In this document: one piece after another, positions 1 to 64,000 of the stretch
Layout of the letters: every line of letters begins with the position of its first letter
Numbering within the stretch: position 1 is the first letter of the stretch
Assembly: GCA_947259795.1 (NCBI GenBank)
Contig: CAMYNJ010000104.1
Location: 2,130 to 66,129, forward strand
Direction of reading: 5' to 3'
DNA: 64,000 nt
Source: an uncultured Alphaproteobacteria bacterium
GTDB taxonomy: Bacteria > Pseudomonadota > Alphaproteobacteria > UBA8366 > JADFVY01
Program-made: the position numbers and the translations under genes
The notes under the pieces: generated by a model
Told to the model about the DNA's origin: nothing
The model's input: only the letters and a program-made list of their open reading frames with translations
The model's database searches: none

Positions 1-88
1 CGGCCAGCGCCCCGATCAACAGGATCGCCAGCGCGGCCAGCACGCTGCGAAACGGCCGCCGCCGAATGGCGCTAAAAAGCCTGGCCAA
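1..88 (-). CDS. Possible 5' end of a TamB-like translocation/assembly protein (partial, runs off the window)
   Basis: The minus-strand frame from TTG at 88 reads (M)ARLFSAIRRRPFRSVLAALAILLIGALA, a basic stretch followed by a hydrophobic anchor. It overlaps the tamA-like stop and only ~29 codons are visible. tamA-tamB adjacency is the usual arrangement. Confidence 0.3.
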   Translation of the reverse strand, partial: MARLFSAIRRRPFRSVLAALAILLIGALA

Positions 89-1892
89 GGCTGACATAGA
101 TCTGGAACTCGTCATCGATTCCTTCGCGCCGGTTCAGGGGGAAGGCGACATCGAACCGGATCGGACCGGCGACGGTGAAATAGCGGAACCCCAGTCCCGC
201 CGCCCAGAACAGATCCTCTCCGAAATCGGGCGTCAGCTCATCATACACGTTTCCACCCTCCGCGAAGGGGACGATGCCGATTTTGTCGGTGACGCGCCAG
301 CGCAGCTCGAACCCGGTTTCCAGCAAGGAACGCCCGCCGACCGGATCGCCCTCGGCATCCAGCGGGCCCGCCTTTTGATACTCGTAGCCGCGAACCGATC
401 CGCCGCCACCGGCGAAGAAGCGCTTGGTGATCGGGATGTCCAACGTGTCCGCGCCGACTATCGACCCCGTCCGAACCCTGAAGGCGGGCACAACCCGGCG
501 CTCCTTGCCCAACCCAAGATAGGCCGATGCCTCCGCTTCGAAAACGGTGAAGTTGATATCCCGCTCGATCGTGGCGAAATAGGGCGTTGCCGACAATTTT
601 ACCCGCGTGCCTTCGGTCGGATCCAGCAAATCGTCGGTGCCGTCGCGCCCGCCGTGGATGGGGATGCCGACGATGGCGTAGGTGGATTCGACGCCATCGT
701 CGTCGATCAACGAATATTCGCCGGACACGCCGGCGCCAAGCGTCCAGACTTCCGCAAGCCGTTTTTCCAGGCCGGTGAAGCCGGCTGCCGTCCGCTCGTC
801 ATAGGCGTCCGTTTCCTGGGCACGTGCCGTGACATTCGCCAGGAACGTCAGGTCGCGCGACAGAAAATGCGGCTTGCGGAAGTCGGCGGTTGCCTGTTGG
901 CGAATTCCCGAACCTTCGATCGACAACCGTAGCCGTTCCTGGCGGCCGAACAAATTGCGGTGCTCCCATGACAGTTCGCCGCCGAACTGTTCATCGGTGG
1001 AGTAATTGATGCCCGCGGCCAGCGTTCGATGCTTCGATTCCTCGACGGCCGCCGTCACCGGCAGCCGGCCCTGCCCGTCGACCGCGTCGGCCGGCTTCAC
1101 GTAGATGGTTCGGAACAAGTTGGTATTGGCGAGCCTGCGGCGCACCCTGTCGAGTTCCCGCTCGTCCCACTGTTTACCTTCGGGCCACTGCAGGACGTAC
1201 CTGACATATTCTTCCTCGACCTTCTTCAAGCCATCCAGCGCGAGCGGGCCGAACACCGCTTGCGGCCCCGGATCGATCTGCACAGTCACGGTCATCGCGG
1301 CCGCATCGTGGTTGACGACGGCCTTGCGGTCCGCGACGACGGCCTTGGGTCGTCCGTTCCGGCGGAAATGACCCAGCAGTGCCTGTTCGATCGCAACGAT
1401 ATCCTCGCCACGCGCCGGCATGGCCTCGACATAGCCCAAACCGCGCCCTTCGGGCAGTTGCGGATCAACGCCGGCATGGTCGCCCACGATAACGATATCG
1501 TATTTCGTTATTCCGTAGCGGGCGCCCGGCGCTATCTTCAAGACGATCCTGATCGGATCGGACTCCGTATCGGTTTCGGGCACAATGCGCCCGCCGTAAT
1601 AGCCTTCCGCGCGCAGCACGGACCCCAGGCTTTCGACATCGCCCGCCACCCGCCGGCGCAGGGCGGCACGGCTGGCCGGCGCCTGCTTGCTCAGCGCCAT
1701 CAATTGCGAGGCCACCTCCAGCTTGTCGCGCAGATCGGGCTCGATTTCGCCCTCGATCGAAAAATCGTAGGCGACGTCATCGCCACCGAAGCCGGGCAAG
1801 GGCAACAGCGGGCCCTCGCCGTTCTTGCCGCCGCATCCGGCAAGCAACGATACGGTCGCCACAAAAAGGAGAGATACGATAAGGCTACGCAT
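72..1892 (-). CDS. tamA: BamA/TamA-family outer-membrane protein (surface antigen D15 type, POTRA repeats plus C-terminal beta-barrel)
   Basis: The 619-aa ORF ends in ...GLGFRYFTVAGPIRFDVAFPLNRREGIDDEFQIYVSLGQAF, a typical Omp85 barrel terminus with terminal F. The likely start is M14 (1892), giving the signal MRSLIVSLLFVATVSLLAGC with a lipobox-like LLAGC. ATG at 1931 is an alternative. Confidence 0.85.
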   Translation of the reverse strand: MRSLIVSLLFVATVSLLAGCGGKNGEGPLLPLPGFGGDDVAYDFSIEGEIEPDLRDKLEVASQLMALSKQAPASRAALRRRVAGDVESLGSVLRAEGYYGGRIVPETDTESDPIRIVLKIAPGARYGITKYDIVIVGDHAGVDPQLPEGRGLGYVEAMPARGEDIVAIEQALLGHFRRNGRPKAVVADRKAVVNHDAAAMTVTVQIDPGPQAVFGPLALDGLKKVEEEYVRYVLQWPEGKQWDERELDRVRRRLANTNLFRTIYVKPADAVDGQGRLPVTAAVEESKHRTLAAGINYSTDEQFGGELSWEHRNLFGRQERLRLSIEGSGIRQQATADFRKPHFLSRDLTFLANVTARAQETDAYDERTAAGFTGLEKRLAEVWTLGAGVSGEYSLIDDDGVESTYAIVGIPIHGGRDGTDDLLDPTEGTRVKLSATPYFATIERDINFTVFEAEASAYLGLGKERRVVPAFRVRTGSIVGADTLDIPITKRFFAGGGGSVRGYEYQKAGPLDAEGDPVGGRSLLETGFELRWRVTDKIGIVPFAEGGNVYDELTPDFGEDLFWAAGLGFRYFTVAGPIRFDVAFPLNRREGIDDEFQIYVSLGQAF

Positions 1893-1996
1893 AATGATAC
1901 GGCATCTTGGCGCAATAGTGCGGCGATACAAGGGCTGATTCGCGGTGCGGCCGCGACTTGCAGATTAACGACCTCGACGTCGATTGCGCGGCCGGG

Positions 1997-2674
1997 TTAC
2001 GGATAGGGCTGAACGCCGATGATCCAATCATGGGCCAGCAACCCGGACGCATATAGCGCCAGCCCCAGCAGCACCGGTTTCCAGCCGATGCCCTTCCAGT
2101 CGATCGGCCCCGGTCCGGCAAAGGGCAAGTTCGGGCTGGCCGCCGCGAAGCGCTTCCATGCGTCGTCGCCGCAAAGCCGCCGCCGGCGCATGTCGACGAG
2201 AGGGACCCCCAGTGCGCCGAACACCAGGAAAATCCCGAAGAGCAACACTCCCGCGAGATCGCCGTTGGCGATGACATGCGCGGCGCCCCACAGGACAAGC
2301 GCCCAGGGAGCGGGGTGGCGCGTGACACTGAGAATCGCCGGCGCCGGGTTGTCGCCCTCGGGCAGGCAGTCGCCGCCGAGCCCGGCGCAGGGGGTGGTGA
2401 CGCTGGCCACCGCCAGGATACAAGCCAGCGGCATGATCAGCGCCGGGATCGCCCGGAACGCCGTCAGGGGCGGCCACAGCTCCAGGTAAGGCGCCGTATA
2501 ATAGGCCCAGAACACGGCTGCCATTCCGACCACCGAGACGATGCCGTGGAAGGCCCCGTACCAGCGCCGCCCCAGCCACGCGACAAGAGGGTCGCGGATG
2601 CGGGGCCGGGAGATCGCCGTATGCACAGCCACGAAGGCAGCCAGCAGAACGATCAGCGGCAGGAACGCCTTCAT
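1997..2674 (-). CDS. NnrU family membrane protein (paralog 2)
   Basis: An internal start MKAFLPLIVLLAAFVAVHTAISR lies within the 502-aa ORF. The protein is polytopic and hydrophobic and is similar to the upstream NnrU copy (RHPAPWALVLWGAAHVIANGDLAGVLLFG versus RHPFLWAVTLWSGGHIATNGDLASVVFFG). Its ATG overlaps the upstream stop as ATGA at 2671-2674. Confidence 0.8.
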   Translation of the reverse strand: MKAFLPLIVLLAAFVAVHTAISRPRIRDPLVAWLGRRWYGAFHGIVSVVGMAAVFWAYYTAPYLELWPPLTAFRAIPALIMPLACILAVASVTTPCAGLGGDCLPEGDNPAPAILSVTRHPAPWALVLWGAAHVIANGDLAGVLLFGIFLVFGALGVPLVDMRRRRLCGDDAWKRFAAASPNLPFAGPGPIDWKGIGWKPVLLGLALYASGLLAHDWIIGVQPYP

Positions 2675-3387
2675 CGGATCATGGTCAGCAGAAAATCGGG
2701 AATGATCGATATGCCGGCGATCCAGGGATGGGCGACCGGCAGAGCGAGGTACAACGCGACACCGCCTGCGAACCGGACCCAGCCGATCCCGCGCCAGTCG
2801 ATGGAACGCCGCCCCTGGATGGCGGCAAGGAACGGGATCACCGAAGTCGTCATGGCGATCGGCCCCCAATCGGCGCCCATCGCATTCTTGCGCCGGTGGT
2901 CGATATGCGCCATGCCGCCCAGCGCCAGCAGTCCGAAACCACCGAAGAAGACAACACTGGCCAGATCGCCATTGGTCGCGATATGGCCCCCCGACCACAA
3001 GGTTACCGCCCACAGGAAGGGATGGCGCGTGATCGTCACGATGCCACTGACGGCATGAGGTTCGCCGGCCATGCTTTCGCCGCCGACCATCGTCACATTG
3101 CGCGTCGTCATGCCCGCTACCGCCAGCATGCAGGCAAAGACCATCAATATGACCGGTATCTGGATCAAACCGATGCCTGCGGTCCATAACGGATTTTCCG
3201 GGGCCGCCCGGTAGGCCATGATCGCCCAGATCAGTGTGCCGAGAGCCGCCATGGAGTAAATCGCCCGAAACGGCCCTTCGCCCAGTGCGCGGATCAAAGG
3301 GCGCCGCACCCGCAGGCTGGACAGCACGAAGTGGCCGCCCACGAAGCAGGCGACCGCGAATGACAGGCCTTCGATGGTTCCCAGCAT
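2671..3387 (-). CDS. NnrU family membrane protein (paralog 1)
   Basis: 238-aa polytopic membrane protein with the RHP..W......H...NGD motif typical of NnrU-like proteins. Confidence 0.8.
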   Translation of the reverse strand: MLGTIEGLSFAVACFVGGHFVLSSLRVRRPLIRALGEGPFRAIYSMAALGTLIWAIMAYRAAPENPLWTAGIGLIQIPVILMVFACMLAVAGMTTRNVTMVGGESMAGEPHAVSGIVTITRHPFLWAVTLWSGGHIATNGDLASVVFFGGFGLLALGGMAHIDHRRKNAMGADWGPIAMTTSVIPFLAAIQGRRSIDWRGIGWVRFAGGVALYLALPVAHPWIAGISIIPDFLLTMIR

Positions 3388-3440
3388 GGGCGCGATTATC
3401 GCGCCGGCGATGCGGCGCGTCCAGCCCTTCCGCCCGGCCG

Positions 3441-3665
3441 TTACTCGGTCGCGTCTTTTTCCCGGTGCACCATCCGAATCCGGGGCCGGGGCTCCCGCTC
3501 GGCAAGGCTCTCGAGCTCGACGATGGCGGCGCCGATCAGATGCATGGCGATTTCCAGATTGCCGCGATCGGCATTGATATAGCCAGCAGCGATGTACAGC
3601 CGCTCGAGTTCTTCCTTGATGCTTTCTTCCGTGTAATCGTTTTCGCTTACAATAAACATTTTCAT
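3441..3665 (-). CDS. Small acidic hypothetical protein
   Basis: The ORF translation from MKMFIVSENDYTEESIKEELERLYIAAGYINADRGNLEIAMHLIGAAIVELESLA has coding-like composition. No family was recognised, and the longer start at 3779 is less likely. Confidence 0.4.
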   Translation of the reverse strand: MKMFIVSENDYTEESIKEELERLYIAAGYINADRGNLEIAMHLIGAAIVELESLAEREPRPRIRMVHREKDATE

Positions 3666-3941
3666 ATCCGCCCGCTTCCCGAACGCACCGTCATGTTCGG
3701 CTTCCTCCGGGTTTGGCGGTCCAATCAGTTCCAACCAATTCAGGAAATGATACAATACATGAGAAGGCGATGCACCCATTTTCTACTCAATTATGGGTGG
3801 TTGGTCCGGAACGGGCCTGCGAATGCATCGGAGTTCAGGCACCGGCTGAACGCAAACGCGTCCCCCATGCAGTCCGGCGCTGGCGGGGCAGTCAACGTCG
3901 GAATTCAGACCGCGCGCCGACTGCCCTGGATCACCCTAAAT

Positions 3942-4124
3942 TCACTGGGGACTCTCATCACCCCTGCCTGGCCGGTCCCTGCCCGGCGGCGAGTTTCTTT
4001 CATTGTCGCTATCGGCGCCGGCATTGCCGCTATCATGGGCGAACTGGTCGTCGATAACCGGCACGCCGAGCGTGCAACCCGCCGTGAACAGTGACACCAG
4101 TAAAATCGCGATAATTTGTTTCAT
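3942..4124 (-). CDS. Small lipoprotein (copy 1 of a tandem pair)
   Basis: MKQIIAILLVSLFTAGCTLGVPVIDDQFAHDSGNAGADSDNERNSPP carries a signal peptide plus the lipobox LFTAGC. It is a paralog of the 4496-4723 gene. Confidence 0.6.
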   Translation of the reverse strand: MKQIIAILLVSLFTAGCTLGVPVIDDQFAHDSGNAGADSDNERNSPPGRDRPGRGDESPQ

Positions 4125-4174
4125 AATTCGACTTCCCCATATTTCAGTGACGGTCGGCTGACCGACTGTCTGGG

Positions 4175-4180
4175 ATTATA
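4175..4180 (-). promoter_or_regulatory. Candidate -10 box (TATAAT) of lipoprotein copy 1
   Basis: The minus strand reads ...GAATTTTATGCAATTTAGCGTATAATCCC about 50 nt upstream of ATG 4124. The block is conserved in the second repeat copy. No good -35 element was seen. Confidence 0.35.
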
Positions 4181-4264
4181 CGCTAAATTGCATAAAATTC
4201 GCTGTGTATTTTCGCACATGTGCATGGATTTTTTCCGCCCCGTGACTTGAACGGATCGGGAGCG

Positions 4265-4372
4265 TCAGAGAGCGGGCTCCGCGACGCCGGCTTGCCGGCA
4301 AGCGGCGACTACGGTATTGCGCAACAATACGGCTATGGTCATCGGGCCGACGCCGTCGCGCACCGGCGGCCG
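4265..4372 (-). pseudogene. Displaced 3' fragment of folD (last ~35 codons, no 5' part)
   Basis: The minus-strand translation ...[34 protein letters not shown] aligns with the C-terminus of the intact FolD (..[33 protein letters not shown]), which lies 598 bp away. Confidence 0.75.
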
Positions 4373-4495
4373 TGTTTTTTCTGGCGCCGGCCGGACGTAA
4401 AAGCAGCCGCGGCGCAGTCGGGCGCCGCGGCTGCCGGAAGAGCTTGCGGCGCGCGGTTCAGACCGCTGCGCCGACTTCCCTGGACCGCTGTAAAA

Positions 4496-4723
4496 TCATT
4501 GAGCGACAGTTTCCCGCCCAAATCCCCCAGTGTCGCCTTCGCCTTCCTCCTGCTGCGGGCTCCTTTCTGGCCGCTCCCTTTCCGGCGGCGAGTTTCTGTC
4601 ATTGTCGCTATCGGCGCCGGCATTGCCGTTGTCTTGGGCGAACTGGTCGTCGATGATCGGCACGCCGAGCGTGCAACCCGCCACGAAAAATGACATCAAT
4701 AGAATCGCGATAACATGTTTCAT
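4496..4723 (-). CDS. Small lipoprotein (copy 2 of a tandem pair)
   Basis: MKHVIAILLMSFFVAGCTLGVPIIDDQFAQDNGNAGADSDNDRNSPP has a lipobox FVAGC and a longer acidic tail than copy 1. Confidence 0.6.
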   Translation of the reverse strand: MKHVIAILLMSFFVAGCTLGVPIIDDQFAQDNGNAGADSDNDRNSPPERERPERSPQQEEGEGDTGGFGRETVAQ

Positions 4724-4773
4724 AATTCAACTTCCCCGTAATTCAGTGACAGCCGTTTGTCCGGCTGCCCGGA

Positions 4774-4779
4774 ATTATA
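4774..4779 (-). promoter_or_regulatory. Candidate -10 box (TATAAT) of lipoprotein copy 2
   Basis: The minus strand reads GAATTTTATGCAATTTCGTGTATAATTCC, the conserved counterpart of the 4175-4180 element. Confidence 0.35.
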
Positions 4780-4862
4780 CACGAAATTGCATAAAATTCG
4801 TTGTGTATTTTCCCACATTTGCATGGATTTTCCCGCTCCGTGATCCCGACGGCGCGGCATCG

Positions 4863-5762
4863 TCAGAGATCGGGCTCCGCGATCCCCGCCTGGCGGCATG
4901 CGGCGACGACGGTGTTGCGCAGCAGCACCGCGATGGTCATCGGGCCGACGCCGCCGGGCACCGGCGTGATGGCGGCCGCGTTTTCGTGCGCGCCGGCGAA
5001 ATCCACGTCGCCCACCAGCTTCGGCTTGTCGCCGCCGGCGTCGATGCGGTTGATGCCGACGTCGATGACCGCGGCACCCGGTTTCACCCAGTCGCCCTTG
5101 ATCATTTCCGGGCGGCCGACGGCGGCGACCAGGATGTCGGCGCGGCGGCAGACATCGGCCAGGTCGCGGGTGCGCGAATGGGCGATCGTCACCGTGCAGT
5201 TGGCGCCCAGCAGAAGCTGCGCCATCGGCTTGCCGACGATGTTTGAGCGCCCCACGATCACCGCCGCCATGCCGGAAAGGTCGCCGAGCCGGTCCTGCAG
5301 CAGCATCAGGCAGCCCAGCGGCGTGCAGGGCACCATGGCCGCGCCGCCGGTGGCCAGCCGGCCCGCATTGATGACGTGGAAGCCGTCGACATCCTTGGCC
5401 GGGTCGATGGCGTCGATCACCGACTGTTCGTCGATCTGCTTCGGTAGGGGCAGCTGCACCAGGATGCCGTGGACCGCCGGGTCGTTGTTGAGCTTGTCGA
5501 TCAGGGCCAGGAGGTCGGCCTGCGCGGTTTCGGCCGGCAGCTTGTGCTCGAAGCTGTTCATGCCGGTCTCTTGTGTCTGCTTACCCTTGGAGCGCACATA
5601 GACCTGGCTGGCGGGATCCTCGCCGACCAGCACCACCGCCAGCCCCGGCGTCAGATCATGTTGCTGTTTCAGCCCGGCGACGATCTCGGCGATGCGGGCC
5701 CGCAAACCCGCCGCGAAGGCCTTGCCGTCAATGATTTTCGGATCGTTCGCCGTCCCGTTCAT
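4863..5762 (-). CDS. folD: Bifunctional methylenetetrahydrofolate dehydrogenase / methenyltetrahydrofolate cyclohydrolase
   Basis: The full-length FolD-like translation includes [55 protein letters not shown] and [11 protein letters not shown]. The start chosen is MNGTAND at 5762, which overlaps the DUF167 stop as ATGA. ATG at 5780 is an alternative. Confidence 0.95.
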
Positions 5763-6082
5763 TCGAAGCTCCTTCCCCATTCCTTCAGCATCCCGTGCAG
5801 CGCCGCGGGGTCGCCCGCGACATGCACGACCTTACGGCGCGACGTGGCGCCGGAGGCAACCGTAAGCGACGTTTTCGGCAGTTTCCACGTCTTCGCCAGC
5901 AGCTTCAGCAAGGCCGCGTTCGCCTTGCCGCCTTCCGGCGCGGCCGTCACGACCGCCTTGAGATGGACAGCCCCGCCGGCATCCCGCGAGGCGCCGCGAA
6001 TCGCGTTGGCCGATGATTTGGGCGTCAGGCGTACCGCCACCACCACGCCATCGGCGGTTTCGCTGAAGGGGGTCCCCGCCAT
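5759..6082 (-). CDS. DUF167 (YggU-like) family protein
   Basis: 107-aa protein with [10 protein letters not shown]....I.......[46 protein letters not shown], the typical DUF167 pattern. It sits downstream of yggT as in many genomes. Confidence 0.85.
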
Positions 6083-6092
6083 CGGGCCGGAT

Positions 6093-6386
6093 TTACGCGG
6101 CGAGCCTGACGTAAACCCAGATCACGGAATAACGGACGAAATAGAGCCCCACGATCAGAATGATCGGCGAAAAATCGATCTGCATTCTGGGCATGAACCG
6201 CCGAATGGGCTTGAGCGCGGGCTCGGTGATGCGGAACAGCACGTCATAGACCATATAGACGAACCGATTACGCAGGTTGATGACATCGAAGGTTACCAGC
6301 CAACTGAGGATTACCCCGGCGATGACGAACCAGACATAGATGTCGATGACCGTTATGATCAGCCAGATAATCGGATTTACGCCCAT
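6093..6386 (-). CDS. yggT: YggT family membrane protein
   Basis: 97 aa with two hydrophobic segments and FRITEPALKPIRRFMP, the conserved YggT core. Confidence 0.85.
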   Translation of the reverse strand: MGVNPIIWLIITVIDIYVWFVIAGVILSWLVTFDVINLRNRFVYMVYDVLFRITEPALKPIRRFMPRMQIDFSPIILIVGLYFVRYSVIWVYVRLAA

Positions 6387-6569
6387 GACGTTCCCTTGCC
6401 CCTTGCTGCAACCGGCGATGCGCCCGCGACAGTACAGTTATGGACCCATGGCGGCAAGTGCAAGGAAGCGGGAAAAATACCGGCCCGGGGCGCAGCCAGA
6501 GCTTGACAGAGGGCGCCGCCCAACACATATTCCGCCTCGTTCGGCACAGCCCGGACAGAATGCTTTTGT

Positions 6570-6645
<76 letters not shown>

Positions 6646-6646
6646 T

Positions 6647-6656
6647 CCCCCCCCCC
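6647..6656 (+). repeat. Homopolymeric C10 tract immediately 3' of the tRNA (a second C7 tract lies at 6673-6679)
   Basis: Read directly as CCA-T-CCCCCCCCCC-GACG. It lies in the non-coding region between the tRNA and the monooxygenase gene. Confidence 0.9.
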
Positions 6657-6805
6657 GACGAAACGACATCCACCCCCCCGCCGCTGCGCCTGCGTCTTTT
6701 CGTCGATATCGCCGCCCATTCTCCGTCCTCGCGAAATACCCCCGCGTTTATTTCCGAAAGCTCCCAGCGAGAGAAGCTGGCGGGTTGACAAGGGACGATC
6801 ATGGT

Positions 6806-8509
6806 TTGATTCTCAACGACTTGGAGGAGACGCTGGATAACGGCGCAGAAATTTCGCGGGAGGGAGAACTGGATAGCCAGGTCCTTGTGGTCGGCGCGGG
6901 GCCGGTCGGGCTGACGCTGGCCAACGATCTCGGGCGGCGCGGTGTGCGCTGCACCATCGTCGAGCAAAAGGAAGCGCCGCAGTTCCTTCCCAAGATGGAG
7001 CGCTGCAACGCCCGTTCGATGGAGATTTTCCGCCGAATGGGCCTGGCGGACAGGATCCGTGCTGCCGGCCTGCGCGCCGAGGTTCCCATGGACGTCTTCG
7101 TCATCCTGGCCATGGACCGGCCGCCGCTTTTGCATCTGCCCTACCCGTCGGTGGAACAGGCCCGGGCGGAAATCCGCGCCTGCGAGGACGGCTCCATGCC
7201 GCTGGAGCCCTACCAGCTGATTTCGCAATACACGCTGGAGCCCTTGCTGAAGGCGGCGGCGGAAAAGCTGCCAAGCGTCTCCGTGCGCTATGGCTGCGAG
7301 TTCGTCTCCTTCGACGAGGACGAGGGCGGCGTGACCGCGACCGTCCGCAACCTCGACGGCGAAACGGAAAACATCCGCGCCGCCTATATGGTCGGCTGCG
7401 ACGGCGGCGCCAGCCCGGTGCGCAAGCAGCTTGGCATAAAGCTGCGCGGCGAGGGCAACCTGATGCACCTGCAACAGGCCCTGTTCCGCTGCGACGATCT
7501 GTTCGACCGTATCCCGATCGGCGCGGGGCCGGGCAAGGGGCGCCATTATCATGTGGCGGACGATCACGCGACCTTCCTGATCATGCAGGACAGCACGAAA
7601 CATTTTACCCTGCATTCGGTGGTCGACAGCGACGAGGAGATGAAGCGCCAGTTCGAGAAGACCGTCGCGGTCCCGCTGGACTACGCGATGTTGTCCTGCG
7701 CCGAATGGCGGCAAAACCTGCTGCTGGCCGACAACTACCGGCGCGGCCGGGTATTCCTGGCCGGCGACGCGGTGCATCTGGTGATCCCGACCGGGGGGCT
7801 GGGCATGAATACCGGCGTCGGCGATGCGGTCGATCTGTCCTGGAAACTGGCGGCGGTGCTGCAGGGCTGGGGCGGGCCGCATCTGCTGGACTCATACGAG
7901 GTGGAGCGCCGCCAGATCGGCGACCGCAATGTCGGGGCCTCGCGCTACGCCTCGGCCGGGCGGCGCAAATGGCGCTCGCAATACCGCCCGGAAATCGCCA
8001 AAGAGTCGTCCGCGGGCGAGGCGGCGCGCGCGAACCTCGCAACGGTCGCCGATGTCGAACAGCGCAAGACCAACGAGATGATCGGGGCGGAGCTGGGCTA
8101 CCGCTATGTCGGCTCGCCGGTGATCTGGGAGGAAACGGGCGGGCCGGAGCATCTGTTCCGGATTTATGAGCCGACCACATGGTCCGGCGCCCGGCTGCCC
8201 CATGTCTGGCTGGAGGACGGCCGCGCCGTGCAGGATATCCTGCCGGACGGCTACACGCTGCTCAGGCTTGGCGGATGCTTGGCCGATGCAGGGCCGCTGG
8301 CTGACGGCTTCGCACGGTTGGGCGCGCCCTTCACGGTGCTGGACATCCCCGGCGAGCGCGCGCGCGACGTCTATGGCCGCAACCTTCTGCTGCTGCGCCC
8401 GGACATGCATGTGGTCTGGCGCGGCATGGAAATGCACGAAAACCCGGCGCATCTGGCCGCGCTCGCCGCCGGCCATCGCCTGATAACCGAACGAGGGAAT
8501 AAGACATGA
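6806..8509 (+). CDS. FAD-dependent aromatic-ring monooxygenase (PheA/TfdB/MhpA-like, with a C-terminal thioredoxin-like domain)
   Basis: It has a Rossmann motif VLVVGAGPVGLTLANDLGRRG, the flavoprotein hydroxylase signature GRVFLAGDAVHLVIPTGGLGMNTGVGDAVDLSWKL, and about 560 aa. The ORF-track start at 6440 overlaps the tRNA and is rejected. TTG at 6806 is a guess, so the start is uncertain. Confidence 0.85.
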   Translation: MILNDLEETLDNGAEISREGELDSQVLVVGAGPVGLTLANDLGRRGVRCTIVEQKEAPQFLPKMERCNARSMEIFRRMGLADRIRAAGLRAEVPMDVFVILAMDRPPLLHLPYPSVEQARAEIRACEDGSMPLEPYQLISQYTLEPLLKAAAEKLPSVSVRYGCEFVSFDEDEGGVTATVRNLDGETENIRAAYMVGCDGGASPVRKQLGIKLRGEGNLMHLQQALFRCDDLFDRIPIGAGPGKGRHYHVADDHATFLIMQDSTKHFTLHSVVDSDEEMKRQFEKTVAVPLDYAMLSCAEWRQNLLLADNYRRGRVFLAGDAVHLVIPTGGLGMNTGVGDAVDLSWKLAAVLQGWGGPHLLDSYEVERRQIGDRNVGASRYASAGRRKWRSQYRPEIAKESSAGEAARANLATVADVEQRKTNEMIGAELGYRYVGSPVIWEETGGPEHLFRIYEPTTWSGARLPHVWLEDGRAVQDILPDGYTLLRLGGCLADAGPLADGFARLGAPFTVLDIPGERARDVYGRNLLLLRPDMHVVWRGMEMHENPAHLAALAAGHRLITERGNKT

Positions 8510-9267
8510 CCGATATCGCCAGCGTCAGGGAAGAGCTTGTCACCGCCAACCGCATCCTCGCCAACGAGAATGTGCTGGATTCCTTCGGCCATGTCAGCAT
8601 GCGCCACCCCCACGATCCCGGCCATTTCCTGCTGTCGCGCGCCCGCGCGCCGGAAGTGATCGAGCTTGGCGACATCATGGAATTCGAACTGACGGGCGAT
8701 ATCGTCGGGGCCGAGCCCGGCAAGCCCTATTCCGAGCGCTTCATCCACGGCGCGATCTACGAGGCGCGGCCGGAGGTCATGTCGGTGGTCCACAACCACA
8801 GCCCCAGCGTCATCCCCTTCTCCGTCACGGGACGGCAAATGCGTCCGCTGATGCATATGTGCGCACCGATCGGCGGCGACATCCCGAACTGGGACATCCG
8901 CACCAAATTCGGCGACTGCACAAACCTTCTGGTGACCAATATGGCGATGGGCCGCGACCTGGCGGCGCATCTGGGCGGGCGCAATGTCTCCTTGATGCGC
9001 GGCCATGGCAGCGTGGTGGTCGGCCGCTCGCTACGCGAGGCCGTGTTCACGTCGGTCTATATGGAACTCAACGCCGACATGCAGATCAAGGCGCAGACCA
9101 TGGGCAAGATCAACTTCCTGTCGGATGGCGAGATCGAGGCGATCACCGCCGGCCGCAAGGGCTTCACCTTCGAACGCGGCTGGGAAAACTGGTGCAACCG
9201 CGTCGGCCGACCTTACCTGCCGGGCGAATGGGACATCGGCGAGGGGTACTCACAAACCGATCGCTGA
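8506..9267 (+). CDS. Class II aldolase/adducin-domain protein (decarboxylase/aldolase type)
   Basis: ILANENVLDSFGHVSMRHP, ERFIHGAIYEARPEVMSVVHNHSP and LMRGHGSVVVG give the metal-binding His pattern of the Aldolase_II fold. There is an ATGA overlap with the monooxygenase stop. Confidence 0.85.
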   Translation: MTDIASVREELVTANRILANENVLDSFGHVSMRHPHDPGHFLLSRARAPEVIELGDIMEFELTGDIVGAEPGKPYSERFIHGAIYEARPEVMSVVHNHSPSVIPFSVTGRQMRPLMHMCAPIGGDIPNWDIRTKFGDCTNLLVTNMAMGRDLAAHLGGRNVSLMRGHGSVVVGRSLREAVFTSVYMELNADMQIKAQTMGKINFLSDGEIEAITAGRKGFTFERGWENWCNRVGRPYLPGEWDIGEGYSQTDR

Positions 9268-9290
9268 ACGCTTCCGGGTCCTTCAGGTCT

Positions 9291-10304
9291 TTACATCTTC
9301 AGGCCGAGGAGTCTCACGGCGTTGTCCTGATATATTTTCTGACGGTCTTCCTCGCTGATTTCCAGCGCATCGAGAATCTTGACCGTCTCGCGGATATAGA
9401 ACGGCCCGCCTTCCGGGTCGAACGGCGCATCCGAGGCAAACAGTACGTTGTCGGCCCCGAAAAAGTCGAGCGCCGAAAGAATTGCCATGCGCGAGCCAAA
9501 GGTGGCGGTATCCGCATGGAAAAGCTTGAAATAGTCCAGAGGCCGCTTCTTCAACTCCTTCAGCAGGACCTTGTAGTCTGCGTCGGACGTGCGCGCGCCC
9601 AGCTGGTCCCAGCCCGGTCCGACGCGGCCTTCGAAGAAGGGGCTCATGCCGCCCGCATGGTGGGTGATGATCTTCAGGTTCGGCAGCCGGTCGAAGGTCT
9701 TGGAGAATACAAGCCGCGCCATCGCCGCCGAGGTTTCGTAGGGCCAGCCGAAAGTCCACCAGATCTCGTAAAGCGATTTTTCTTCAGTCGCATAATCCGA
9801 AAAGCGGGCGTTTCGCGCCGGATGGAGCCAGATCGGCTTGTCCACCGACGCCATATAATCGAAGAAGGGTTCGAATTCCGGCAGGTCGAGCGGCTTGCCG
9901 GCGACGTTGCTGTATATCTGCATGCCGCAGGCGCCCAGATCCTCGATCGCCCGGCGACTTTCCTCGACCAGCGCATCGGCGTTGTTCATCGGCGCGGTTC
10001 CGACGAAACCGGGGAAGCGGTCGGGATACTTGTTGCACAGTTCGGCCAGAGAGTCGGAGCCGATCCGGCTCAGCTCCAGCGCCTTTTCCGGGCTGGCCAC
10101 GACCTCCAGCGGCGGCGAGGCCAGCGTCAGCACCTGGCAATAATCCTCGAACATGTCCATCACCTGGAAGCGGCGGTCGAGGTCGGTGATCATCGGCACC
10201 TTCTCGCTGCGCATGGTGATGTTGGTCATCTCGCCGGTTTCGGTCCGAAGTGCGTCGTAGAAAGGCCGGGTCCAGATATGGGTGAAAACATCGATTTTCT
10301 TCAT
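9291..10304 (-). CDS. Amidohydrolase_2 family protein (ACMSD / non-oxidative aromatic-acid decarboxylase type)
   Basis: The start MKKIDVFTHIW is preceded by GGAGAGG. Motifs DVFTHIW, LHPARN, ITHHAGGMSPFFEGR and FASDAPF match the ACMSD/LigW-type metal ligand layout. Confidence 0.85.
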   Translation of the reverse strand: MKKIDVFTHIWTRPFYDALRTETGEMTNITMRSEKVPMITDLDRRFQVMDMFEDYCQVLTLASPPLEVVASPEKALELSRIGSDSLAELCNKYPDRFPGFVGTAPMNNADALVEESRRAIEDLGACGMQIYSNVAGKPLDLPEFEPFFDYMASVDKPIWLHPARNARFSDYATEEKSLYEIWWTFGWPYETSAAMARLVFSKTFDRLPNLKIITHHAGGMSPFFEGRVGPGWDQLGARTSDADYKVLLKELKKRPLDYFKLFHADTATFGSRMAILSALDFFGADNVLFASDAPFDPEGGPFYIRETVKILDALEISEEDRQKIYQDNAVRLLGLKM

Positions 10305-10492
10305 TTTTTCCTCTCCCGATAATCCCGCGCACGCCTGTGCCGGCGCACTGTTAACATAGCGGTGACTGTAGCCAGCGCCGGCCACAGCGTCACGCGTGTA
10401 TTCCGCGTTAGCGAACGCCATTCCGCACAACACTTGCCGCGCTGGACGCCATGGCCAATATCCGGCCAGGATTGCACAGCGGGAATGCGGCC

Positions 10493-10666
10493 ATGACCAA
10501 CGGAAACGGAAACGGGAACAAAATCGCCATTGTTGGCGGCGGGTTCGCGGGGCTGATGCCGGTCCTGACGGCGCGCGCCTTGCTGACGAAGGAGGAGAGT
10601 GGCGTCTACTTGCGGCCTGAAACATACCGGCTACGGGGTTGTGCAGACCGGTTCGAGCTTGTCTGA
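10493..10666 (+). pseudogene. Probable remnant of a flavoprotein gene (N-terminal Rossmann motif only)
   Basis: MTNGNGNGNKIAIVGGGFAGLMPVLTARALL has a clear GxGxxG dinucleotide-binding start, but the frame stops after ~57 codons. It lies in an otherwise gene-poor 500-bp stretch and contains an AACGGA-type hexanucleotide repeat coding NGNGNGN. Confidence 0.35.
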
Positions 10667-10722
10667 CAGTACCAGGCAGCGCGATGCCTTGAAGGTCAAG
10701 ACATGGAATTGATCTATATCAA

Positions 10723-10747
10723 GGAACGACGTTCCGCTATATGGCAC
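10723..10747 (+). promoter_or_regulatory. Tripartite operator site 1 (GGAAC-N3-GTTCC-N7-GGAAC family)
   Basis: GGAAC GAC GTTCC GCTATAT GGCAC, in the intergenic region between the amidohydrolase gene and the DUF6455-like ORF. Confidence 0.6.
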
Positions 10748-10913
10748 ATTTTGTTTCTGGCGTTGACGACCAGTCAGTCAATACGAAGGAGCGGGTTTCA
10801 TGGAGATTTTTTCACTGCTGTTTTTGGCGGCTTACGCAATTCTTATCCTCTGGGGTCTTGGAACCGTTTTACGGTCCTACAAGCCGAGCGGGCGGGCGCT
10901 TCAATTTCCGCGC

Positions 10914-11111
10914 ATGGCCAAGAGCCTGGGTGTCTCCGTCGCCGATATCGCCGATTCCAGCCTTGCCCCTCACCTGCAGACGGCTGACCTCTTTTGCGCG
11001 AACTGCACAGACAAGAAAGCCTGCGAAGCATGGCTGGCGACCCACGAATCCGCGGCCGAACCCCCGGAATTCTGCGTTAACGCCAGCTATCTGCGCCTCG
11101 CCAAGAGCTGA
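10914..11111 (+). CDS. Small Cys-motif protein, DUF6455-like
   Basis: MAKSLGVSVADIADSSLAPHLQTADLFCANCTDKKACEAWLATHESAAEPPEFCVNASYLRL fits the CxxC-x6-CxxWL...FCxN layout I recall for DUF6455. The ORF-track start at 10800 adds a hydrophobic, low-GC3 N-terminus and is an alternative. Confidence 0.5.
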   Translation: MAKSLGVSVADIADSSLAPHLQTADLFCANCTDKKACEAWLATHESAAEPPEFCVNASYLRLAKS

Positions 11112-11303
11112 ATAACCGTCGCAAAGGAAGTTCCCGCGCACATCGCCTTGAAAGCGGTGGTGTACGGCACCGGCGACAGGCGCTTCGACAATATCGGCGA
11201 CTTCATCCCCCGCACCAAACCGGCCGCCATACTGCAACGTTGCAAGGAAGTCGCCGGATACGACCTTGCTTGCCTGAACGAGATGGCTGCGGTTCCTCCC
11301 CGC

Positions 11304-11328
11304 GGAACAGCGTTCGTGACATAGGAAT
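11304..11328 (+). promoter_or_regulatory. Tripartite operator site 2
   Basis: GGAAC AGC GTTCG TGACATA GGAAT, 110 nt upstream of the tctC-like start. A fourth half-site (GTTCC at 11292-11296) lies N7 further upstream. Confidence 0.6.
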
Positions 11329-11437
11329 GAAACGGCGTATATTCGAATAATCATACGCTCGAGCGCCCGGTCGGCATGTTACTCCGTAACAATACGCCGG
11401 AGAAAAGCGCCGGGTGACCGAACGGGAGGAACCAAAA

Positions 11438-12460
11438 ATGTCTATCCGAATCTTGAAAATTGCCTTGGCGGCGGTGGCGGCGCTGGCAGTATCGACCGCG
11501 GCGCGAGCGGATTCCGTCGCGGATTTTTATAAGGGCAAAACGGTTGAATTCTATATCGGCTACAGCGTGGGTGGCGGTTACGACACCTATGCGCGCCTGA
11601 TTGCCCGCCATATTGGCAAACACATCCCTGGCAACCCGACGGTGGTGCCGAAGAATATGCCGGGCGCCGGCAGCCTGAAGCTCACCAACTGGCTTTACGA
11701 GGCAGCACCCCAGGACGGCACCGTGTTGGGCTCGGTCGCCCGTGCGGCGCCTTTCGATCCGCTGTTCGGGAACAAGAAGGCCATGTTCACGGCCGACAAG
11801 TTCAACTATATCGGCAGCGCCAATAACGAGGTCAGCATCTGTGCGGCGATGGCCGATACCGGCATCAAGACCGTCGACGATCTCAAGAGCAAGGAACTGA
11901 TTGTCGGCGGTACCGGCGACACTGCCGATACTGTGCAGTTTCCGAAAATCCTGAACGCGGTGCTGGGTACGAAGTTCAAGATCATCAACGGCTATCCGGG
12001 CGGCAAGGACGTGGTGCTGGCCATGGAGCGCGGCGAGGTTCATGGCCGTTGCGGCTGGTCCTGGTCCAGCGTGAAAGCCAAGAACAGGGACTGGCTCGAT
12101 GAAGGCAAGATGACCGTCATCATGCAGCTCTCAACCAGCAAGCATTCCGAACTGCCGGATATCCCGCTGGTCATGGATCTTGCGAAATCGGACGCCGACA
12201 AGGCTCTGTTGACGCTGATTTTCGCGCGTCAGGAACTGGGTCGGCCCTATGTGGCGCCGCCGAACATCCCGGCCGAGAGAGTTGCCGCCCTGCGCGCGGC
12301 CTTTGACGCCACCATGAAGGATCCGGAATTCCTTGCCGAGGCGAAGAGCGCCGATCTGGAACTGGCCCCGGTTTCGGGCGCCAGGGTTCAGGAACTGGTA
12401 AAGGAATCTTATACGACCGACCCGGCAGTCGTGGCGCGAATTAATAAAATCCTCAATTAA
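11438..12460 (+). CDS. tctC: Tripartite tricarboxylate transporter substrate-binding protein (TctC/Bug family)
   Basis: It has the signal peptide MSIRILKIALAAVAALAVSTAARA, then DFYKGKTVEFYIGYSVGGGYDTYARLIARHIGKHIPGNPTVVPKNMPGAGS, the Bug-family N-terminal signature. An RBS GGGAGGA precedes ATG 11438. Confidence 0.9.
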   Translation: MSIRILKIALAAVAALAVSTAARADSVADFYKGKTVEFYIGYSVGGGYDTYARLIARHIGKHIPGNPTVVPKNMPGAGSLKLTNWLYEAAPQDGTVLGSVARAAPFDPLFGNKKAMFTADKFNYIGSANNEVSICAAMADTGIKTVDDLKSKELIVGGTGDTADTVQFPKILNAVLGTKFKIINGYPGGKDVVLAMERGEVHGRCGWSWSSVKAKNRDWLDEGKMTVIMQLSTSKHSELPDIPLVMDLAKSDADKALLTLIFARQELGRPYVAPPNIPAERVAALRAAFDATMKDPEFLAEAKSADLELAPVSGARVQELVKESYTTDPAVVARINKILN

Positions 12461-12478
12461 GAGAGGGTGATGGCGGGG

Positions 12479-12515
12479 GCGGCGTCGCCGGCAACGGCGG
12501 CGCCGCTTCTTATTT
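12479..12515 (+). terminator. Rho-independent terminator-like hairpin after tctC
   Basis: GCGGCG-T-CGCCG GCAA CGGCG-G-CGCCGC followed by TTCTTATTT. Confidence 0.6.
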
Positions 12516-12564
12516 CAGCGGACCGCTAAAGGAATACAGGCATGCATCCGCGCGGAGGCTTCGA

Positions 12565-13386
12565 TTGAATAAGACAGGCATTGTCGGCGTGGGGCGCATG
12601 GGGCGTGCCATGGCCCGGCATCTGATAAAGGGCGGGTTTCCGGTTACCGCCGTCGATGGCAGCCGCGAGGCGGCGGATGCCGCGGCGGCACTGGGCGCGG
12701 AAGTGGTTGCCACGCCGGGGGCGCTGGCCGCCGCCTGCCATACGGTTTTCATAGCGGTGGGTTTCGACGAAGAGGTCGAGGCGGTCTGCCGGGGCGACGA
12801 CGGCATTTTCCAGGGCGCCCGGCCTGGGACAATCGTCGTCGTCAACAGCACGGTATCCGTCGAACTGGTGCGGCGTCTGGCCGATGAGGCCGCGGCGCGG
12901 GGACTGCGTTTTCTCGATATACCCATTGCCCGTGGCCGGCCCGCGGCCGAGGCGGGCACATTGCTGGCGCTGGCCGGTGGCGATGTGGCGGTGCTGGATG
13001 AAGTGCGGCCAATGTTGGAGACGTTCTGTTCCGACATTTCCCATCTCGGTGAGATCGGCCATGGTCAGGTCGCCAAGGCGATAAACAATCTGCTTTTGTG
13101 GATCAACGGCGTCGGGCTGATGGAGGCCGGGCGGCTGGCCGAGGGAACCGGCATCGATTTGGCCGCACTGCGGGACGCCATGCTGATGAGCAGCGGCCGC
13201 TCCTGGGCTCTGGAAAACTGGAACAGCGTCACCTTCACCTGGGCGCTGAAGGACATGCAGCTGTTGCTGGATATGTGCGACCGGACAGGAGGAGCTTTCC
13301 CGCTGACGGGGCTGGTCAAGGAACTGGTAAAGGACGGCCGCGAATCCAAACTGCGCGGCGACGCACCGGGCTGGACAAAGGATTAA
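12565..13386 (+). CDS. NAD(P)-dependent beta-hydroxyacid dehydrogenase (3-hydroxyisobutyrate dehydrogenase family), paralog 1 of 3
   Basis: GIVGVGRMGRAMARHL (Rossmann fold) and GHGQVAKAINNLLL (catalytic Lys motif). It has a TTG start. Paralogs lie at 15699-16529 and 25539-26399. Confidence 0.85.
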   Translation: MNKTGIVGVGRMGRAMARHLIKGGFPVTAVDGSREAADAAAALGAEVVATPGALAAACHTVFIAVGFDEEVEAVCRGDDGIFQGARPGTIVVVNSTVSVELVRRLADEAAARGLRFLDIPIARGRPAAEAGTLLALAGGDVAVLDEVRPMLETFCSDISHLGEIGHGQVAKAINNLLLWINGVGLMEAGRLAEGTGIDLAALRDAMLMSSGRSWALENWNSVTFTWALKDMQLLLDMCDRTGGAFPLTGLVKELVKDGRESKLRGDAPGWTKD

Positions 13387-14357
13387 GGCCAGCGCCAGTG
13401 CGCGATATTGATGACGGTTTCAGGTAGCGCCACCAGTCCCAGAATAAATTCGGTGCTGATTGTCAGCGCCATTGCGCCCAGGAATGACAGCCCGATCCCC
13501 GCGATGACCGAGAAGGTGATGACCTCGTGCTCCCGGTTCAGCATCCAGCTGAAGATGACCCGGAAGACCACCGACAGGCGCTGCACCGGCACGACCACGG
13601 AAACCGGTGCGATGGCCAGCGCCATATAGCGGAATGCCTGGGCCAGGAAGACGAAAACACCCGACGCGGTGAACCATTTCGCGTTGGTCCGGCTCAGCCC
13701 CTTCACATGGGCCAGATTGCCGGGCTGGATCAATAGTCCCACGATGATAACACTGGCTGCGGCATAGGAAATCAGGCCGCCGGCGATGCTGTCGACCATG
13801 CCGCCGCCTGCCAGGGCAATCTGCACCAGCAACGGAGAAACCCCATAGCCGACGGCGCAGACGAGGCCCCAGAAAATTCCCTCGGCATATTTCGGCGTGA
13901 AGTCTACGCTCGATTTCTTCTTCGGCGCCCTGCGCATGCCACGCAGCATGACCGCGGGACCCAGGAAGACGAGGATAATGCCGAAGATCTTCAGCGGCGT
14001 CAGGATGTCGTCGAGAAAAATCAGCGCCAGCACCAGGGCGACCAGCAGGCTCAACTGCTGAAACGGGCTGGAAAGCGCCGCCCCCATACATTTGTTGGCC
14101 CGATAGTTGCCGTAACGCCCAACGATGAAATGAACGATGCCGGCGGTAGAAAACCAAAGCCAGGATTCATCCGTGAAACCGGTCAGCGCGGCGAACCCGC
14201 CCGTGAACAGGCACAGCAGCGCAAATAGCGGCACGCCGATCGGCACCGTAATGGCCAGCCCCTGCAACACCGACCCGGTAATGACCCCGCGCCGCGCCGC
14301 GGCGTTGTTCATGCCGAATGTGACCGCCGAAAGAAGGGCGAGGGCCGCGCCTAGCAT
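13383..14357 (-). CDS. EamA/DMT-superfamily transporter
   Basis: 324 aa with about ten hydrophobic segments and two EamA-like halves. Its stop overlaps the convergent dehydrogenase stop in a TTAA. Confidence 0.85.
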   Translation of the reverse strand: MLGAALALLSAVTFGMNNAAARRGVITGSVLQGLAITVPIGVPLFALLCLFTGGFAALTGFTDESWLWFSTAGIVHFIVGRYGNYRANKCMGAALSSPFQQLSLLVALVLALIFLDDILTPLKIFGIILVFLGPAVMLRGMRRAPKKKSSVDFTPKYAEGIFWGLVCAVGYGVSPLLVQIALAGGGMVDSIAGGLISYAAASVIIVGLLIQPGNLAHVKGLSRTNAKWFTASGVFVFLAQAFRYMALAIAPVSVVVPVQRLSVVFRVIFSWMLNREHEVITFSVIAGIGLSFLGAMALTISTEFILGLVALPETVINIAHWRWP

Positions 14358-14385
14358 GGACGGCGCCCCATCCCGGCCTGGTGGT

Positions 14386-14991
14386 TCAAGAACCCTTGCC
14401 GCGCAGCAGTTTTCGCACCTGTTCCGGCGTCAGTTCCATTCCCGGCTTGTACTCCGGCGCGTTTTCATACTGTTGCAGGTCGTTGAGGCCGCACTGCTTG
14501 AAAATGCGGTTGGTGGAGGATATCAGGCGGGCCGGCCGGTCGGGGTCCGCATTGAAATGCTGGTGGATGGTGTTCGGCGGCACATAGACTATGTCGCCAG
14601 CCTCCCATTCGAAACGCTTGATCTCTTCCTGCGGCTTCCAGTGATAGTCGTCGGTGATCTCGACATCGCAATCCTGGTGCAGGTCGTAGCCACGCCCCTC
14701 CAGCACATAGAGGCATTCCTCGGCCAGATGCCGGTGCTTGCCGGAACGGCTGCCCGGCGGGATGATCTGCATATAGGCGTCCACCGTTTCCATTCGGGTG
14801 TTCATCGCCTCGTTGATCAGATGTTTCAGCAAACCCTGCCGCGACATCTCCCACGGCATCTCGTCCGGCGTGACGACCTTCTTGCGGCGCGCGTTGCGGG
14901 CCGGCGCCTCGGCCGCGTCGTCCAGCATCTGCTGGTACAGATTTTCGTTCAGCGCCCCGTCGATCCAGGCCTTCGTTTCACCCCACGCCAT
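14386..14991 (-). CDS. Monocupin, type B (gentisate-1,2-dioxygenase-like half), pair 1
   Basis: The internal start is MAWGETKAW. The cupin motifs are PPGSRSGKHRHLAEECLYVLEGRG and GDIVYVPPNTIHQHFN. It starts 2 nt after the preceding cupin's stop. Confidence 0.8.
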   Translation of the reverse strand: MAWGETKAWIDGALNENLYQQMLDDAAEAPARNARRKKVVTPDEMPWEMSRQGLLKHLINEAMNTRMETVDAYMQIIPPGSRSGKHRHLAEECLYVLEGRGYDLHQDCDVEITDDYHWKPQEEIKRFEWEAGDIVYVPPNTIHQHFNADPDRPARLISSTNRIFKQCGLNDLQQYENAPEYKPGMELTPEQVRKLLRGKGS

Positions 14992-14993
14992 GA

Positions 14994-15602
14994 TCAGTAA
15001 CCTTCCTCGGGGTGATTCAAGTCTTCTTCCTCCTCGCGCACGACGAAATCCTCGCCGCCGGGTGCGGGTTCGGTCTGGCGCGGTTCCACCGTTTTCTGGA
15101 ACAGCATGTTCATGAACAGGAACATCGGCTTGGTCTTGATGACCAGCGCGCGGGCCGGTTTGTCGGGCGAGGCGTTGAAATGCTGGTGGACACAATTGTT
15201 GTGGACGATGGCCACGTCGCCGGCCTTCCAGTCATAGCGGACGCCGTCATGGATCTCGTAACCGATGCCGTCGAGGATATAGAAGGCCGCCTCGTTGACA
15301 TGGCCGTGTTTCTGCGACTTGCCGCCAGGCCCGTATTCCTCCAGATGCAAATGGAAGGTCTGGGTGATACCATCCTTCGGTTCCACGTAATGGCGGCTGT
15401 AGGCTTGCGGGCCGTCGACGAACTTGATGTCCTTCGCCTTGCGCACGCGGGGCATGGCACGCAGGCGCTCCAGCTCCTCGGTCAGGTTGTAGGCACCCTG
15501 GATGGAGCGAACGAATATCCGGTCCTTGTTGCTGTGGTAATAGCCTGCCGGGCCTATGGCCGCGCCGTCGTCGGGGCTCTTGCCGTCATCGTCTTTTTTC
15601 AT
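14994..15602 (-). CDS. Monocupin, type A (gentisate-1,2-dioxygenase-like half), pair 1
   Basis: The start is MKKDDDGKSP. The cupin motifs are GPGGKSQKHGHVNEAAFYILDGIG and GDVAIVHNNCVHQHFN. It is a paralog of 18803-19390. Confidence 0.8.
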   Translation of the reverse strand: MKKDDDGKSPDDGAAIGPAGYYHSNKDRIFVRSIQGAYNLTEELERLRAMPRVRKAKDIKFVDGPQAYSRHYVEPKDGITQTFHLHLEEYGPGGKSQKHGHVNEAAFYILDGIGYEIHDGVRYDWKAGDVAIVHNNCVHQHFNASPDKPARALVIKTKPMFLFMNMLFQKTVEPRQTEPAPGGEDFVVREEEEDLNHPEEGY

Positions 15603-15667
15603 TTGCCTCTCTCGCCGGCCGGGTTTTGCTTTCGTGGAATCGATAGCAGAAAGCCCGTCCGCTCTCA

Positions 15668-15692
15668 AGAACAGCGTTCCCCATATGGGAAC
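15668..15692 (+). promoter_or_regulatory. Tripartite operator site 3
   Basis: AGAAC AGC GTTCC CCATATG GGAAC, between the dehydrogenase stop (15699) and the cupin A1 start (15602). Confidence 0.65.
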
Positions 15693-15698
15693 GGGTAA

Positions 15699-16529
15699 TC
15701 AGTCCACCTCCGGTACCGGCAGGCCGCGGGCCTTCTTGAAGGCCGCGATCGCTTGACGGACCGTCTGGCTCAAGGGCATGGCGACTCCCGACGTGGCAGC
15801 CTCGTCCAGCAGCAAATCCATGTCCTTCTCGGCCCACAGGGCGGGGCGTTCGTCGGCCCGCGTCTCCAGCGCCCAGTTGGCGCCGCTGCTGTGGCACAGC
15901 GCTTCACGCAGGGCTTCGCGGTCGACGCCGAGCGCCTCGCCCAGGTCCAGTCCCTCCACATTGGCGACGAGGCAGGTCCATAGCAGCATGTTGTTGATCG
16001 CCTTGGCGGTCTGCCCTGTTCCGGCCGGACCCAGATAATCGACGCGCGTGGAGAATGTGTTCAGCAGGGGATGGCAGCTTTCGACGGTATCCTTGTCGCC
16101 ACCGGCGAAAACCCGCAATTCGCCGGATCCGGCGGCCATTTCCCCGCCGGCAACAGGCGTGTCGATGGCCGTCAGGCCGTGACCGGTAACCCGTTCCGCC
16201 AGCGCCTTCATATAGCCGGGGGCCACGGTCGAGGCGATCAACAGGATCGTCCCGGGCCGGGCACCCGCCACAACGCCACCCTCTCCGAAAATAGCCTGCT
16301 CCACCTGGCTGTCGAAACCGACGATCAGGATGACAGCGTCACATTGTTCCGCCAGCCGAGCGCAGGAATCGGCGGTTTCCAGCCCAATAGCTCTGGCAGC
16401 CTCGATTGCCGCCGGATCCGGGTCAAATCCGCATACGACATAGCCATCGGCCAGGAGATGCCGCGCCATGGGCCGTCCCATCCGCCCGAGGCCGACGATT
16501 CCAAGCTTGGCGATCGTTCTTTCGGGCAT
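15699..16529 (-). CDS. NAD(P)-dependent beta-hydroxyacid dehydrogenase (HIBADH family), paralog 2 of 3
   Basis: LGIVGLGRMGRPMARHL and GTGQTAKAINNMLL. Confidence 0.85.
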   Translation of the reverse strand: MPERTIAKLGIVGLGRMGRPMARHLLADGYVVCGFDPDPAAIEAARAIGLETADSCARLAEQCDAVILIVGFDSQVEQAIFGEGGVVAGARPGTILLIASTVAPGYMKALAERVTGHGLTAIDTPVAGGEMAAGSGELRVFAGGDKDTVESCHPLLNTFSTRVDYLGPAGTGQTAKAINNMLLWTCLVANVEGLDLGEALGVDREALREALCHSSGANWALETRADERPALWAEKDMDLLLDEAATSGVAMPLSQTVRQAIAAFKKARGLPVPEVD

Positions 16530-16586
16530 CTCGATCCCTTATTATTTGCGTTCTGATGAGTATGGCACGCGAAATCGCCGATTTCC

Positions 16587-16611
16587 GGAATGCCGTTCCG
16601 CCAACCGGAAC
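16587..16611 (+). promoter_or_regulatory. Tripartite operator site 4
   Basis: GGAAT GCC GTTCC GCCAACC GGAAC, in the divergent region between the dehydrogenase (start 16529) and the tctA-tctB fusion (start 16694). Confidence 0.65.
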
Positions 16612-16693
16612 ATGACTATCGCACCGCTGGCCAATCTGGACCATATTGTCGAATATACCAAGTCCGGCAAGGGCGGGAAGACAGGGAGGAATA

Positions 16694-18751
16694 ATGGACG
16701 GCGGCATGCTCGACGCGGCGCTTCAGGCGCTGTCCGCGATGATGGAATTCGAGCGCCTGGGCTATCTGTTCGCCGGTGTCATCGTTGGATTGCTGTTTGG
16801 TATTCTGCCCGGTGTGGGCGGGATCGCCGGCATGGCACTGCTGTTGCCCTTCACATTCGGCATGGATGCCTATTCGGCTTTCGCGTTCCTGCTGGGGCTG
16901 GGCGCCGTGACCTCGACCGGCGATACCATCCCGGCCGTGCTGTTCGGCGTGCCAGGCACATCGGCTTCCCAAGCGACCGTAATCGACGGTCATGCCATGG
17001 CCAAGAAGGGCGAAGCGGGCAGGGCGCTAAGCGCCGCCTATACGGCGTCGCTGCTGGGTGGACTGTTCGGCGCGCTGCTGCTGGCGCTGACGATCCCGGT
17101 GCTGCGGCCAATCATGCTCTATATCGGTTCGCCTGAGCTGCTGGCCTGCGCCGTGTTCGGCATATCGATGGTCGCGGTGCTGTCGGGCAACGCGCCCCTG
17201 CGCGGGCTGTCGATTGCCGGGTTCGGCATCACGCTGTCGATGATCGGCGGCGATCCACAGACCGGGACCCAGCGCTGGTCGCTCGACACGCTCTATCTCT
17301 ATGACGGATTGCCGTTATTGCCGCTGGCTCTTGGCATTTTCGCGCTTCCCGAACTCTGTGACCTTGCGATCAAGCGCACGTCGATCGCCAGCGAAGCGAA
17401 ATACGACGTGAAGAGCGGCATGCTGAAGGGCGCGCAAGATACCCTTCAAAACTGGTGGCTGGTGATGCGATGTGGCGGCCTTGGCGCGGCCATCGGCGCG
17501 ATTCCGGGGCTCGGTTCGGCGGTGGTCGACTGGTTCGCCTACGGCCATGCGATCCGTACCGAAAAGGGCGCGACATCGACTTTCGGCAGCGGTGACGTGC
17601 GCGGCGTAATCGCGCCGGAAAGCGCCAACAACGCGAAAGAGGGTGGGGCGCTGGTTCCCACCGTGGCCTTCGGCGTGCCGGGCAGCGCCAGCATGGCAAT
17701 CCTGCTGGGCGCCTTCATGATCCACGGGCTGCAGCCCGGTCCGCGCATGCTGATCGAGAACCTGAATGTTACCTATGCGATGGTCTGGTCCATTGCGCTG
17801 GCCAATATTCTTGGCGCGGGACTCTGCTTCCTGTTCAGCGGCCAATTCGCCAAGATCGCGACTCTGCGCTATACGCTGATCCTGCCGGCGGTCATGACCG
17901 TACTCTATGTTGGCGCCTTCCAGGGCACCCGCGACTGGGGCGATCTGTACGCCCTGCTGTTCTTCGGCGTGCTGGGCTGGACCATGAAGCGGCTGCGCTG
18001 GCCGCGGCCGCCGCTGATCCTGGGCTTCGTACTGGGCGCCATCATCGAGCGCTACATGTTCATTTCCGTGGCGCGTTACGACTGGGAATGGCTTTACCGG
18101 CCCGCCGTCGCGATTTTGCTGGCCATGGCGGTACTGGGCGTGATTCGCCCGCTGGTCGGCGAATATCTGGCCAATCGCAGGGCCGGCCGCGTCACGACCC
18201 TGATCGGCCGCCCGGCCTTCCATCCGTCCGGTCTGTTCCATGTCGCCCTGATTGCGTTGATCCTGGCCATGATCGCCGAGACCGGAAGCTGGGAAGACGA
18301 GGCGAAAATCGCGCCGCTGATCGTCGCCTGGTTCGCCGTGGGCTGTGCCATCGTCAGCCTGTTCAACCAGGTATTCCGGGTTCCCGCTATCGCTCGGGCC
18401 GCGCAGGAGGCGGCCGGATCGGACCAACCGCGCTCGATCCATATGGATCTGGTGGCCGACGACACATGGCTGACGCCTGGATTGATCGTCCGCCGCGCGG
18501 CGCTCTTTTTCAGCTGGCTGGTCGCCTTCATGGCATCAATGGCGGTCATAGGCATATTGCCGACTGCGTTCCTGTTCGTGGCTGCCTACATGCGGCTGGA
18601 AAACAGGGAACCCTGGCGGCTGGTGCTGGTGATGGCCGGCGGTATCGCCCTGTTCGTCTATGTGGTTTTCGACCGCTTCCTGACGATCCCGTGGCCTGCC
18701 ACCTTGCTGGGCAAGGTGATCCCGGCCTTGAAGTTCATACCAACGATATGA
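16694..18751 (+). CDS. tctA: TTT large permease TctA fused to a C-terminal TctB-like small-subunit domain
   Basis: The N-terminal ~500 aa align with the two other TctA proteins in the window (GILPGVGGIAGMALLLPFTFGMD, PESANNAKEGGALVPTVAFGVPGSA). The C-terminal ~190 aa align with the stand-alone TctB genes (SWEDEAKIAPLIVAW..., RRAALFFSWLVAFMASMAVIGILPTAFLFVAAYMRLENREPWRLVL). RBS GGGAGGA precedes ATG 16694. Confidence 0.85.
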   Translation: MDGGMLDAALQALSAMMEFERLGYLFAGVIVGLLFGILPGVGGIAGMALLLPFTFGMDAYSAFAFLLGLGAVTSTGDTIPAVLFGVPGTSASQATVIDGHAMAKKGEAGRALSAAYTASLLGGLFGALLLALTIPVLRPIMLYIGSPELLACAVFGISMVAVLSGNAPLRGLSIAGFGITLSMIGGDPQTGTQRWSLDTLYLYDGLPLLPLALGIFALPELCDLAIKRTSIASEAKYDVKSGMLKGAQDTLQNWWLVMRCGGLGAAIGAIPGLGSAVVDWFAYGHAIRTEKGATSTFGSGDVRGVIAPESANNAKEGGALVPTVAFGVPGSASMAILLGAFMIHGLQPGPRMLIENLNVTYAMVWSIALANILGAGLCFLFSGQFAKIATLRYTLILPAVMTVLYVGAFQGTRDWGDLYALLFFGVLGWTMKRLRWPRPPLILGFVLGAIIERYMFISVARYDWEWLYRPAVAILLAMAVLGVIRPLVGEYLANRRAGRVTTLIGRPAFHPSGLFHVALIALILAMIAETGSWEDEAKIAPLIVAWFAVGCAIVSLFNQVFRVPAIARAAQEAAGSDQPRSIHMDLVADDTWLTPGLIVRRAALFFSWLVAFMASMAVIGILPTAFLFVAAYMRLENREPWRLVLVMAGGIALFVYVVFDRFLTIPWPATLLGKVIPALKFIPTI

Positions 18752-18802
18752 CAGACGAATTTGTGGCTGGCCCACGACAACAAAGGAGAATGGAGATTTC
18801 AT

Positions 18803-19390
18803 ATGTCGAATAAACCCGATAATCCCGAAGGCATAGGCCACAACAGTGAGACTGGCCAGAAGGAGGAAGTTGTCTGGGAACGCTGGACCAAAAAGCGGAC
18901 CTTCGTCCGTGGGCTGGAAGGCACATATGGCGAGCTATACAACGAGCTTTACTCGCAGCCGCGCGTCTACCATACCAGCGATCTGAATTGGAAAGGCGGG
19001 CCACAGAACTTCGGCAAGAAGGTCATCAATCCGCAGGCCTGCCGCGTCGCCCAGTCCATCGAAACCCATATCGACGCCTTTGCGCCCGGTGGCTATGGCC
19101 AGAAGCACGGCCATATGAACAGCGCTGTGTTCTTCGTCCTGAAAGGCAAGGGGCACGACATCCATGACGGTCGGCGGCTCGACTGGGAGGCCGGCGACGC
19201 GCTGATCGTGGAAAATGCCTGCGTCCATCAGCATCTGTCCGACGACACGGATGACGAGACGATCGTTCTGGTGATGAAAGCCAAGCCGCTCTTCCTGTTC
19301 ATGCACATGATCTTCCAGAAGGTGGTCGAATATCCGCCCACGGAACCAGCGCCAGGCCAGGACGGCTATGAGCCGCCGGCTTCCCTGTAA
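18803..19390 (+). CDS. Monocupin, type A, pair 2
   Basis: The start is MSNKPDNPEG. The cupin motifs are APGGYGQKHGHMNSAVFFVLKGKG and GDALIVENACVHQHLS. The tail KPLFLFMHMIFQKVVEYPPTEPAPG matches cupin A1. Confidence 0.8.
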   Translation: MSNKPDNPEGIGHNSETGQKEEVVWERWTKKRTFVRGLEGTYGELYNELYSQPRVYHTSDLNWKGGPQNFGKKVINPQACRVAQSIETHIDAFAPGGYGQKHGHMNSAVFFVLKGKGHDIHDGRRLDWEAGDALIVENACVHQHLSDDTDDETIVLVMKAKPLFLFMHMIFQKVVEYPPTEPAPGQDGYEPPASL

Positions 19391-19424
19391 CGCGCCAGAA
19401 CCAAGATCCGGAGGAATGAGAGAA

Positions 19425-20015
19425 ATGAACGATCTGAAACCCTTTGTCGACGCGACCGAGCGTGAACGCGCGCGCTCCGGCGACACTTACGTCAATTTCT
19501 ACAACGAGGCGCTGGAAGCCTCGAAGATGTTCCGCAAGGAATATCAGGACCGCATGAATGTCGTGAAATGGCATGAGATGCCCATGGAACGTTCCGCGGA
19601 TGGGCTGATAAAGCACATCATCAACGAGCGCATGGACACCAAGGAATGCTGCATCGACATCTACATGCAATTCATCCAGCAGAACGGCGCGACCGGGACC
19701 AGCCGGCATCTGTCGGAAGAGGTCGCCTTCGTTATCGAAGGAACCGGCCACGACCTGCATTACGATGTGCGGTTCGATTGCGGCGACGAATTTGTCTGGG
19801 AATGGGAAACCACGCCTAAAAAATACGAATGGGGCCCGGGCGACTTTGTCTATATCCCGCCCTATTGCGCCCACAAGCGCTTCAACACCGGCAGTGAGGA
19901 AGCGCGTGTCGTGGTCGTCAACAGCCGCATTATGAAGTCGATTGGCCTCGACTGGTTCGACCAGCTGGAGCCGGCCGAAGGGTATGAAGACCTGTGGGTC
20001 CCGCCCGCAGACTGA
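19425..20015 (+). CDS. Monocupin, type B, pair 2
   Basis: The start is MNDLKPF, with GGAGGA 10 nt upstream and ATG 19416 as an alternative. The cupin motifs are GTSRHLSEEVAFVIEGTG and GDFVYIPPYCAHKRFN. The HxH is reduced to a single His (SRH). Confidence 0.8.
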   Translation: MNDLKPFVDATERERARSGDTYVNFYNEALEASKMFRKEYQDRMNVVKWHEMPMERSADGLIKHIINERMDTKECCIDIYMQFIQQNGATGTSRHLSEEVAFVIEGTGHDLHYDVRFDCGDEFVWEWETTPKKYEWGPGDFVYIPPYCAHKRFNTGSEEARVVVVNSRIMKSIGLDWFDQLEPAEGYEDLWVPPAD

Positions 20016-20026
20016 AATTGTAGCGA

Positions 20027-20066
20027 GGCGGCGCGCAAAAAAAAGAAACTGGGCGCGCCGCCTTTT
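20027..20066 (+). terminator. Rho-independent terminator-like hairpin
   Basis: GGCGGCGCGC - 16-nt A-rich loop - GCGCGCCGCC followed by TTTT. It lies between the cupin pair and tctC. Confidence 0.6.
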
Positions 20067-20093
20067 GGAAGATGACAAACCGGGAGAAACGTC

Positions 20094-21308
20094 ATGAGAG
20101 TGTTAGTGAAAACTTTGTTGCTCGGCATCGCGCTGACGCTGGCGGGCACGGCGAACGCAAGCGAATTCTATAAGGGCAAGACGATCACCTATATCGTATC
20201 GACCAGCCCAGGCGGCGGATATGATACCTATGCCAGGTTGATCGCCAAATATCTTGGGAAACACCTGGAAGCCAAGGTTCTGGTGAAAAACCTGCCCGGC
20301 GCCGGCCATATTGTCGGCACCAATACGCTGGCCGCCTCCAAGCCCGACGGGCTGACCATCGGCACCTTCAATACCGGACTGATCTACGCGCAGATCCTGA
20401 AGCGCGAAGGGGTGCAGTTCGACTTGCGTGCCTTCGAATGGATCGGGAAGGCCGCGGCCGACCCTCGCGCCCTGGTGCTGGGCGCAGAGAGCGGCATGAA
20501 AACCTATGAGGACCTGGCAGCGGCCGACAAGCCGGTTAAATTCGCGACCTCCGGCGTGGGGTCGGCATCCTATACCGATACCCAGCTCATCCGTTCGGCG
20601 CTGGACCTGAAGATTGAGGTTGTGCCCGGCTTCAACGGCAACGAGGGCGAGCTTGCCATGCTGCGCGGCGAGATTGGCGCACAGGTCGGTTCCATGAGTT
20701 CCCTGCAGTCCTTCGTTGATAACGGTTATGGCGTCTTTGCGGTGGCGATCGGCGGCGATGCGAACGGTGTTCCGCAGGCCGCCGGCAAGGCGACCACAGA
20801 AAAAGGCAAATCCATCATTGCGCTGGTGCAGGCCATGTCAGAGCTTGGCCGGCTGACCGCGGCGCCCCCGGGCACCCCGGCGGAGCGGGTCGCCGACCTG
20901 CGCGCGGCCTACGAAAAGGTGCTGACCGATCCGCAATTGCTGGCCGAGGCCGAGAAACTGGGCATTCCGATCCAGCCTTCCTACGGCGAGGCTGTCGCGG
21001 GCCTGGTCGGCGATGCCCTGAATCAGAGCCCGGCGACGGTGGAAATCATCGCAGCCGCGGTCAATGTGGAAATCAAGCTGGTGACGGTAAAGACCGCACT
21101 GCTGGACCTTTCCCCGGACTTCAAGAAGATCAAGTTCGCCTCAGGCGACGCCACCATCAAGGCGAAGATCTCGGGCTCGCGCACGGCGATCACGGTCAAT
21201 GGCGAGGAGGCCAAGCGTAAAAATCTGAAGGTCGGCATGGTCTGCGAGATTTCCTACGATCCGGAACATGAAGACAACGAACCGAAGGAAATGGCCTGCG
21301 AAGGCTGA
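20094..21308 (+). CDS. tctC: TctC/Bug-family substrate-binding protein with an extra ~80-aa C-terminal domain
   Basis: It has a signal peptide and EFYKGKTITYIVSTSPGGGYDTYARLIAKYLGKHL...NLPGAGH. At 404 aa it is longer than the other TctC copies here (317 and 340 aa). The extension is VTVKTALLDLSPDFKKIKFASGDATIKAKISGSRTAITVNGEEAKRKNLKVGMVCEISYDPEHEDNEPKEMACEG. Confidence 0.85.
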   Translation: MRVLVKTLLLGIALTLAGTANASEFYKGKTITYIVSTSPGGGYDTYARLIAKYLGKHLEAKVLVKNLPGAGHIVGTNTLAASKPDGLTIGTFNTGLIYAQILKREGVQFDLRAFEWIGKAAADPRALVLGAESGMKTYEDLAAADKPVKFATSGVGSASYTDTQLIRSALDLKIEVVPGFNGNEGELAMLRGEIGAQVGSMSSLQSFVDNGYGVFAVAIGGDANGVPQAAGKATTEKGKSIIALVQAMSELGRLTAAPPGTPAERVADLRAAYEKVLTDPQLLAEAEKLGIPIQPSYGEAVAGLVGDALNQSPATVEIIAAAVNVEIKLVTVKTALLDLSPDFKKIKFASGDATIKAKISGSRTAITVNGEEAKRKNLKVGMVCEISYDPEHEDNEPKEMACEG

Positions 21309-21314
21309 CCAAAT

Positions 21315-21349
21315 GGCCGCCCGGGTGAAGTAACTCCGCCCGGGCGGCC
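21315..21349 (+). promoter_or_regulatory. Intercistronic GC-rich hairpin between tctC and tctA
   Basis: GGCCGCCCGGG - 13-nt loop - CCCGGGCGGCC. No clean U-tract follows (CTGTAATATTTT). Confidence 0.5.
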
Positions 21350-21381
21350 CTGTAATATTTTCAAACGGATCGGTTGTAATC

Positions 21382-22890
21382 ATGCAGATCGAACAGGTTC
21401 TGTCGTCCCTGCTGTCCGTCGTCGGGTCGCCCACATTAATGGGTCTGATCATCCTGGCGGTGCCCATCGGGATGTTTTTCGGGGCGATCCCCGGGCTGGG
21501 CGGCAAATTGGGCATCGTATTGCTTATTCCCTTCGTCTTCGGGATGGACCCGCTGGCAGGCGCCGTGTTTCTGATGGCGATGCATGCCGTGGTCCATACC
21601 GGCGGCTCGATCCCCAGCATCCTCTTCGGCGTGCCGGGAACCGGCCCGGACGCCGCCACGATCGTCGATGGCTTCCCCATGACCAAGCGGGGCGAGGCGG
21701 GGCGCGCGCTGGGCGCCAGTTTGGGCGCGTCGGGATTCGGCGGCGTCGTCGGCGGGGTCTTCCTGGCCCTCATGCTGCCGCTGCTGCGGCCGGTGGTGCT
21801 CGCTTTCAGCCCGGCGGAATTCTTCCTGCTGGCGATCTTCGGCATCACTTTCATCGCCACTCTGTCGGGCAAGAGCCTGCGTAAGGGCCTGTTGGTCGGC
21901 ATGCTCGGCCTGATGCTTTCCTTCATCGCCCTGGACCCGCATACCGGCGCCCAGCGCTATACCTTCGACATGCTGTTCCTGTGGGACGGCGTGGATGTAA
22001 TCACCGCCGTCCTCGGCATTTTCGCGATCCCCGAGATGATCGCGCTGGGCGCCAAGGGAGGTTCGATCGCCCAGGTAACTGGCAAGGCAGCGCGCTATAA
22101 CCTGCGCGAGGTGATCGACGGGATCCTCGATGTCTTCCGGCATCTCGGCCTGTCGATTCGAACCTCGCTTATCGGGGCCGGCATCGGCATGGTGCCGGGC
22201 CTGGGCGGCGACGCCGCAAGTTGGATCTGCTATGGCCATGCGGTGCAATCCTCGAAGACCCCCGAGCGTTTCGGCAAGGGTGCGGTGGAAGGCGTGATCG
22301 CGCCGGAGACCGCCAACAATTCCAAGGAGGGTGGCGCACTGCTGCCCACGCTGTTCTTCGGCGTGCCGGGATCTTCGGGCATGGCGATCATGCTGGGTGC
22401 CTTCGTCATGCTGGGGGTGAAGCCCGGCCCGATGATGGCGCTGACCGGCATGGATTTCGTCTGGACGTTGATCTGGACGCTCTGTATCGCCAATATTCTG
22501 GCGGTGGCGATGTTCCTGGCCTGCGCCCCGGCCTTCGGCATGCTGACCTTCGTGCGCGGGTCGCTGATCATTCCGTTCGTGCTGACACTTGCGTTCCTGG
22601 GTTCGTTCCTCAGCCATTCGGCCTGGGAGAATATCGTCCTGCTGTGCCTGCTCGGCACGCTGGGCTATTTCCTGAAGAAATATGGCTGGCCCCGTCCACC
22701 CTTCGTAATCGGCCTCGTGCTGGGGCCGATCGCCGAAGATTCGCTGCACAAGGCGCTGGCGATATGGGGCCCGACCTTCTTCCTGCGGCCGCAGTCGCTG
22801 ATCATGGTCGCGCTGATCGTCGCCAGCCTGGCCGTCTATTTCTGGCGTCGCCGCAAACGTTCGTCGGTGGAGGTCAACTATGATATTTAG
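21382..22890 (+). CDS. tctA: TTT large permease TctA
   Basis: 502 aa, polytopic, with GAIPGLGGKLGIVLLIPFVFGMDP and PETANNSKEGGALLPTLFFGVPGSS. Confidence 0.9.
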   Translation: MQIEQVLSSLLSVVGSPTLMGLIILAVPIGMFFGAIPGLGGKLGIVLLIPFVFGMDPLAGAVFLMAMHAVVHTGGSIPSILFGVPGTGPDAATIVDGFPMTKRGEAGRALGASLGASGFGGVVGGVFLALMLPLLRPVVLAFSPAEFFLLAIFGITFIATLSGKSLRKGLLVGMLGLMLSFIALDPHTGAQRYTFDMLFLWDGVDVITAVLGIFAIPEMIALGAKGGSIAQVTGKAARYNLREVIDGILDVFRHLGLSIRTSLIGAGIGMVPGLGGDAASWICYGHAVQSSKTPERFGKGAVEGVIAPETANNSKEGGALLPTLFFGVPGSSGMAIMLGAFVMLGVKPGPMMALTGMDFVWTLIWTLCIANILAVAMFLACAPAFGMLTFVRGSLIIPFVLTLAFLGSFLSHSAWENIVLLCLLGTLGYFLKKYGWPRPPFVIGLVLGPIAEDSLHKALAIWGPTFFLRPQSLIMVALIVASLAVYFWRRRKRSSVEVNYDI

Positions 22891-23329
22891 CGGACGCGCC
22901 ATCACGTCGCTGGTCATGCTGGCGATATTCGCCGCCATGACGGTCATCGGCATGAGCTATCCCGAAAAGGCCCGGATGATGCCGTTGCTGGTCGGCATCC
23001 CGGGCGCGATCATGGCGCTGGCCCAACTGATCCGGGATATCCGTTTCCCCGAGGTCGAAACCCCGACCGAAGAGACCGCGAGCGAGTTTCGCCGCGAGAT
23101 CAAAATGTTCTCCTGGCTGGCGCTGTTTTTCGTCGGTGTTATCGGGTTCGGTTTTGTCTACGCGGCGCCGCCGCTGGTTTTCGCATTCATGCGTTTCGGG
23201 CAAAAGGAAAGCTGGGTCGTCGCGCTGATCGGCGGCGTCGGCACCTGGGCAATCCTTTATGGCATGTTCACCAGGATGCTGGAGCTGTTCCTCTTCGAGG
23301 GACTGCTGCTGCCGCTCCTGATCGGCTAG
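22880..23329 (+). CDS. tctB: TTT small permease TctB
   Basis: 149 aa with four hydrophobic segments. It overlaps the tctA stop by 11 nt. Gene order here is C-A-B. Confidence 0.75.
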   Translation: MIFSGRAITSLVMLAIFAAMTVIGMSYPEKARMMPLLVGIPGAIMALAQLIRDIRFPEVETPTEETASEFRREIKMFSWLALFFVGVIGFGFVYAAPPLVFAFMRFGQKESWVVALIGGVGTWAILYGMFTRMLELFLFEGLLLPLLIG

Positions 23330-23377
23330 CGCTTTTCAAGTCAGGCCGGCTCCGATTCCACGTAAGTGGGAAGAGCT

Positions 23378-23731
23378 CTAATCGATTGCGGCGGTGGCGG
23401 CGATTTTTACCGCATGGCCGGCCTGGGTCGGCCGGCCCTCGATGGTCGCGCGGGCCGGCGCGCAGCCGTCCGGGATCCATTCGTCCCACACTTCGTTCAT
23501 CTCTTCCGCTGTGCGGATGTCGGCCAGCCAGATCGTGGCGGTCAGCAAGCGGGTCTTGTCGGTCCCCGCCTCGGCCAGCAGCCGGTCGATCATGGCCAGG
23601 ATGTCCCGAGTCTGTTCGGCGACGGGGGCGCCGCGTTTCTGCAGCGCCAGGATGCCGGCGAGATAAGCGATCCCGTTATGGATCACGACGCGGCTTATGC
23701 GCTTGCCGCTGTGGATACGCTTGATGGTCAT
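23378..23731 (-). CDS. RidA/YjgF/L-PSP family protein
   Basis: 117 aa with NGIAYLAGI......AEQTRDILAMIDRLLAEAGTDKTRLLTATIWLADI....MNEVWDEW, the RidA-fold pattern. Confidence 0.85.
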   Translation of the reverse strand: MTIKRIHSGKRISRVVIHNGIAYLAGILALQKRGAPVAEQTRDILAMIDRLLAEAGTDKTRLLTATIWLADIRTAEEMNEVWDEWIPDGCAPARATIEGRPTQAGHAVKIAATAAID

Positions 23732-23753
23732 GGGCTGCTCCTCATCGGGCTGT

Positions 23754-25511
23754 TCAACGATGCTGCGTAATCACATCCACTAGTGCCGGGCGGCCCTTTT
23801 TGACCTCTTCCAGCGCGCGGCGCACGGCCGGGCCGATTTCCGCCGGGTCGGTGATCGGGCCTTCGCCATGGCAGCCCATGGCGCGCGCGGCCGAGGCGAA
23901 ATCGGGCGCCGGATCGAAGATGTCCATGCCGATATGGGCCTTGTCCAGGTCGGTGCCGCGCTGCCGGGCCACACGAATCTGGTGTTCCCAGTCGTTGAAG
24001 TAAGCGCGGTTGTTGAACATCACGATCAGAATCGGGATGCGGTGCTTGGCCGCCGTCCATAGCGCGCCGAGATCGTACATCAGGTCACCGTCGGGCTGCA
24101 GTGCCACCACGACCTTGTCCGTCCCCTTGTAGGCCAGCGCGACCCCAAGCGACATGCCGATCTGGGTCGACGTGCCCAACGACTTACCGGCATGGCGGTA
24201 GGGTTTGTCGAAGTCCCACAGCTTGCGTGTCCACTGGCGCAGCGTACCGGTGGAAACCACCCAGTCCTCGTCCTTGACGACTTCCCAGACTTCCTCGGCC
24301 AGACGCGGCAGCGCAACGGGCGAAGAATCGCGGTCTTTCTGCGCATCCGCCTTCCAGCCGGCGAACAGCTCGTCATGGCGGGCGGCGACGGCCTGCTTGC
24401 GGGCCTCGACCTGTTTTGCCAGCGCGTCGTCGGCGGCCAACCGTTCGGCCGCCATGCGGGTCATTTCCGGCATCGCCAGCGCCGGGTCGCCCAGCGCGCT
24501 GAGCACCTTCGGTTGATAGCGACCGTAATCCATCGACCAGGACGACATGCCGATTTCGGCAAAGCCGACCTCCAGCCATTCGCAAGTCTCGGGCACCAGT
24601 GGGGTAACCACACGGCTCATGCTGTCCAGGCTGGCGGTGGATTTCTCCCAGTCCCTAACGTCCAGCCCCAGGATCACGTCGGCCTTGCGCATGGCCTCCT
24701 TGTCCATCGACAGGCAGAGCGGATGGCGGTTGGGGAAGCAGAGCGCGTTGTTGATGTCCCAGACCGGCACACCCACGGTCTCCGCCAGCTTCACCAGATT
24801 GTCGAACCCGTCCGGCTGCCGGCCGATGAAATCAACCAGGATCAGGGGATTTTTCGCCGCCAGCAGCTTATCGACGATCTGCGCCAGCACCGCCGGGTCG
24901 GCGGCCATGCGCGCCGGCGCCTTGACCATGTTCGCCGGCGGCATTTCCACCGCGGTGGTCAGCGGCGCTTCCTGTAGCCAGGCATCGTAGCACATGTAGA
25001 TCGGTCCTTGGGGTTCGGTCACCATGGTCGAGTAGGCGCGCATGAAGCTTTCCGGCACGCCCTCGATGGAGGTCGGCTGGTAATCCCATTTGGTATAGTT
25101 GCGCACCGCCTCGCCCTGGACCAGAGCGGTGTGGCTCCAGTCGATATGCGGGCGGCGCTTGCCCTCGTCCATCGGTCCCGTGGCACCCATGATGAAGATC
25201 GGCGCGCGGTCGATATAGGCATAATAGACCGCCATCTGCGCATGCAGCAGCCCGACCAGGTTGTGCAGGATCACCGCCATCGGCTTGCCGGTGGCCCGCG
25301 CATAGCCATGGGCGATCTGGACCGCCGTCTCCTCATGCTGGCAAAGCAGCATTTCCGGCTTGTTGCCGCCGTAATTGATCAACGAATCGTGCAACCCGCG
25401 AAAGCTGGCGCCCGGGTTCAGCGCCACGAACGGAAGTTCATATTCATGCAGCAGGTCGACGATAACGTCCGACTGGTATTGCGGTTTGTCCTTGCCGTAG
25501 ACGTTGGCCAT
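23754..25511 (-). CDS. Thiamine-diphosphate-dependent enzyme (acetolactate synthase / benzoylformate decarboxylase superfamily), paralog 1
   Basis: 585 aa with the N-terminal Pyr domain FVALNPGASFRGLHDSL...HEETAVQIAHGYARATGKP and the C-terminal PP domain LQPDGDLMYDLGALWTAAKHRIPILIVMFNNRAY (GD..-NN TPP motif). Confidence 0.85.
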   Translation of the reverse strand: MANVYGKDKPQYQSDVIVDLLHEYELPFVALNPGASFRGLHDSLINYGGNKPEMLLCQHEETAVQIAHGYARATGKPMAVILHNLVGLLHAQMAVYYAYIDRAPIFIMGATGPMDEGKRRPHIDWSHTALVQGEAVRNYTKWDYQPTSIEGVPESFMRAYSTMVTEPQGPIYMCYDAWLQEAPLTTAVEMPPANMVKAPARMAADPAVLAQIVDKLLAAKNPLILVDFIGRQPDGFDNLVKLAETVGVPVWDINNALCFPNRHPLCLSMDKEAMRKADVILGLDVRDWEKSTASLDSMSRVVTPLVPETCEWLEVGFAEIGMSSWSMDYGRYQPKVLSALGDPALAMPEMTRMAAERLAADDALAKQVEARKQAVAARHDELFAGWKADAQKDRDSSPVALPRLAEEVWEVVKDEDWVVSTGTLRQWTRKLWDFDKPYRHAGKSLGTSTQIGMSLGVALAYKGTDKVVVALQPDGDLMYDLGALWTAAKHRIPILIVMFNNRAYFNDWEHQIRVARQRGTDLDKAHIGMDIFDPAPDFASAARAMGCHGEGPITDPAEIGPAVRRALEEVKKGRPALVDVITQHR

Positions 25512-25538
25512 TTTCTCTCTCCCTTATGTTCTTTTCGT

Positions 25539-26399
25539 TCAGCCCAGTCCGCCTTTTTCGGGCGGCAGCGGCGCCACCGGCATGCCCAGATATTCGGCCT
25601 GCGGCCCGTAAAGCAGTTCCTTCACCCTGTCCGGCCCCAGCTGTTTGACCAGTTGGTCCACCTGCCCGTACAGGGGCAGCGACAGGCCGCCCGCCTGGGC
25701 CAGTTCCAGCGCGATATCCATGTCCTTTTCGTGCCAGGTAAAGCGTGTCGTGTCCCAGCGTTTCAGGGTCGTATTATGGGCCGGGCAGTCGAGCAGGATC
25801 TCGCGCATGCGCTGGGCATCCACACCATAGCGCTTGGCCAGCAGCAGGGTCTCGTAATTGGCCACGCAGGCCGCCCAATGCATCATGTTGTTGCAGGTCT
25901 TGGCCAATTGCCCGGCGCCTACGGGCCCCACATGATGGACCGCACGGCTGTAGCATTTCAGGACCGGCTCGATCCGCGCTATATCCTCCGCCGCGCCGCC
26001 GCAGAGGCTGACCAGGTTGCCTTCCTTCGCGCCCAGCCGCCCGAACACCACCGGCGCGTCGACGAAGCGAATCCCCTTGGCAACGCACTCGGCGCCCAGC
26101 GCGCGCATCACATCCATATGGTTGGTCGCCAGGATGGCGATCGTCAGGTCGCTGTTGCCGCTCGCCAGGATTTCGTGGATGACCGCCTCCGACTGCGCAT
26201 CGGTGGCGACCACGACGAGCGCCAGTTCGGCCCCCGCGATCGCTTCGGCGACGCTGCCGACGGTGGGGATGCCGGCCTTGGCGGCCAGTTTCATCTGTTC
26301 GGCGCTGACGTCGAAGCCGGTCACCTCATGCCCGCCGCGCATTACATGCCCGGCGATGTCTATGCCCATGGCGCCGACGCCGATGATCGCGGTTTTCAT
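25539..26399 (-). CDS. NAD(P)-dependent beta-hydroxyacid dehydrogenase (HIBADH family), paralog 3 of 3
   Basis: The internal start MKTAIIGVGAMGIDIAGHV is preceded by GGGAGAAGAG. It carries GAGQLAKTCNNMMH. Confidence 0.8.
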   Translation of the reverse strand: MKTAIIGVGAMGIDIAGHVMRGGHEVTGFDVSAEQMKLAAKAGIPTVGSVAEAIAGAELALVVVATDAQSEAVIHEILASGNSDLTIAILATNHMDVMRALGAECVAKGIRFVDAPVVFGRLGAKEGNLVSLCGGAAEDIARIEPVLKCYSRAVHHVGPVGAGQLAKTCNNMMHWAACVANYETLLLAKRYGVDAQRMREILLDCPAHNTTLKRWDTTRFTWHEKDMDIALELAQAGGLSLPLYGQVDQLVKQLGPDRVKELLYGPQAEYLGMPVAPLPPEKGGLG

Positions 26400-26440
26400 T
26401 CTCTTCTCCCTGTCTTCTTTCTTTATTGCTGTTGCCCTGC

Positions 26441-26959
26441 CTAAGGCCCCGTCCCCAGCGGCAAGGTGAAGAACCATCCCAGCGCAATGCCAAACAACCC
26501 GGCGAGAAGCGGCATCGCACCGACGGCGGCCAGCCGCATTCGCAGAAACGACAGGCCAAGTAGCGGAATTTCATAAATAAAAATCCGATGGGCCGCGAAA
26601 ATGCTCCATGAGGTGACGAAGGCGATGAGGGCGGGGGTCGAGGCGCCGGCTTGGGCGAACACGGCGGCGATCGAGAAGGCGATCGCCGGTCCCGCCGGCA
26701 CCGCAATGCCGGTGGCCGAGGCGATCACCACAGCGGTCATCCCGGCATCGCTGCCCAGATAGCGGGCGATGAATTCGCTGGGGATCAGCTTGGCGATAAA
26801 GCCGGCCGCGATCAATGCACAGAACATGCGCGGGGCCAAAATCAGAAACTGCTCCAGGGCACGCCGCAGCCCCTGGCGGAAAGTATCGTCGCGGCGGGCC
26901 AGCGCCAGCGCCATCAGGACACCGGCCATGCCGTAGAGGACGACGATGCCGACGCTCAA
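26441..26959 (-). CDS. Half-size permease subunit B (paralog of subunit A)
   Basis: A TTG start at 26959 overlaps the subunit A stop as TTGA. The protein is hydrophobic, with TGIAVPAGPAIAFSIAAVFAQAGASTPALIAFVTSWSIFAAHRIFIYEIPLLG paralleling subunit A. It may belong to the predicted-permease (COG0701-like) type. Confidence 0.55.
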   Translation of the reverse strand: MSVGIVVLYGMAGVLMALALARRDDTFRQGLRRALEQFLILAPRMFCALIAAGFIAKLIPSEFIARYLGSDAGMTAVVIASATGIAVPAGPAIAFSIAAVFAQAGASTPALIAFVTSWSIFAAHRIFIYEIPLLGLSFLRMRLAAVGAMPLLAGLFGIALGWFFTLPLGTGP

Positions 26960-27564
26960 TGCTTGCTCCCCTTGCCGGCGACGAGGTCCACCAGCACCAG
27001 ATCCATTGGCAGCATGCGGGCGATCAGCCCGGCGAGGATCGGCAGCGGCAGGCTGACCAGCAGGCGGGTCAGCGAAAATTCCGCGCCCATCATCGGCACG
27101 TCCCACACGATGATGCGCTGGAAACCCAACATCGACCAGCTGGCGATATAGGCGACCAGGGCGCCACGGTCGGCCCCTGCCCCGCCCAGCACCGCCAGCA
27201 GCGAGAATGCGGCCGACGGCCCGCCCGGCGTCACTATGCCGGCGGCCGCGGCAATGACCAGGCCCTTGATGCCGCTCTCACTGCCGATCATATTCGTCAG
27301 CCTGTCGCGCGGCAGCATTACCCAGATCATACCGGCCACCAGCATCGCCGCGACAATGCGGGGGATGGTCTTCAGCACCATGCCAAGATCGTTCTCGACC
27401 GCCTCATCGAAGGCCTCCGGCCCGATGACCACATAGCAAGCCGTCGCCGAGACGATGGCGAAGATCACGAATCCCCAGAAACTGCGGCCGAAACTACGGC
27501 GCAGCACGGCGCGCAGCCAAGGCTCCTCTTTTTCTTCTGCCTCGCCAGGCCCGTCAATGGTCAT
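26956..27564 (-). CDS. Half-size permease subunit A
   Basis: The start is MTIDGPGEAEEKEE (an alternative lies at 27582). The protein is hydrophobic, with AGIVTPGGPSAAFSLLAVLGGAGADRGALVAYIASWSMLGFQRIIVWDVPMMG. It overlaps the upstream gene's stop. Confidence 0.55.
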   Translation of the reverse strand: MTIDGPGEAEEKEEPWLRAVLRRSFGRSFWGFVIFAIVSATACYVVIGPEAFDEAVENDLGMVLKTIPRIVAAMLVAGMIWVMLPRDRLTNMIGSESGIKGLVIAAAAGIVTPGGPSAAFSLLAVLGGAGADRGALVAYIASWSMLGFQRIIVWDVPMMGAEFSLTRLLVSLPLPILAGLIARMLPMDLVLVDLVAGKGSKH

Positions 27565-27973
27565 GGTCACGCCCTTGGTCATGGTCGTGGTCGTGATGAT
27601 GACGCTTCGCCTCGCGGCGCGCCGGTTCTCCATGCCCGTCCATGAAGGCCTCCATGGCGGCGCGAAAAATATCGGATTCGGGTGGAAGCTGGGCAGCGAG
27701 CATGCCGGCCAGCCGTGCGAATACGACAGCCTGGCCCGCGATGGCATCGGCCCTCGTTCCCTCTGCCGCGGACGCCGTATCCTTCATTGCCCGTACCATC
27801 GTGTCGCGAAACAGGGCGGACATATAGGTGCCGCGACCCTCCGGTTCGGTCAGATCGTGGGGGACTGGCTGGATTTCCTGCGGTGGGACGACCCCATAGC
27901 TCAAGGCAAACCCGGCGAATCGCCGGAAAATCAAATCGTCGAACGCCGTATCTTCTTCTAAATCACCACACAT
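27554..27973 (-). CDS. Hypothetical protein with a His/Asp-rich C-terminal tail
   Basis: The likely start is MCGDLEEDTAFDD at 27973, but the start is uncertain. The protein ends ...FMDGHGEPARREAKRHHHDHDHDQGRDHDH*. No family was recognised. Confidence 0.45.
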   Translation of the reverse strand: MCGDLEEDTAFDDLIFRRFAGFALSYGVVPPQEIQPVPHDLTEPEGRGTYMSALFRDTMVRAMKDTASAAEGTRADAIAGQAVVFARLAGMLAAQLPPESDIFRAAMEAFMDGHGEPARREAKRHHHDHDHDQGRDHDH

Positions 27974-28172
27974 CTCTCTTTTTCCCGCCTTTTGTCCGTC
28001 TATCAGGCCGAATTTTGCCCGGTAATAGTTCCAGCATTTCTCGAACAGCCCGCGCCTGAACAGATTGTTCCGGCAGGCTTCGAATTCCTTGCCTGGAAAA
28101 TAATCAGGGCTCGCCGGTCTGCATGGTCCTCGCTTCCCGCAGGACGGCAACCCCGCCGCCCGTAAATGTTCT

Positions 28173-28688
28173 TCAGGCCCTTAGCGCGGTCAGCATCTCC
28201 GCGACATAGTCCGCGTCCGATGCCACCACCAACATTCTTGCGTTTGGCCTGAGCGTCTCCAGCGTCAACTCGACTTCTTCCGCGGAGGCGCCCGCCTCGA
28301 CGATGATGCCCGTGGTCATGATGCCCCGGGCCGCACAGGACCTGCCGACGATGCCAGCATCGGCAGGGGACTCGCCCGCGCTGGCGATCATCACCACGAC
28401 GTCGGCGCCCGGAAGTTCCTTGCTGAGGCGCGCCACAGCGCCCGACCGATCCCGCAAGTCCAGGTCCAGGGGGATCGAATCCAGTCCCTGCACGCCCTTC
28501 GTCCTGCCAATCAGGGACAGGAAACGTGCGCCGTTCCATGACGCGGTTTCCAGGTCCCTTGTTATTGCCGCGGCCCTGTCGTCCATTGCGACGATCTTCG
28601 AGGTGCGCGGTTTCGAGTTCGGATAGTCTACCCTGTAACGCGCCTCTTCGGCCGTCGCCGCCCTGGCGCAATCACTTGGTGAACTCAT
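28173..28688 (-). CDS. Hypothetical protein (distant resemblance to an FtsZ/tubulin N-terminal domain without GTP-binding loops)
   Basis: 171 aa with coding-like composition. KIVAMDDRAAAITRDL...GARFLSL, LPGADVVVMIASAGESPADAGIVGRSCAARGIMTTGIIV and ARMLVVASDADYV parallel the FtsZ strand/loop order, but the G-box is absent. Confidence 0.45.
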   Translation of the reverse strand: MSSPSDCARAATAEEARYRVDYPNSKPRTSKIVAMDDRAAAITRDLETASWNGARFLSLIGRTKGVQGLDSIPLDLDLRDRSGAVARLSKELPGADVVVMIASAGESPADAGIVGRSCAARGIMTTGIIVEAGASAEEVELTLETLRPNARMLVVASDADYVAEMLTALRA

Positions 28689-28727
28689 CCCGACTCGACC
28701 CTCTCTAGCTCTTTTTGCCCGTGGCGC

Positions 28728-30014
28728 TCAGACCGAAGACTGGCGAACGCCGGGGCGGGCCATAAGATCTTCCTTACACGCGTCCTTGTAGGCCTTGTCC
28801 GGCGGCAGGATCACCGCCGCCGAGCGCACCTTCTGGTGAACCGGATCGACACCCGGCGGCCGGACGCCCTTATCCTTGAGCTCCATCGCCGCCTTACGCA
28901 GACGGTTGCGCGCCATGATGATGCCGTTGTCGGTAGAGACCAGATTTTCCTTGGTGCGGTCGACGATCGGCCCCATGCTTTCCTGTATGGATGCGTCCTG
29001 CATGCCGATTCCCGTGATCCCGGAAAAGGTTTCGCCACGGCGCTGGGCCTCACGGTCCATCAGGTAGTCGTTGTCCTTGTTGGCAGCGGGCCGATATGTG
29101 CCGGGCACATATTTCACATGCACTCCCTTGCCGTCCTGCATGGCCTGGCGTTCCTCGCCCGTCAGCGCGCGGACCGGATGATAGTCGTAGCTCCAGGCCC
29201 AGCAATTATGGTCGTCGATCGGGATCCAGAAATGACCGTGCATGGGATGGTCGCCGCGCGGCGGCACCATGGTGAAGCTGGGCATGACCCAGGGCGTTAT
29301 GCGCCAGTAGTATTTTCCATCTTCGGCGTTGCGGCGGGCGCCGATATAAAGCCCGCCGTCGCTCTCGGTGACCTCGAAGACCGGCATCTTGTCCTGCTGG
29401 TTATACTTGTTGCCGGCGGCGCCCTTGAACAGCGGGTCGCGCTGCAGGTCGCCGCTATGCAGCCAGGAGACGTGACTGGAGTCGATACCGCCTTCCATGG
29501 CCTGCAGCCAGTTGCATTCCTGCAGGCGCTTGGAGGTAAAGGACTGTTCCGCCGGCACCGTCGCGAATTCCCATTCCGGCAGGGGCGGCTGCTGTTCTGC
29601 GGCGCCCATATAGGTCCACAGGACGTCGCCGATCTTAACCAGCGGATAGCCGGCCAGTTTGATTTTCTCGCAAAACCCGCTTTCCGTGGGCTCGGAGGGC
29701 ACCTCGATACATTGGCCGGTCACATCGAATTTCCAGCCGTGATAGGGGCAGCGCAGCCCGTGTTCCTCGTTGCGCCCAAACCATAGAGAGGCGCCGCGAT
29801 GGGGGCAGAATTCGTCGATCAGCCCGTACTTCCCATCGGTGTCGCGGAAGGCAATCAGACGTTCACCAAGCAGCTTGACCCGCACCGGCGGGCAGTCGTT
29901 CTCGGGCAGTTCCTCGGCCAGAAGCGCCGGGATCCAGTACTGCCGGTACATCTCGCCCATGGGCGTGCCGGCATCCGTCTGGGTCAGAAGATCGTTTATT
30001 TCCTTGCGCAGCAT
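28728..30014 (-). CDS. Rieske [2Fe-2S] non-heme-iron oxygenase, phthalate-dioxygenase family (alpha subunit only)
   Basis: The start MLRKEINDLL is preceded by GGGAGGA. The Rieske motif is CPHRGASLWFGRNEEHGLRCPYHGWKF and the iron site is NWLQAMEGGIDSSHVSWLH. Overall it is collinear with phthalate 4,5-dioxygenase-type proteins. No beta-subunit gene is present. Confidence 0.9.
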   Translation of the reverse strand: MLRKEINDLLTQTDAGTPMGEMYRQYWIPALLAEELPENDCPPVRVKLLGERLIAFRDTDGKYGLIDEFCPHRGASLWFGRNEEHGLRCPYHGWKFDVTGQCIEVPSEPTESGFCEKIKLAGYPLVKIGDVLWTYMGAAEQQPPLPEWEFATVPAEQSFTSKRLQECNWLQAMEGGIDSSHVSWLHSGDLQRDPLFKGAAGNKYNQQDKMPVFEVTESDGGLYIGARRNAEDGKYYWRITPWVMPSFTMVPPRGDHPMHGHFWIPIDDHNCWAWSYDYHPVRALTGEERQAMQDGKGVHVKYVPGTYRPAANKDNDYLMDREAQRRGETFSGITGIGMQDASIQESMGPIVDRTKENLVSTDNGIIMARNRLRKAAMELKDKGVRPPGVDPVHQKVRSAAVILPPDKAYKDACKEDLMARPGVRQSSV

Positions 30015-30126
30015 TGCGGTCCTCCCTGTGCGGCTCTTGATCTCGTTTTGCGGTCTGCCTCTGCCAACTGCCTTGTCACGCTTCGCCATATCAGGCGCGG
30101 TGCGAAATTCGGGATTGTTGAAGACT

Positions 30127-30151
30127 GTTCTTGCATGCGGAACGCTGTTCC
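30127..30151 (-). promoter_or_regulatory. Tripartite operator site 5
   Basis: The minus strand reads GGAAC AGC GTTCC GCATGCA AGAAC, between the divergent oxygenase and ferredoxin genes. Confidence 0.65.
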
Positions 30152-30208
30152 CTTATTGAGTTCAGGCTACATCGTATGCTGGATTACGTCAACATGGAGG
30201 CGAGGGGA

Positions 30209-30526
30209 ATGGCGGCTGATGACGCGCGAATGGATCTGTGCGCAACCGGAGACGTGGAGCCCGGAACGGCCATCAAGGTCGAAACCGGGGACCTGTCGCT
30301 GGCGGTCTACAATGTCGAGGGCGAGTTCTTCGTTACCGACGATCTCTGCACACACGGGCCGGGTTCACTGTCGGAAGGCTATCTCGACGGCCATATTGTG
30401 GAATGCGACTTCCACAACGGCGCCTTCGACATCCGCACCGGCGAGGTCGCGGCCCCGCCCTGCATGATTCCCCTGAAAACCTATAAGGTCACGGTAGAGA
30501 ACGGCCGGGTTTATATCGGAACCTGA
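30209..30526 (+). CDS. Rieske-type [2Fe-2S] ferredoxin component of an oxygenase system
   Basis: CTHGPGSLSEGYLDGHIVECDFHNGAFD carries the CxH...CxxH pattern. The protein is about 105 aa. The chosen start is ATG 30209, after GAGGGGA, with earlier ATGs at 30131 and 30194 also possible. Confidence 0.85.
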   Translation: MAADDARMDLCATGDVEPGTAIKVETGDLSLAVYNVEGEFFVTDDLCTHGPGSLSEGYLDGHIVECDFHNGAFDIRTGEVAAPPCMIPLKTYKVTVENGRVYIGT

Positions 30527-30549
30527 CAGCCGGACGCCTCGCCGCGCGG

Positions 30550-31671
30550 TCACGCCGCCGATCTGGGCGGCAGGTCGGGCAATTCCGCCTCATAGGCCGC
30601 TTCCATCCTCGGCTCCAGCCCGTGTTTGGCAAGCGAGTCGGCAAACATGGTACGGATCAGCGGCTTTTCGTCGGCATAGTCGATCTGGTCGCCGCCGATT
30701 CGCATGCTGATCCAGGCCTTGGGTACGCCCTGTGCGTTGCGGACCGACACAGTCTCGTGCTTGAAGGCCAGATAGCGCGCCGGCGTTGTGCCGGTGTTGA
30801 AATGCTGGTGGAACCACATGTTCGGCGGCACGATCATGCTGCCGACCTTCCATTCGTATCGCTTCGGTTCCTCGCCCTCCGGCCACATCAGGCTGTAGCC
30901 CTCGCCACCGAGAATGATGACATGGGCGCCGGGGCCGTGCCGGTGGCATTTCTTGTAGGTGCCCACGGGGAACTGCGAGATGTGGCTGTTCATTGAACCC
31001 TTGGCCATGGCGAAACGGATATGGCCGCCGCCGGCCCCGCGTTCCTTGGCATCGATCAGCGGCAGGTTTACCGCGTCGGCGACGAAATTGGTTTCCAGTA
31101 ACAGGCCCTTCTGTTCGCCCTTGTTGGCGAAATAGTCGGCTTCGCCGTTGAACCGGTTCTTGAAATCGAAGGACGAGTTGAAAATGAAGTCGGTGTCTTC
31201 GTACAAATTCATCACAGGCGGGCAGTTGGTGACCGCGACATAGCGCACCGGCTCCTGTCCGGACCCGTTGAAATGCTGGTGCCAGGCATTCAGCGGAATG
31301 GCGAAGATCGCGCCGGGTCCCCATTCGAACGTGATTTTTGCGCCGGCGTCGTTCCAGACCGCGGTGGAGCCGCGGCCCGAGAGGACCATGATCATTTCCT
31401 CGAAAATCTGCCTTTGCGGCGCCAGTTTGCCGCCCTTAGGGATTTCGCAGACATAGCAATCGTTTGAGGTGCGCGAAGCATCGTGATTGATGAACACCGC
31501 GCTGCCGCCGCGCCTCGCCCAGGGCTTCAATTCGACCGTATTGAGGTCGGGGACGTAATGGGCGCTGATGATGTCCAGGCCTTCGCTCGCCACCCAGCGC
31601 GTATAGGGCGTTTCCTTTTCGGTCGCGAATTTGCTGGCCATCTTGTCTGAAACGATCGCGTCTTTAGCCAT
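30550..31671 (-). CDS. Bicupin protein 1 (HQHFN cupin family; type sometimes labelled ethanolamine ammonia-lyase-activating protein)
   Basis: The start MAKDAIVSDK is preceded by GGAGAA, and the 501-aa ORF-track extension is rejected. The N-terminal barrel lacks HxH (APQRQIFEEMIMVLSGRG ... AWHQHFN). The C-terminal barrel has KKCHRHGPGAHVIILGGEG ... MWFHQHFN. Confidence 0.8.
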   Translation of the reverse strand: MAKDAIVSDKMASKFATEKETPYTRWVASEGLDIISAHYVPDLNTVELKPWARRGGSAVFINHDASRTSNDCYVCEIPKGGKLAPQRQIFEEMIMVLSGRGSTAVWNDAGAKITFEWGPGAIFAIPLNAWHQHFNGSGQEPVRYVAVTNCPPVMNLYEDTDFIFNSSFDFKNRFNGEADYFANKGEQKGLLLETNFVADAVNLPLIDAKERGAGGGHIRFAMAKGSMNSHISQFPVGTYKKCHRHGPGAHVIILGGEGYSLMWPEGEEPKRYEWKVGSMIVPPNMWFHQHFNTGTTPARYLAFKHETVSVRNAQGVPKAWISMRIGGDQIDYADEKPLIRTMFADSLAKHGLEPRMEAAYEAELPDLPPRSAA

Positions 31672-31761
31672 ATGGTTTCTCCATTCTTTACCCATCCGCC
31701 GGGCACCCGCGGCCCGATCAACAGTTGACGCAGAGTATTGCCACACTAAACTCTCGTCAAT

Positions 31762-31786
31762 GGACCGCCGGTCCGTATAGCGGAAC
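31762..31786 (+). promoter_or_regulatory. Tripartite operator site 6
   Basis: GGACC GCC GGTCC GTATAGC GGAAC, in the 138-bp divergent region between bicupin 1 and EutA-like 1. The 18-mer CGGTCCGTATAGCGGAAC is identical to site 7. Confidence 0.65.
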
Positions 31787-31809
31787 ATCAATATTTTTCT
31801 GGAGACCCC

Positions 31810-33552
31810 ATGCCCGATTCCGACGACATGAAGAAATCGCCCGGCCATAAGCTGGAAGACCATTTCTATGGCGATTTCGGTTATCACGAGCACGGGCCTG
31901 ACGCCGACCACGACCATGACGATTTCGAAACGTCGGGATCGATCGAGGACAATCCGATCTGGGTGCAGGACAATGTGACGCTGAAAAGCGTCGGAATCGA
32001 CATCGGGTCGGCGGGTACTCAGGTGGTCTTCTCGCGCATCCATCTGCGCCGCCATGGCGAGGATCTGACCAGCCGCTACATCGTCGTTGAGCGCGAGACC
32101 TTTTTCCAGTCGCCGGTAAGCCTGACGCCTTATTCAAGCGATGTGCGCATCGACGACCGCGCGCTGGGGGAGGTCATCGACGAGGCCTACCGGATGGCAG
32201 GCATGCATCCCGACGACATCGATTCGGGCGTGGTCATCCTGACCGGCGAGGCGCTGCGCCGGGAAAATGCGGAAGGCATCGCGGGTATTCTGGCCGAACA
32301 GGGCGGCGAGTTCGTCTGCGCCACCGCCGGCAACCATATGGAGGCCATGCTGGCGGCCTACGGGTCCGGTGCCGCGCTGGCCAGCCATGAAGAGGGCAAG
32401 CGTATCCTAAATATCGATATCGGCGGCGGCACGACAAAATTGGGCCTTGTCGAGGACGGGCGCGTGCTGGCCACGGCGGCGATCCATATCGGCGGACGCC
32501 TGATCGTCACCGACGAAGAGGGCCGCATCACCCGGCTGGACCCGGCCGGCCGGCATCACGCCAGGCGCGCCGGTTTCGACTGGTCGGTCGGCGATGTCGT
32601 GGCTCCCGGCGATCTCGCCGGCGTTGTCGAGGGCATGACGGACCTGCTGGTCGCCGCAGTAACGCAAGACCCGCCGCCCGAGGAAGTCCTGCGGCTCTAC
32701 CTGACAGATCCTATCGAGGAGTTTGGACCAATCGAAGGAGTAATGTTCTCCGGCGGAGTCGCCGAATATATCTACCAGCGCGAATCGCAATCCTTCGGCG
32801 ATCTCGGTCCCCTGCTCGGCGCGGCGTTGAGGAAGCGGGCCGCTGCCGGCCTGTTGCCCGGCCCGATGATGCCGGCCGGCGAATGCATCCGCGCCACCGC
32901 CCTGGGCGCGTCGGAATACAGCATCCAGCTCAGTGGCAACACCAGCTATATCTCAAACCCGGGCAAGCTGCTGCCCCGGCGGAATGTCCAGGTGCTCAAG
33001 CCCGATCTCGAATTTGCCGAAGAGGTTTCGACGGATGCGGTGGCGAACGCCATTCGCGGCCATTTCACCGCTTTCGACCTGGATGATTCGGATACGGAAG
33101 TGGCGCTGGCGTTCGAATGGACGGGCCACCCGGAATACGGCCGCATAAGGGCTTTCGCCGACGGCATCGCCGAAGGGGTGGCGGAACGGCTGGCGCGGGG
33201 CCTGCAGCTTTACGTCATGCTGGACGGCGATATCGCGCTGACGCTGGGCAATATCCTGCGCGACGAGGTGGGGATCGAAAATGATATCCTGGTGATCGAC
33301 GGAGTGCTCTTGCGCGACTTCGATTATATCGACCTGGGGCGCATTCGGCTGCCGTCGATGACCGTGCCGGTGACCATCAAGTCACTGGTGTTCAGCGACG
33401 ACCCGCGCGGCGCCCACCGGCACGAACGCATCCATCATCACGAGGATGAGCGCCATCACCGCCACGATCACGGTGACGGACACCATCATCACCATCATGG
33501 CGATGGCGACCACCAACATCATCATCACGGCGACAGCGAGAAGAAGGGGTAA
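31810..33552 (+). CDS. EutA-like ASKHA-fold ATPase with His-rich N- and C-terminal extensions
   Basis: It is collinear with EutA: SVGIDIGSAGTQVVFSRI, DSGVVILTGEA, LNIDIGGGTTKLGL, IRATALGASEYSIQLSGNT and VPVTIKSLVF. The N-terminus is HKLEDHFYGDFGYHEHGPDADHDHDD. The C-terminus is HRHERIHHHEDERHHRHDHGDGHHHHHHGDGDHQHHHHGD. Confidence 0.8.
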   Translation: MPDSDDMKKSPGHKLEDHFYGDFGYHEHGPDADHDHDDFETSGSIEDNPIWVQDNVTLKSVGIDIGSAGTQVVFSRIHLRRHGEDLTSRYIVVERETFFQSPVSLTPYSSDVRIDDRALGEVIDEAYRMAGMHPDDIDSGVVILTGEALRRENAEGIAGILAEQGGEFVCATAGNHMEAMLAAYGSGAALASHEEGKRILNIDIGGGTTKLGLVEDGRVLATAAIHIGGRLIVTDEEGRITRLDPAGRHHARRAGFDWSVGDVVAPGDLAGVVEGMTDLLVAAVTQDPPPEEVLRLYLTDPIEEFGPIEGVMFSGGVAEYIYQRESQSFGDLGPLLGAALRKRAAAGLLPGPMMPAGECIRATALGASEYSIQLSGNTSYISNPGKLLPRRNVQVLKPDLEFAEEVSTDAVANAIRGHFTAFDLDDSDTEVALAFEWTGHPEYGRIRAFADGIAEGVAERLARGLQLYVMLDGDIALTLGNILRDEVGIENDILVIDGVLLRDFDYIDLGRIRLPSMTVPVTIKSLVFSDDPRGAHRHERIHHHEDERHHRHDHGDGHHHHHHGDGDHQHHHHGDSEKKG

Positions 33553-33564
33553 GGGCGGGGGAGG

Positions 33565-34173
33565 CTACTTCCGCGCGACGAGGTCTATGAGGGCCGACAT
33601 GCCGACATGGCCTGCGCCTTCGTCGACCTCCTCGTCATATTCCTCGATGGAAAGTTCGGAGAACTCGCCGAAGAATTCCATCAGCAGGTCCCTGGTATAG
33701 AGCTGGTCCAGCTTCTTCGGTCCACCGGTACCGTATTCCAGTTGCTTCGGGCCGTAACCCTCGATCAGCAGCAGGCCGCCTTGCTTCAATGCCTGCTTCA
33801 TGCCGTTGAAGATCGCGGCGCGTTCCGCCGGCGGGGCGAACTGCATGAAGATGCCCACCAGCACGTCATAGGCGTCGACGGGCCAGTCCCAGCCCTGCAG
33901 CAGATCGGCCTGCTCGGTGCGGATCGTTACGCCGCGTTCTTTGGCCAGCGCCTCGGCCTTGGCCAGCGCGGTGGGCGAAAAATCCACCGAATGAACATCC
34001 AGCCCGTGCTCGGCCAGCCAGACGCCGTTACGCCCGTCCCCGTCGGCCACGGACAGGGCTTTCATGCCGGGCCGCAGCCTGTCGGCCTGGCGCGCCAGGA
34101 AGGTGTTAGGCCGGTTGCCGAACAGATAGCCGGGGGCAGAGAATCGCGTTTCCCAGCGTTCCAGTTCGCTCAT
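33565..34173 (-). CDS. Class I SAM-dependent methyltransferase
   Basis: ALSVADGDGRNGVWLAEHGLDVHSVDFS is SAM motif I. The protein is about 200 aa. It starts 1 nt after the tctA stop. Confidence 0.85.
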   Translation of the reverse strand: MSELERWETRFSAPGYLFGNRPNTFLARQADRLRPGMKALSVADGDGRNGVWLAEHGLDVHSVDFSPTALAKAEALAKERGVTIRTEQADLLQGWDWPVDAYDVLVGIFMQFAPPAERAAIFNGMKQALKQGGLLLIEGYGPKQLEYGTGGPKKLDQLYTRDLLMEFFGEFSELSIEEYDEEVDEGAGHVGMSALIDLVARK

Positions 34174-34174
34174 G

Positions 34175-35686
34175 TCAGGCTCCTTGCCGGGCGCGCCGGG
34201 ATATCAGCTTGCGTGCGAACGGCAGGAAGAAGGTCAACAGGGTCGCGACAATCAGGATGACCGATGCCGGTCGGCCAAGCATGAAGCTCCACATTTGATT
34301 GTCGGAAATCATCTGCGTCATGTGGAAAGAGCGTTCGGCCGTGTCACCCAGCACCAGGGCGATGACCAGCGTCAGGCGCGGGTAGTCGAAGCGGATCATG
34401 ATATATCCCAGAATTCCCATGATCAGCGTCAGGATCACGTCGCCCGGCTTGCCTTCCAGCACATAGACGCCGGTCAGCGAAACCGCGATGACCACGGGCA
34501 CCAGGATATGGACATTCACGAAGGTAATCAGCACCAGCCAGCGCGCCAGCAGCAGCCCGATGATCGAGGCGCCGACCGCCGACAGGGTCAGCGCCACGAT
34601 CAGGCCGTAGATTTCGCGCTCGTTGTCCAGCAGGATCGTCGGGCCGGGATCGATGCCGTGCAGCACCAAAATTCCCAGGAACAGGGCGGTCTCGGCGCTG
34701 CCGGGAATGCCGAAGGCGACCGTGGGCACCAGCGATCCGCCATCCTTGGCGTTGTTGGCCGATTCCGGCGCGATCACCCCGACGATATTGCCCTTGCCGA
34801 AGCTTTCCGGTTCGCGCGAAGCCTGTACCGTGGAAGTATAGGCGATGAAGGAGGCGACGGTGCCGCCCAGCCCGGGAATCGCCCCGATGATGGTGCCGAT
34901 GACGGAGCCTCGGAGCAGTACCGTCCAATGCCGGAACACGGCGGCGACCCCGCTCCACAGGTCGGTAATGCGGCGGGTTATGCCATCATCGCCACCGCTG
35001 GCCACTGATCCGCCCTTCAGCGCCAGTTCGATCATCTGGCTGATCGCAAACATGCCGGTCAAGGTGGGGACCAACGGGATGCCATCCCACAGATAATTGA
35101 AATCCATGGTGTAGCGTTCCTCGCCGGTGATCATGTCGGTGCCGACGAACGCCAGAAACAGGCCCAATCCTCCGGCGATCAAGCCGCGCAACAGCTTGCC
35201 GCGCGCCGATATTGCAATGGCGGTGAGGCCGAGGAGGGTGAGCAGAAGAAACTCCGCCGGCCCGAACAGCAGAACGATCTCCTTGGCCAGCGGAATAAAC
35301 AGCAAAAGCGTGAACAGCCCGATCAGCCCGCCCATCGCCGAGGCGGTGGCCGAGGCCCCGATTGCCAGCCCCGCCTTGCCCTGCTGAGCCAGCGGGTAGC
35401 CGTCGAAAGTCGTGGCCGCGTTTGGCGCGGTGCCTGGCGTGTTGATCAGGATGGCGGTGATCGACCCGCCGAACGACGTGGCGCCCATCACGCCGCCGGC
35501 CAGATACATGGCGTCCAGCGGCTCCATCGAATAGGTCACCGGAATCAGCAGCGCCAGCGCCGTGGTGCCGCCCAGCCCCGGTATGACGCCGAAACATAGT
35601 CCCAGCGTTACGCCGATAAAAACATAGATCAGACTGCCGCTGCTCATTACTTCGGCAACGGCGCCGAAAAGAAGATCGAAACCCAT
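34175..35686 (-). CDS. tctA: TTT large permease TctA
   Basis: 503 aa with GVIPGLGGTTALALLIPVTYSMEP and PESANNAKDGGSLVPTVAFGIPGSA. Confidence 0.9.
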   Translation of the reverse strand: MGFDLLFGAVAEVMSSGSLIYVFIGVTLGLCFGVIPGLGGTTALALLIPVTYSMEPLDAMYLAGGVMGATSFGGSITAILINTPGTAPNAATTFDGYPLAQQGKAGLAIGASATASAMGGLIGLFTLLLFIPLAKEIVLLFGPAEFLLLTLLGLTAIAISARGKLLRGLIAGGLGLFLAFVGTDMITGEERYTMDFNYLWDGIPLVPTLTGMFAISQMIELALKGGSVASGGDDGITRRITDLWSGVAAVFRHWTVLLRGSVIGTIIGAIPGLGGTVASFIAYTSTVQASREPESFGKGNIVGVIAPESANNAKDGGSLVPTVAFGIPGSAETALFLGILVLHGIDPGPTILLDNEREIYGLIVALTLSAVGASIIGLLLARWLVLITFVNVHILVPVVIAVSLTGVYVLEGKPGDVILTLIMGILGYIMIRFDYPRLTLVIALVLGDTAERSFHMTQMISDNQMWSFMLGRPASVILIVATLLTFFLPFARKLISRRARQGA

Positions 35687-35716
35687 TACACCCGCGCCCG
35701 AACTTGAAAAAGGCGA

Positions 35717-35751
35717 ACGCGGCGCGCCGTCATCGAACGGGGGCGCGCCGC
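35717..35751 (-). promoter_or_regulatory. Intercistronic GC-rich hairpin between tctC and tctA
   Basis: CGCGGCGCGCC - 13-nt loop - GGCGCGCCGCG (11-bp stem), in the 81-bp tctC-tctA spacer. Confidence 0.5.
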
Positions 35752-35767
35752 GCCAGGTTACAAGACG

Positions 35768-36721
35768 TTACTTGGCGGCAACAAAGTCCTTGTATTGCCC
35801 GTAGAAGCCGTCGATCTCAGAAACCATTTTGGCGGCCCCGTCGGAATCGACCGGATCCAGCGTCACCCCGGCCTTGGCGGCCCATTCCTTGATCTCGGCC
35901 GAGTTCGCCGCCTCCAACAGCGCGTCGGACAGGCGCTTGCGGATATCGTCCGGCAGGCCCGGAGGTGCTGCGATCAGGCGGCGCAGGTTGAATTTCGACA
36001 ACTCGCCGTAGCCGATTTCACCGGTTGCCGCGGCGCCGTCGACCATCGCCTTGTCGGTATAGGTGGCGATAATGCGCAGATCGCCGGAATCAGCGTACTT
36101 ACCAAGCGAGCTGACGGGTTTCAGGGTGCCGTCGACCTCGCCACGCATGACCGCGATCATCGCGCCCTTGGAGCCCTTGTAGCCGGTCACGTTAACCAGC
36201 GGACAGTCGATCAACTGGAAGGAAATCTTCGCCACGATCGACGAAGTTGAGGATGCGCCCGTGTCCGATAGCTTGGCCGGCCGGCCCTGGCTGCATAGAT
36301 CCTTGAATGTCTTGATCGGCGAGTCACCCTTGACCGCGATACCGTAACTCTCCGTCGCCAGATTCGCCAGCCAGGTTACTTTGTCCAGCTCGAAGCCAAG
36401 GTCCTTGCCGGTCAGTGTGGAAACGGTGAACCCGGGCATGTTGTAAATGCCGATGGTGTAGCCGTCGGGCGCAGCCCGCGCCACGGTCGCCGCTCCCTTG
36501 GTGCCGCCGGCGCCGGGAATGTTTTCCGGCACCACTTCAGCCCCCAGTGCCTTTTCCAGCGCCGGCACGAACGCGCGCACGATGGTGTCGAACCCGCCGC
36601 CCGGGCTGTAGGGGATGATGAATTTGATCGGCTTGTCGTTCGGCCATTCCGCGGCGGCGGGATTTGCCGCGAACGCGACCATGACAGCCAGCAGGCTGCT
36701 TCCTATCCATTTGCACTTCAT
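35768..36721 (-). CDS. tctC: TctC/Bug-family substrate-binding protein
   Basis: It has the signal peptide MKCKWIGSSLLAVMVAFAANPAAA, then KPIKFIIPYSPGGGFDTIVRAFVPALEKALGAEVVPENIPGAGG. Confidence 0.9.
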   Translation of the reverse strand: MKCKWIGSSLLAVMVAFAANPAAAEWPNDKPIKFIIPYSPGGGFDTIVRAFVPALEKALGAEVVPENIPGAGGTKGAATVARAAPDGYTIGIYNMPGFTVSTLTGKDLGFELDKVTWLANLATESYGIAVKGDSPIKTFKDLCSQGRPAKLSDTGASSTSSIVAKISFQLIDCPLVNVTGYKGSKGAMIAVMRGEVDGTLKPVSSLGKYADSGDLRIIATYTDKAMVDGAAATGEIGYGELSKFNLRRLIAAPPGLPDDIRKRLSDALLEAANSAEIKEWAAKAGVTLDPVDSDGAAKMVSEIDGFYGQYKDFVAAK

Positions 36722-37055
36722 TGGTTGGTCTCCTTGTCCCTATCTGGTTTCGGCCCGGCTAGTTTCGGACCGGCCCCACCGAGTTGTTATATTTGCCCCC
36801 CAAAGCGGGGAGAGCGCACACTGTACCACGAGTTACCGAAGGCCGGGAGCGACCGTGACCGATAAAATCCGGCACAGATTCCTGACCGACCGCGACCGCC
36901 CGGCGATGGATGCCGCCGGTTGCGGCGCGCGCAGGGGTCCTGGCGAACGGCCCGTGGCGAGGCGGCCCGGAAAGCCGTTCCCCGCATCGCGGCGCCGATC
37001 GCGGCGGATTGCCACAAGATCGATTCTATCTGCCGGGCTGACATATCGTTTCCAC

Positions 37056-37571
37056 CTACCAGTTGGAAAAGCCGCGTTCGTCGAACAGCACGCCGCGATA
37101 GAGCTCGTAGTCGAGCAGAACTTCAAAGACTACGAATACGAAACCGAAAACGATGGCGCCGGCGGCGACGCATTCCAGCCAGCGCCGGCCGCCATGAAAC
37201 GCCATATACCCCATTACGAAAACGGGCACGCTCGGCAATATGCCAATCGTCAGCATGCCGGCGACGCAGCCGGTGACCCAGAGGACCTGGGCGATATCGG
37301 CCTTCCAGGCCGGATTATGCTTCATCTCGCGATTGCGAAAATCAGCGCCCCAGAAATCCTTCAGCATTTGCGAGAACGGCAAGTTCAGTCGGCTGAGAAT
37401 ATCGACGATGCAGAGCGCCAGCATGCCCCAGCCGACCAGCACCGGCACCAAACGCGCGGTTTCGCCATAGCTGTGCGACCAGAAAATCATCAGGGCCGAA
37501 AAACCGGCCAGCACGACAGCCGGCCAGATCGACCGCACAGCCTTCGGGGCCCTGTTGTCATCGCTGCTCAT
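37056..37571 (-). CDS. tctB: TctB-like small membrane subunit
   Basis: The start is MSSDDNRAPK at 37571. It has four hydrophobic segments, and SYGETARLVPVLVGWGMLALCIVD and GILPSVPVFVMGYMAFHGGRRW parallel the TctB at 22880 and the fused domain at 18.2-18.7 kb. Confidence 0.65.
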   Translation of the reverse strand: MSSDDNRAPKAVRSIWPAVVLAGFSALMIFWSHSYGETARLVPVLVGWGMLALCIVDILSRLNLPFSQMLKDFWGADFRNREMKHNPAWKADIAQVLWVTGCVAGMLTIGILPSVPVFVMGYMAFHGGRRWLECVAAGAIVFGFVFVVFEVLLDYELYRGVLFDERGFSNW

Positions 37572-37596
37572 TGCGCTCCCGCCCATCCCATCTTTT

Positions 37597-39093
37597 CTAT
37601 TCTCCGGGGAACAGCAGCGATTTGATGACCACGGGGACGGCGCCCGTCGCACGCAGCACTTCGCCGATGTCGATGAAATCGAACTCGCTCAGCTCGATCC
37701 CGTCGATGGAGATCAACGGGTTTTCCAGGCCTTCCTCCTGGCGGCAATGGATGCCGACCAGCCCGCCGATATCGCCGTCCACCACCAGGATCAGCGGGTG
37801 GCCACGGTCCAGTATCGGGCGCATGCCGGCGATCACGCCGCGGCTCAACCCTCTTAGCCGGTGGAACATGGCGGAGCCCTGCCAGGGGATAGTAACGGCC
37901 ACGGCTTCCTCGCCATGGGCCAGATCCATGCGGGTCAATGCCGTACCGACCTTGGCGGCGACGACGGTCTCGTCGATCTCGTCGCCGGAAAGATCGAGGT
38001 CCGGCGCGATAACCGGGACGTTCCGCACGGGTAAAACGTCCGGCGGATCCAGGAAGATCGTGCTGCCACTGACCTGGACCGTGTATTGCGACGCGCCGAC
38101 CACGGTGGCGCGGATGCCCTGATCGGCCATGGCGATCCGGACGCCCTTGCCTTCGACGAGCGCTCGCACGGCGTCGGCCAGGTCGGGGCCGAGATCGCGA
38201 AACCCGTCGGCTTCCCGCCCGTAAATGTATTCCGACACGCCGCCGGAAAAAGTTACGGAGGCAGGCTCGGCGGCGTTCAACGGCGGCAGGCGCAGCCAGT
38301 CGCCCAGTTCGGCGCCGCCGGCAGCTTCCATAATACGGCCGGCCATGCGCCCGGCAATGGCGCGCCTGGCCTCCGGCTCGCAGAGATCGCCGATATTCAA
38401 CGGCAGCCCCAACTCGTCCAGATAGCGCCGGCCGAAAGGTTCGATCCGCTCGATCCGGCTGTTGCCGTCGAACACCAGGAGGCGTGCGCCGGCCTCCACC
38501 GCCGTCAAGGATTCGGCCTCGCCGCCGCTGCACAACGCGATCTTCGTGGTGCCGCCGCCGATGTCGATATTCATGACCGACCCCCCGCCGTCCGCCGACA
38601 GGGCTAGCGCGCCGGACCCGTGGGCAGCCATCAGTGTTTCCAGCCCGTCGCCGGCGCTGACCGCGACGAATTTGCCCGTCTGCGCCGAGAACAGGTCGCC
38701 AATCGCCCGAGCATTGGCCCGCCGCACGGCGACCCCGGTCAGGATCAGGGCCCCTGTGTCGATATCGTTGGGACTCAATCCAGCGGCTTTATATTGCCGG
38801 TCGATGAAGTCGCCCAGCGCCTCGGCGTCGATATCCTCGCCGCCGCGATAGGGGGTCAACAGGATATCGGACTGATGCAGGATGCTGCGTTCCGCCACCA
38901 CATAGCGGGTGTCCAGGCGCTCCAGCAGGATTTTCGAGAACAACAGATGCGAGGTCGAAGAGCCGATATCGACGCCGACGCTGGTCAACTCGATCTCGTC
39001 TTCCTCGATGAGGCTCCGGCTGGCGTTACTGAAGAAGATCCGCCCGCCTTCGCTCGCCTCGTCGGTCACGCTTATGGGCTTGGCCGCGGTCAT
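37597..39093 (-). CDS. EutA-like ASKHA-fold ATPase (paralog 2, no His-rich tails)
   Basis: The start MTAAKPISV has its ATG overlapping the bicupin 2 stop as ATGA (39090-39093). Motifs are SVGVDIGSSTSHLLFSKI, DTGALILTGVA, MNIDIGGGTTKIAL, IRATVVGASQYTVQVSGST and VPVVIKSLLF. Confidence 0.8.
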   Translation of the reverse strand: MTAAKPISVTDEASEGGRIFFSNASRSLIEEDEIELTSVGVDIGSSTSHLLFSKILLERLDTRYVVAERSILHQSDILLTPYRGGEDIDAEALGDFIDRQYKAAGLSPNDIDTGALILTGVAVRRANARAIGDLFSAQTGKFVAVSAGDGLETLMAAHGSGALALSADGGGSVMNIDIGGGTTKIALCSGGEAESLTAVEAGARLLVFDGNSRIERIEPFGRRYLDELGLPLNIGDLCEPEARRAIAGRMAGRIMEAAGGAELGDWLRLPPLNAAEPASVTFSGGVSEYIYGREADGFRDLGPDLADAVRALVEGKGVRIAMADQGIRATVVGASQYTVQVSGSTIFLDPPDVLPVRNVPVIAPDLDLSGDEIDETVVAAKVGTALTRMDLAHGEEAVAVTIPWQGSAMFHRLRGLSRGVIAGMRPILDRGHPLILVVDGDIGGLVGIHCRQEEGLENPLISIDGIELSEFDFIDIGEVLRATGAVPVVIKSLLFPGE

Positions 39094-40298
39094 TCGCCGT
39101 CGGGTTTTTCGTACAGCGACGGGTCCATGCGGCTTTTGCCCTGGTTCAGCGCGATGCAGCCTTCGAACTCCTCGCGCAGATACGGGTCCTCCATCCAATA
39201 GGGAATCGAGGTGCCGCCCTCCGTGACGTCCATCGCGGTATAGTCGATCTGCTTTTCGCCGGGCCGCAGGCCGGTGACCAGGCTGGGATGGTTGGGCCCG
39301 AACCAGGCGGTCAGCCGGAACGGCTCGCCCGACGTGTTGAAATGTTGGTGATACCAGCGCGCGCCGCCCGGCGCCGCGCTGACCATGCCGACGGGTTCAT
39401 AGTCGACGCGCTGCACCTTGTCGCCGTGGCCGTCCTGCCACGGGGTGACGCCACATTCTTCCGGCCAGGTATAAGTATAACCCTTGCCCTTTACACAGAT
39501 CAGGATGGCGGCCGAGGTATGCGCATGCGCCTTGGAATAGCGTCCCGTCTCGTGCTGGCCGATCCACAGATAGAACTTGTTGCCGGTCATGAAGGGTTCC
39601 ACCCGGCGGTAGCCCGGCGAGCGGCGGTTATCCAGCGGCAGTTCGCAATTCATCACGTCGGGCACCAAATTGGTGCGCCGCATGGCCAGGCCGCGGATCG
39701 GATCAGGCTCCAGATCCTCGACCGGCTTGTAGAAGTCCTCCGACGAGGAATAGCGGTCGGTGAAATTGTAGGGGCAGTCAAAGATGAAATTGGTGTTGCC
39801 GACCAGGTTCATCAGGTTCGGCGCCGTCGTGCCGGCCAGTAGCAGGGCCGGGCTGGAGGTCGCATTGACGATGCGGTGGTAGGCATTGACGGGAATCGAA
39901 AACAGCGATCCCTGCTGCCACTCGAAAACATGTTTCCTGCCGCCTTCTTCAAGCCAGACTTCGGTAGAGCCGCGGCCTTCGACGACCAGGAAGATTTCCT
40001 CATAGATGTGTTTTTCGACGTTCAGCGCGCCGGCGCCCGGCACCTCCACGACGTAAGAGCCCCATTTACCCTCGGTGCCGTACAGCTGGATGTAGTGGCC
40101 GCGTCCGCCCATGCGGGGCCAGTCGTGAAGCGGCAAATTCTGCACCTTGCTGATGCCTATATCGCGATAGACCGGGATGCCTTCGGCTTCCATGAAACGG
40201 TCGTAATCCATCTGCGGTTGGCCAAACTTGCCGAACCCGGCGCGTTCGCCCGCCGTCGGTTCATGCCAATGGACCGTGCCTTCCAGGTCATGCGGCAT
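39090..40298 (-). CDS. Bicupin protein 2 (HQHFN cupin family)
   Basis: 402 aa. The N-terminal barrel is NVEKHIYEEIFLVVEGRG ... AYHRIVN. The C-terminal barrel is SKAHAHTSAAILICVKGKG ... RWYHQHFN. It is a paralog of 30550-31671. Confidence 0.8.
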   Translation of the reverse strand: MPHDLEGTVHWHEPTAGERAGFGKFGQPQMDYDRFMEAEGIPVYRDIGISKVQNLPLHDWPRMGGRGHYIQLYGTEGKWGSYVVEVPGAGALNVEKHIYEEIFLVVEGRGSTEVWLEEGGRKHVFEWQQGSLFSIPVNAYHRIVNATSSPALLLAGTTAPNLMNLVGNTNFIFDCPYNFTDRYSSSEDFYKPVEDLEPDPIRGLAMRRTNLVPDVMNCELPLDNRRSPGYRRVEPFMTGNKFYLWIGQHETGRYSKAHAHTSAAILICVKGKGYTYTWPEECGVTPWQDGHGDKVQRVDYEPVGMVSAAPGGARWYHQHFNTSGEPFRLTAWFGPNHPSLVTGLRPGEKQIDYTAMDVTEGGTSIPYWMEDPYLREEFEGCIALNQGKSRMDPSLYEKPDGE

Positions 40299-40360
40299 CG
40301 TCTCCAGCCTCCCGTTTCCTGCCCAGGCTGACAGTATGACGCAAAACCGGTTTCGTCAAC

Positions 40361-40385
40361 GGGACGACGGTCCGTATAGCGGAAC
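40361..40385 (+). promoter_or_regulatory. Tripartite operator site 7
   Basis: GGGAC GAC GGTCC GTATAGC GGAAC, 63 nt upstream of the bicupin 2 start. Confidence 0.65.
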
Positions 40386-40427
40386 AATCGTGAGGAGATT
40401 TTCAATGGCGAGGCACGTCCTGAATTC

Positions 40428-41345
40428 TCAGCCCGCCGCCACCGCCACGACGCCCAGTGTCGCGAACAGCGCCGCCAGCAAAACCACGGCATCCGGCCGC
40501 TTCTCGGTGCGGAAGACGACGATTGACAGGAAGGCGGCGACAAACACTTCCAGCGACGAGACCATAACGACTGTCGAAATCCGTTCCACTGCCAGCGCGG
40601 CGAAGAACAATATCTGGCCGAAGGAAATCAATATTCCGGCCCCCACCATCCAGCGGTCGACGCCGGTGAAGACGGCGCGAAAATCGTGCCGCCGGCGCGG
40701 AATGAAAAGGGCGATCAGGATGAAGAAGGCCAGGGCGGTCAGGGCGCTGATCATGGTGCCGAAAGCCGGCGCGGCGACCGCATCGAGCCCCTGTTTGCGG
40801 AAAATATACGAAGTCGCGTAGGACAGCGCTGACGCTACCCCCCAGATGTATTGGTAGGGCGGGGGTTCGGCGCTGTCGGCGTCGGCCTGATGTTTCATGA
40901 AGGACTGACGGATCAGGATGCCGAATGCCAGCGCCACCAGAACCATGCCGATGCCGTCGAATCCGCTGATCGCCTCATGCAGGAAGACGAAGGCCAGCAG
41001 GACCGAAAAGAAGGGGTTCAGGCGCTTGACGGCCGAAGCGCGGGTGACACCGAGCTGTTGAATCGACACATAGAGGAACTTGCGCCCCAGCGCCACGGAG
41101 AAGACGCCCGACAGCGCAAACATCGCAAGGCTGAAGAGCGTAACCGGGCTGTCCACGCTCGTCGAGCGTCCTGCTTCCAGCAGCAGCCAGACCAGGCAGG
41201 AAATGGCGACCGTGAAGAGAACCGACAGGATCACGCCTCGGTCGTCGCCTGCCCTGACGGCGCTTTTCGATACGAAGACCTGCCCACAGGCGAAACAGGA
41301 AGCCGAAAGCAGCGCCAGCCCGGTGCCGAGCAACGTGCCGCTCAT
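40428..41345 (-). CDS. EamA/DMT-superfamily transporter
   Basis: 305 aa with about ten hydrophobic segments and a two-EamA-repeat layout. Confidence 0.85.
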   Translation of the reverse strand: MSGTLLGTGLALLSASCFACGQVFVSKSAVRAGDDRGVILSVLFTVAISCLVWLLLEAGRSTSVDSPVTLFSLAMFALSGVFSVALGRKFLYVSIQQLGVTRASAVKRLNPFFSVLLAFVFLHEAISGFDGIGMVLVALAFGILIRQSFMKHQADADSAEPPPYQYIWGVASALSYATSYIFRKQGLDAVAAPAFGTMISALTALAFFILIALFIPRRRHDFRAVFTGVDRWMVGAGILISFGQILFFAALAVERISTVVMVSSLEVFVAAFLSIVVFRTEKRPDAVVLLAALFATLGVVAVAAG

Positions 41346-41384
41346 TCTTGATCCACCGGGCCCGGCCTATAGAGCGCCACCACC

Positions 41385-43646
41385 CTAACTTCCCGCATCG
41401 CGAATCGCCTGCCAGACTCGCTGGGGGCTTGCCGGCATGTCGAGATGGGTCACGCCCAGCGGGGACAACGCATTGCAGACCGCGTTCATGGTGGCCGCCA
41501 GCGAGCCCACCGTGCCCGCCTCGCCGACGCCCTTCGCGCCCAACGGATTAACCGCCGTCGGCACTACGACATTGTCCAGCAGGATTTCCGGCATCACCCC
41601 AGCCACCGGCATGGTGTAATCCAGAAAGGAACCGGTGAGTATCTGTCCCGATTCGCGATCGTAGACGATCGCCTCGCCCAACGCCTGGCCGACGCCCTGC
41701 GCAATGCCACCATGCATCTGGCCTTCCACAAGTACCGGATTGACGACGGTTCCCACATCCTCGACACCGACATAGCGGATCAGTTCAACCACCCCGGTCT
41801 CCGGATCGACCTCGACCTCGCAGATATGGCAGCCGTTGGGATAGGTGACGGCGGGCGGCAGAAATTCGGCGCCTGCCTCGAACCTCCCGCCATCCCCGGT
41901 CGCGTGGGCGGCGACCTTCGCCAGCGTCATCGCCAGGTCCGTACCCGCCACATGGTAGCGTCCGTCCTCGAACACGACATCGGCGGCAGCCGCTTCCAGG
42001 GCCTCGGCGGCAATGGCGCGCCCCTTCTCAATCAGAGCCTCGGCGGCTCGCTGTATAGCCGAGCCGCCGACAACCAGCCCGCTGGACCCGCCGCTGCCCC
42101 GGCCCGACGGCAGGATGTCGGTGTCGCCCTGGCGAAAGGTTATGGAATCCGCATCGATGCCCAGAAGCTGGGCGGTCAACTCCACAAGCCCCGTCTCATG
42201 CCCCTGGCCCACGGACATGCAGCCGGGCCTGAGCTCCACCGTCCCGTCCGGCGCAACGCCGATCCAGGCATCGTCCTTGCGTGGTTGGCTGGCCGGGCCG
42301 CCGGCGACCTCGATGGGGTTGGCGATACCGATGCCACGCAGGCGGCCACGCGCCGCGGCCTTATTCCGTCTCGCCTCGAAACCACCAAGATCCGCCAGTT
42401 TCCGCGCCCGCGACATGGTCTCGGCGAAATCCCCACAATCGTATTTGAAGGTCAATCCCGTCTGCCAGGGCATGGCGTCCGCCGGGATCAGGTTGCGTCG
42501 GCGCAGTTCGAACGGATCGATGCCCAACTCGCCTGCCGCGCGGTCGATGATGCGCTCGATGATGAAGGTCGCTTCCGGCCGGCCGGCCCCGCGATAGGGC
42601 GTGATGGGCACGGTATTGGTGAAAACTCCCGTGACTTCCGCCGCGATAACCGGTGTCCGGTAGGTGCCGGCCACGCCGCCCATATTGCCGAATATCCCCA
42701 TGGCGCGGCGCGAGAAATAGGCACCGGCATTGCTGCGCGCCCGCACCCGCAGGCAGGTGAACCCGCCATCGGCGTCCAGGCCCAGTTCCACCCGGCCTTC
42801 GACATCGCGCGCATGGTCGTCGCTGCCCGATTCCCACAGCACCGGCCGCCCGCAGCGCCGCGCTGCCCACAGTACCAGCGCGTCCTCGCTGAACATGCCG
42901 CCTTTCATGCCGAAGGACCCACCCACGTCATGCGCCAGCACGCGAACCATCGAAGGGTCGACGCCGAATACATCCTTCGCCAGCCTGCCGCGCACCGCGA
43001 AAGGGCTCTGCGTAGCGGTGTGCAGCGTATAGCGTCCGTCGCCACATTCGCCCAGCGATACCCTGGGTTCCATCGGCGCCGCAGTGACGCGAGAAATGGT
43101 GAAATCAAGGCTGGCCACATGCGTGGCAGCTTTCAGTTCACTGTCGATCCTGTCCCAGCCGCCGACGCGGCGCGCGAAGGCGATATTGTCGTCCGCTTCC
43201 TCCCACAGGCGCGGCGCATCCGCGCCCAGCGCATCGGCGATATTCACCGCAAAAGGCAAATCTTCGATCTCGGCTGTGATCAGTTCGGCGGCGTCCGCCG
43301 CCTGTTGCGCTGTTTCCGCCACAACCATCGCATAGGGTTCACCCTGAAACCGGAAGATATCGCGAATCAGAAGCGGACGCGGTGTATGGGCCGGTTTGCC
43401 GCCATCGTCGCGCGGCGGCTCGGCGTCCAGCGGCAGGTCCGGGATATTGTTGGCGTCCAAGTCGGCGGCGGTCAGGACCGCCAGCACACCGGGTGCCGTG
43501 CGCGCCGATTCGATATCGATCGCGGTGATCCGCCCGGCCGGCATCTGCGTGCGGGCGAAGCAGGCATGCACCAAGCCTTCCGGGCGCAGGTCGCCTGTAT
43601 AGCGGCCCCTGCCGGTCAGAAATCTCTCGTCCTCCCTGCGCCGCAT
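41385..43646 (-). CDS. Xanthine dehydrogenase / aldehyde oxidase / CoxL-family molybdopterin-binding subunit
   Basis: 753 aa. RRREDERFLTGRGRYTGDL is the N-terminal signature, and the rest is large-subunit-like throughout. RBS AGGGGGA is present. No adjacent 2Fe-2S or FAD subunit genes were seen. Confidence 0.9.
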   Translation of the reverse strand: MRRREDERFLTGRGRYTGDLRPEGLVHACFARTQMPAGRITAIDIESARTAPGVLAVLTAADLDANNIPDLPLDAEPPRDDGGKPAHTPRPLLIRDIFRFQGEPYAMVVAETAQQAADAAELITAEIEDLPFAVNIADALGADAPRLWEEADDNIAFARRVGGWDRIDSELKAATHVASLDFTISRVTAAPMEPRVSLGECGDGRYTLHTATQSPFAVRGRLAKDVFGVDPSMVRVLAHDVGGSFGMKGGMFSEDALVLWAARRCGRPVLWESGSDDHARDVEGRVELGLDADGGFTCLRVRARSNAGAYFSRRAMGIFGNMGGVAGTYRTPVIAAEVTGVFTNTVPITPYRGAGRPEATFIIERIIDRAAGELGIDPFELRRRNLIPADAMPWQTGLTFKYDCGDFAETMSRARKLADLGGFEARRNKAAARGRLRGIGIANPIEVAGGPASQPRKDDAWIGVAPDGTVELRPGCMSVGQGHETGLVELTAQLLGIDADSITFRQGDTDILPSGRGSGGSSGLVVGGSAIQRAAEALIEKGRAIAAEALEAAAADVVFEDGRYHVAGTDLAMTLAKVAAHATGDGGRFEAGAEFLPPAVTYPNGCHICEVEVDPETGVVELIRYVGVEDVGTVVNPVLVEGQMHGGIAQGVGQALGEAIVYDRESGQILTGSFLDYTMPVAGVMPEILLDNVVVPTAVNPLGAKGVGEAGTVGSLAATMNAVCNALSPLGVTHLDMPASPQRVWQAIRDAGS

Positions 43647-43709
43647 CGGGCGATCCCCCTTTTTTCTTCGCTTGTGTTTGACAATTAGTCGCAGCCCCTC
43701 CTAGAGTCG

Positions 43710-43734
43710 AGAACGGCGTTCCGCATAAAGGAAC
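43710..43734 (+). promoter_or_regulatory. Tripartite operator site 8
   Basis: AGAAC GGC GTTCC GCATAAA GGAAC, in the divergent region between the Mo-subunit gene and the TPP-enzyme gene. Confidence 0.65.
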
Positions 43735-43765
43735 TCGGGTTCGGCGACAGGAGGAGACCATCAAA

Positions 43766-45562
43766 ATGAACGATTCCCCGGACCATGCCAATCCTTCCCA
43801 TGCAGACCGGCCGGCGGGGCCGGTCGACGCAAATGTCGCCTGGGGCAGCGATGTGGCGGCCCAGATGCTGCGGCGGATGGATATCCCCTGGATCGCGCTG
43901 AACCCGGGGGCCAGCTATCGCGGGCTGCATGACAGCCTGGTCAATCATCTGGGGAACGAGCGCCCCGGCATATTGATGTGCCTGCATGAGGAACATGCGG
44001 TCGCCATCGCGCATGGTTACGCCAAGGCGACCGGCAAGCCGCTGGCGGTGGCGGTGCACAGCAATGTCGGATTGATGCACGCCAGCATGGCGATCTTCAA
44101 CGCCTGGTGCGACCGCCAGCCGATGCTGATTCTCGGCGCGACCGGGCCGGTGGACGCGGCCGCGCGCCGCCCCTGGATCGACTGGGTCCATACCGCGCAG
44201 GACCAGGGCGCGCTGGTCCGCAATTTCATAAAGTGGGACGATCAGCCGGCCTCGATCGCGGCGCTGCCGGAAACTTTCCTGCGCGCCCGCCAGCAGATGG
44301 AAACCGGACCGAAGGGGCCGGTCTATATCTGCCTGGACGCGACGATCCAGGAAGAGAAGATCGAGGGCGTGTTCGAATTTCCCGATACGGCGCGCTACGC
44401 GCCGCCACCACCGCCGCGTCCGGACGCCGAAGCGCTGACCCGGGCGGCCGCGTTGTTGGCCGGAGCCAAGCGCCCCATTATCCTGTTCGGGCGGGGGCGG
44501 CGCGACCGGATGGCCTGGGACATCCGCGTGAAACTGGCCGTACGTCTGGGGGCGGGCATGATGTCCGACCTCAAGACCGGGTCGATGGTGCCCAGCGATC
44601 ATCCGCTGCATGTCGGCGCGCCCTTCAACAAGCTGCATAAGACGGGCCGCCAGGCACTGCAAGAGGCCGATCTGATTCTCAGCATCGGCTGGATCGATCC
44701 TGGCGGCCTGCTGCGCCAGGCGTTCGGCGGCGAGACGCCGGAGACGACGATCATCCACGCTGGTCAGGACCTGCATCTGCATAACGGTTGGGGCAAGGAA
44801 CATGCAGCCCTGTCGCCAATGGATGTCCATATGATCTGTGATCCGGACGCCGCGGTAGCCGATTTGCTGGCGGCACTGCCCGAGAACTTGACGCCACGCT
44901 TCCCTGATAGAGCGCGGCAGAAAGAATGCACCGCGCAGCCATCCGGTGCTATCACCCAGCGCGATCTGGCGGCGGCGCTGAAGGTAGCGGTGGGCGACAG
45001 GCCCGTAACATTCCCCTGTCTGCCCAGGGGCTGGCCCGCCGCCACGATGCCTCACCGCGATCCGTTGTCCTATTTGGGCAAGGATGGGGGCGGGGGCGTT
45101 GGTTCGGGCCCAGGCATTACCATCGGCGCGGCGTTGGCCCTGAAAGACAGTGGGCGGCTGACCATCGGCGTCACCGGCGACGGCGATTGCCTGATGAGCA
45201 TCAATGCCCTGTGGACGGCGGCGCGCTATGGAATTCCGGCGATGATCATCGTCGCCAACAACCGTTCCTACTTCAACGATGAAATGCACCAGGAAACCGT
45301 CGCGCTGGAACGTGGCCGCAACCCCGACAATCGCGCCGTCGGCCAGGCCATCGCCGACCCCGTCCCCGACATCGCCAAGATGGCCGAGGCACAGGGCGTG
45401 GAGGCACGCGGTCCCATCACACGCATAGAAGACCTGGAACCGGCCCTGCGCGAAGGCGTGGCGGCGATTGCCGCCGGCCGCCCCTTCCTGGTGGACGTAC
45501 TGGTCGATCCCATGCATGGGCGCGAAGTCCCGCTGGGCGCGGCCGGGCGAGGGCCGGGATGA
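43766..45562 (+). CDS. Thiamine-diphosphate-dependent enzyme, paralog 2
   Basis: 598 aa with WIALNPGASYRGLHDSL...HEEHAVAIAHGYAKATGKP and GVTGDGDCLMSINALWTAARYGIPAMIIVANNRSY. Confidence 0.85.
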   Translation: MNDSPDHANPSHADRPAGPVDANVAWGSDVAAQMLRRMDIPWIALNPGASYRGLHDSLVNHLGNERPGILMCLHEEHAVAIAHGYAKATGKPLAVAVHSNVGLMHASMAIFNAWCDRQPMLILGATGPVDAAARRPWIDWVHTAQDQGALVRNFIKWDDQPASIAALPETFLRARQQMETGPKGPVYICLDATIQEEKIEGVFEFPDTARYAPPPPPRPDAEALTRAAALLAGAKRPIILFGRGRRDRMAWDIRVKLAVRLGAGMMSDLKTGSMVPSDHPLHVGAPFNKLHKTGRQALQEADLILSIGWIDPGGLLRQAFGGETPETTIIHAGQDLHLHNGWGKEHAALSPMDVHMICDPDAAVADLLAALPENLTPRFPDRARQKECTAQPSGAITQRDLAAALKVAVGDRPVTFPCLPRGWPAATMPHRDPLSYLGKDGGGGVGSGPGITIGAALALKDSGRLTIGVTGDGDCLMSINALWTAARYGIPAMIIVANNRSYFNDEMHQETVALERGRNPDNRAVGQAIADPVPDIAKMAEAQGVEARGPITRIEDLEPALREGVAAIAAGRPFLVDVLVDPMHGREVPLGAAGRGPG

Positions 45563-45601
45563 TGGTCCGGCTTGACGGCAGGGGCAGTGACCAATACATT
45601 C

Positions 45602-45626
45602 AGAACAGCGTTCCGCAATGAGGAAC
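45602..45626 (+). promoter_or_regulatory. Tripartite operator site 9 (in front of / overlapping the IclR gene start)
   Basis: AGAAC AGC GTTCC GCAATGA GGAAC. It contains the first in-frame ATG (45618) and lies 25 nt upstream of the alternative ATG at 45651. Confidence 0.65.
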
Positions 45627-46475
45627 GACAAGCAGATTGCAGGGAATGTCATGACACGGTCAGACCACACGGTAACCGGCGCGGCCGGTGGCGACGAGCC
45701 CAAGTCCCGGCTGTCTTCTGTCACCACGGCCATCCGGCTGTTGAAAGCCTTTACGGAAAGCGACCGCGAGATCGGCATCAGCGCGCTGTCCAAGAAGCTC
45801 GGCGTATCCAAGAGCACGGTGCATCGCGTCGCGACGACGCTGGTCGCCGAGGGGTTGCTGGAACAGAATCCGGAAACCGACCGTTACCGGTTGGGCCTGG
45901 CGCTGTTTTCGCTGGGCACCCTGGTGCGCCGGCGCATGGATATCCCCAACGAGGCGAAGCCCTTCCTGTCGAAGCTGCGCGATTCGTCGAAGGAAAACAT
46001 CCATCTGGCCGTGCTGCAGGGTACCGAGGTCGTCTATGTCTATGACATGGAAAGTTCCCAGGCGGTGCGCGTGCGGCCGCATCTCGGCGCATCCAAGCCA
46101 TTGAATTGTTCGGCCGAGGGCCTGACGATCCTGGCGTGGCAGTCCGAATCCTTTATCGACAAGGCCTTGTCCGTTTCGTTGTTGCCGCGCACCGACAACA
46201 CCATGACGGACCCCGCAAAAATCAAGGCACGGCTGGAGAAGGTTCGCAGCGACGGTTATGCGCTGGAGGACGAAGAGAGCGAAATCGGCATGCGCTGCGT
46301 GGCCGCACCGATCCGCGATGCCGAGGGAAATGTGGTCGCGGCCGTAGGTGTCGCGGGACCCAGTCAGCGGCTGTCCACCCACGCCATCAAGAACTTCGCC
46401 CCCCAGGTTCGGGAAGCGGCGGAATCCATATCAATGCGGCTCGGCTATCGGGCGGGCGCCAAGCGATACGCCTGA
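45618..46475 (+). CDS. IclR-family transcriptional regulator
   Basis: It has an N-terminal wHTH (SSVTTAIRLLKAFTESDREIGISALSKKLGVSKSTVHRVATTLVAEGLLEQ) and a C-terminal IclR effector domain (GYALEDEESEIGMRCVAAPIRDAEGNVVAAVGVAGP). The true start may be ATG 45651. Confidence 0.85.
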   Translation: MRNDKQIAGNVMTRSDHTVTGAAGGDEPKSRLSSVTTAIRLLKAFTESDREIGISALSKKLGVSKSTVHRVATTLVAEGLLEQNPETDRYRLGLALFSLGTLVRRRMDIPNEAKPFLSKLRDSSKENIHLAVLQGTEVVYVYDMESSQAVRVRPHLGASKPLNCSAEGLTILAWQSESFIDKALSVSLLPRTDNTMTDPAKIKARLEKVRSDGYALEDEESEIGMRCVAAPIRDAEGNVVAAVGVAGPSQRLSTHAIKNFAPQVREAAESISMRLGYRAGAKRYA

Positions 46476-46500
46476 AGCCGGCGAGAGGGTTACGAAGACA

Positions 46501-47505
46501 ATGCCAACAATCCGTATCGAGGGAACGGAGATCGAGTTCGAATCCGCGCCGGACGACGTTGTGCTGCGCGCCGCGCTGCGCAGCGGGCTGGGATTTCCAT
46601 ATGAATGCAATGTGGGCGCCTGCGGCAATTGCCGGTTCGAGCTGCTGGAAGGCAAGGTCGAACATGAATGGGACAGCCCGCCGGCCTGGGGCGATCGCGA
46701 CCTGAAGCGCAACCGGTATCTGGGCTGCCAGGCCCGCGCCCTGACCGATTGCCGGATCAAGCTGCGGCAAGATGAAAGCTGCGTCAGCAAACACCGGCCG
46801 TTACGGACCCGCGCCCGCCTGACGGAAACCCGCCCCATCACCCACGATATCAGCGAATTCGCCTTCATGCCGGACGAGGCGGTTTCTTTCCTGCCCGGTC
46901 AATATGCGTTGCTGGATTTGCCGGGTGTCGAGGGCAGGCGGGCCTATTCGATGTGCAACCTGCCGTCCGACGGCGGCGCGTGGCGGTTTCAGATCAAGCG
47001 CGTGCCCGGCGGCGCGGGAACGGCAAAGCTGTTCGACGGGCTGAATGAAGGCGACGAGGTCGGTATCGACGGCCCCTTCGGCATGGCCTGGCTGCGCGAG
47101 GACGCGCCGCGCGACATCGTCTGCATCGCCGGCGGGTCCGGCCTGTCGCCGATGATCTCCATCGTGCGGGCCGCCGCCGCCAGCGAATCGCTCGCCGGCC
47201 GGCAGATCCACTTCTTCTACGGCGGGCGTGCGCCACGGGATATCTGCGGCGAGGCGTTGCTGGGCGAACTACCGGGCTGGGGCGAGCACATCCATTATTG
47301 CGCCGCCATTTCCGAGGAAGGCCACGGCGACTGGCCCGGGCCCGTCGGCTTCGTGCATGATCTGGCGCGCAAGGAACTGGGCGAGAGCCTCGCGGGGCAT
47401 GAAATTTATTTTGGCGGCCCGCCAGCCATGTCGCAGGCGGTGCAGAAAATGCTGTTCGATCTGAAAGTGCCCTTCGGGCAGGTCCATTTCGATCAGTTCT
47501 TTTGA
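46501..47505 (+). CDS. Oxygenase reductase: plant-type [2Fe-2S] ferredoxin domain fused to an FNR-like FAD/NAD(P)-binding domain
   Basis: The start is MPTIRIEG. CNVGACGNCRFEL belongs to the Cx4CxxC...C cluster, RAYSM is the flavin-binding motif, and IAGGSGLSPM is the NAD(P)-binding motif. Confidence 0.85.
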   Translation: MPTIRIEGTEIEFESAPDDVVLRAALRSGLGFPYECNVGACGNCRFELLEGKVEHEWDSPPAWGDRDLKRNRYLGCQARALTDCRIKLRQDESCVSKHRPLRTRARLTETRPITHDISEFAFMPDEAVSFLPGQYALLDLPGVEGRRAYSMCNLPSDGGAWRFQIKRVPGGAGTAKLFDGLNEGDEVGIDGPFGMAWLREDAPRDIVCIAGGSGLSPMISIVRAAAASESLAGRQIHFFYGGRAPRDICGEALLGELPGWGEHIHYCAAISEEGHGDWPGPVGFVHDLARKELGESLAGHEIYFGGPPAMSQAVQKMLFDLKVPFGQVHFDQFF

Positions 47506-47532
47506 ACGCCCGAGCGTTACCGGGAGGGAAGA

Positions 47533-48525
47533 TTGAGTAAACTCAGACTGTCATTCGGCTGCTGGAATTACGACCGCACCCGGGCCCTGATGGACGGGTC
47601 CGTCCAGCCGGACGGGATCGACCTGAATTATCTGAATATGTCGGTGGAGGAGACTTTCTTCCGCATGGTACGGTTCCGCGAGTTCGATGTCGCGGAAATG
47701 TCGCTGTCCTCCTACGCGGTCTCGCTGTTCAAGCCGGACAGCCCGTTCATCGCGATCCCGGTGTTCCCGTCGCGCTTCTTCCGCCATTCCTGTATCTATA
47801 CCAACGCCGCCGCCGGTATCCGCGAGCCCAAGGACCTGATCGGCAAGCGCATCGGCACACCGGAATACCAGATGACCGCGCCGGTCTGGATTCGTGGCAT
47901 CCTGTCGGAACATTACGGCGTGCCCGTCGATTCGGTGACCTATGTGACCGGCGGCGAGGAATCGCCGAACCGCGTGGAAAAGCAGTCGCTGGACCTCCCC
48001 GATAACATCAGGATCGAGCGCATCGGCCCGACCCAGACGCTGGCGCAAATGCTGCTCGACGGCGAGATCGACGCGCTGCATACCGCACGCAAGCCGTCGA
48101 CTTTTAATGCCGGCGGCGGCAAGGTGGGGCGCCTGTTTCCCGATTATGTCGAGGTCGAACAGCAATATTACCGCGACACCGGCCTGTTCCCGATCATGCA
48201 TACGGTGGCGATCCGCCGCGAGCTGTACGAGGAAAACCGCTGGATCGCGCAGGCGCTGTTCAAGGCCTTCCATGAGTCCCAGCAGAAGACTTACGAAGAT
48301 CTGCAGGAAACCGCCGCACTGAAGGGCATGCTGCCCTGGTTCAACGCCCATGTGGAAGAGGCGGTGGCGATGATGGGCGAGGATTTCTGGCCTTATGGCT
48401 TCGAGAAGAACCGGGAATGCCTGGCCACCTTCCTGCGCTATCACCATGAATCGGGCCTATCGCCCCGCGTTCTGGAACCGGCAGAACTGTTCGCACCGGA
48501 AACGCTGGAACGCTTCGTGATCTGA
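47533..48525 (+). CDS. 4,5-dihydroxyphthalate decarboxylase-like protein (periplasmic-binding-protein fold, cytoplasmic), paralog 1
   Basis: It has a TTG start after GGGAGGGA and no signal peptide. LSFGCWNYDRTRALMDGSVQPDGIDLNYL...EFDVAEMSLSSY...IAIPVFPSRFFRHSCIY is the pattern I recognise from PhtD/OphC-type decarboxylases. Confidence 0.7.
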   Translation: MSKLRLSFGCWNYDRTRALMDGSVQPDGIDLNYLNMSVEETFFRMVRFREFDVAEMSLSSYAVSLFKPDSPFIAIPVFPSRFFRHSCIYTNAAAGIREPKDLIGKRIGTPEYQMTAPVWIRGILSEHYGVPVDSVTYVTGGEESPNRVEKQSLDLPDNIRIERIGPTQTLAQMLLDGEIDALHTARKPSTFNAGGGKVGRLFPDYVEVEQQYYRDTGLFPIMHTVAIRRELYEENRWIAQALFKAFHESQQKTYEDLQETAALKGMLPWFNAHVEEAVAMMGEDFWPYGFEKNRECLATFLRYHHESGLSPRVLEPAELFAPETLERFVI

Positions 48526-48553
48526 ACCGGGCAATAGGGACAAGGGAGACGAC

Positions 48554-49381
48554 ATGACCGACAAAGTCACCATACCGGCACTTCACCAGATGAAGCGCGA
48601 CGGCGGGAAAATCGTTGGGGTCGTCGCCTGGGATTACCAGATCGCGCAGATCGTCGATCGCGCCGGGGTCGAAATCGTCTCGGTGGGCGATACGGTCGGC
48701 ATCAATCTGTGGGGGCAGCCGAACCCGCTGGAAGTGACCATGGACCAGATGGTCGTGGTCACCCAGGCGGTGCGCCGGGGGGTTAGCCGCGCGCTGGTCA
48801 GCGTCGATTTCCCCTTCGGCCCGCTGCAGGAAGGCGTCGATAGCGCGGTCAGCGCCGCCATCCGCATGGTCAAGGAGGCCGGCGTCGATATGGTCAAGCT
48901 GGACGGCGCGGCCGACTTCCCCGAGGCCGTCACCGCCATCGCGCGGGCCGGCATCCCGGTCTTCGCCCAGTTCGGCCTGACGCCGCAAACCGCCCTGCAA
49001 TTCGGCATGGAATACGGCGCGATGAACCAGCCCGGTGCGCAGGCGCCCGCGGGCCTCAAGGACAAGCTGGTGGCCGAAGCCAAAATGCTGGAGGACGCCG
49101 GCGCCTCGCTGCTCGACTTCACCAATTCCGGGCCGGTGGTCGGGCCGGAGGTCGTGGCGTCCGTGTCAATCCCGGTAATCGGCGGATTTGGCGGCGGGCC
49201 CTGGCTGGACGGGCGCGTACGCATGGCCCATGCCGCCATCGGCTACGGCGCCAAAGCCTTGGACTCCGATGTCGAGAACTACGCCAATGTCGCGCGTATC
49301 ACGCTGGACGCCATCACGGCCTATGCCGGGGATGTGCGCGCTGCCCGCCAGATCAAGGGCGCCCCGCCGGCGAAAAAATAA
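48554..49381 (+). CDS. PanB-like (3-methyl-2-oxobutanoate hydroxymethyltransferase family, PEP-mutase/ICL superfamily) protein
   Basis: It is collinear with PanB: VAWDYQIAQIVDRAGVEIVSVGDTVG, VDFPFG, MVKLDG, FAQFGLTPQ and IPVIGGFGGG. It lies in a catabolic rather than a pantothenate context. Confidence 0.7.
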   Translation: MTDKVTIPALHQMKRDGGKIVGVVAWDYQIAQIVDRAGVEIVSVGDTVGINLWGQPNPLEVTMDQMVVVTQAVRRGVSRALVSVDFPFGPLQEGVDSAVSAAIRMVKEAGVDMVKLDGAADFPEAVTAIARAGIPVFAQFGLTPQTALQFGMEYGAMNQPGAQAPAGLKDKLVAEAKMLEDAGASLLDFTNSGPVVGPEVVASVSIPVIGGFGGGPWLDGRVRMAHAAIGYGAKALDSDVENYANVARITLDAITAYAGDVRAARQIKGAPPAKK

Positions 49382-49392
49382 GGCGATATCCC

Positions 49393-50241
49393 ATGCCCTT
49401 AATCGACATTGACGGTATTGCCACAAATTACGAAGTCATCGGCGACGGGCCGCCGATTCTGATGTTCTCGCCCGGCGGCTTCGACGCGACGATCGAGAAG
49501 TGGTCGACGCTGGGCGTCTATGCCCGCATAAAACTGCTCGATCACCTGCCGGCAAAATACAAATGCATTGTCTTCGACCGGCGCGAAACCGGCCGGTCCG
49601 GCGGGCGCGTGGAACGCGTCACCTGGAGTCATTTCGTCACCCAGGGCAAGGGGCTGCTGGACCATCTGGGCATCGACCGGGCCCACCTGATGGGCGGTTG
49701 CATGGGCTGCTGCCCGGTCGCGGCCTTCGCCGTCGACGCGCCGGAACGGGTGCTCAGCATGATCCATTACTGGCCCGTCGGCGGCGCCAGATACCGCATT
49801 AACGGCCATCTGCGCTTCGCCCGCCATCTGGCCTATGTCGAGGAACAGGGACTGGCGGCGGTGGTTGCCTTGGTCAACAGCCACGACAAGGGCTTCGGCC
49901 AGGACCCGCGCGGCGGGCCGTGGTCGTCGATCATCCGCAACGACCCGAATTTCGCGCAGGCCTACGCCGGCCAGGACGTGGAGCATTACAAGTTGATCGT
50001 CGGCAGCATGGTGCGCACTCTGCTGGACCGCGACACCGCCCCGGGCGCCGAGCCCGAGGATATGCTGCGCCTGAACACTCCGACCCTGATTATCCCCGGC
50101 CGGGACGCCGCCCACGCAACCTCTGCCGCGCGCTATCTGGAGGAATGCATACCGGGGGCCGAGTACTGGGATATGCCGGTGGACAGCCAGACGGAGGAGA
50201 CAGCGCCGGCAAGGATCCTGGATTTCCTGGACGGGATTTGA
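49393..50241 (+). CDS. Alpha/beta-fold hydrolase with Cys in the nucleophile-elbow position
   Basis: ILMFSPGG (oxyanion region) and AHLMGGCMGCC, where G-G-C-M-G replaces the usual G-x-S-x-G (Cys103, nt 49699-49701). Confidence 0.8.
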   Translation: MPLIDIDGIATNYEVIGDGPPILMFSPGGFDATIEKWSTLGVYARIKLLDHLPAKYKCIVFDRRETGRSGGRVERVTWSHFVTQGKGLLDHLGIDRAHLMGGCMGCCPVAAFAVDAPERVLSMIHYWPVGGARYRINGHLRFARHLAYVEEQGLAAVVALVNSHDKGFGQDPRGGPWSSIIRNDPNFAQAYAGQDVEHYKLIVGSMVRTLLDRDTAPGAEPEDMLRLNTPTLIIPGRDAAHATSAARYLEECIPGAEYWDMPVDSQTEETAPARILDFLDGI

Positions 50242-50258
50242 TGCGGGGCCGGCTGCCC

Positions 50259-51200
50259 CTACCCCACCAGCCCCAGCGTGCCCGGCGCGAAGAGTGAATC
50301 CACCTCCACCGGGCGGGTAATTATCCCCTGTGTCAGGGCATGGCCGATCAGCTGTTCCAGCGTCTGGCGGTTGGATTCCACGCCGTAGGGAAGCGGGTCG
50401 TCCATGACCTCCATGACTCGTTCATGCAGCTTGTCGATCGCCGTGGGCTCCGCGATAGCGCCGGCCTTCAACTTTTCCACATAGAGCCGCTTCGATTCGG
50501 CGAAGGCCTCGAAGACGTCCGCGGCCAGGCCCGGATTGGCCTCCAGCACGTCATCGCGCACCACCACCAGATGGTTGATGGGATAGACGCCGCGCGCCTT
50601 CAATGCCGCAAGCCCAGCCTCGATGGCGTCCGGGATCATCGGCTCCAGCGCCGGGTGGTCCAGCGCGCCGACCGCGCCGGCCAGTTCGCCGCTTTCCAGC
50701 ATTTCTTCCAGCGTCCGGCCTTCCTCAACCGGCACCACATTGGCCGGCGGGCAGTAGTCGGCCACATGCTCGTCGCCCGACAGCACCCAGGTGATCTTGC
50801 TGAGGTCCACGCCATATTCGTCCTGCAGGATGCCGCGCGCCCAGACCCCGGTGGTCACCGTATAGCCGCGGTTGACGCCGACCTTTTTGCCTTCCAGTTG
50901 CTTCGGATCGGCAATCCCGGCCTTGATATTGCGGAAGATGGCGGCGTGGTGGAAGCCGCGCACCAGGAAGATCGGCAGCGCGGTGAACTTCACCCCATGT
51001 TCGCGGGCGCAGATATAAGTGGTCAGCGCCATCTCGCTGATGTCGAATTCCAGCCCGCGCACCATGCGCCGGAAGGCCTTGACCAGCACCGGCACTTCCT
51101 CGAAATCGAAATCGAAGCTGCGGGGCTTCACGGTTCCGTTCTTGACGGCCTGGTTGTTGCCCTGGCTGCGGCTCACCGCCTTGAATCTCGGCCTCGTCAT
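50259..51200 (-). CDS. Periplasmic-binding-protein-fold protein related to the 4,5-dihydroxyphthalate decarboxylase-like genes (divergent paralog)
   Basis: The start is MTRPRFKAV at 51200 and there is no signal peptide. EFDISEMALTTY...FTALPIFLVRGFHHAAIF...GKKVGVNRGYTVTTGVWARGIL parallels the 47533 and 51927 proteins. Confidence 0.6.
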   Translation of the reverse strand: MTRPRFKAVSRSQGNNQAVKNGTVKPRSFDFDFEEVPVLVKAFRRMVRGLEFDISEMALTTYICAREHGVKFTALPIFLVRGFHHAAIFRNIKAGIADPKQLEGKKVGVNRGYTVTTGVWARGILQDEYGVDLSKITWVLSGDEHVADYCPPANVVPVEEGRTLEEMLESGELAGAVGALDHPALEPMIPDAIEAGLAALKARGVYPINHLVVVRDDVLEANPGLAADVFEAFAESKRLYVEKLKAGAIAEPTAIDKLHERVMEVMDDPLPYGVESNRQTLEQLIGHALTQGIITRPVEVDSLFAPGTLGLVG

Positions 51201-51275
51201 CGGGCGTCCCTCTCCAATATTGTTGTTATGACCGGCGCGCAAATTACGCGATGCCGCGCCGCGCTGTCGAGCAAT

Positions 51276-51578
51276 CTAACAGCAGTCGCAGCCCAGCTCA
51301 CCGTAATCGACCAGCGAGGGCAACAGCCAGGAGACCGGCAGGTCGTCGGCCGCGACCGCCGCCACCGGCGTGAAGAGCTTGAAGCGGTAGCGCGTGCCCT
51401 CGTCGCCGGTCCAAAAGGCGACAACGGTTTCGACCGGTGGACAGCCGGGCACCTGGCACTGGATCTCGGCGACCATGATCACGGCCTCGCCCGACAGCCC
51501 GAACCGCGCGCGCGTCCATTCGCGCACGCGCGCCAGCGCCGCCAAATGCTCCGGGTTCCTGCGAAAACTGCCCAGCAT
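51276..51578 (-). CDS. Small conserved-looking hypothetical protein (PGCPP motif, C-terminal CDCC)
   Basis: MLGSFRRNPEHLAALARVREWTRARFGLSGEAVIMVAEIQCQVPGCPPVETVVAFW...GELGCDCC*. The internal start is at 51578. No family name could be assigned with confidence. Confidence 0.5.
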   Translation of the reverse strand: MLGSFRRNPEHLAALARVREWTRARFGLSGEAVIMVAEIQCQVPGCPPVETVVAFWTGDEGTRYRFKLFTPVAAVAADDLPVSWLLPSLVDYGELGCDCC

Positions 51579-51926
51579 GCAAGCGGTTATAGGATATTGG
51601 AGAGGCGGGCGGAATCGCAAACGAGAGGTTCGAGCCCATGCGCCGGGATTTTTTGCGGGTTTCAGGGGTGATGTTATGGAAAATGGTGCAGGGGAATTGG
51701 TGTCCTGCGGGAGTGCCAACGGTTTATCGAGTGCAATTTCTTAAGTCGGTATTGTCCCGGAAACTCCCAAAGCGGGCCGTGGGCCGGGAACAGTCGCTAC
51801 TCGCCATATTGCGTCGCCAAATCAGCGCACGCGGCTGCTAGCATGATGACTTGCCGGGAAATTTCGGTATCATCCGGTCGGCGGGTTAAAAGCACGTTAT
51901 AAGAACGATAACTTGAAGGGGGGAAC

Positions 51927-52916
51927 ATGTCGAAGCTGGCACTGTCCATCGCGACCAACGATTACGATCATTTCCGCGACTTCCGGCTCGGGGACGTCAA
52001 GGCCGAGGGCATCGACCACAACTGGTTCGTCTTCACCCATCACGAATGCTTCGCGCGCTTCACGGCGAACCGCGAATTCGACCTGGCGGAACTTTCCTTC
52101 GCGAAATTCGCGACGCAAGTGACGCGCGAGGACAGCGACATCATCGGTCTGCCGGTGATCTGCTCCCGCCTGTTCCGCTTCAGCTCGTTCTACGTCAACC
52201 GCAACAGCGGCATCAAAACCGTCGGGGACCTGAAAGGCAAGCGGATCGGCTCGCCGGAATGGGCGCATTCGGCGGCCGTCTATATGCGCGGCTGGATGCA
52301 CAACGAGATGGGCGTGAAGCTGAACGACGTGCATTGGTTCCAGGCCGGGGCGAATGCGCCGGGGCGCGAGGAGAAGGTGGAGTTGAACCTGCCGGAGGGC
52401 GTGAAGCTGACCCGTGTCCGCGACAAGTCGCTGAGCGAATTGCTGGCCGCGGGCGAGATCGACTGCGCCATCATCGCCCGCCCGCCGACCTGTTTCCTGG
52501 AGGGTCACCCCGATGTGGTCCGCCTCTATCCGGACTATCTGGAGATGGAGGAGCAGTCTTACGAGCAGACCGGCGTCTGGCCGATCATGCATATCATCGC
52601 GATGAAGAAACGAATCCTCGACGAGCATCCCTGGGTCGCACGCAATCTCTTGAACGCCTTCGAGGAATCGAAACGCCGCAGCCTCGAGCGCCTGTTCGAT
52701 CCAGCGATCTCGCGCTACCCACTGGCTTGGCTTCCAACCTATGCCCGCCGGATGCGCGATATGTTCGGCGACGACCCCTTCCCCTACGGCATCGAGGAAA
52801 ACCGTCCGACATGGGAGCAGATGGCGCTCTATACCTATCAGCAGGGCATCGCGCATCGCCAGTTCGCGCCGGAGGAGATCTTCCCCAAGGGCATCATGAC
52901 CAAGGTCATCATCTGA
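51927..52916 (+). CDS. 4,5-dihydroxyphthalate decarboxylase-like protein, paralog 2
   Basis: MSKLALSIATNDYDHFRDFRLGDVKAEGID...EFDLAELSFAKF...IIGLPVICSRLFRFSSFY, collinear with 47533-48525. Confidence 0.7.
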   Translation: MSKLALSIATNDYDHFRDFRLGDVKAEGIDHNWFVFTHHECFARFTANREFDLAELSFAKFATQVTREDSDIIGLPVICSRLFRFSSFYVNRNSGIKTVGDLKGKRIGSPEWAHSAAVYMRGWMHNEMGVKLNDVHWFQAGANAPGREEKVELNLPEGVKLTRVRDKSLSELLAAGEIDCAIIARPPTCFLEGHPDVVRLYPDYLEMEEQSYEQTGVWPIMHIIAMKKRILDEHPWVARNLLNAFEESKRRSLERLFDPAISRYPLAWLPTYARRMRDMFGDDPFPYGIEENRPTWEQMALYTYQQGIAHRQFAPEEIFPKGIMTKVII

Positions 52917-52938
52917 CATTGCAGGCGAGCAAAAAGAA

Positions 52939-53685
52939 ATGAGCGAAACACCGACTTCCGGCGGACCCGTTGCCGCCGATCTGATCGCTGATCTGGCGGC
53001 GTCGAGCCGGGTGCTTGCCGCGCGCGGCGTCGTCGATGCCGCCGGACATGTATCCTTGCGTCATCCGCAGGCGCCCGACCGCTACCTGATGTCCTGCGCG
53101 AAGGCGCCGGCGCTGGTGACTCCCGACGACATCGTCGAATACGACCTGGACAGTAACCCCTGCAACGCCGGCGGGCGCGGGGTGTTTCTCGAGCGTTTCA
53201 TTCATGGCGAAATCTACAAGGCCCGGCCGGACATCAACTCGATCGTGCACAGCCACTCTCCGTCGGTTATCCCGTTCGGTCTGGTCGGCGTGGATGTGAA
53301 GGCGATGTTCCACAACGCGGCCTTTCTCGCGGCCGGCGCGCCTGTGTTCGATATCAGCGAGAAATTCGGCGCGACGGATATGGTCGTCGGCGATAGCGCC
53401 CGGGGCGAGGCACTGGCCAAATCGCTGGGCGACAAGGATATTGGATTGATGCGCGCGCATGGTTCCGTCGCCTGCGGCCCAACGCTGCAAATCGCCGTAT
53501 TTCGCGGGGTCTACACAGAGGTCAATGCCCGTATCCAGCACTGGACGACGGCGCTGGCCGCGGGCGGCCCGGTAGCCGCGCTGACCGAAGAGGAAGGCCG
53601 GCTGGCGGACGTGCTGAACCAGGGCGCCTGCAAGCGCGCATGGGAGCTCTGGCGCAGCGAAGTGCGGGCCGAGGCCGGCTGGTGA
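52939..53685 (+). CDS. Class II aldolase/adducin-domain protein (tandem copy 1)
   Basis: VVDAAGHVSLRHP, ERFIHGEIYKARPDINSIVHSHSP and LMRAHGSVACG. Confidence 0.85.
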   Translation: MSETPTSGGPVAADLIADLAASSRVLAARGVVDAAGHVSLRHPQAPDRYLMSCAKAPALVTPDDIVEYDLDSNPCNAGGRGVFLERFIHGEIYKARPDINSIVHSHSPSVIPFGLVGVDVKAMFHNAAFLAAGAPVFDISEKFGATDMVVGDSARGEALAKSLGDKDIGLMRAHGSVACGPTLQIAVFRGVYTEVNARIQHWTTALAAGGPVAALTEEEGRLADVLNQGACKRAWELWRSEVRAEAGW

Positions 53686-53707
53686 CGATCATACAAGGGA
53701 GCATGAA

Positions 53708-54397
53708 ATGAGCGAGACCGAACAGGCAAAGCAGCAACTCGTGGACTGCATCCGGATGCTGGAGCGGTCGGATATCATCGACTACAACGGGCATGCCAGC
53801 ATCCGCACCGGCGAGGACCGCATGCTCATCAATATCGGCTCCTGCCAGCGCAGCCTGCTCACGACCGACGACATTTGCACCATCGACTTCGACGGTAATC
53901 TGGTCAAAGGGAACGGCAAGCCGCCACTGGAATTCCACCTTCACGCCGGCATCTACAAGGCGCGCCCCGACGTGCAGGCGGTGGTGCATGCGCACCCCAA
54001 ATGGTCGACCTTCCTCACCATCGCCGGGGTTGGCTATCAGCCGGTGTTCGCCCAGGGCTCGCTGGTCTACCCGCTGCCGGTGCTCGATTCGCCGAATTCG
54101 ATCAACAATCCGGTGATGGCGAAGCGGCTGTCGGACACGCTGGGCGACCAGCCGGCGGCGCTGATGAAGGCGCATGGCGCGGTCAGCGTCGGCAAGGACA
54201 TCGTGGAAGCCTTCGTGCTGATCAACTACCTGGAAGAGAATGCCTACCGTCAGTATATGGCGATGCAGATCGGCAAGCCCTATGCGTTCACCGACGAGGA
54301 AATGCGGCTGTGCCGCGAGAAGCTGTGGAACCCTAATCTGTTCAAGCGAGCCTGGGATCACTTCCGGGCCAAGCTCGGCGCGGGCCTTCCGGCGTAA
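53708..54397 (+). CDS. Class II aldolase/adducin-domain protein (tandem copy 2)
   Basis: IIDYNGHASIR, EFHLHAGIYKARPDVQAVVHAHP and LMKAHGAVSVG. Confidence 0.85.
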   Translation: MSETEQAKQQLVDCIRMLERSDIIDYNGHASIRTGEDRMLINIGSCQRSLLTTDDICTIDFDGNLVKGNGKPPLEFHLHAGIYKARPDVQAVVHAHPKWSTFLTIAGVGYQPVFAQGSLVYPLPVLDSPNSINNPVMAKRLSDTLGDQPAALMKAHGAVSVGKDIVEAFVLINYLEENAYRQYMAMQIGKPYAFTDEEMRLCREKLWNPNLFKRAWDHFRAKLGAGLPA

Positions 54398-54412
54398 CCA
54401 GGGATAGTCGCG

Positions 54413-55264
54413 ATGTCACATCCGGAAAAATTCCTGCTGGCCGGTGTCATGGGCTGGCCGGTAATGCATTCGCGCTCGCCGCAGATGCATAATTACTGGT
54501 TCGAACAGCAGGGGCTGACCGGGACCTACGTTCCGCTGGCGATCGAACCTGGCACGCTAGGCCCGGCGCTGCGCGCGCTGCATCCGCTCGGCTTTGCTGG
54601 CTGCAACCTCACGATCCCGCACAAGCAGGACGCGATGGCCATCGTGGACGAGGTGGACGAGGTCGCGCGGCGCATCGGCGCGATCAGCTGCGTGGTGGTG
54701 CGGCCCGACGGTTCGCTGTTCGGCACCAACAACGACTGGCTGGGTTTCATCGGCAATCTGAAGCAGCAGCAGCCGGACTGGCGCGCCGACAAGGGGCCGG
54801 CGGCGGTCATCGGCGCCGGCGGCGGCGCCCGCGCGATCTGCTACGGCCTCATGCGTGAGGGCGCGCCGGAAATCCGGCTGATCAACCGCACCGTCGAGCG
54901 GGCCGAGGCCATCGCCGACGAATTCCGCGGCCCGATCCGCGCGCTGTCATGGGACGAGCGCCACGATGCACTCGACGGCACGGCCACGGTCGTCAACACG
55001 ACCAGCCTGGGGATGGAGGGTCAGCCGGATCTGGACCTGCGGCTCGACCGGTTGCCGAAGGCCGCGCTCGCCACCGACATCATCTACACGCCGCTGGAGA
55101 CGCCTTTCCTCGCCGCCGCGCGTGAACGCGGCAATTCCACCGTCAACGGCCTCGGCATGCTGCTGCACCAGGGGATCCCGGCGTGGAAGATGTGGTTCGG
55201 AATCGAACCCACCGTCACCGACGAATTGCGGGAGTTGATGGAGCGCAGCATCACCGGGAATTAA
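54413..55264 (+). CDS. Shikimate (or quinate/shikimate) dehydrogenase, AroE/YdiB family
   Basis: GWPVMHSRSPQMHN, GCNLTIPHKQ, NNDWLGF, VIGAGGGARAI and GLGMLLHQG are canonical AroE motifs. Confidence 0.85.
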   Translation: MSHPEKFLLAGVMGWPVMHSRSPQMHNYWFEQQGLTGTYVPLAIEPGTLGPALRALHPLGFAGCNLTIPHKQDAMAIVDEVDEVARRIGAISCVVVRPDGSLFGTNNDWLGFIGNLKQQQPDWRADKGPAAVIGAGGGARAICYGLMREGAPEIRLINRTVERAEAIADEFRGPIRALSWDERHDALDGTATVVNTTSLGMEGQPDLDLRLDRLPKAALATDIIYTPLETPFLAAARERGNSTVNGLGMLLHQGIPAWKMWFGIEPTVTDELRELMERSITGN

Positions 55265-55340
55265 AGCGGCGGCGCAAACAGTCCTTATTCTGAAAGGCTG
55301 CACCCCGTCCCCCATTTTCGCCCGCTCCGTTCTCCCAGGC

Positions 55341-55365
55341 GGAACGTCGTTCTTGCATGAGGGCC
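55341..55365 (+). promoter_or_regulatory. Tripartite operator site 10 (weaker third half-site)
   Basis: GGAAC GTC GTTCT TGCATGA GGGCC, with an additional GTTCT at 55329-55333 N7 upstream. It lies 61 nt upstream of the ADH start. Confidence 0.5.
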
Positions 55366-55425
55366 GGAGGGTTGCTATCGCTCTTGCGTCGAGAGACGGC
55401 GGACAGAGAACGGAGGACCTCACCA

Positions 55426-56535
55426 TTGGCTGAACAAGTGCTCGCAGCCGTGCGCACCGGCGCCCACAAGACGGAATTTCGCGAATACCCGATGCCCGAT
55501 GTGCCCGACGACGGCGCCTTGATGAAGATCGAGGTCGCCGGTATCTGCGGCACCGACGTCAAGCTCTACGCCAAGCCGCAATCGCCCGACCCGGTCATCA
55601 TGGGGCATGAAAATATCGGCATCATTGCCAAGGCGGGCCGCAACTTCATGGAGCGCAAGGGCGTCAAGGAAGGCGACCGGATCTTCGTCGAGCATTACCT
55701 GCCCTGCATGAAATGCGAATGGTGCCATATGGGCGAATATCGCCATTGCGAGGCGACAGACTGGCGCTTCAACCCCGACGCCATCCGCTATGGCTATACC
55801 TCGGCCGATCGCGCGCCTCATCTGTGGGGCGGCTTCGCGCAGTATATGTATCTTCCCTGGAACGCGATCATCCACAAGGTACCGGATGGGGTTTCCGCCG
55901 AGCTGGCCGGGGTCGTCACCCCGATGGCGAACGGCATCGAATGGGCATTGTTCGACTGCGACGTGGGGTATAACTCGACGGTGCTGGTGCAGGGGCCGGG
56001 ACAGCAGGGGCTGTCGCAGACGGTGGCCTGCAAGCAGGCCGGCGCGTCGCTGATCATCGTCACCGGCACGTCCAAGGACAAGGCGCGGCTGGCGGTGGCG
56101 AAGAAACTGGGCGCCGATTACACCATCGTGGTGGACGAGGAAGACCCGCTGGCGCGCATCATGGAAATCACCGCCGGCCGGGGCGTCGATGTGGCGCTGG
56201 ACTGCACGGCGGGCGCCGGGACCATTCCGATCCTGCTGGGCGTCGAGGCGCTAAAGCGCAAGGCCGGGACGCTGCTGATTCAGGGCGAGATGGCGGAATT
56301 CCCGAATTTCCCCGTCGGCAAGGTCACCGTGAAATACATCACCATCAAGAGCGCGCGCGGCCATGGCTACCGGTCCTGCGAACTGGCCCTGCAACAGCTC
56401 GCCTCCGACCGGTTCCCGCTGGATCTGATCACTACCCACCGATTCGGGCTGAAGGATACCGACCTTGCGATCAAGTCGGTCGGCGGCCTGGGCGAGGAAG
56501 GCGTTATTCACGTATCCCTTCTGCCCTGGGAGTAA
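55426..56535 (+). CDS. Zinc-type medium-chain alcohol dehydrogenase/reductase
   Basis: A TTG start follows GGAGGA. GICGTDVKLY...GHENIG is the catalytic Zn site, CMKCEWCHMGEYRHC is the structural Zn Cys cluster, and VLVQGPGQQGL is the Rossmann motif. Confidence 0.85.
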   Translation: MAEQVLAAVRTGAHKTEFREYPMPDVPDDGALMKIEVAGICGTDVKLYAKPQSPDPVIMGHENIGIIAKAGRNFMERKGVKEGDRIFVEHYLPCMKCEWCHMGEYRHCEATDWRFNPDAIRYGYTSADRAPHLWGGFAQYMYLPWNAIIHKVPDGVSAELAGVVTPMANGIEWALFDCDVGYNSTVLVQGPGQQGLSQTVACKQAGASLIIVTGTSKDKARLAVAKKLGADYTIVVDEEDPLARIMEITAGRGVDVALDCTAGAGTIPILLGVEALKRKAGTLLIQGEMAEFPNFPVGKVTVKYITIKSARGHGYRSCELALQQLASDRFPLDLITTHRFGLKDTDLAIKSVGGLGEEGVIHVSLLPWE

Positions 56536-56539
56536 TGCA

Positions 56540-57577
56540 TTGTCGGATGCGGAGCGCATTCCCGTTACCGTGTTGACCGGCTATCTTGGCGCCGGCAAGA
56601 CGACGCTCCTCAACCGCATCCTGTCGGAGGATCACGGCCGCCGCTATGCCGTCATCGTCAACGAGTTCGGCGAAATCGGTATCGACGGCGACCTGGTGCT
56701 CAACAGCAGCGAAGAGCTGTTCGAGATGAACAATGGCTGCATCTGCTGCACGGTGCGGGGCGATCTGGTCCGCACCCTGCACGGGTTGCTGGCCAAGCAG
56801 GATGATTTCGACGCCATCATCATCGAGACCACAGGGCTGGCCGATCCCGGCCCGGTGGCGCAGACCTTCTTTATGGACCGGAGCCTGCAGGCAAAGGCCG
56901 TTCTAGACTCGGTGACCACCCTGGTCGATGCCCGCCATATCGCCCCGCGCCTGGCCGACAGCCGCGAGGCGGCGGAACAGATCGCCTTCGCCGATGTGAT
57001 CATCCTCAACAAAACCGACCTTGCGGACGAGGATAGCTTGCGGGAGACCGAGGCACGGCTGCGTGGCCTGAACCCCTATGCGGCGATCCACCGCGCAGAG
57101 CGCGCCGATGTGGCGCTGGAAAAAGTTCTGGGGCAGGGCGGCTTCGACCTGGACCGCATCACCGCGCCGGAACCCGCCTGCGACACGCCGGACCATGTCC
57201 ATGACGAACATTGCGGCCATGATCACGGCCACCAACATGACAGCGATATCGTCAGCGTCTCCCTGACCTCGGAAAAGCCGATGGTCGCCGCGCGGATCGG
57301 CGAATGGCTGGAGGAAATACTGACCGAACAGGGGCAGGATATCTTGCGCGCCAAGGGCATCATCGATGTCGCGGGTGATAACCGCCGGCTCGTGTTCCAG
57401 GCGGTGCATATGATGCTGGAAGGGGATTTTCAGCGGCCATGGGGTGCCGGCGAGCGGCGGCGAAGCCAGCTCGTCTTCATCGGCCGCAATCTGGATGAGG
57501 CTGCGCTGCAGGCGGGCTTCGATTCCTGCGCCGCCGACAACAACGAAATGAAACGAGTCATGACAGGAGGAAACTGA
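56540..57577 (+). CDS. COG0523-family G3E GTPase (CobW/ZigA/YjiA-like putative metallochaperone)
   Basis: The probable TTG start is at 56540, giving (M)[24 protein letters not shown] (P-loop). It carries the GCICCT CxCC metal motif, an NKTD-type segment (ILNKTDL), the His-rich linker [22 protein letters not shown], and a C-terminal CobW_C-like domain. Confidence 0.85.
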
Positions 57578-58266
57578 TGGGAGTCGTCGTCCAGAACATT
57601 CCGCGCGCCGACAAGGCCGTGGTCGAGGGTCTCGCCAAATACGGCGTCGCCACGATTCACGAGGCGCAGGGGCGCAAGGGGCTGCTGGCCCCGGAAATCA
57701 GCCCGGTATGGCGTGGCGCGCATATCGCCGGCCCGGCGGTGACCGTCAGCCTGCCGCCCTGCGACAACTGGATGATCCATGTGGCGGTCGAGCAGTGCCA
57801 GCCCGGCGACGTCATGGTGGTCGCCCCGACCTCATATTCCGATGCCGGCTATTTCGGTGATCTGATCGCGACCTCGTTGAAGGCGCGTGGGGTCGCCGGG
57901 ATCATCCTGGACTGCGGCTGCCGCGACGTTCGCGACATCACCGAGATGGGCTTCCCGGTCTGGTCGAAATGCATCTTCGCCCAGGGCACGGTCAAGGAGA
58001 CGCTGGGCAGCGTAAACATCCCGGTGGTCTGCGCCGGGCAGGCCGTCAATCCTGGCGATGTGATCGTCGCCGACGACGACGGCGTGGTGGTCGTGGCGCG
58101 AAAGGAGGCGGCCGACGTGCTGGCGGCCTCGAAGGCCCGCGAAGAGAAGGAGGCGGCGTCCCGCAAGCGCTATGTGGGGGGCGAACTGGGCCTCGACGTC
58201 AACAACATGCGCGGGCCGCTGGCCGAAAAGGGCTTGAAATATATCGACTGGCAGGGGGAGGACTGA
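57577..58266 (+). CDS. ligK: 4-carboxy-4-hydroxy-2-oxoadipate (CHA) / HMG aldolase, RraA-like fold (LigK/GalC/ProA type)
   Basis: It is near-collinear with the LigK sequence as I recall it: [85 protein letters not shown] and [11 protein letters not shown]. Its ATG overlaps the upstream TGA. Confidence 0.9.
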
Positions 58267-58270
58267 GGCC

Positions 58271-59293
58271 ATGATCATCGATTGCCACGGCCACTACACG
58301 ACCGCGCCGGCGCAGCTTCAGGCCTTCCGCGACGCCCAGATCGCCCATTTCGAGGATTCGGGCAAACCCGCGCCCGGCCCGCTGGAGATCAGCGACGACG
58401 AGATTCGCGAAAGCATCGAGATCAACCAGCTCGGCGCGATGCGCGAGCGCGGCGCCGACATGACGATCTTCTCGCCCAGGGCCGTGGGCATGGGCCATCA
58501 TATCGGTGACGAGGCCATGTCGAAGGACTGGGCGCGGATCTGCAACGACATGATCCACCGCGTGGTGCGGCTGTTCCCCGACAATTTCGTCGGCGTCTGT
58601 CAGCTACCGCAATCGCCCGGCGTGCCGGTTGCAAATTGCATCGAGGAACTGGAGCGCTGTGTCAACGAACTGGGTTTCGTCGGCTGCAACCTCAACCCCG
58701 ATCCCTCGGGCGGTCTGTGGCAGACAAAACCGCTGACCGACCCGGAATGGTATCCGTTCTACAAGAAGCTGGTGGAGCTGGACGTGCCCGCCATGATCCA
58801 TGTGTCGGGCTCCTGCAACCCGAACTTCCACCATACCGGCGCCCATTACATCAACGCTGACACCACCGCCTTCATGCAGTTCATCCAGGGCGATCTGTTC
58901 AAGGACTTCCCGGACCTGCGGCTGATCATCCCCCATGGTGGCGGGGCGGTGCCCTATCACTGGGGCCGTTACCGCGGGCTGGCCGATATGCTGAACAAGC
59001 CTTTGCTGAGCGAGCATGTGATGAAGAACGTCTATTTCGACACCTGCGTCTATCACCAGCCGGGCATCGAGCTACTGTTCAAGGTTATCGATACCGACAA
59101 TATCCTGTTCGCGTCGGAAATGTTCGGCGCGGTGAAGGGTATCGACCCGGAGACCGGCTTTCATTTCGACCACACCAAGCGCTATGTCGACAGCCTGGAT
59201 ATTTCCGCCGAGGACAAGCGCAAGGTCTTCGAATTGAACGCCAGGCGTGTCTATCCGCGGCTCGACGCAGCCCTGAAAGCGCGAGGGAAGTAG
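58271..59293 (+). CDS. ligJ: 4-oxalomesaconate hydratase (Amidohydrolase_2 family, LigJ type)
   Basis: MIIDCHGHYT..., GFVGCNLNPDP, WYPFYKKLVELDVPAMIHV, PHGGGAVPYHWGRY and YFDTCVYH are collinear with LigJ as I recall it. Confidence 0.9.
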   Translation: MIIDCHGHYTTAPAQLQAFRDAQIAHFEDSGKPAPGPLEISDDEIRESIEINQLGAMRERGADMTIFSPRAVGMGHHIGDEAMSKDWARICNDMIHRVVRLFPDNFVGVCQLPQSPGVPVANCIEELERCVNELGFVGCNLNPDPSGGLWQTKPLTDPEWYPFYKKLVELDVPAMIHVSGSCNPNFHHTGAHYINADTTAFMQFIQGDLFKDFPDLRLIIPHGGGAVPYHWGRYRGLADMLNKPLLSEHVMKNVYFDTCVYHQPGIELLFKVIDTDNILFASEMFGAVKGIDPETGFHFDHTKRYVDSLDISAEDKRKVFELNARRVYPRLDAALKARGK

Positions 59294-59298
59294 AGCCA

Positions 59299-59318
59299 GA
59301 AGGCCAGATCCGGCCTTC
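59299..59318. terminator. Short hairpin between convergent genes (possible bidirectional terminator)
   Basis: GAAGGCC AGATCC GGCCTTC, between the ligJ-like stop (59293) and the amidase stop (59320). There is no clear U-tract. Confidence 0.35.
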
Positions 59319-59319
59319 A

Positions 59320-60723
59320 TCACGGCAAGGGCAGGCCGGTGGCGCCCATCGGCAGGCCCGCCGCCCGGTGCGCCGCATCCCCGATCGCCAGCAGTTGCGG
59401 TTCGCCATAGGCCGGGGCGGCGAATGTTACGCCGAACGGCAGCCCGTTCGACAGCAAGCCTGCCGGCACGGCGACGGCCGCCAGGTCCAGCAGGTTCATA
59501 TAGTTCGTGTAGGCGCCGAGATTGGCGTTCAGCCGGATCGGGTCGGCCTCCACTTCCGCGATGCTGTATATGGTCCCCGCGGTCGGCGTGACCAGGACGT
59601 CGATATCGTCCCAGACCGGTTCGGTCTGCCGTTTCAGCTCCTTCAGCCGGTAGTAGGCCCGGTAGGCGTCCACCGCGGTATAGCTCTTGCCTTCCAGGAT
59701 AATCTTGCGCGTCACCGGATGGGTCGCGGCCTCGTTGGCGGCGATGAAATCGCCGACGGCGGCCCTGCGCTCGTCGACCCAGGGTCCGTCATAAAGCAGC
59801 CGGGCGGTGTCCTGGAAGGGTTTGAAATCGATGACCGTCTTGCGGCCGCCCAACCGCGCCAGCCGCTCGACCGCCTTATCGAAGAGCGCGGCGGCATCGC
59901 GATTGCCGAAGAATTCCAGCTGTTCCGGCTTCGGCACGCCGAACTGGAAACCGGTGGGGACGCCAATGGGCGTGAGGGAATATCCCGCGGGCGCGGCGCG
60001 CGAAAACGCATCGCCGGGATCGTAGGCGCCGGCGACGCCCAGCACCGCCGCCGCGTCCGCGCCGGTCAGTGCGAAGATGGATACGCAATCCAGCGAGCGG
60101 CAGGCCGGCACCACACCGCGGCAGCTCAACAGGCCGCGCGTCGGTTTCAGCCCGACGACATTGTTGAAGGCGGCCGGAACGCGGCCCGACCCTGCGGTGT
60201 CGGTGCCCAGCGAAAAGGAAACCAGCCCCGCCGCCACCGCCACGGCCGACCCGGCGCTGGACCCGCCCGGAATATATGAGGGATCAAAGGAATTGCCGGG
60301 GACGCCGTAGGGCGTGCGCACCCCGACCAGGCCGGTGGCGAACTGGTCCAGGTTGGTCTTGCCGACCAGGATCGCCCCGGCATCGAGCAGGCGGGCGACC
60401 ACCGGCGCCGTTTCGTCAGGGACATAGGCATAGGCCGGGCAGCCGGCCGTGGTCGGCAGGCCGGCGACATCCATATTGTCCTTGATGGCGAAAGGGACGC
60501 CATACAGGGGCAGGCCCTCGGGGCCAACCTTCTCCAACTCCTTCGCGCGGGCCATGAGGTCGGCGTCGGGCCGGCGATGTATCCAGACGTGATCGTCGCC
60601 GCGCGCCCCGATCCGTTCGATCAGGCCCGCGACCAGCGCAGCGGGGGTCAGGTCGCCGCTGCGGTAGCGCCCGGTCAGGCCGGTCAGATCCAGCGCCGTG
60701 CTCCTGCCGAACGTGATACTCAT
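59320..60723 (-). CDS. Amidase-signature enzyme, allophanate-hydrolase-like
   Basis: GVPFAIKDNMDVAGLPTTAGCPAYAY, GKTNLDQFATGLVG and GGSSAGSAVAVAAGLVSFSLGTDTAGSGRVPAAFNNVVGLKPTRG form the amidase signature with the Ser-cisSer-Lys context. At 467 aa it lacks the extra C-terminal domain of full-length AtzF-type proteins. Confidence 0.8.
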   Translation of the reverse strand: MSITFGRSTALDLTGLTGRYRSGDLTPAALVAGLIERIGARGDDHVWIHRRPDADLMARAKELEKVGPEGLPLYGVPFAIKDNMDVAGLPTTAGCPAYAYVPDETAPVVARLLDAGAILVGKTNLDQFATGLVGVRTPYGVPGNSFDPSYIPGGSSAGSAVAVAAGLVSFSLGTDTAGSGRVPAAFNNVVGLKPTRGLLSCRGVVPACRSLDCVSIFALTGADAAAVLGVAGAYDPGDAFSRAAPAGYSLTPIGVPTGFQFGVPKPEQLEFFGNRDAAALFDKAVERLARLGGRKTVIDFKPFQDTARLLYDGPWVDERRAAVGDFIAANEAATHPVTRKIILEGKSYTAVDAYRAYYRLKELKRQTEPVWDDIDVLVTPTAGTIYSIAEVEADPIRLNANLGAYTNYMNLLDLAAVAVPAGLLSNGLPFGVTFAAPAYGEPQLLAIGDAAHRAAGLPMGATGLPLP

Positions 60724-60746
60724 CCGTTCTCTCCAGCCTCAACTTG

Positions 60747-60776
60747 TTGACAAAAAAATTTATCATATGGTAAAAA
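60747..60776 (+). promoter_or_regulatory. Sigma70-like promoter (TTGACA -35, TAAAAA -10 candidate) with an embedded RutR-type box
   Basis: An AT-rich island reads TTGACA-AAAAAA-TTTATCATATGGTAAA-AA. The 16-mer at 60759-60774 is a near palindrome and resembles the reported RutR consensus TTGACCAnnTGGTCAA. Confidence 0.45.
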
Positions 60777-60833
60777 ATTTAGGATGTGAATAATGAACAT
60801 ACACGCGATCCGGACAGGGAGGTCGTCGAGGAT

Positions 60834-62180
60834 ATGGACAAGCATCGGGTTTCAGGCGTGGTGGCAGGCCGACTGACGGCCAGAGAATACCAGGACAACT
60901 TCGCCGATATCCATCCGCCGCTCAGCGCGCACGAGGCACTGGTCGAGGCGCAGCGCTGCTATTTCTGCCATGACGCGCCCTGCATGAACGCCTGCCCGAC
61001 GAAGATCGACGTGCCCTTGTTCATCCGCCAGATCGCGACCGCGAACCCCAAAGGGGCGGCGCTTACCATCTTCAAGCAGAACATCGTCGGCGGCATGTGC
61101 GCCCGGGTCTGCCCGACTGAAACGCTGTGCGAGGAGGTCTGCGTGCGCAACGAGGCCGAGGAGAAGCCGGTCCGGATCGGTCTGCTGCAGCGATACGCCA
61201 CCGATGCCTTGATAGAAAGCGGCGAACAGAAGTTTGCCCGCGCGGCGGCAACGGGCAGACAAGTCGCGGTGGTCGGTGCCGGCCCGGCGGGGCTCGCCTG
61301 CGCGCATCGGCTGTCGATGTACGGCCATGACGTCACACTCTTCGAGGCGAAAGACAAGCTCGGTGGGCTCAACGAATATGGCTTGGCCGCCTACAAGACG
61401 CCGGACGACTTCGCCCAGCGGGAGATTGAGTACATCCTGGGTATTGGCGGCATCGAGGTGCGTTCCGGCGCGCGGCTGGGCGAGAATGTGAGCCTCGACG
61501 ATCTGGCGAAGGGCCACGACGCGGTGTTCCTGGGCCTTGGCATGGGCGGCGTCAATGCGCTGGGTATTGAAGGCGAAGACCTGGACGGGGTGGTCGACGC
61601 GATCGACTATATCGCCGAACTGCGCCAGACCCCGGACAAATCGAGGCTGCCGGTGGGCCGCCGGATCGTCGTGATCGGCGGTGGCATGACGGCGGTGGAT
61701 ATTGCGGTCCAGACCAAACGGTTGGGCGCGGAAGAGGTCGCCATGGTCTATCGCCGCGGGGCTGAGCAGTTGAAGGCCAGCGGCTACGAGCAGGAGCTGG
61801 CCCAGACCAGCGGCGTGCAAATCCGCCTGTGGTCCGCGCCGGTCCGCATCCTGGGCGAGGGCGGCAAGGTCGCCGGCGTCGAGTTTGAATATCAGAGCGC
61901 CGGCAATGGCGGTGGGACCGGCGGCACGGGCGAAAGCTTCGTCCTGCCGGCCGACCAGGTCTTCAAGGCCATCGGCCAGAAATTCCTGCCCGCCTGCGTC
62001 GGGGAGTCGGGCGTCGCCCTGAAGGGCAGCCGGATCGCGGTTGACGAGGAACGCCGCACCAGTGTCGCGAAGATATGGGCCGGCGGCGATTGCGTGGCCG
62101 GTGGCGAGGATCTGACCGTCGCCTCGGTCGAGGACGGCAAGCTGGCCGCGGAATCGATCCACCGCAGCCTGACCGCATGA
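60834..62180 (+). CDS. preT: NAD-dependent dihydropyrimidine dehydrogenase subunit PreT-like (glutamate synthase small-subunit family)
   Basis: Fe-S Cys motifs are CYFCHDAPCMNACPT and CARVCPTETLCEEVC, and the Rossmann motifs are VAVVGAGPAGLACA and IVVIGGGMTAVD. The chosen start is ATG 60834, after GGGAGG, and GTG 60786 is an alternative. Confidence 0.85.
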   Translation: MDKHRVSGVVAGRLTAREYQDNFADIHPPLSAHEALVEAQRCYFCHDAPCMNACPTKIDVPLFIRQIATANPKGAALTIFKQNIVGGMCARVCPTETLCEEVCVRNEAEEKPVRIGLLQRYATDALIESGEQKFARAAATGRQVAVVGAGPAGLACAHRLSMYGHDVTLFEAKDKLGGLNEYGLAAYKTPDDFAQREIEYILGIGGIEVRSGARLGENVSLDDLAKGHDAVFLGLGMGGVNALGIEGEDLDGVVDAIDYIAELRQTPDKSRLPVGRRIVVIGGGMTAVDIAVQTKRLGAEEVAMVYRRGAEQLKASGYEQELAQTSGVQIRLWSAPVRILGEGGKVAGVEFEYQSAGNGGGTGGTGESFVLPADQVFKAIGQKFLPACVGESGVALKGSRIAVDEERRTSVAKIWAGGDCVAGGEDLTVASVEDGKLAAESIHRSLTA

Positions 62181-62216
62181 GCGTGCCCGGGAATTTTTCG
62201 AAGAGGAGAAAGAGCC

Positions 62217-63524
62217 ATGGCTGATCTGCGCAGCGAATTTCTGGGGATCAAATCGCCGAACCCCTTCTGGCTGGCCTCGGCCCCGCCCACCGACCGCGAG
62301 GTCAATGTCACCCGCGCTTTCAAGGCGGGCTGGGGTGGCGTGGTCTGGAAGACGCTCGGCGAGGACCCGCATATCGTCAATGTCAATGGCCCCCGTTACG
62401 GCGCGATCCACGGACCCGACCGGCAGTTGATCGGGTTCAACAATATCGAACTGATCACCGACCGCCCGCTGGACGTCAATCTTCGCGAGATCAAGGCGGT
62501 CAAGAAGGCCTGGCCCGACCGGGCGATCGTGGTCTCGCTGATGGTCCCCTGCGAGGAGAAATCCTGGAAGGCGATCCTGCCGCTGGTCGAGGAGACCGGG
62601 GCCGACGGGATCGAGCTGAATTTCGGCTGCCCGCACGGCATGTCCGAGCGCGGCATGGGTTCGGCGGTCGGCCAGGTGCCGGAATATGTCGAGATGGTCG
62701 CACGCTGGTGCAAGCAGCATACGCGCATGCCGGTGATCGTGAAGCTGACCCCGAACATTTCGGATATTCGCCAGCCGGCGCGCGCGGCGAAGGCCGGGGG
62801 CGCGGACGCGGTATCGTTGATCAACACCATCAACTCCATCATGGGGGTTGATCTAGACACCATGGCGCCCAATCCGCCGACCGACGGGAAGGGCACCCAT
62901 GGCGGCTATTGCGGCCCGGCGGTCAAGCCGATCGCGCTCAACATGGTGGCGGAGATCGCCCGCGACCCGGAAACAGCGGGCCTGCCCATATCCGCGATCG
63001 GCGGCATCACCACCTGGCGCGACGCGGTGGATTTCATGGCGCTCGGCGCATCCAACGTCCAGGTCTGCACCGCGGCCATGACATACGGTTTCAAGATCGT
63101 CGAGGACATGATCGAGGGGCTTTCGGCCTTTATGGACGAAAAAGGTTACAGCGGTATCGGCGATTTCGTCGGGGCGGCGGTGCCCAACGTCACCGACTGG
63201 CAGTATCTGAACCTGAATTACGTGGTGAAGGCGCGGATCGACCAGGAACTCTGCATCAAATGCGGGCGCTGCCATATCGTCTGCGAGGACACCTCGCACC
63301 AGGCCATTACCGAGGTGAAAAACGGCGTGCGGTATTTCGACGTAAAGGACGAGGAATGCGTCGGCTGCAACCTGTGCGCCAGCGTCTGCCCGGTGGAAGG
63401 CTGCATAGAGATGGTGCAGCAGACATCCGGAACCGACGCGCGGACCGGCAAGCCGATCGACAACAGCTACGCCAACTGGACGACGCATCCCAACAATCCG
63501 CAGGCGGCTTCGGCCGCGGAGTAA
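62217..63524 (+). CDS. preA: NAD-dependent dihydropyrimidine dehydrogenase subunit PreA-like (DHOD-like TIM barrel plus 2x[4Fe-4S] domain)
   Basis: GIKSPNPFWLASAP, ELNFGCPHGM, VIVKLTPN and two ferredoxin motifs, CIKCGRCHIVCED and CVGCNLCASVCPVEGC. Confidence 0.9.
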   Translation: MADLRSEFLGIKSPNPFWLASAPPTDREVNVTRAFKAGWGGVVWKTLGEDPHIVNVNGPRYGAIHGPDRQLIGFNNIELITDRPLDVNLREIKAVKKAWPDRAIVVSLMVPCEEKSWKAILPLVEETGADGIELNFGCPHGMSERGMGSAVGQVPEYVEMVARWCKQHTRMPVIVKLTPNISDIRQPARAAKAGGADAVSLINTINSIMGVDLDTMAPNPPTDGKGTHGGYCGPAVKPIALNMVAEIARDPETAGLPISAIGGITTWRDAVDFMALGASNVQVCTAAMTYGFKIVEDMIEGLSAFMDEKGYSGIGDFVGAAVPNVTDWQYLNLNYVVKARIDQELCIKCGRCHIVCEDTSHQAITEVKNGVRYFDVKDEECVGCNLCASVCPVEGCIEMVQQTSGTDARTGKPIDNSYANWTTHPNNPQAASAAE

Positions 63525-63575
63525 TACCGATGCTCGTTGGTATAAGTTTCCTCCCCCCGGATCGGGGTAACCTCG

Positions 63576-63605
63576 ACGGGGCGGCCTTGCCGCCCCGTTT
63601 TTTTT
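63576..63605 (+). terminator. Rho-independent terminator after preA
   Basis: ACGGGGCGG CCTTG CCGCCCCGT followed by a run of about 8 T. Confidence 0.7.
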
Positions 63606-63611
63606 CGACCG

Positions 63612-64000
63612 TCAGCGGGGCAGGATGCCGCGCAGCAATATCGAGGTCAGCGGTCCATAGGCCTCGTCGATGATCTCGTCGCGGCCGCGGTCCGGCATGA
63701 CGGCTTCGATCTGGGATTCGAAGTCCGCATAATGCTGTGTGGTCGCCCAGATCATGAAGATCAGGTGGCTGGGGTCGACGTCGATGATTTTGCCTTGCCC
63801 AGCCCATGTCCCGAGCACCGCCGCCTTGCTCTCGACCAGGTCGCGGACCTGGCGCTCCAGAACCGGGCGCAGCTGCGGCGCACCATGTATGATTTCGCTG
63901 GCGAAAAGGCGCGATTCCTGTGGGTTGGTCCGCGAGAATTCCAGTTTCTTGGCGATATAGCGGGTGAGTTCCTCGGCCGGATCGCCGGACGCGCTGATTT
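63612..64000 (-). CDS. rutR: TetR-family regulator, RutR-like (C-terminal part; gene runs off the window)
   Basis: Hand translation of the minus strand gives ...TRYIAKKLEFSRTNPQESRLFASEIIHGAPQLRPVLERQVRDLVESKAAVLGTWAGQGKIIDVDPSHLIFMIWATTQHYADFESQIEAV...LRGILPR*. This closely parallels the RutR C-terminal domain (IDPQHLIFMIWASTQHYADF). Confidence 0.8.
   Translation of the reverse strand, partial: ISASGDPAEELTRYIAKKLEFSRTNPQESRLFASEIIHGAPQLRPVLERQVRDLVESKAAVLGTWAGQGKIIDVDPSHLIFMIWATTQHYADFESQIEAVMPDRGRDEIIDEAYGPLTSILLRGILPR

Follow-up and report, generated by a model that had tools for sequence, protein, structure and literature searches.

Several described systems resemble, in one respect or another, the locus analysed here. 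HypB (with the His-rich 'nickelin' region of the Bradyrhizobium protein), UreE, CooJ, SlyD and Hpn are His-rich nickel chaperones or stores, the clients of the nickel chaperones being hydrogenase, urease and CODH. The COG0523/CobW metallochaperones (ZigA, YeiR, Nha3 and the nitrile hydratase activators) are proposed to metalate their clients under metal scarcity. In DdrAB and GdrAB, the reactivases of diol and glycerol dehydratase, an ASKHA (Hsp70-like) ATPase opens the client and exchanges the damaged cofactor, and EutA swaps damaged cobalamin out of ethanolamine ammonia-lyase. How cupins acquire the correct metal in the cytosol is an open problem, and we know of no delivery protein for any cupin, OxdC and MncA included. 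Metals bind cupins in the Irving-Williams order, and mis-metalation is usually illustrated by MncA (PMC4192464, PMC11742986), which incorporates an incorrect metal if its folding environment is uncontrolled (2vqa; PMC11742986, PMC4192464). A literature search returned nothing on a system in which a EutA-like ATPase is paired with a bicupin, which is the arrangement found in the window (the whole 64-kb stretch of DNA that was analysed). The features needed first are the following.

31810-33552, plus strand, EutA-family (ASKHA) ATPase 1, 580 aa, Pfam PF06277, with His-rich N- and C-terminal extensions
31846-31923, plus strand, ordered N-terminal His/Asp motif of ATPase 1, residues 13-38 (H-x3-DH-x2-G-x4-HxH-x4-DHDHD)
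33394-33549, plus strand, His-rich C-terminal tail of ATPase 1, residues 529-580 (sequence SDDPRGAHRHERIHHHEDERHHRHDHGDGHHHHHHGDGDHQHHHHGDSEKKG)
30550-31671, minus strand, bicupin 1, 373 aa, divergent from ATPase 1, Pfam Cupin_2 in two stretches

ATPase 1 is preceded by a Shine-Dalgarno sequence (GGAGA) 6 nt 5' of its ATG and belongs to a large, sharply bounded clade within the EutA family of ASKHA ATPases. The Pfam EutA profile (PF06277) matches residues 58-528 over profile positions 3-474 of 475 (E 4.9e-116), and the phosphate-1 (DxGxxxT), phosphate-2 (DxGGGT) and adenosine (GG) motifs of ASKHA proteins are all present. The stretches DIGSxGTQ, DIGGGTTK and SGGVxEY are invariant in an alignment of 58 sequences, and D64, G66, S67, T70, D203, G205, G206, T209, G315 and G316 are invariant in the clade. 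The core is modelled by AF2 with pLDDT 80-97, in a two-lobe actin-like fold, and Foldseek matches this model to PilM, PPX/GppA, MreB and HgdC with a probability of 1.00 each. Searching the PDB by sequence gave no relative of ATPase 1 or of bicupin 1. As the fold searches return generic ASKHA and generic bicupin folds only, no function can be transferred from them.

Bicupin 1 is better conserved than ATPase 1, with orthologues 70-87% identical and the Bacillota and Proteobacteria proteins 73% identical. AF2 gives a two-barrel bicupin (pLDDT 82.5) for which OxdC and MncA, two Mn bicupins, are the closest solved folds (TM about 0.47, about 11% identity). The C-terminal barrel had been predicted to keep an HxH...H metal site; this is so, although the pattern is in fact the longer HxH-x4-H...HQH (H243-x-H245-x4-H250 ... 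H288-Q-H290), of which H243, H245, H288 and H290 are invariant and H250 is an addition of bicupin 1. The N-terminal barrel reads QxQ...E..H, and a site of the 4-His type is predicted in the C-terminal barrel only, a point of difference from OxdC and MncA. Bicupin 1 has the two beta-barrels and the His-based metal motif of a cupin metalloenzyme. The original prediction tied ATPase 1 to this neighbour, and the synteny is indeed tight. Counting as orthologues of bicupin 1 those at least 65% identical, of 17 metagenomic loci flanked on either side by 5 kb or more, 15 have one within 10 kb and 13 have one within 1.5 kb; with flanks of at least 1.5 kb the count is 28/35. The reverse search, starting from bicupin homologues, finds the His-tailed ATPase adjoining. 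Six orthologues (L001, L003, L009, L011, L032 and L043) have no bicupin within 10 kb.

The relation of ATPase 1 to EutA is evident in the shared Pfam family, the ASKHA core, the intact ATP motifs and a gene that adjoins that of a single partner enzyme for which a cofactor service is presumed. One possible explanation is that ATPase 1 is a genuine EutA, that its ethanolamine ammonia-lyase is encoded elsewhere, that the cupin neighbour is coincidental and that the tails are accessory, for example binding cobalt or cobalamin. The Pfam E-value and the best NCBIfam matches, which are EutA equivalog models, agree with this, as does the known role of EutA in exchanging Co(II)Cbl for AdoCbl on ethanolamine ammonia-lyase (PMC9426561). 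So do two related loci: in L017 an orthologue with both tails (63% identical) is followed directly by EutB (E 3e-216) and EutC (E 6e-86), and in L081 EutB is 8.7 kb away. However, the best score of ATPase 1 against the NCBIfam EutA models (NF007991-NF007994) is 321.8 bits, about half the cut-off of 598, and the other EutA models give 197-256 bits against cut-offs of 769-952. No EutB homologue or eutBC was found in the 64-kb window, and of about 100 related loci only 1 has EutB next to the ATPase gene, compared with the 15/17 well-flanked loci that hold bicupin 1. The canonical EutA proteins of E. coli, Klebsiella, Listeria and Clostridioides are 30-32% identical, align with residues ~57-529 only and lack both His extensions; moreover, the paralog described below and a third clade likewise pair one-to-one with bicupins. 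We therefore regard a genuine EutA as very unlikely, and ATPase 1 and its clade are not typical EutA. The usual partner is a bicupin rather than EutBC, and the cargo is presumed to be a metal ion rather than cobalamin.

The peptides and coordinates given for the His-rich ends in the original prediction were correct, as was the claim of an extreme C-terminus. The tail starts after the last core strand (VPVTIKSLVF) with a conserved junction, DPR..R(I/L)HHH, and continues as a variable His tract. It holds 20 His in 52 residues (binomial P ~1e-20); as background, His makes up 2.07% of the residues in 38 of the window's other ORFs, and 2.1% of those in the core of ATPase 1 itself. Outside ATPase 1 no gene in the window has more than 8 His in any 45-residue stretch. 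The enrichment is real and far beyond chance. At the other end, residues 1-45 contain 6 His and 13 Asp/Glu (P ~3e-4 for His alone). The earlier description of this end as His/Asp-rich holds for its composition but was incomplete, as what is present is an ordered motif with invariant residues. H13, H18, G21, H26, H28, D33, D35 and H36 do not vary in 58 sequences down to 43% identity, and D17, H34 and D37 are at least 90% conserved in the same set. In AF2 the C-terminal tail has pLDDT below 50 and the region of the N-terminal motif is disordered too; disorder is expected in a model without metal, so the prediction is uninformative on binding geometry.

Both tails occur in 120/120 of the nearest homologues of ATPase 1 (64-100% identity). 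A wider set comprised 81 distinct orthologues from independent fetched loci, with the N-terminus scored in 79. Orthologues had been expected to retain His-rich tails, and this is what was found, not their absence: at least five N-terminal His in 79/79, and at least six His in the C-tail in 75/81 (median 17, range 0-36). The N-terminal pattern is matched by 76/79. The tails are kept across Alpha- and Betaproteobacteria, and in a Bacillota orthologue the C-tail is missing and the His tract, 36 residues long, is at the N-terminus. The six C-tail-poor orthologues have 6-22 N-terminal His, with 8-10 in four of them, where the median is 7, and N- and C-terminal His counts are weakly anticorrelated overall (rho -0.23, p 0.04). 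As the C-tail-poor orthologues are usually richer in N-terminal His, it seems to be the total His content that is maintained and not its position. The N-terminal motif is older and more widespread than the C-tail. These data bear on whether the His-rich ends are neutral low-complexity expansions, products of CAC/CAT slippage that have no function. The C-tail is poorly conserved between orthologues in detailed sequence and in length and its His tract is encoded by mixed CAT/CAC codons in short repeats, as such an origin would have it. Retention of His richness in 75/81 orthologues across phyla, invariant N-terminal residues at 43% identity, the usual gain of N-terminal His where the C-tail is lost, and a paralog clade that never acquires such tails all argue against it, and neutral expansion is barely credible; the tails are not drift. 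One orthologue carries the N-terminal motif only; its contig, L106, is short and provided no gene context that could be used.

Comparison with the nickel chaperones shows what is shared and what is not. Like HypB, UreE, CooJ, SlyD and Hpn, ATPase 1 has disordered poly-His or His/Asp terminal tracts of variable length and a metalloenzyme as neighbour, and some loci of its relatives contain HupE/UreJ, NicO or NikR genes. It shares with HypB and UreG the coupling of a metal tract to an NTPase, and with the COG0523/CobW proteins an NTPase combined with HDHDH-type His/Asp stretches. There is, however, no homology: searches of ATPase 1 against Pfam and NCBIfam gave no match to G3E GTPases (HypB, UreG, CobW), CooC or UreE. 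HypB and UreG are G3E P-loop GTPases, the COG0523/CobW proteins have the G3E GTPase fold, a CxCC motif and no sequence relation to ATPase 1, CooC is a MinD-type ATPase and SlyD a PPIase, whereas ATPase 1 is an ASKHA ATPase whose proposed client is a cupin. The resemblance to the His-rich NTPase-coupled metallochaperones would be functional only.

The genes on the bicupin 1 side of the cluster include a second protein with a histidine-rich end.

26441-27106 and 26956-27747, minus strand, two adjacent ArsP_1-like half-permease ORFs (weak Pfam ArsP_1; starts uncertain)
27554-27973, minus strand, His-tailed protein 2, 139 aa, family-less, starting MCGD and ending RHHHDHDHDQGRDHDH
28173-28688, minus strand, conserved 171-aa protein downstream of the Rieske oxygenase, no family match in Pfam or NCBIfam
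28728-30089, minus strand, Rieske oxygenase alpha subunit of the LigXa_C type (Pfam Rieske and LigXa_C)
30131-30526, plus strand, Rieske-type ferredoxin (Pfam Rieske; NCBIfam ferredoxin-subunit models)

His-tailed protein 2 has no match in Pfam or NCBIfam, but it is conserved: the orthologues from L004 and L016 begin with MCGEIDE and finish in poly-His, and further homologues were detected by tblastn in L008, L026 and L029. The half-permeases, which match weakly the SO_0444 Cu/Zn efflux and SaoE families of NCBIfam, are kept together with it in L004, L016 and L029. We count this second conserved poly-His protein as support for the metal role proposed for ATPase 1. It also fits the possibility that the tails of ATPase 1 are a metal store, buffer or sensor of the Hpn or HypB nickelin type that makes no direct transfer to the cupin, or, as a variant, that they regulate the ATPase by metal availability. 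The composition (H, D, G and E), disorder and very variable length of the tails point the same way. A simple buffer would not be expected to have a position-specific, invariant N-terminal motif, nor does storage account for tight synteny with one particular metalloenzyme, and we consider this explanation unlikely as a full account; it overlaps with insertion into, or reactivation of, the bicupin and does not exclude it. Of the remaining genes, the 171-aa protein is conserved in at least seven loci, the Rieske oxygenase co-occurs with the module in many loci although not in all, and the true start of the ferredoxin is probably later (its orthologue has 104 aa). More generally the modules sit in catabolic clusters, with a Rieske oxygenase, a TPP enzyme, a class II aldolase and TTT or ABC transporters. 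An ABC transporter found next to betaproteobacterial orthologues was considered as an iron(III) importer and rejected; its best matches, which are sub-threshold, are of the 2-aminoethylphosphonate and polyamine types, so it was not counted as metal evidence.

Genes for nickel or cobalt handling (HupE/UreJ, NicO/HoxN, NikR or an orphan UreE) recur as neighbours of these modules; about 103 loci were examined, many of them on short contigs, and 15 have such a gene. HupE/UreJ separates bicupin 1 from the ATPase in L054, L077 and L089, adjoins the ATPase in L059, L071 and L074, follows bicupin 1 closely on its downstream side in L004 and is nearby in L055 and L024. Permeases of the NicO family are found 0.8-3 kb upstream in L010, L068, L069 and L103, an orphan UreE two genes upstream in L011, and on a Phyllobacterium zundukense plasmid a HoxN-type transporter (NiCoT) and nikR come directly after a bicupin2-type pair. 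In the window itself no Ni/Co transporter could be recognised. Rfam models, run over the window and over six loci that carry HupE, matched a tRNA only and no NiCo or cobalamin riboswitch. In Phyllobacterium a NikR box is present only between the transporter gene and nikR, none being found upstream of the cupin operon. Nickel or cobalt fits best as the ion, to judge from the transporters and regulators encoded alongside the module.

The window contains a second pair of the same kind, joined to the first by four genes, and a motif common to both.

37597-39093, minus strand, EutA-family ATPase 2, 498 aa, no His-rich ends (Pfam EutA E 9e-107)
39090-40298, minus strand, bicupin 2, 402 aa, 31% identical to bicupin 1 (Pfam Cupin_2)
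33565-34173 and 34175-35686, minus strand, SAM methyltransferase and TctA (Pfam), joining the two pairs
35768-36721 and 37056-37652, minus strand, TctC and TctB (Pfam), joining the two pairs
31753-31787, no strand, operator-like motif in the divergent intergenic region between bicupin 1 and ATPase 1, palindrome GGACCGcCGGTCC
40355-40386, no strand, second copy of the operator-like motif, with shared core, upstream of the bicupin2-ATPase2 operon

The 19-nt core of the motif (CGGTCCGTATAGCGGAACA) has exactly two copies in the window, where 0.03 would be expected. That the paralog lacks either His extension, as originally stated, applies to its whole clade (486-526 aa), where each end has a median of 0 His and the N-terminus carries a conserved peptide of its own, GGR(I/V)FFS...SRSLIEEDEI. 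The C-terminal barrel of bicupin 2 reads HAH...HQH, with a hydrophobic residue at the position of H250 in bicupin 1, and its gene overlaps the downstream ATPase 2 gene by 4 nt, which suggests translational coupling. The pair is conserved in L022, L023, L024, L107 and L108; L022 and L024 repeat the order SAM methyltransferase-TctA-TctC-TctB, and L023 has the bicupin2-side part only, without ATPase 1 and bicupin 1. Among cultured bacteria, pair 1 is present in Pusillimonas caeni KCTC 42353, Noviherbaspirillum humi U15 and Halalkalibacterium ligniniphilum L1, and pair 2 in Phyllobacterium zundukense A18/3m and Roseivivax jejudonensis. Three distinct bicupin types each have their own EutA-like ATPase. 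Such pairs are a general module, of which pair 2 would be a version without the metal reservoir. Because the tail-less type is also nickel-linked, the tails look like an added reservoir or capture device and not like the sole basis of function, and they would not be required for the metal-related role of the family.

Strict one-to-one pairing would also be expected if ATPase and bicupin together formed a two-component ATP-dependent enzyme in which the ATPase activates the substrate, on the template of other ASKHA kinases or of hydantoinase-type subunits, and the tails bound a structural or catalytic metal and delivered nothing. The 4-nt overlap in pair 2, the possession of an own ATPase by each of three bicupin types and the location of the genes inside catabolic clusters are all compatible with such an enzyme. 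On the other hand, the sole characterised member of the EutA family is a cofactor-exchange factor and not a kinase, the length of the His tract is free (0-36 His) and shifts between termini, which is typical of reservoir tails and not of catalytic sites, and the nearby Ni/Co uptake and regulator genes fit a role in maturation. A two-component enzyme thus seems fairly unlikely.

The view that we favour, with moderate confidence, is that ATPase 1 would be an ASKHA factor dedicated to bicupin 1, using ATP to insert its metal or to reactivate it. Direct observation covers the features of the sequence, how well they are conserved, the syntenic bicupin and the repeated presence of Ni/Co genes; the mechanism proposed here goes beyond this. 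The clade has acquired the ordered N-terminal motif and the long His-rich C-tail, both putatively metal-binding. In a first step the disordered tails would capture and hold several divalent ions; in a second, by analogy with EutA, the ASKHA core would bind the bicupin and ATP hydrolysis would open or remodel its C-terminal barrel; in a third the N-terminal His/Asp peptide would pass an ion to the HxH-x4-H...H site or, alternatively, remove a wrong or oxidised one. The mechanistic template is DdrAB/GdrAB, which differ in belonging to another family, in their cobalamin cargo and in having no His-rich tails. If this proposal is correct, ATPase 1 would represent the first delivery system for a cupin and the first metallochaperone on an ASKHA/EutA scaffold, and heterologous expression of such cupins may require the partner ATPase.

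A broader reading, possible but put forward only tentatively, is that the EutA family as a whole consists of client-specific ATP-driven cofactor-exchange machines, the His-tailed clade being a nickel (or cobalt) insertase class. Ethanolamine ammonia-lyase would then be the client of one clade, and other clades would attend to at least three bicupin types and, it appears, to luciferase-like monooxygenases; the insertase would be built on an actin-fold ATPase, and bicupin 1 would be a nickel/cobalt-dependent enzyme not yet described, with a wide distribution among Proteobacteria of soil and water. Within a widespread island for the catabolism of aromatic or organic acids, bicupin 1 may represent a new nickel/cobalt enzyme; the make-up of the cluster suggests as its substrate an aromatic or organic acid that is taken up by a TTT system and acted on by a LigXa-type Rieske oxygenase. 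Thousands of database entries named 'ethanolamine ammonia-lyase reactivating factor EutA' are probably misnamed, and so probably are the cupin neighbours called 'ethanolamine ammonia lyase-activating protein'.

The ATPase 1 ORF (31810-33552, +) encodes 580 residues and is preceded by a ribosome-binding site, GGAGA, 6 nt upstream of the ATG. Residues 58-528 form a EutA domain (Pfam PF06277, E 5e-116), so that about 45 N-terminal and 52 C-terminal residues fall outside it. The C-tail (residues 529-580, nt 33394-33549) contains 20 His. With His at 2.07% across 38 further ORFs of the window and at 2.1% within the core of ATPase 1, such a count has a binomial P of about 1e-20; among residues 1-45 there are 6 His (P about 3e-4) together with 13 Asp/Glu. 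Other genes of the window reach at most 8 His per 45-residue stretch, the second-ranked being another His-tailed protein. The original prediction had described His-rich ends on ATPase 1 and their absence from the paralog at 37597-39093 (-); both observations stand, and the peptide strings and coordinates that it quoted were right on rechecking.

Loss of the tails from orthologues had been named as the outcome that would point to drift. Both ends are instead present in every one of the 120 nearest homologues, which are 553-610 aa long and 64-100% identical and whose last 60 residues contain 8-29 His. Parsing 13 genome and 80 metagenome loci of the clade, together with loci from reverse look-up, gave 81 distinct orthologues. 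The N-terminus has at least 5 His in 79/79 assessable cases and the motif was matched in 76 of these; at least 6 His follow the last core strand in 75/81 (median 17, range 0-36). With such retention neutral drift is scarcely credible. An alignment of 58 sequences with identity down to 43% has no variation at H13, H18, G21, H26, H28, D33, D35 and H36 and very little at D17, H34 and D37, which makes the N-terminus an ordered motif rather than low complexity. The C-tail opens with a conserved junction, DPR..R(I/L)HHH, after which the tract keeps its composition and not its sequence. The six C-tail-poor orthologues carry 6-22 N-terminal His (four have 8-10 vs a median of 7), and N- and C-terminal His counts are weakly anticorrelated among orthologues (rho -0.23, p 0.04); the total of His, more than its position, seems to be maintained. 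The orthologue of Halalkalibacterium ligniniphilum (Bacillota) has lost the C-tail and bears HHHHHHDHNDAHHHDHDHSHHDHEHSHGHHHGDHEG at its N-terminus. In the family at large, clustered at 50% identity into 2741 groups, an N-terminal His motif occurs in many 40-50%-identical clades and a C-tail in few, so the N-motif is the older feature.

The core is a genuine ASKHA ATPase, with no variation in its phosphate-1, phosphate-2 and adenosine motifs. In the AF2 model the core is confident (pLDDT 80-97) and both extensions are predicted to be disordered; Foldseek returned only generic actin-fold ATPases and sequence search turned up no EutA structure. ATPase 1 nevertheless differs from typical EutA: its NCBIfam score is 322 bits against an equivalog cut-off of 598 (relatively lower for the other three EutA models), and the canonical EutAs of E. 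coli, Klebsiella, Listeria and Clostridioides are 30-32% identical, align to residues ~57-529 only and lack both His-rich extensions. No eutB was found within the 64-kb window. The tailed proteins bear the name 'EutA' in databases, and in one related locus (L017:9971-13929; L numbers denote loci compared with the window) a 63%-identical orthologue with both tails lies directly 5' of genuine eutB and eutC, with no bicupin inside 10 kb. This is the single clear departure from bicupin pairing, and given the scores and extensions we regard a true EutA as very unlikely. The name 'ethanolamine ammonia lyase-activating protein', sometimes given to the bicupin, apparently arose by association.

Bicupin 1 (30550-31671, 373 aa) is transcribed divergently from ATPase 1, and its orthologues are 70-87% identical (73% for a Bacillota example), above the conservation of the ATPase. 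In a metagenomic sample picked irrespective of the bicupin (orthologue threshold at least 65% identity), a bicupin 1 orthologue lies within 10 kb in 15, and within 1.5 kb in 13, of the 17 loci whose flanks both reach 5 kb or more; where flanks of at least 1.5 kb suffice the count is 28/35. Reverse look-up from bicupin homologues led back to an adjoining His-tailed ATPase. The HxH...H site predicted for the C-terminal barrel is there (H243-x-H245-x4-H250 and H288-Q-H290); H243, H245, H288 and H290 are invariant, even in bicupin 2 (31% identical), and H250 occupies the usual Glu position of cupins, where bicupin 2 has a hydrophobic residue. The N-terminal barrel carries QxQ...E..H. The AF2 model is confidently a bicupin (pLDDT 82.5), and the solved structures closest to it in fold, those of the manganese bicupins OxdC and MncA, have a TM of only ~0.47 and 11% identity. 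Such linkage would also suit a catalytic two-component enzyme of ATPase and bicupin, to which we allow a small probability beside the metal-gene neighbours described below. Extra cupin genes adjoin bicupin 1 in three loci, as two ~205-aa monocupins (L007:19061-20330, L010:15708-16997) or a second bicupin and three monocupins (L020:11161-14140), a hint of a multi-cupin pathway or complex.

HupE/UreJ genes (PF04955) separate bicupin 1 from the ATPase in L054, L077 and L089 and adjoin the ATPase in L059, L071 and L074; in L055 and L024 one is near the module, and in L004 one follows bicupin 1 immediately and on its strand. In L010, L068, L069 and L103 short permeases of the NicO family (PF03824) are encoded 0.8-3 kb upstream. 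In L011 an orphan UreE gene (8270-8755), whose product is also His-tailed, is two genes upstream of the His-tailed ATPase, with no further ure genes in that 21-kb locus. On a Phyllobacterium zundukense plasmid (L107, NZ_CP104971.1, locus 7687-12069) the genes directly after a bicupin2-type pair are that of a HoxN/HupN/NixA transporter (NicO E 4e-109) and nikR; a NikR-like box, GTATGA-N16-TCTTAC, lies between these two genes (~11610-11637) and none was found upstream of the cupin gene. Altogether 15 of ~103 distinct loci, many on short contigs, contain a Ni/Co-handling gene; with few such genes per genome, a rough estimate for a random 20-kb window is below 1%. The window itself has no HupE/UreJ, NicO/HoxN, nikR or UreE gene, and a riboswitch search found none. 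Because Ni/Co-handling genes recur beside the modules, nickel or cobalt is our best guess for the metal, with iron, manganese and zinc remaining candidates.

EutA swaps damaged cobalamin on EAL (PMC9426561). Taking EutA and the His-rich nickel chaperones as models, we propose that the disordered tails would collect and retain metal ions, that the ASKHA core would open the bicupin using ATP, and that the ordered N-terminal peptide would supply or remove the ion at the HxH-x4-H...H site. ATPase 1 is best read as a putative His-rich NTPase-coupled metallochaperone with a scaffold and client unprecedented for the class; full-text searches brought up no work that links EutA-like proteins to cupins, His-rich tails or Ni genes. 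Since pair 2 shares the nickel link despite lacking tails, the tails appear to be an add-on reservoir, with the core of the mechanism lying elsewhere. A metal store or sensor without transfer would also fit the disordered tails; given the invariant N-motif and the synteny with the bicupin, we consider it unlikely. The features, conservation, synteny and Ni/Co gene linkage were observed directly, and every computable prediction of metal delivery or storage toward the cupin was borne out; that interpretation is partly supported, metal binding and transfer being putative.

Bicupin/ATPase pairs form a more general module. The genes of bicupin 2 (39090-40298) and ATPase 2 (37597-39093) overlap by 4 nt, and the pair is kept together in L022, L023, L024, L107 and L108; L022 and L024 repeat the full gene order across both pairs (bicupin2, ATPase2, TctB, TctC, TctA, methyltransferase, ATPase1 on the opposite strand, then bicupin1, Rieske ferredoxin and Rieske oxygenase). 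Another type of bicupin, the third, is encoded on the same P. zundukense plasmid as the L107 pair (L109, locus 6950-9752). It has HRHAAGTH...HQH and 39% identity to bicupin 1, and its own EutA-like ATPase gene is directly 3'; a YjbE/TerC-type putative metal transporter is nearby. N-terminal peptides are conserved within ATPase clades and distinct between them: the H/D motif in clade 1, GGR(I/V)FFS without His in clade 2, and (M)HDFDLDHEHED, translated from a GTG start, in the third. His in this peptide coincides with His at the cupin Glu position (bicupins 1 and 3, vs bicupin 2), which with three pair types is only a lead. A 41%-identical family member (L105:4801-8703, N-terminus MHEHEYEHVHYDD) lies between luciferase-like monooxygenase genes with no cupin, and EutA-family clades may therefore serve unrelated client enzymes. 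An operator-like motif of ~30 nt, TCAAnGGnnCGnCGGTCCGTATAGCGGAACA, with the palindrome GGACCGcCGGTCC, lies 5' of both pairs (31753-31787 and 40355-40386); its 19-nt core is identical at both sites (0.03 expected), which suggests a common regulator, perhaps the IclR gene product (45618-46475). Just 3' of the ATPase in L005, L007, L009, L010, L015 and 15 metagenomic loci there is an ABC system whose permease is a fusion of two domains (~580 aa) and which includes a TOBE_2 ATPase and binding proteins of the SBP_bac_1/6/8/11 types; its best matches, sub-threshold, are 2-aminoethylphosphonate and polyamine-type importers, and it probably imports a substrate rather than metal.

Further features of the window are as follows.
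6570-6642, +, tRNA gene, the sole Rfam gathering-threshold match in the window
26441-27747, -, pair of neighbouring ArsP_1-like permease ORFs, each half-size, weakly matching the SO_0444 Cu/Zn efflux and SaoE families
27554-27973, -, second His-tailed protein, 139 aa, of no known family, conserved
28173-28688, -, 171-aa protein with no family match, its position directly 3' of a LigXa-type Rieske oxygenase conserved in 7 or more loci

The half-permeases, conserved jointly with the 139-aa protein in three loci (L004, L016, L029), could make up a metal transport unit. Orthologues of the 139-aa protein (L004, L016) begin with MCGEIDE and finish with a long run of poly-His; an N-terminal Cys together with poly-His is reminiscent of nickel-binding proteins. 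In the 171-aa protein the motif GADVVVMIAxAG...IMTTG faintly resembles the FtsZ/tubulin nucleotide-binding region.
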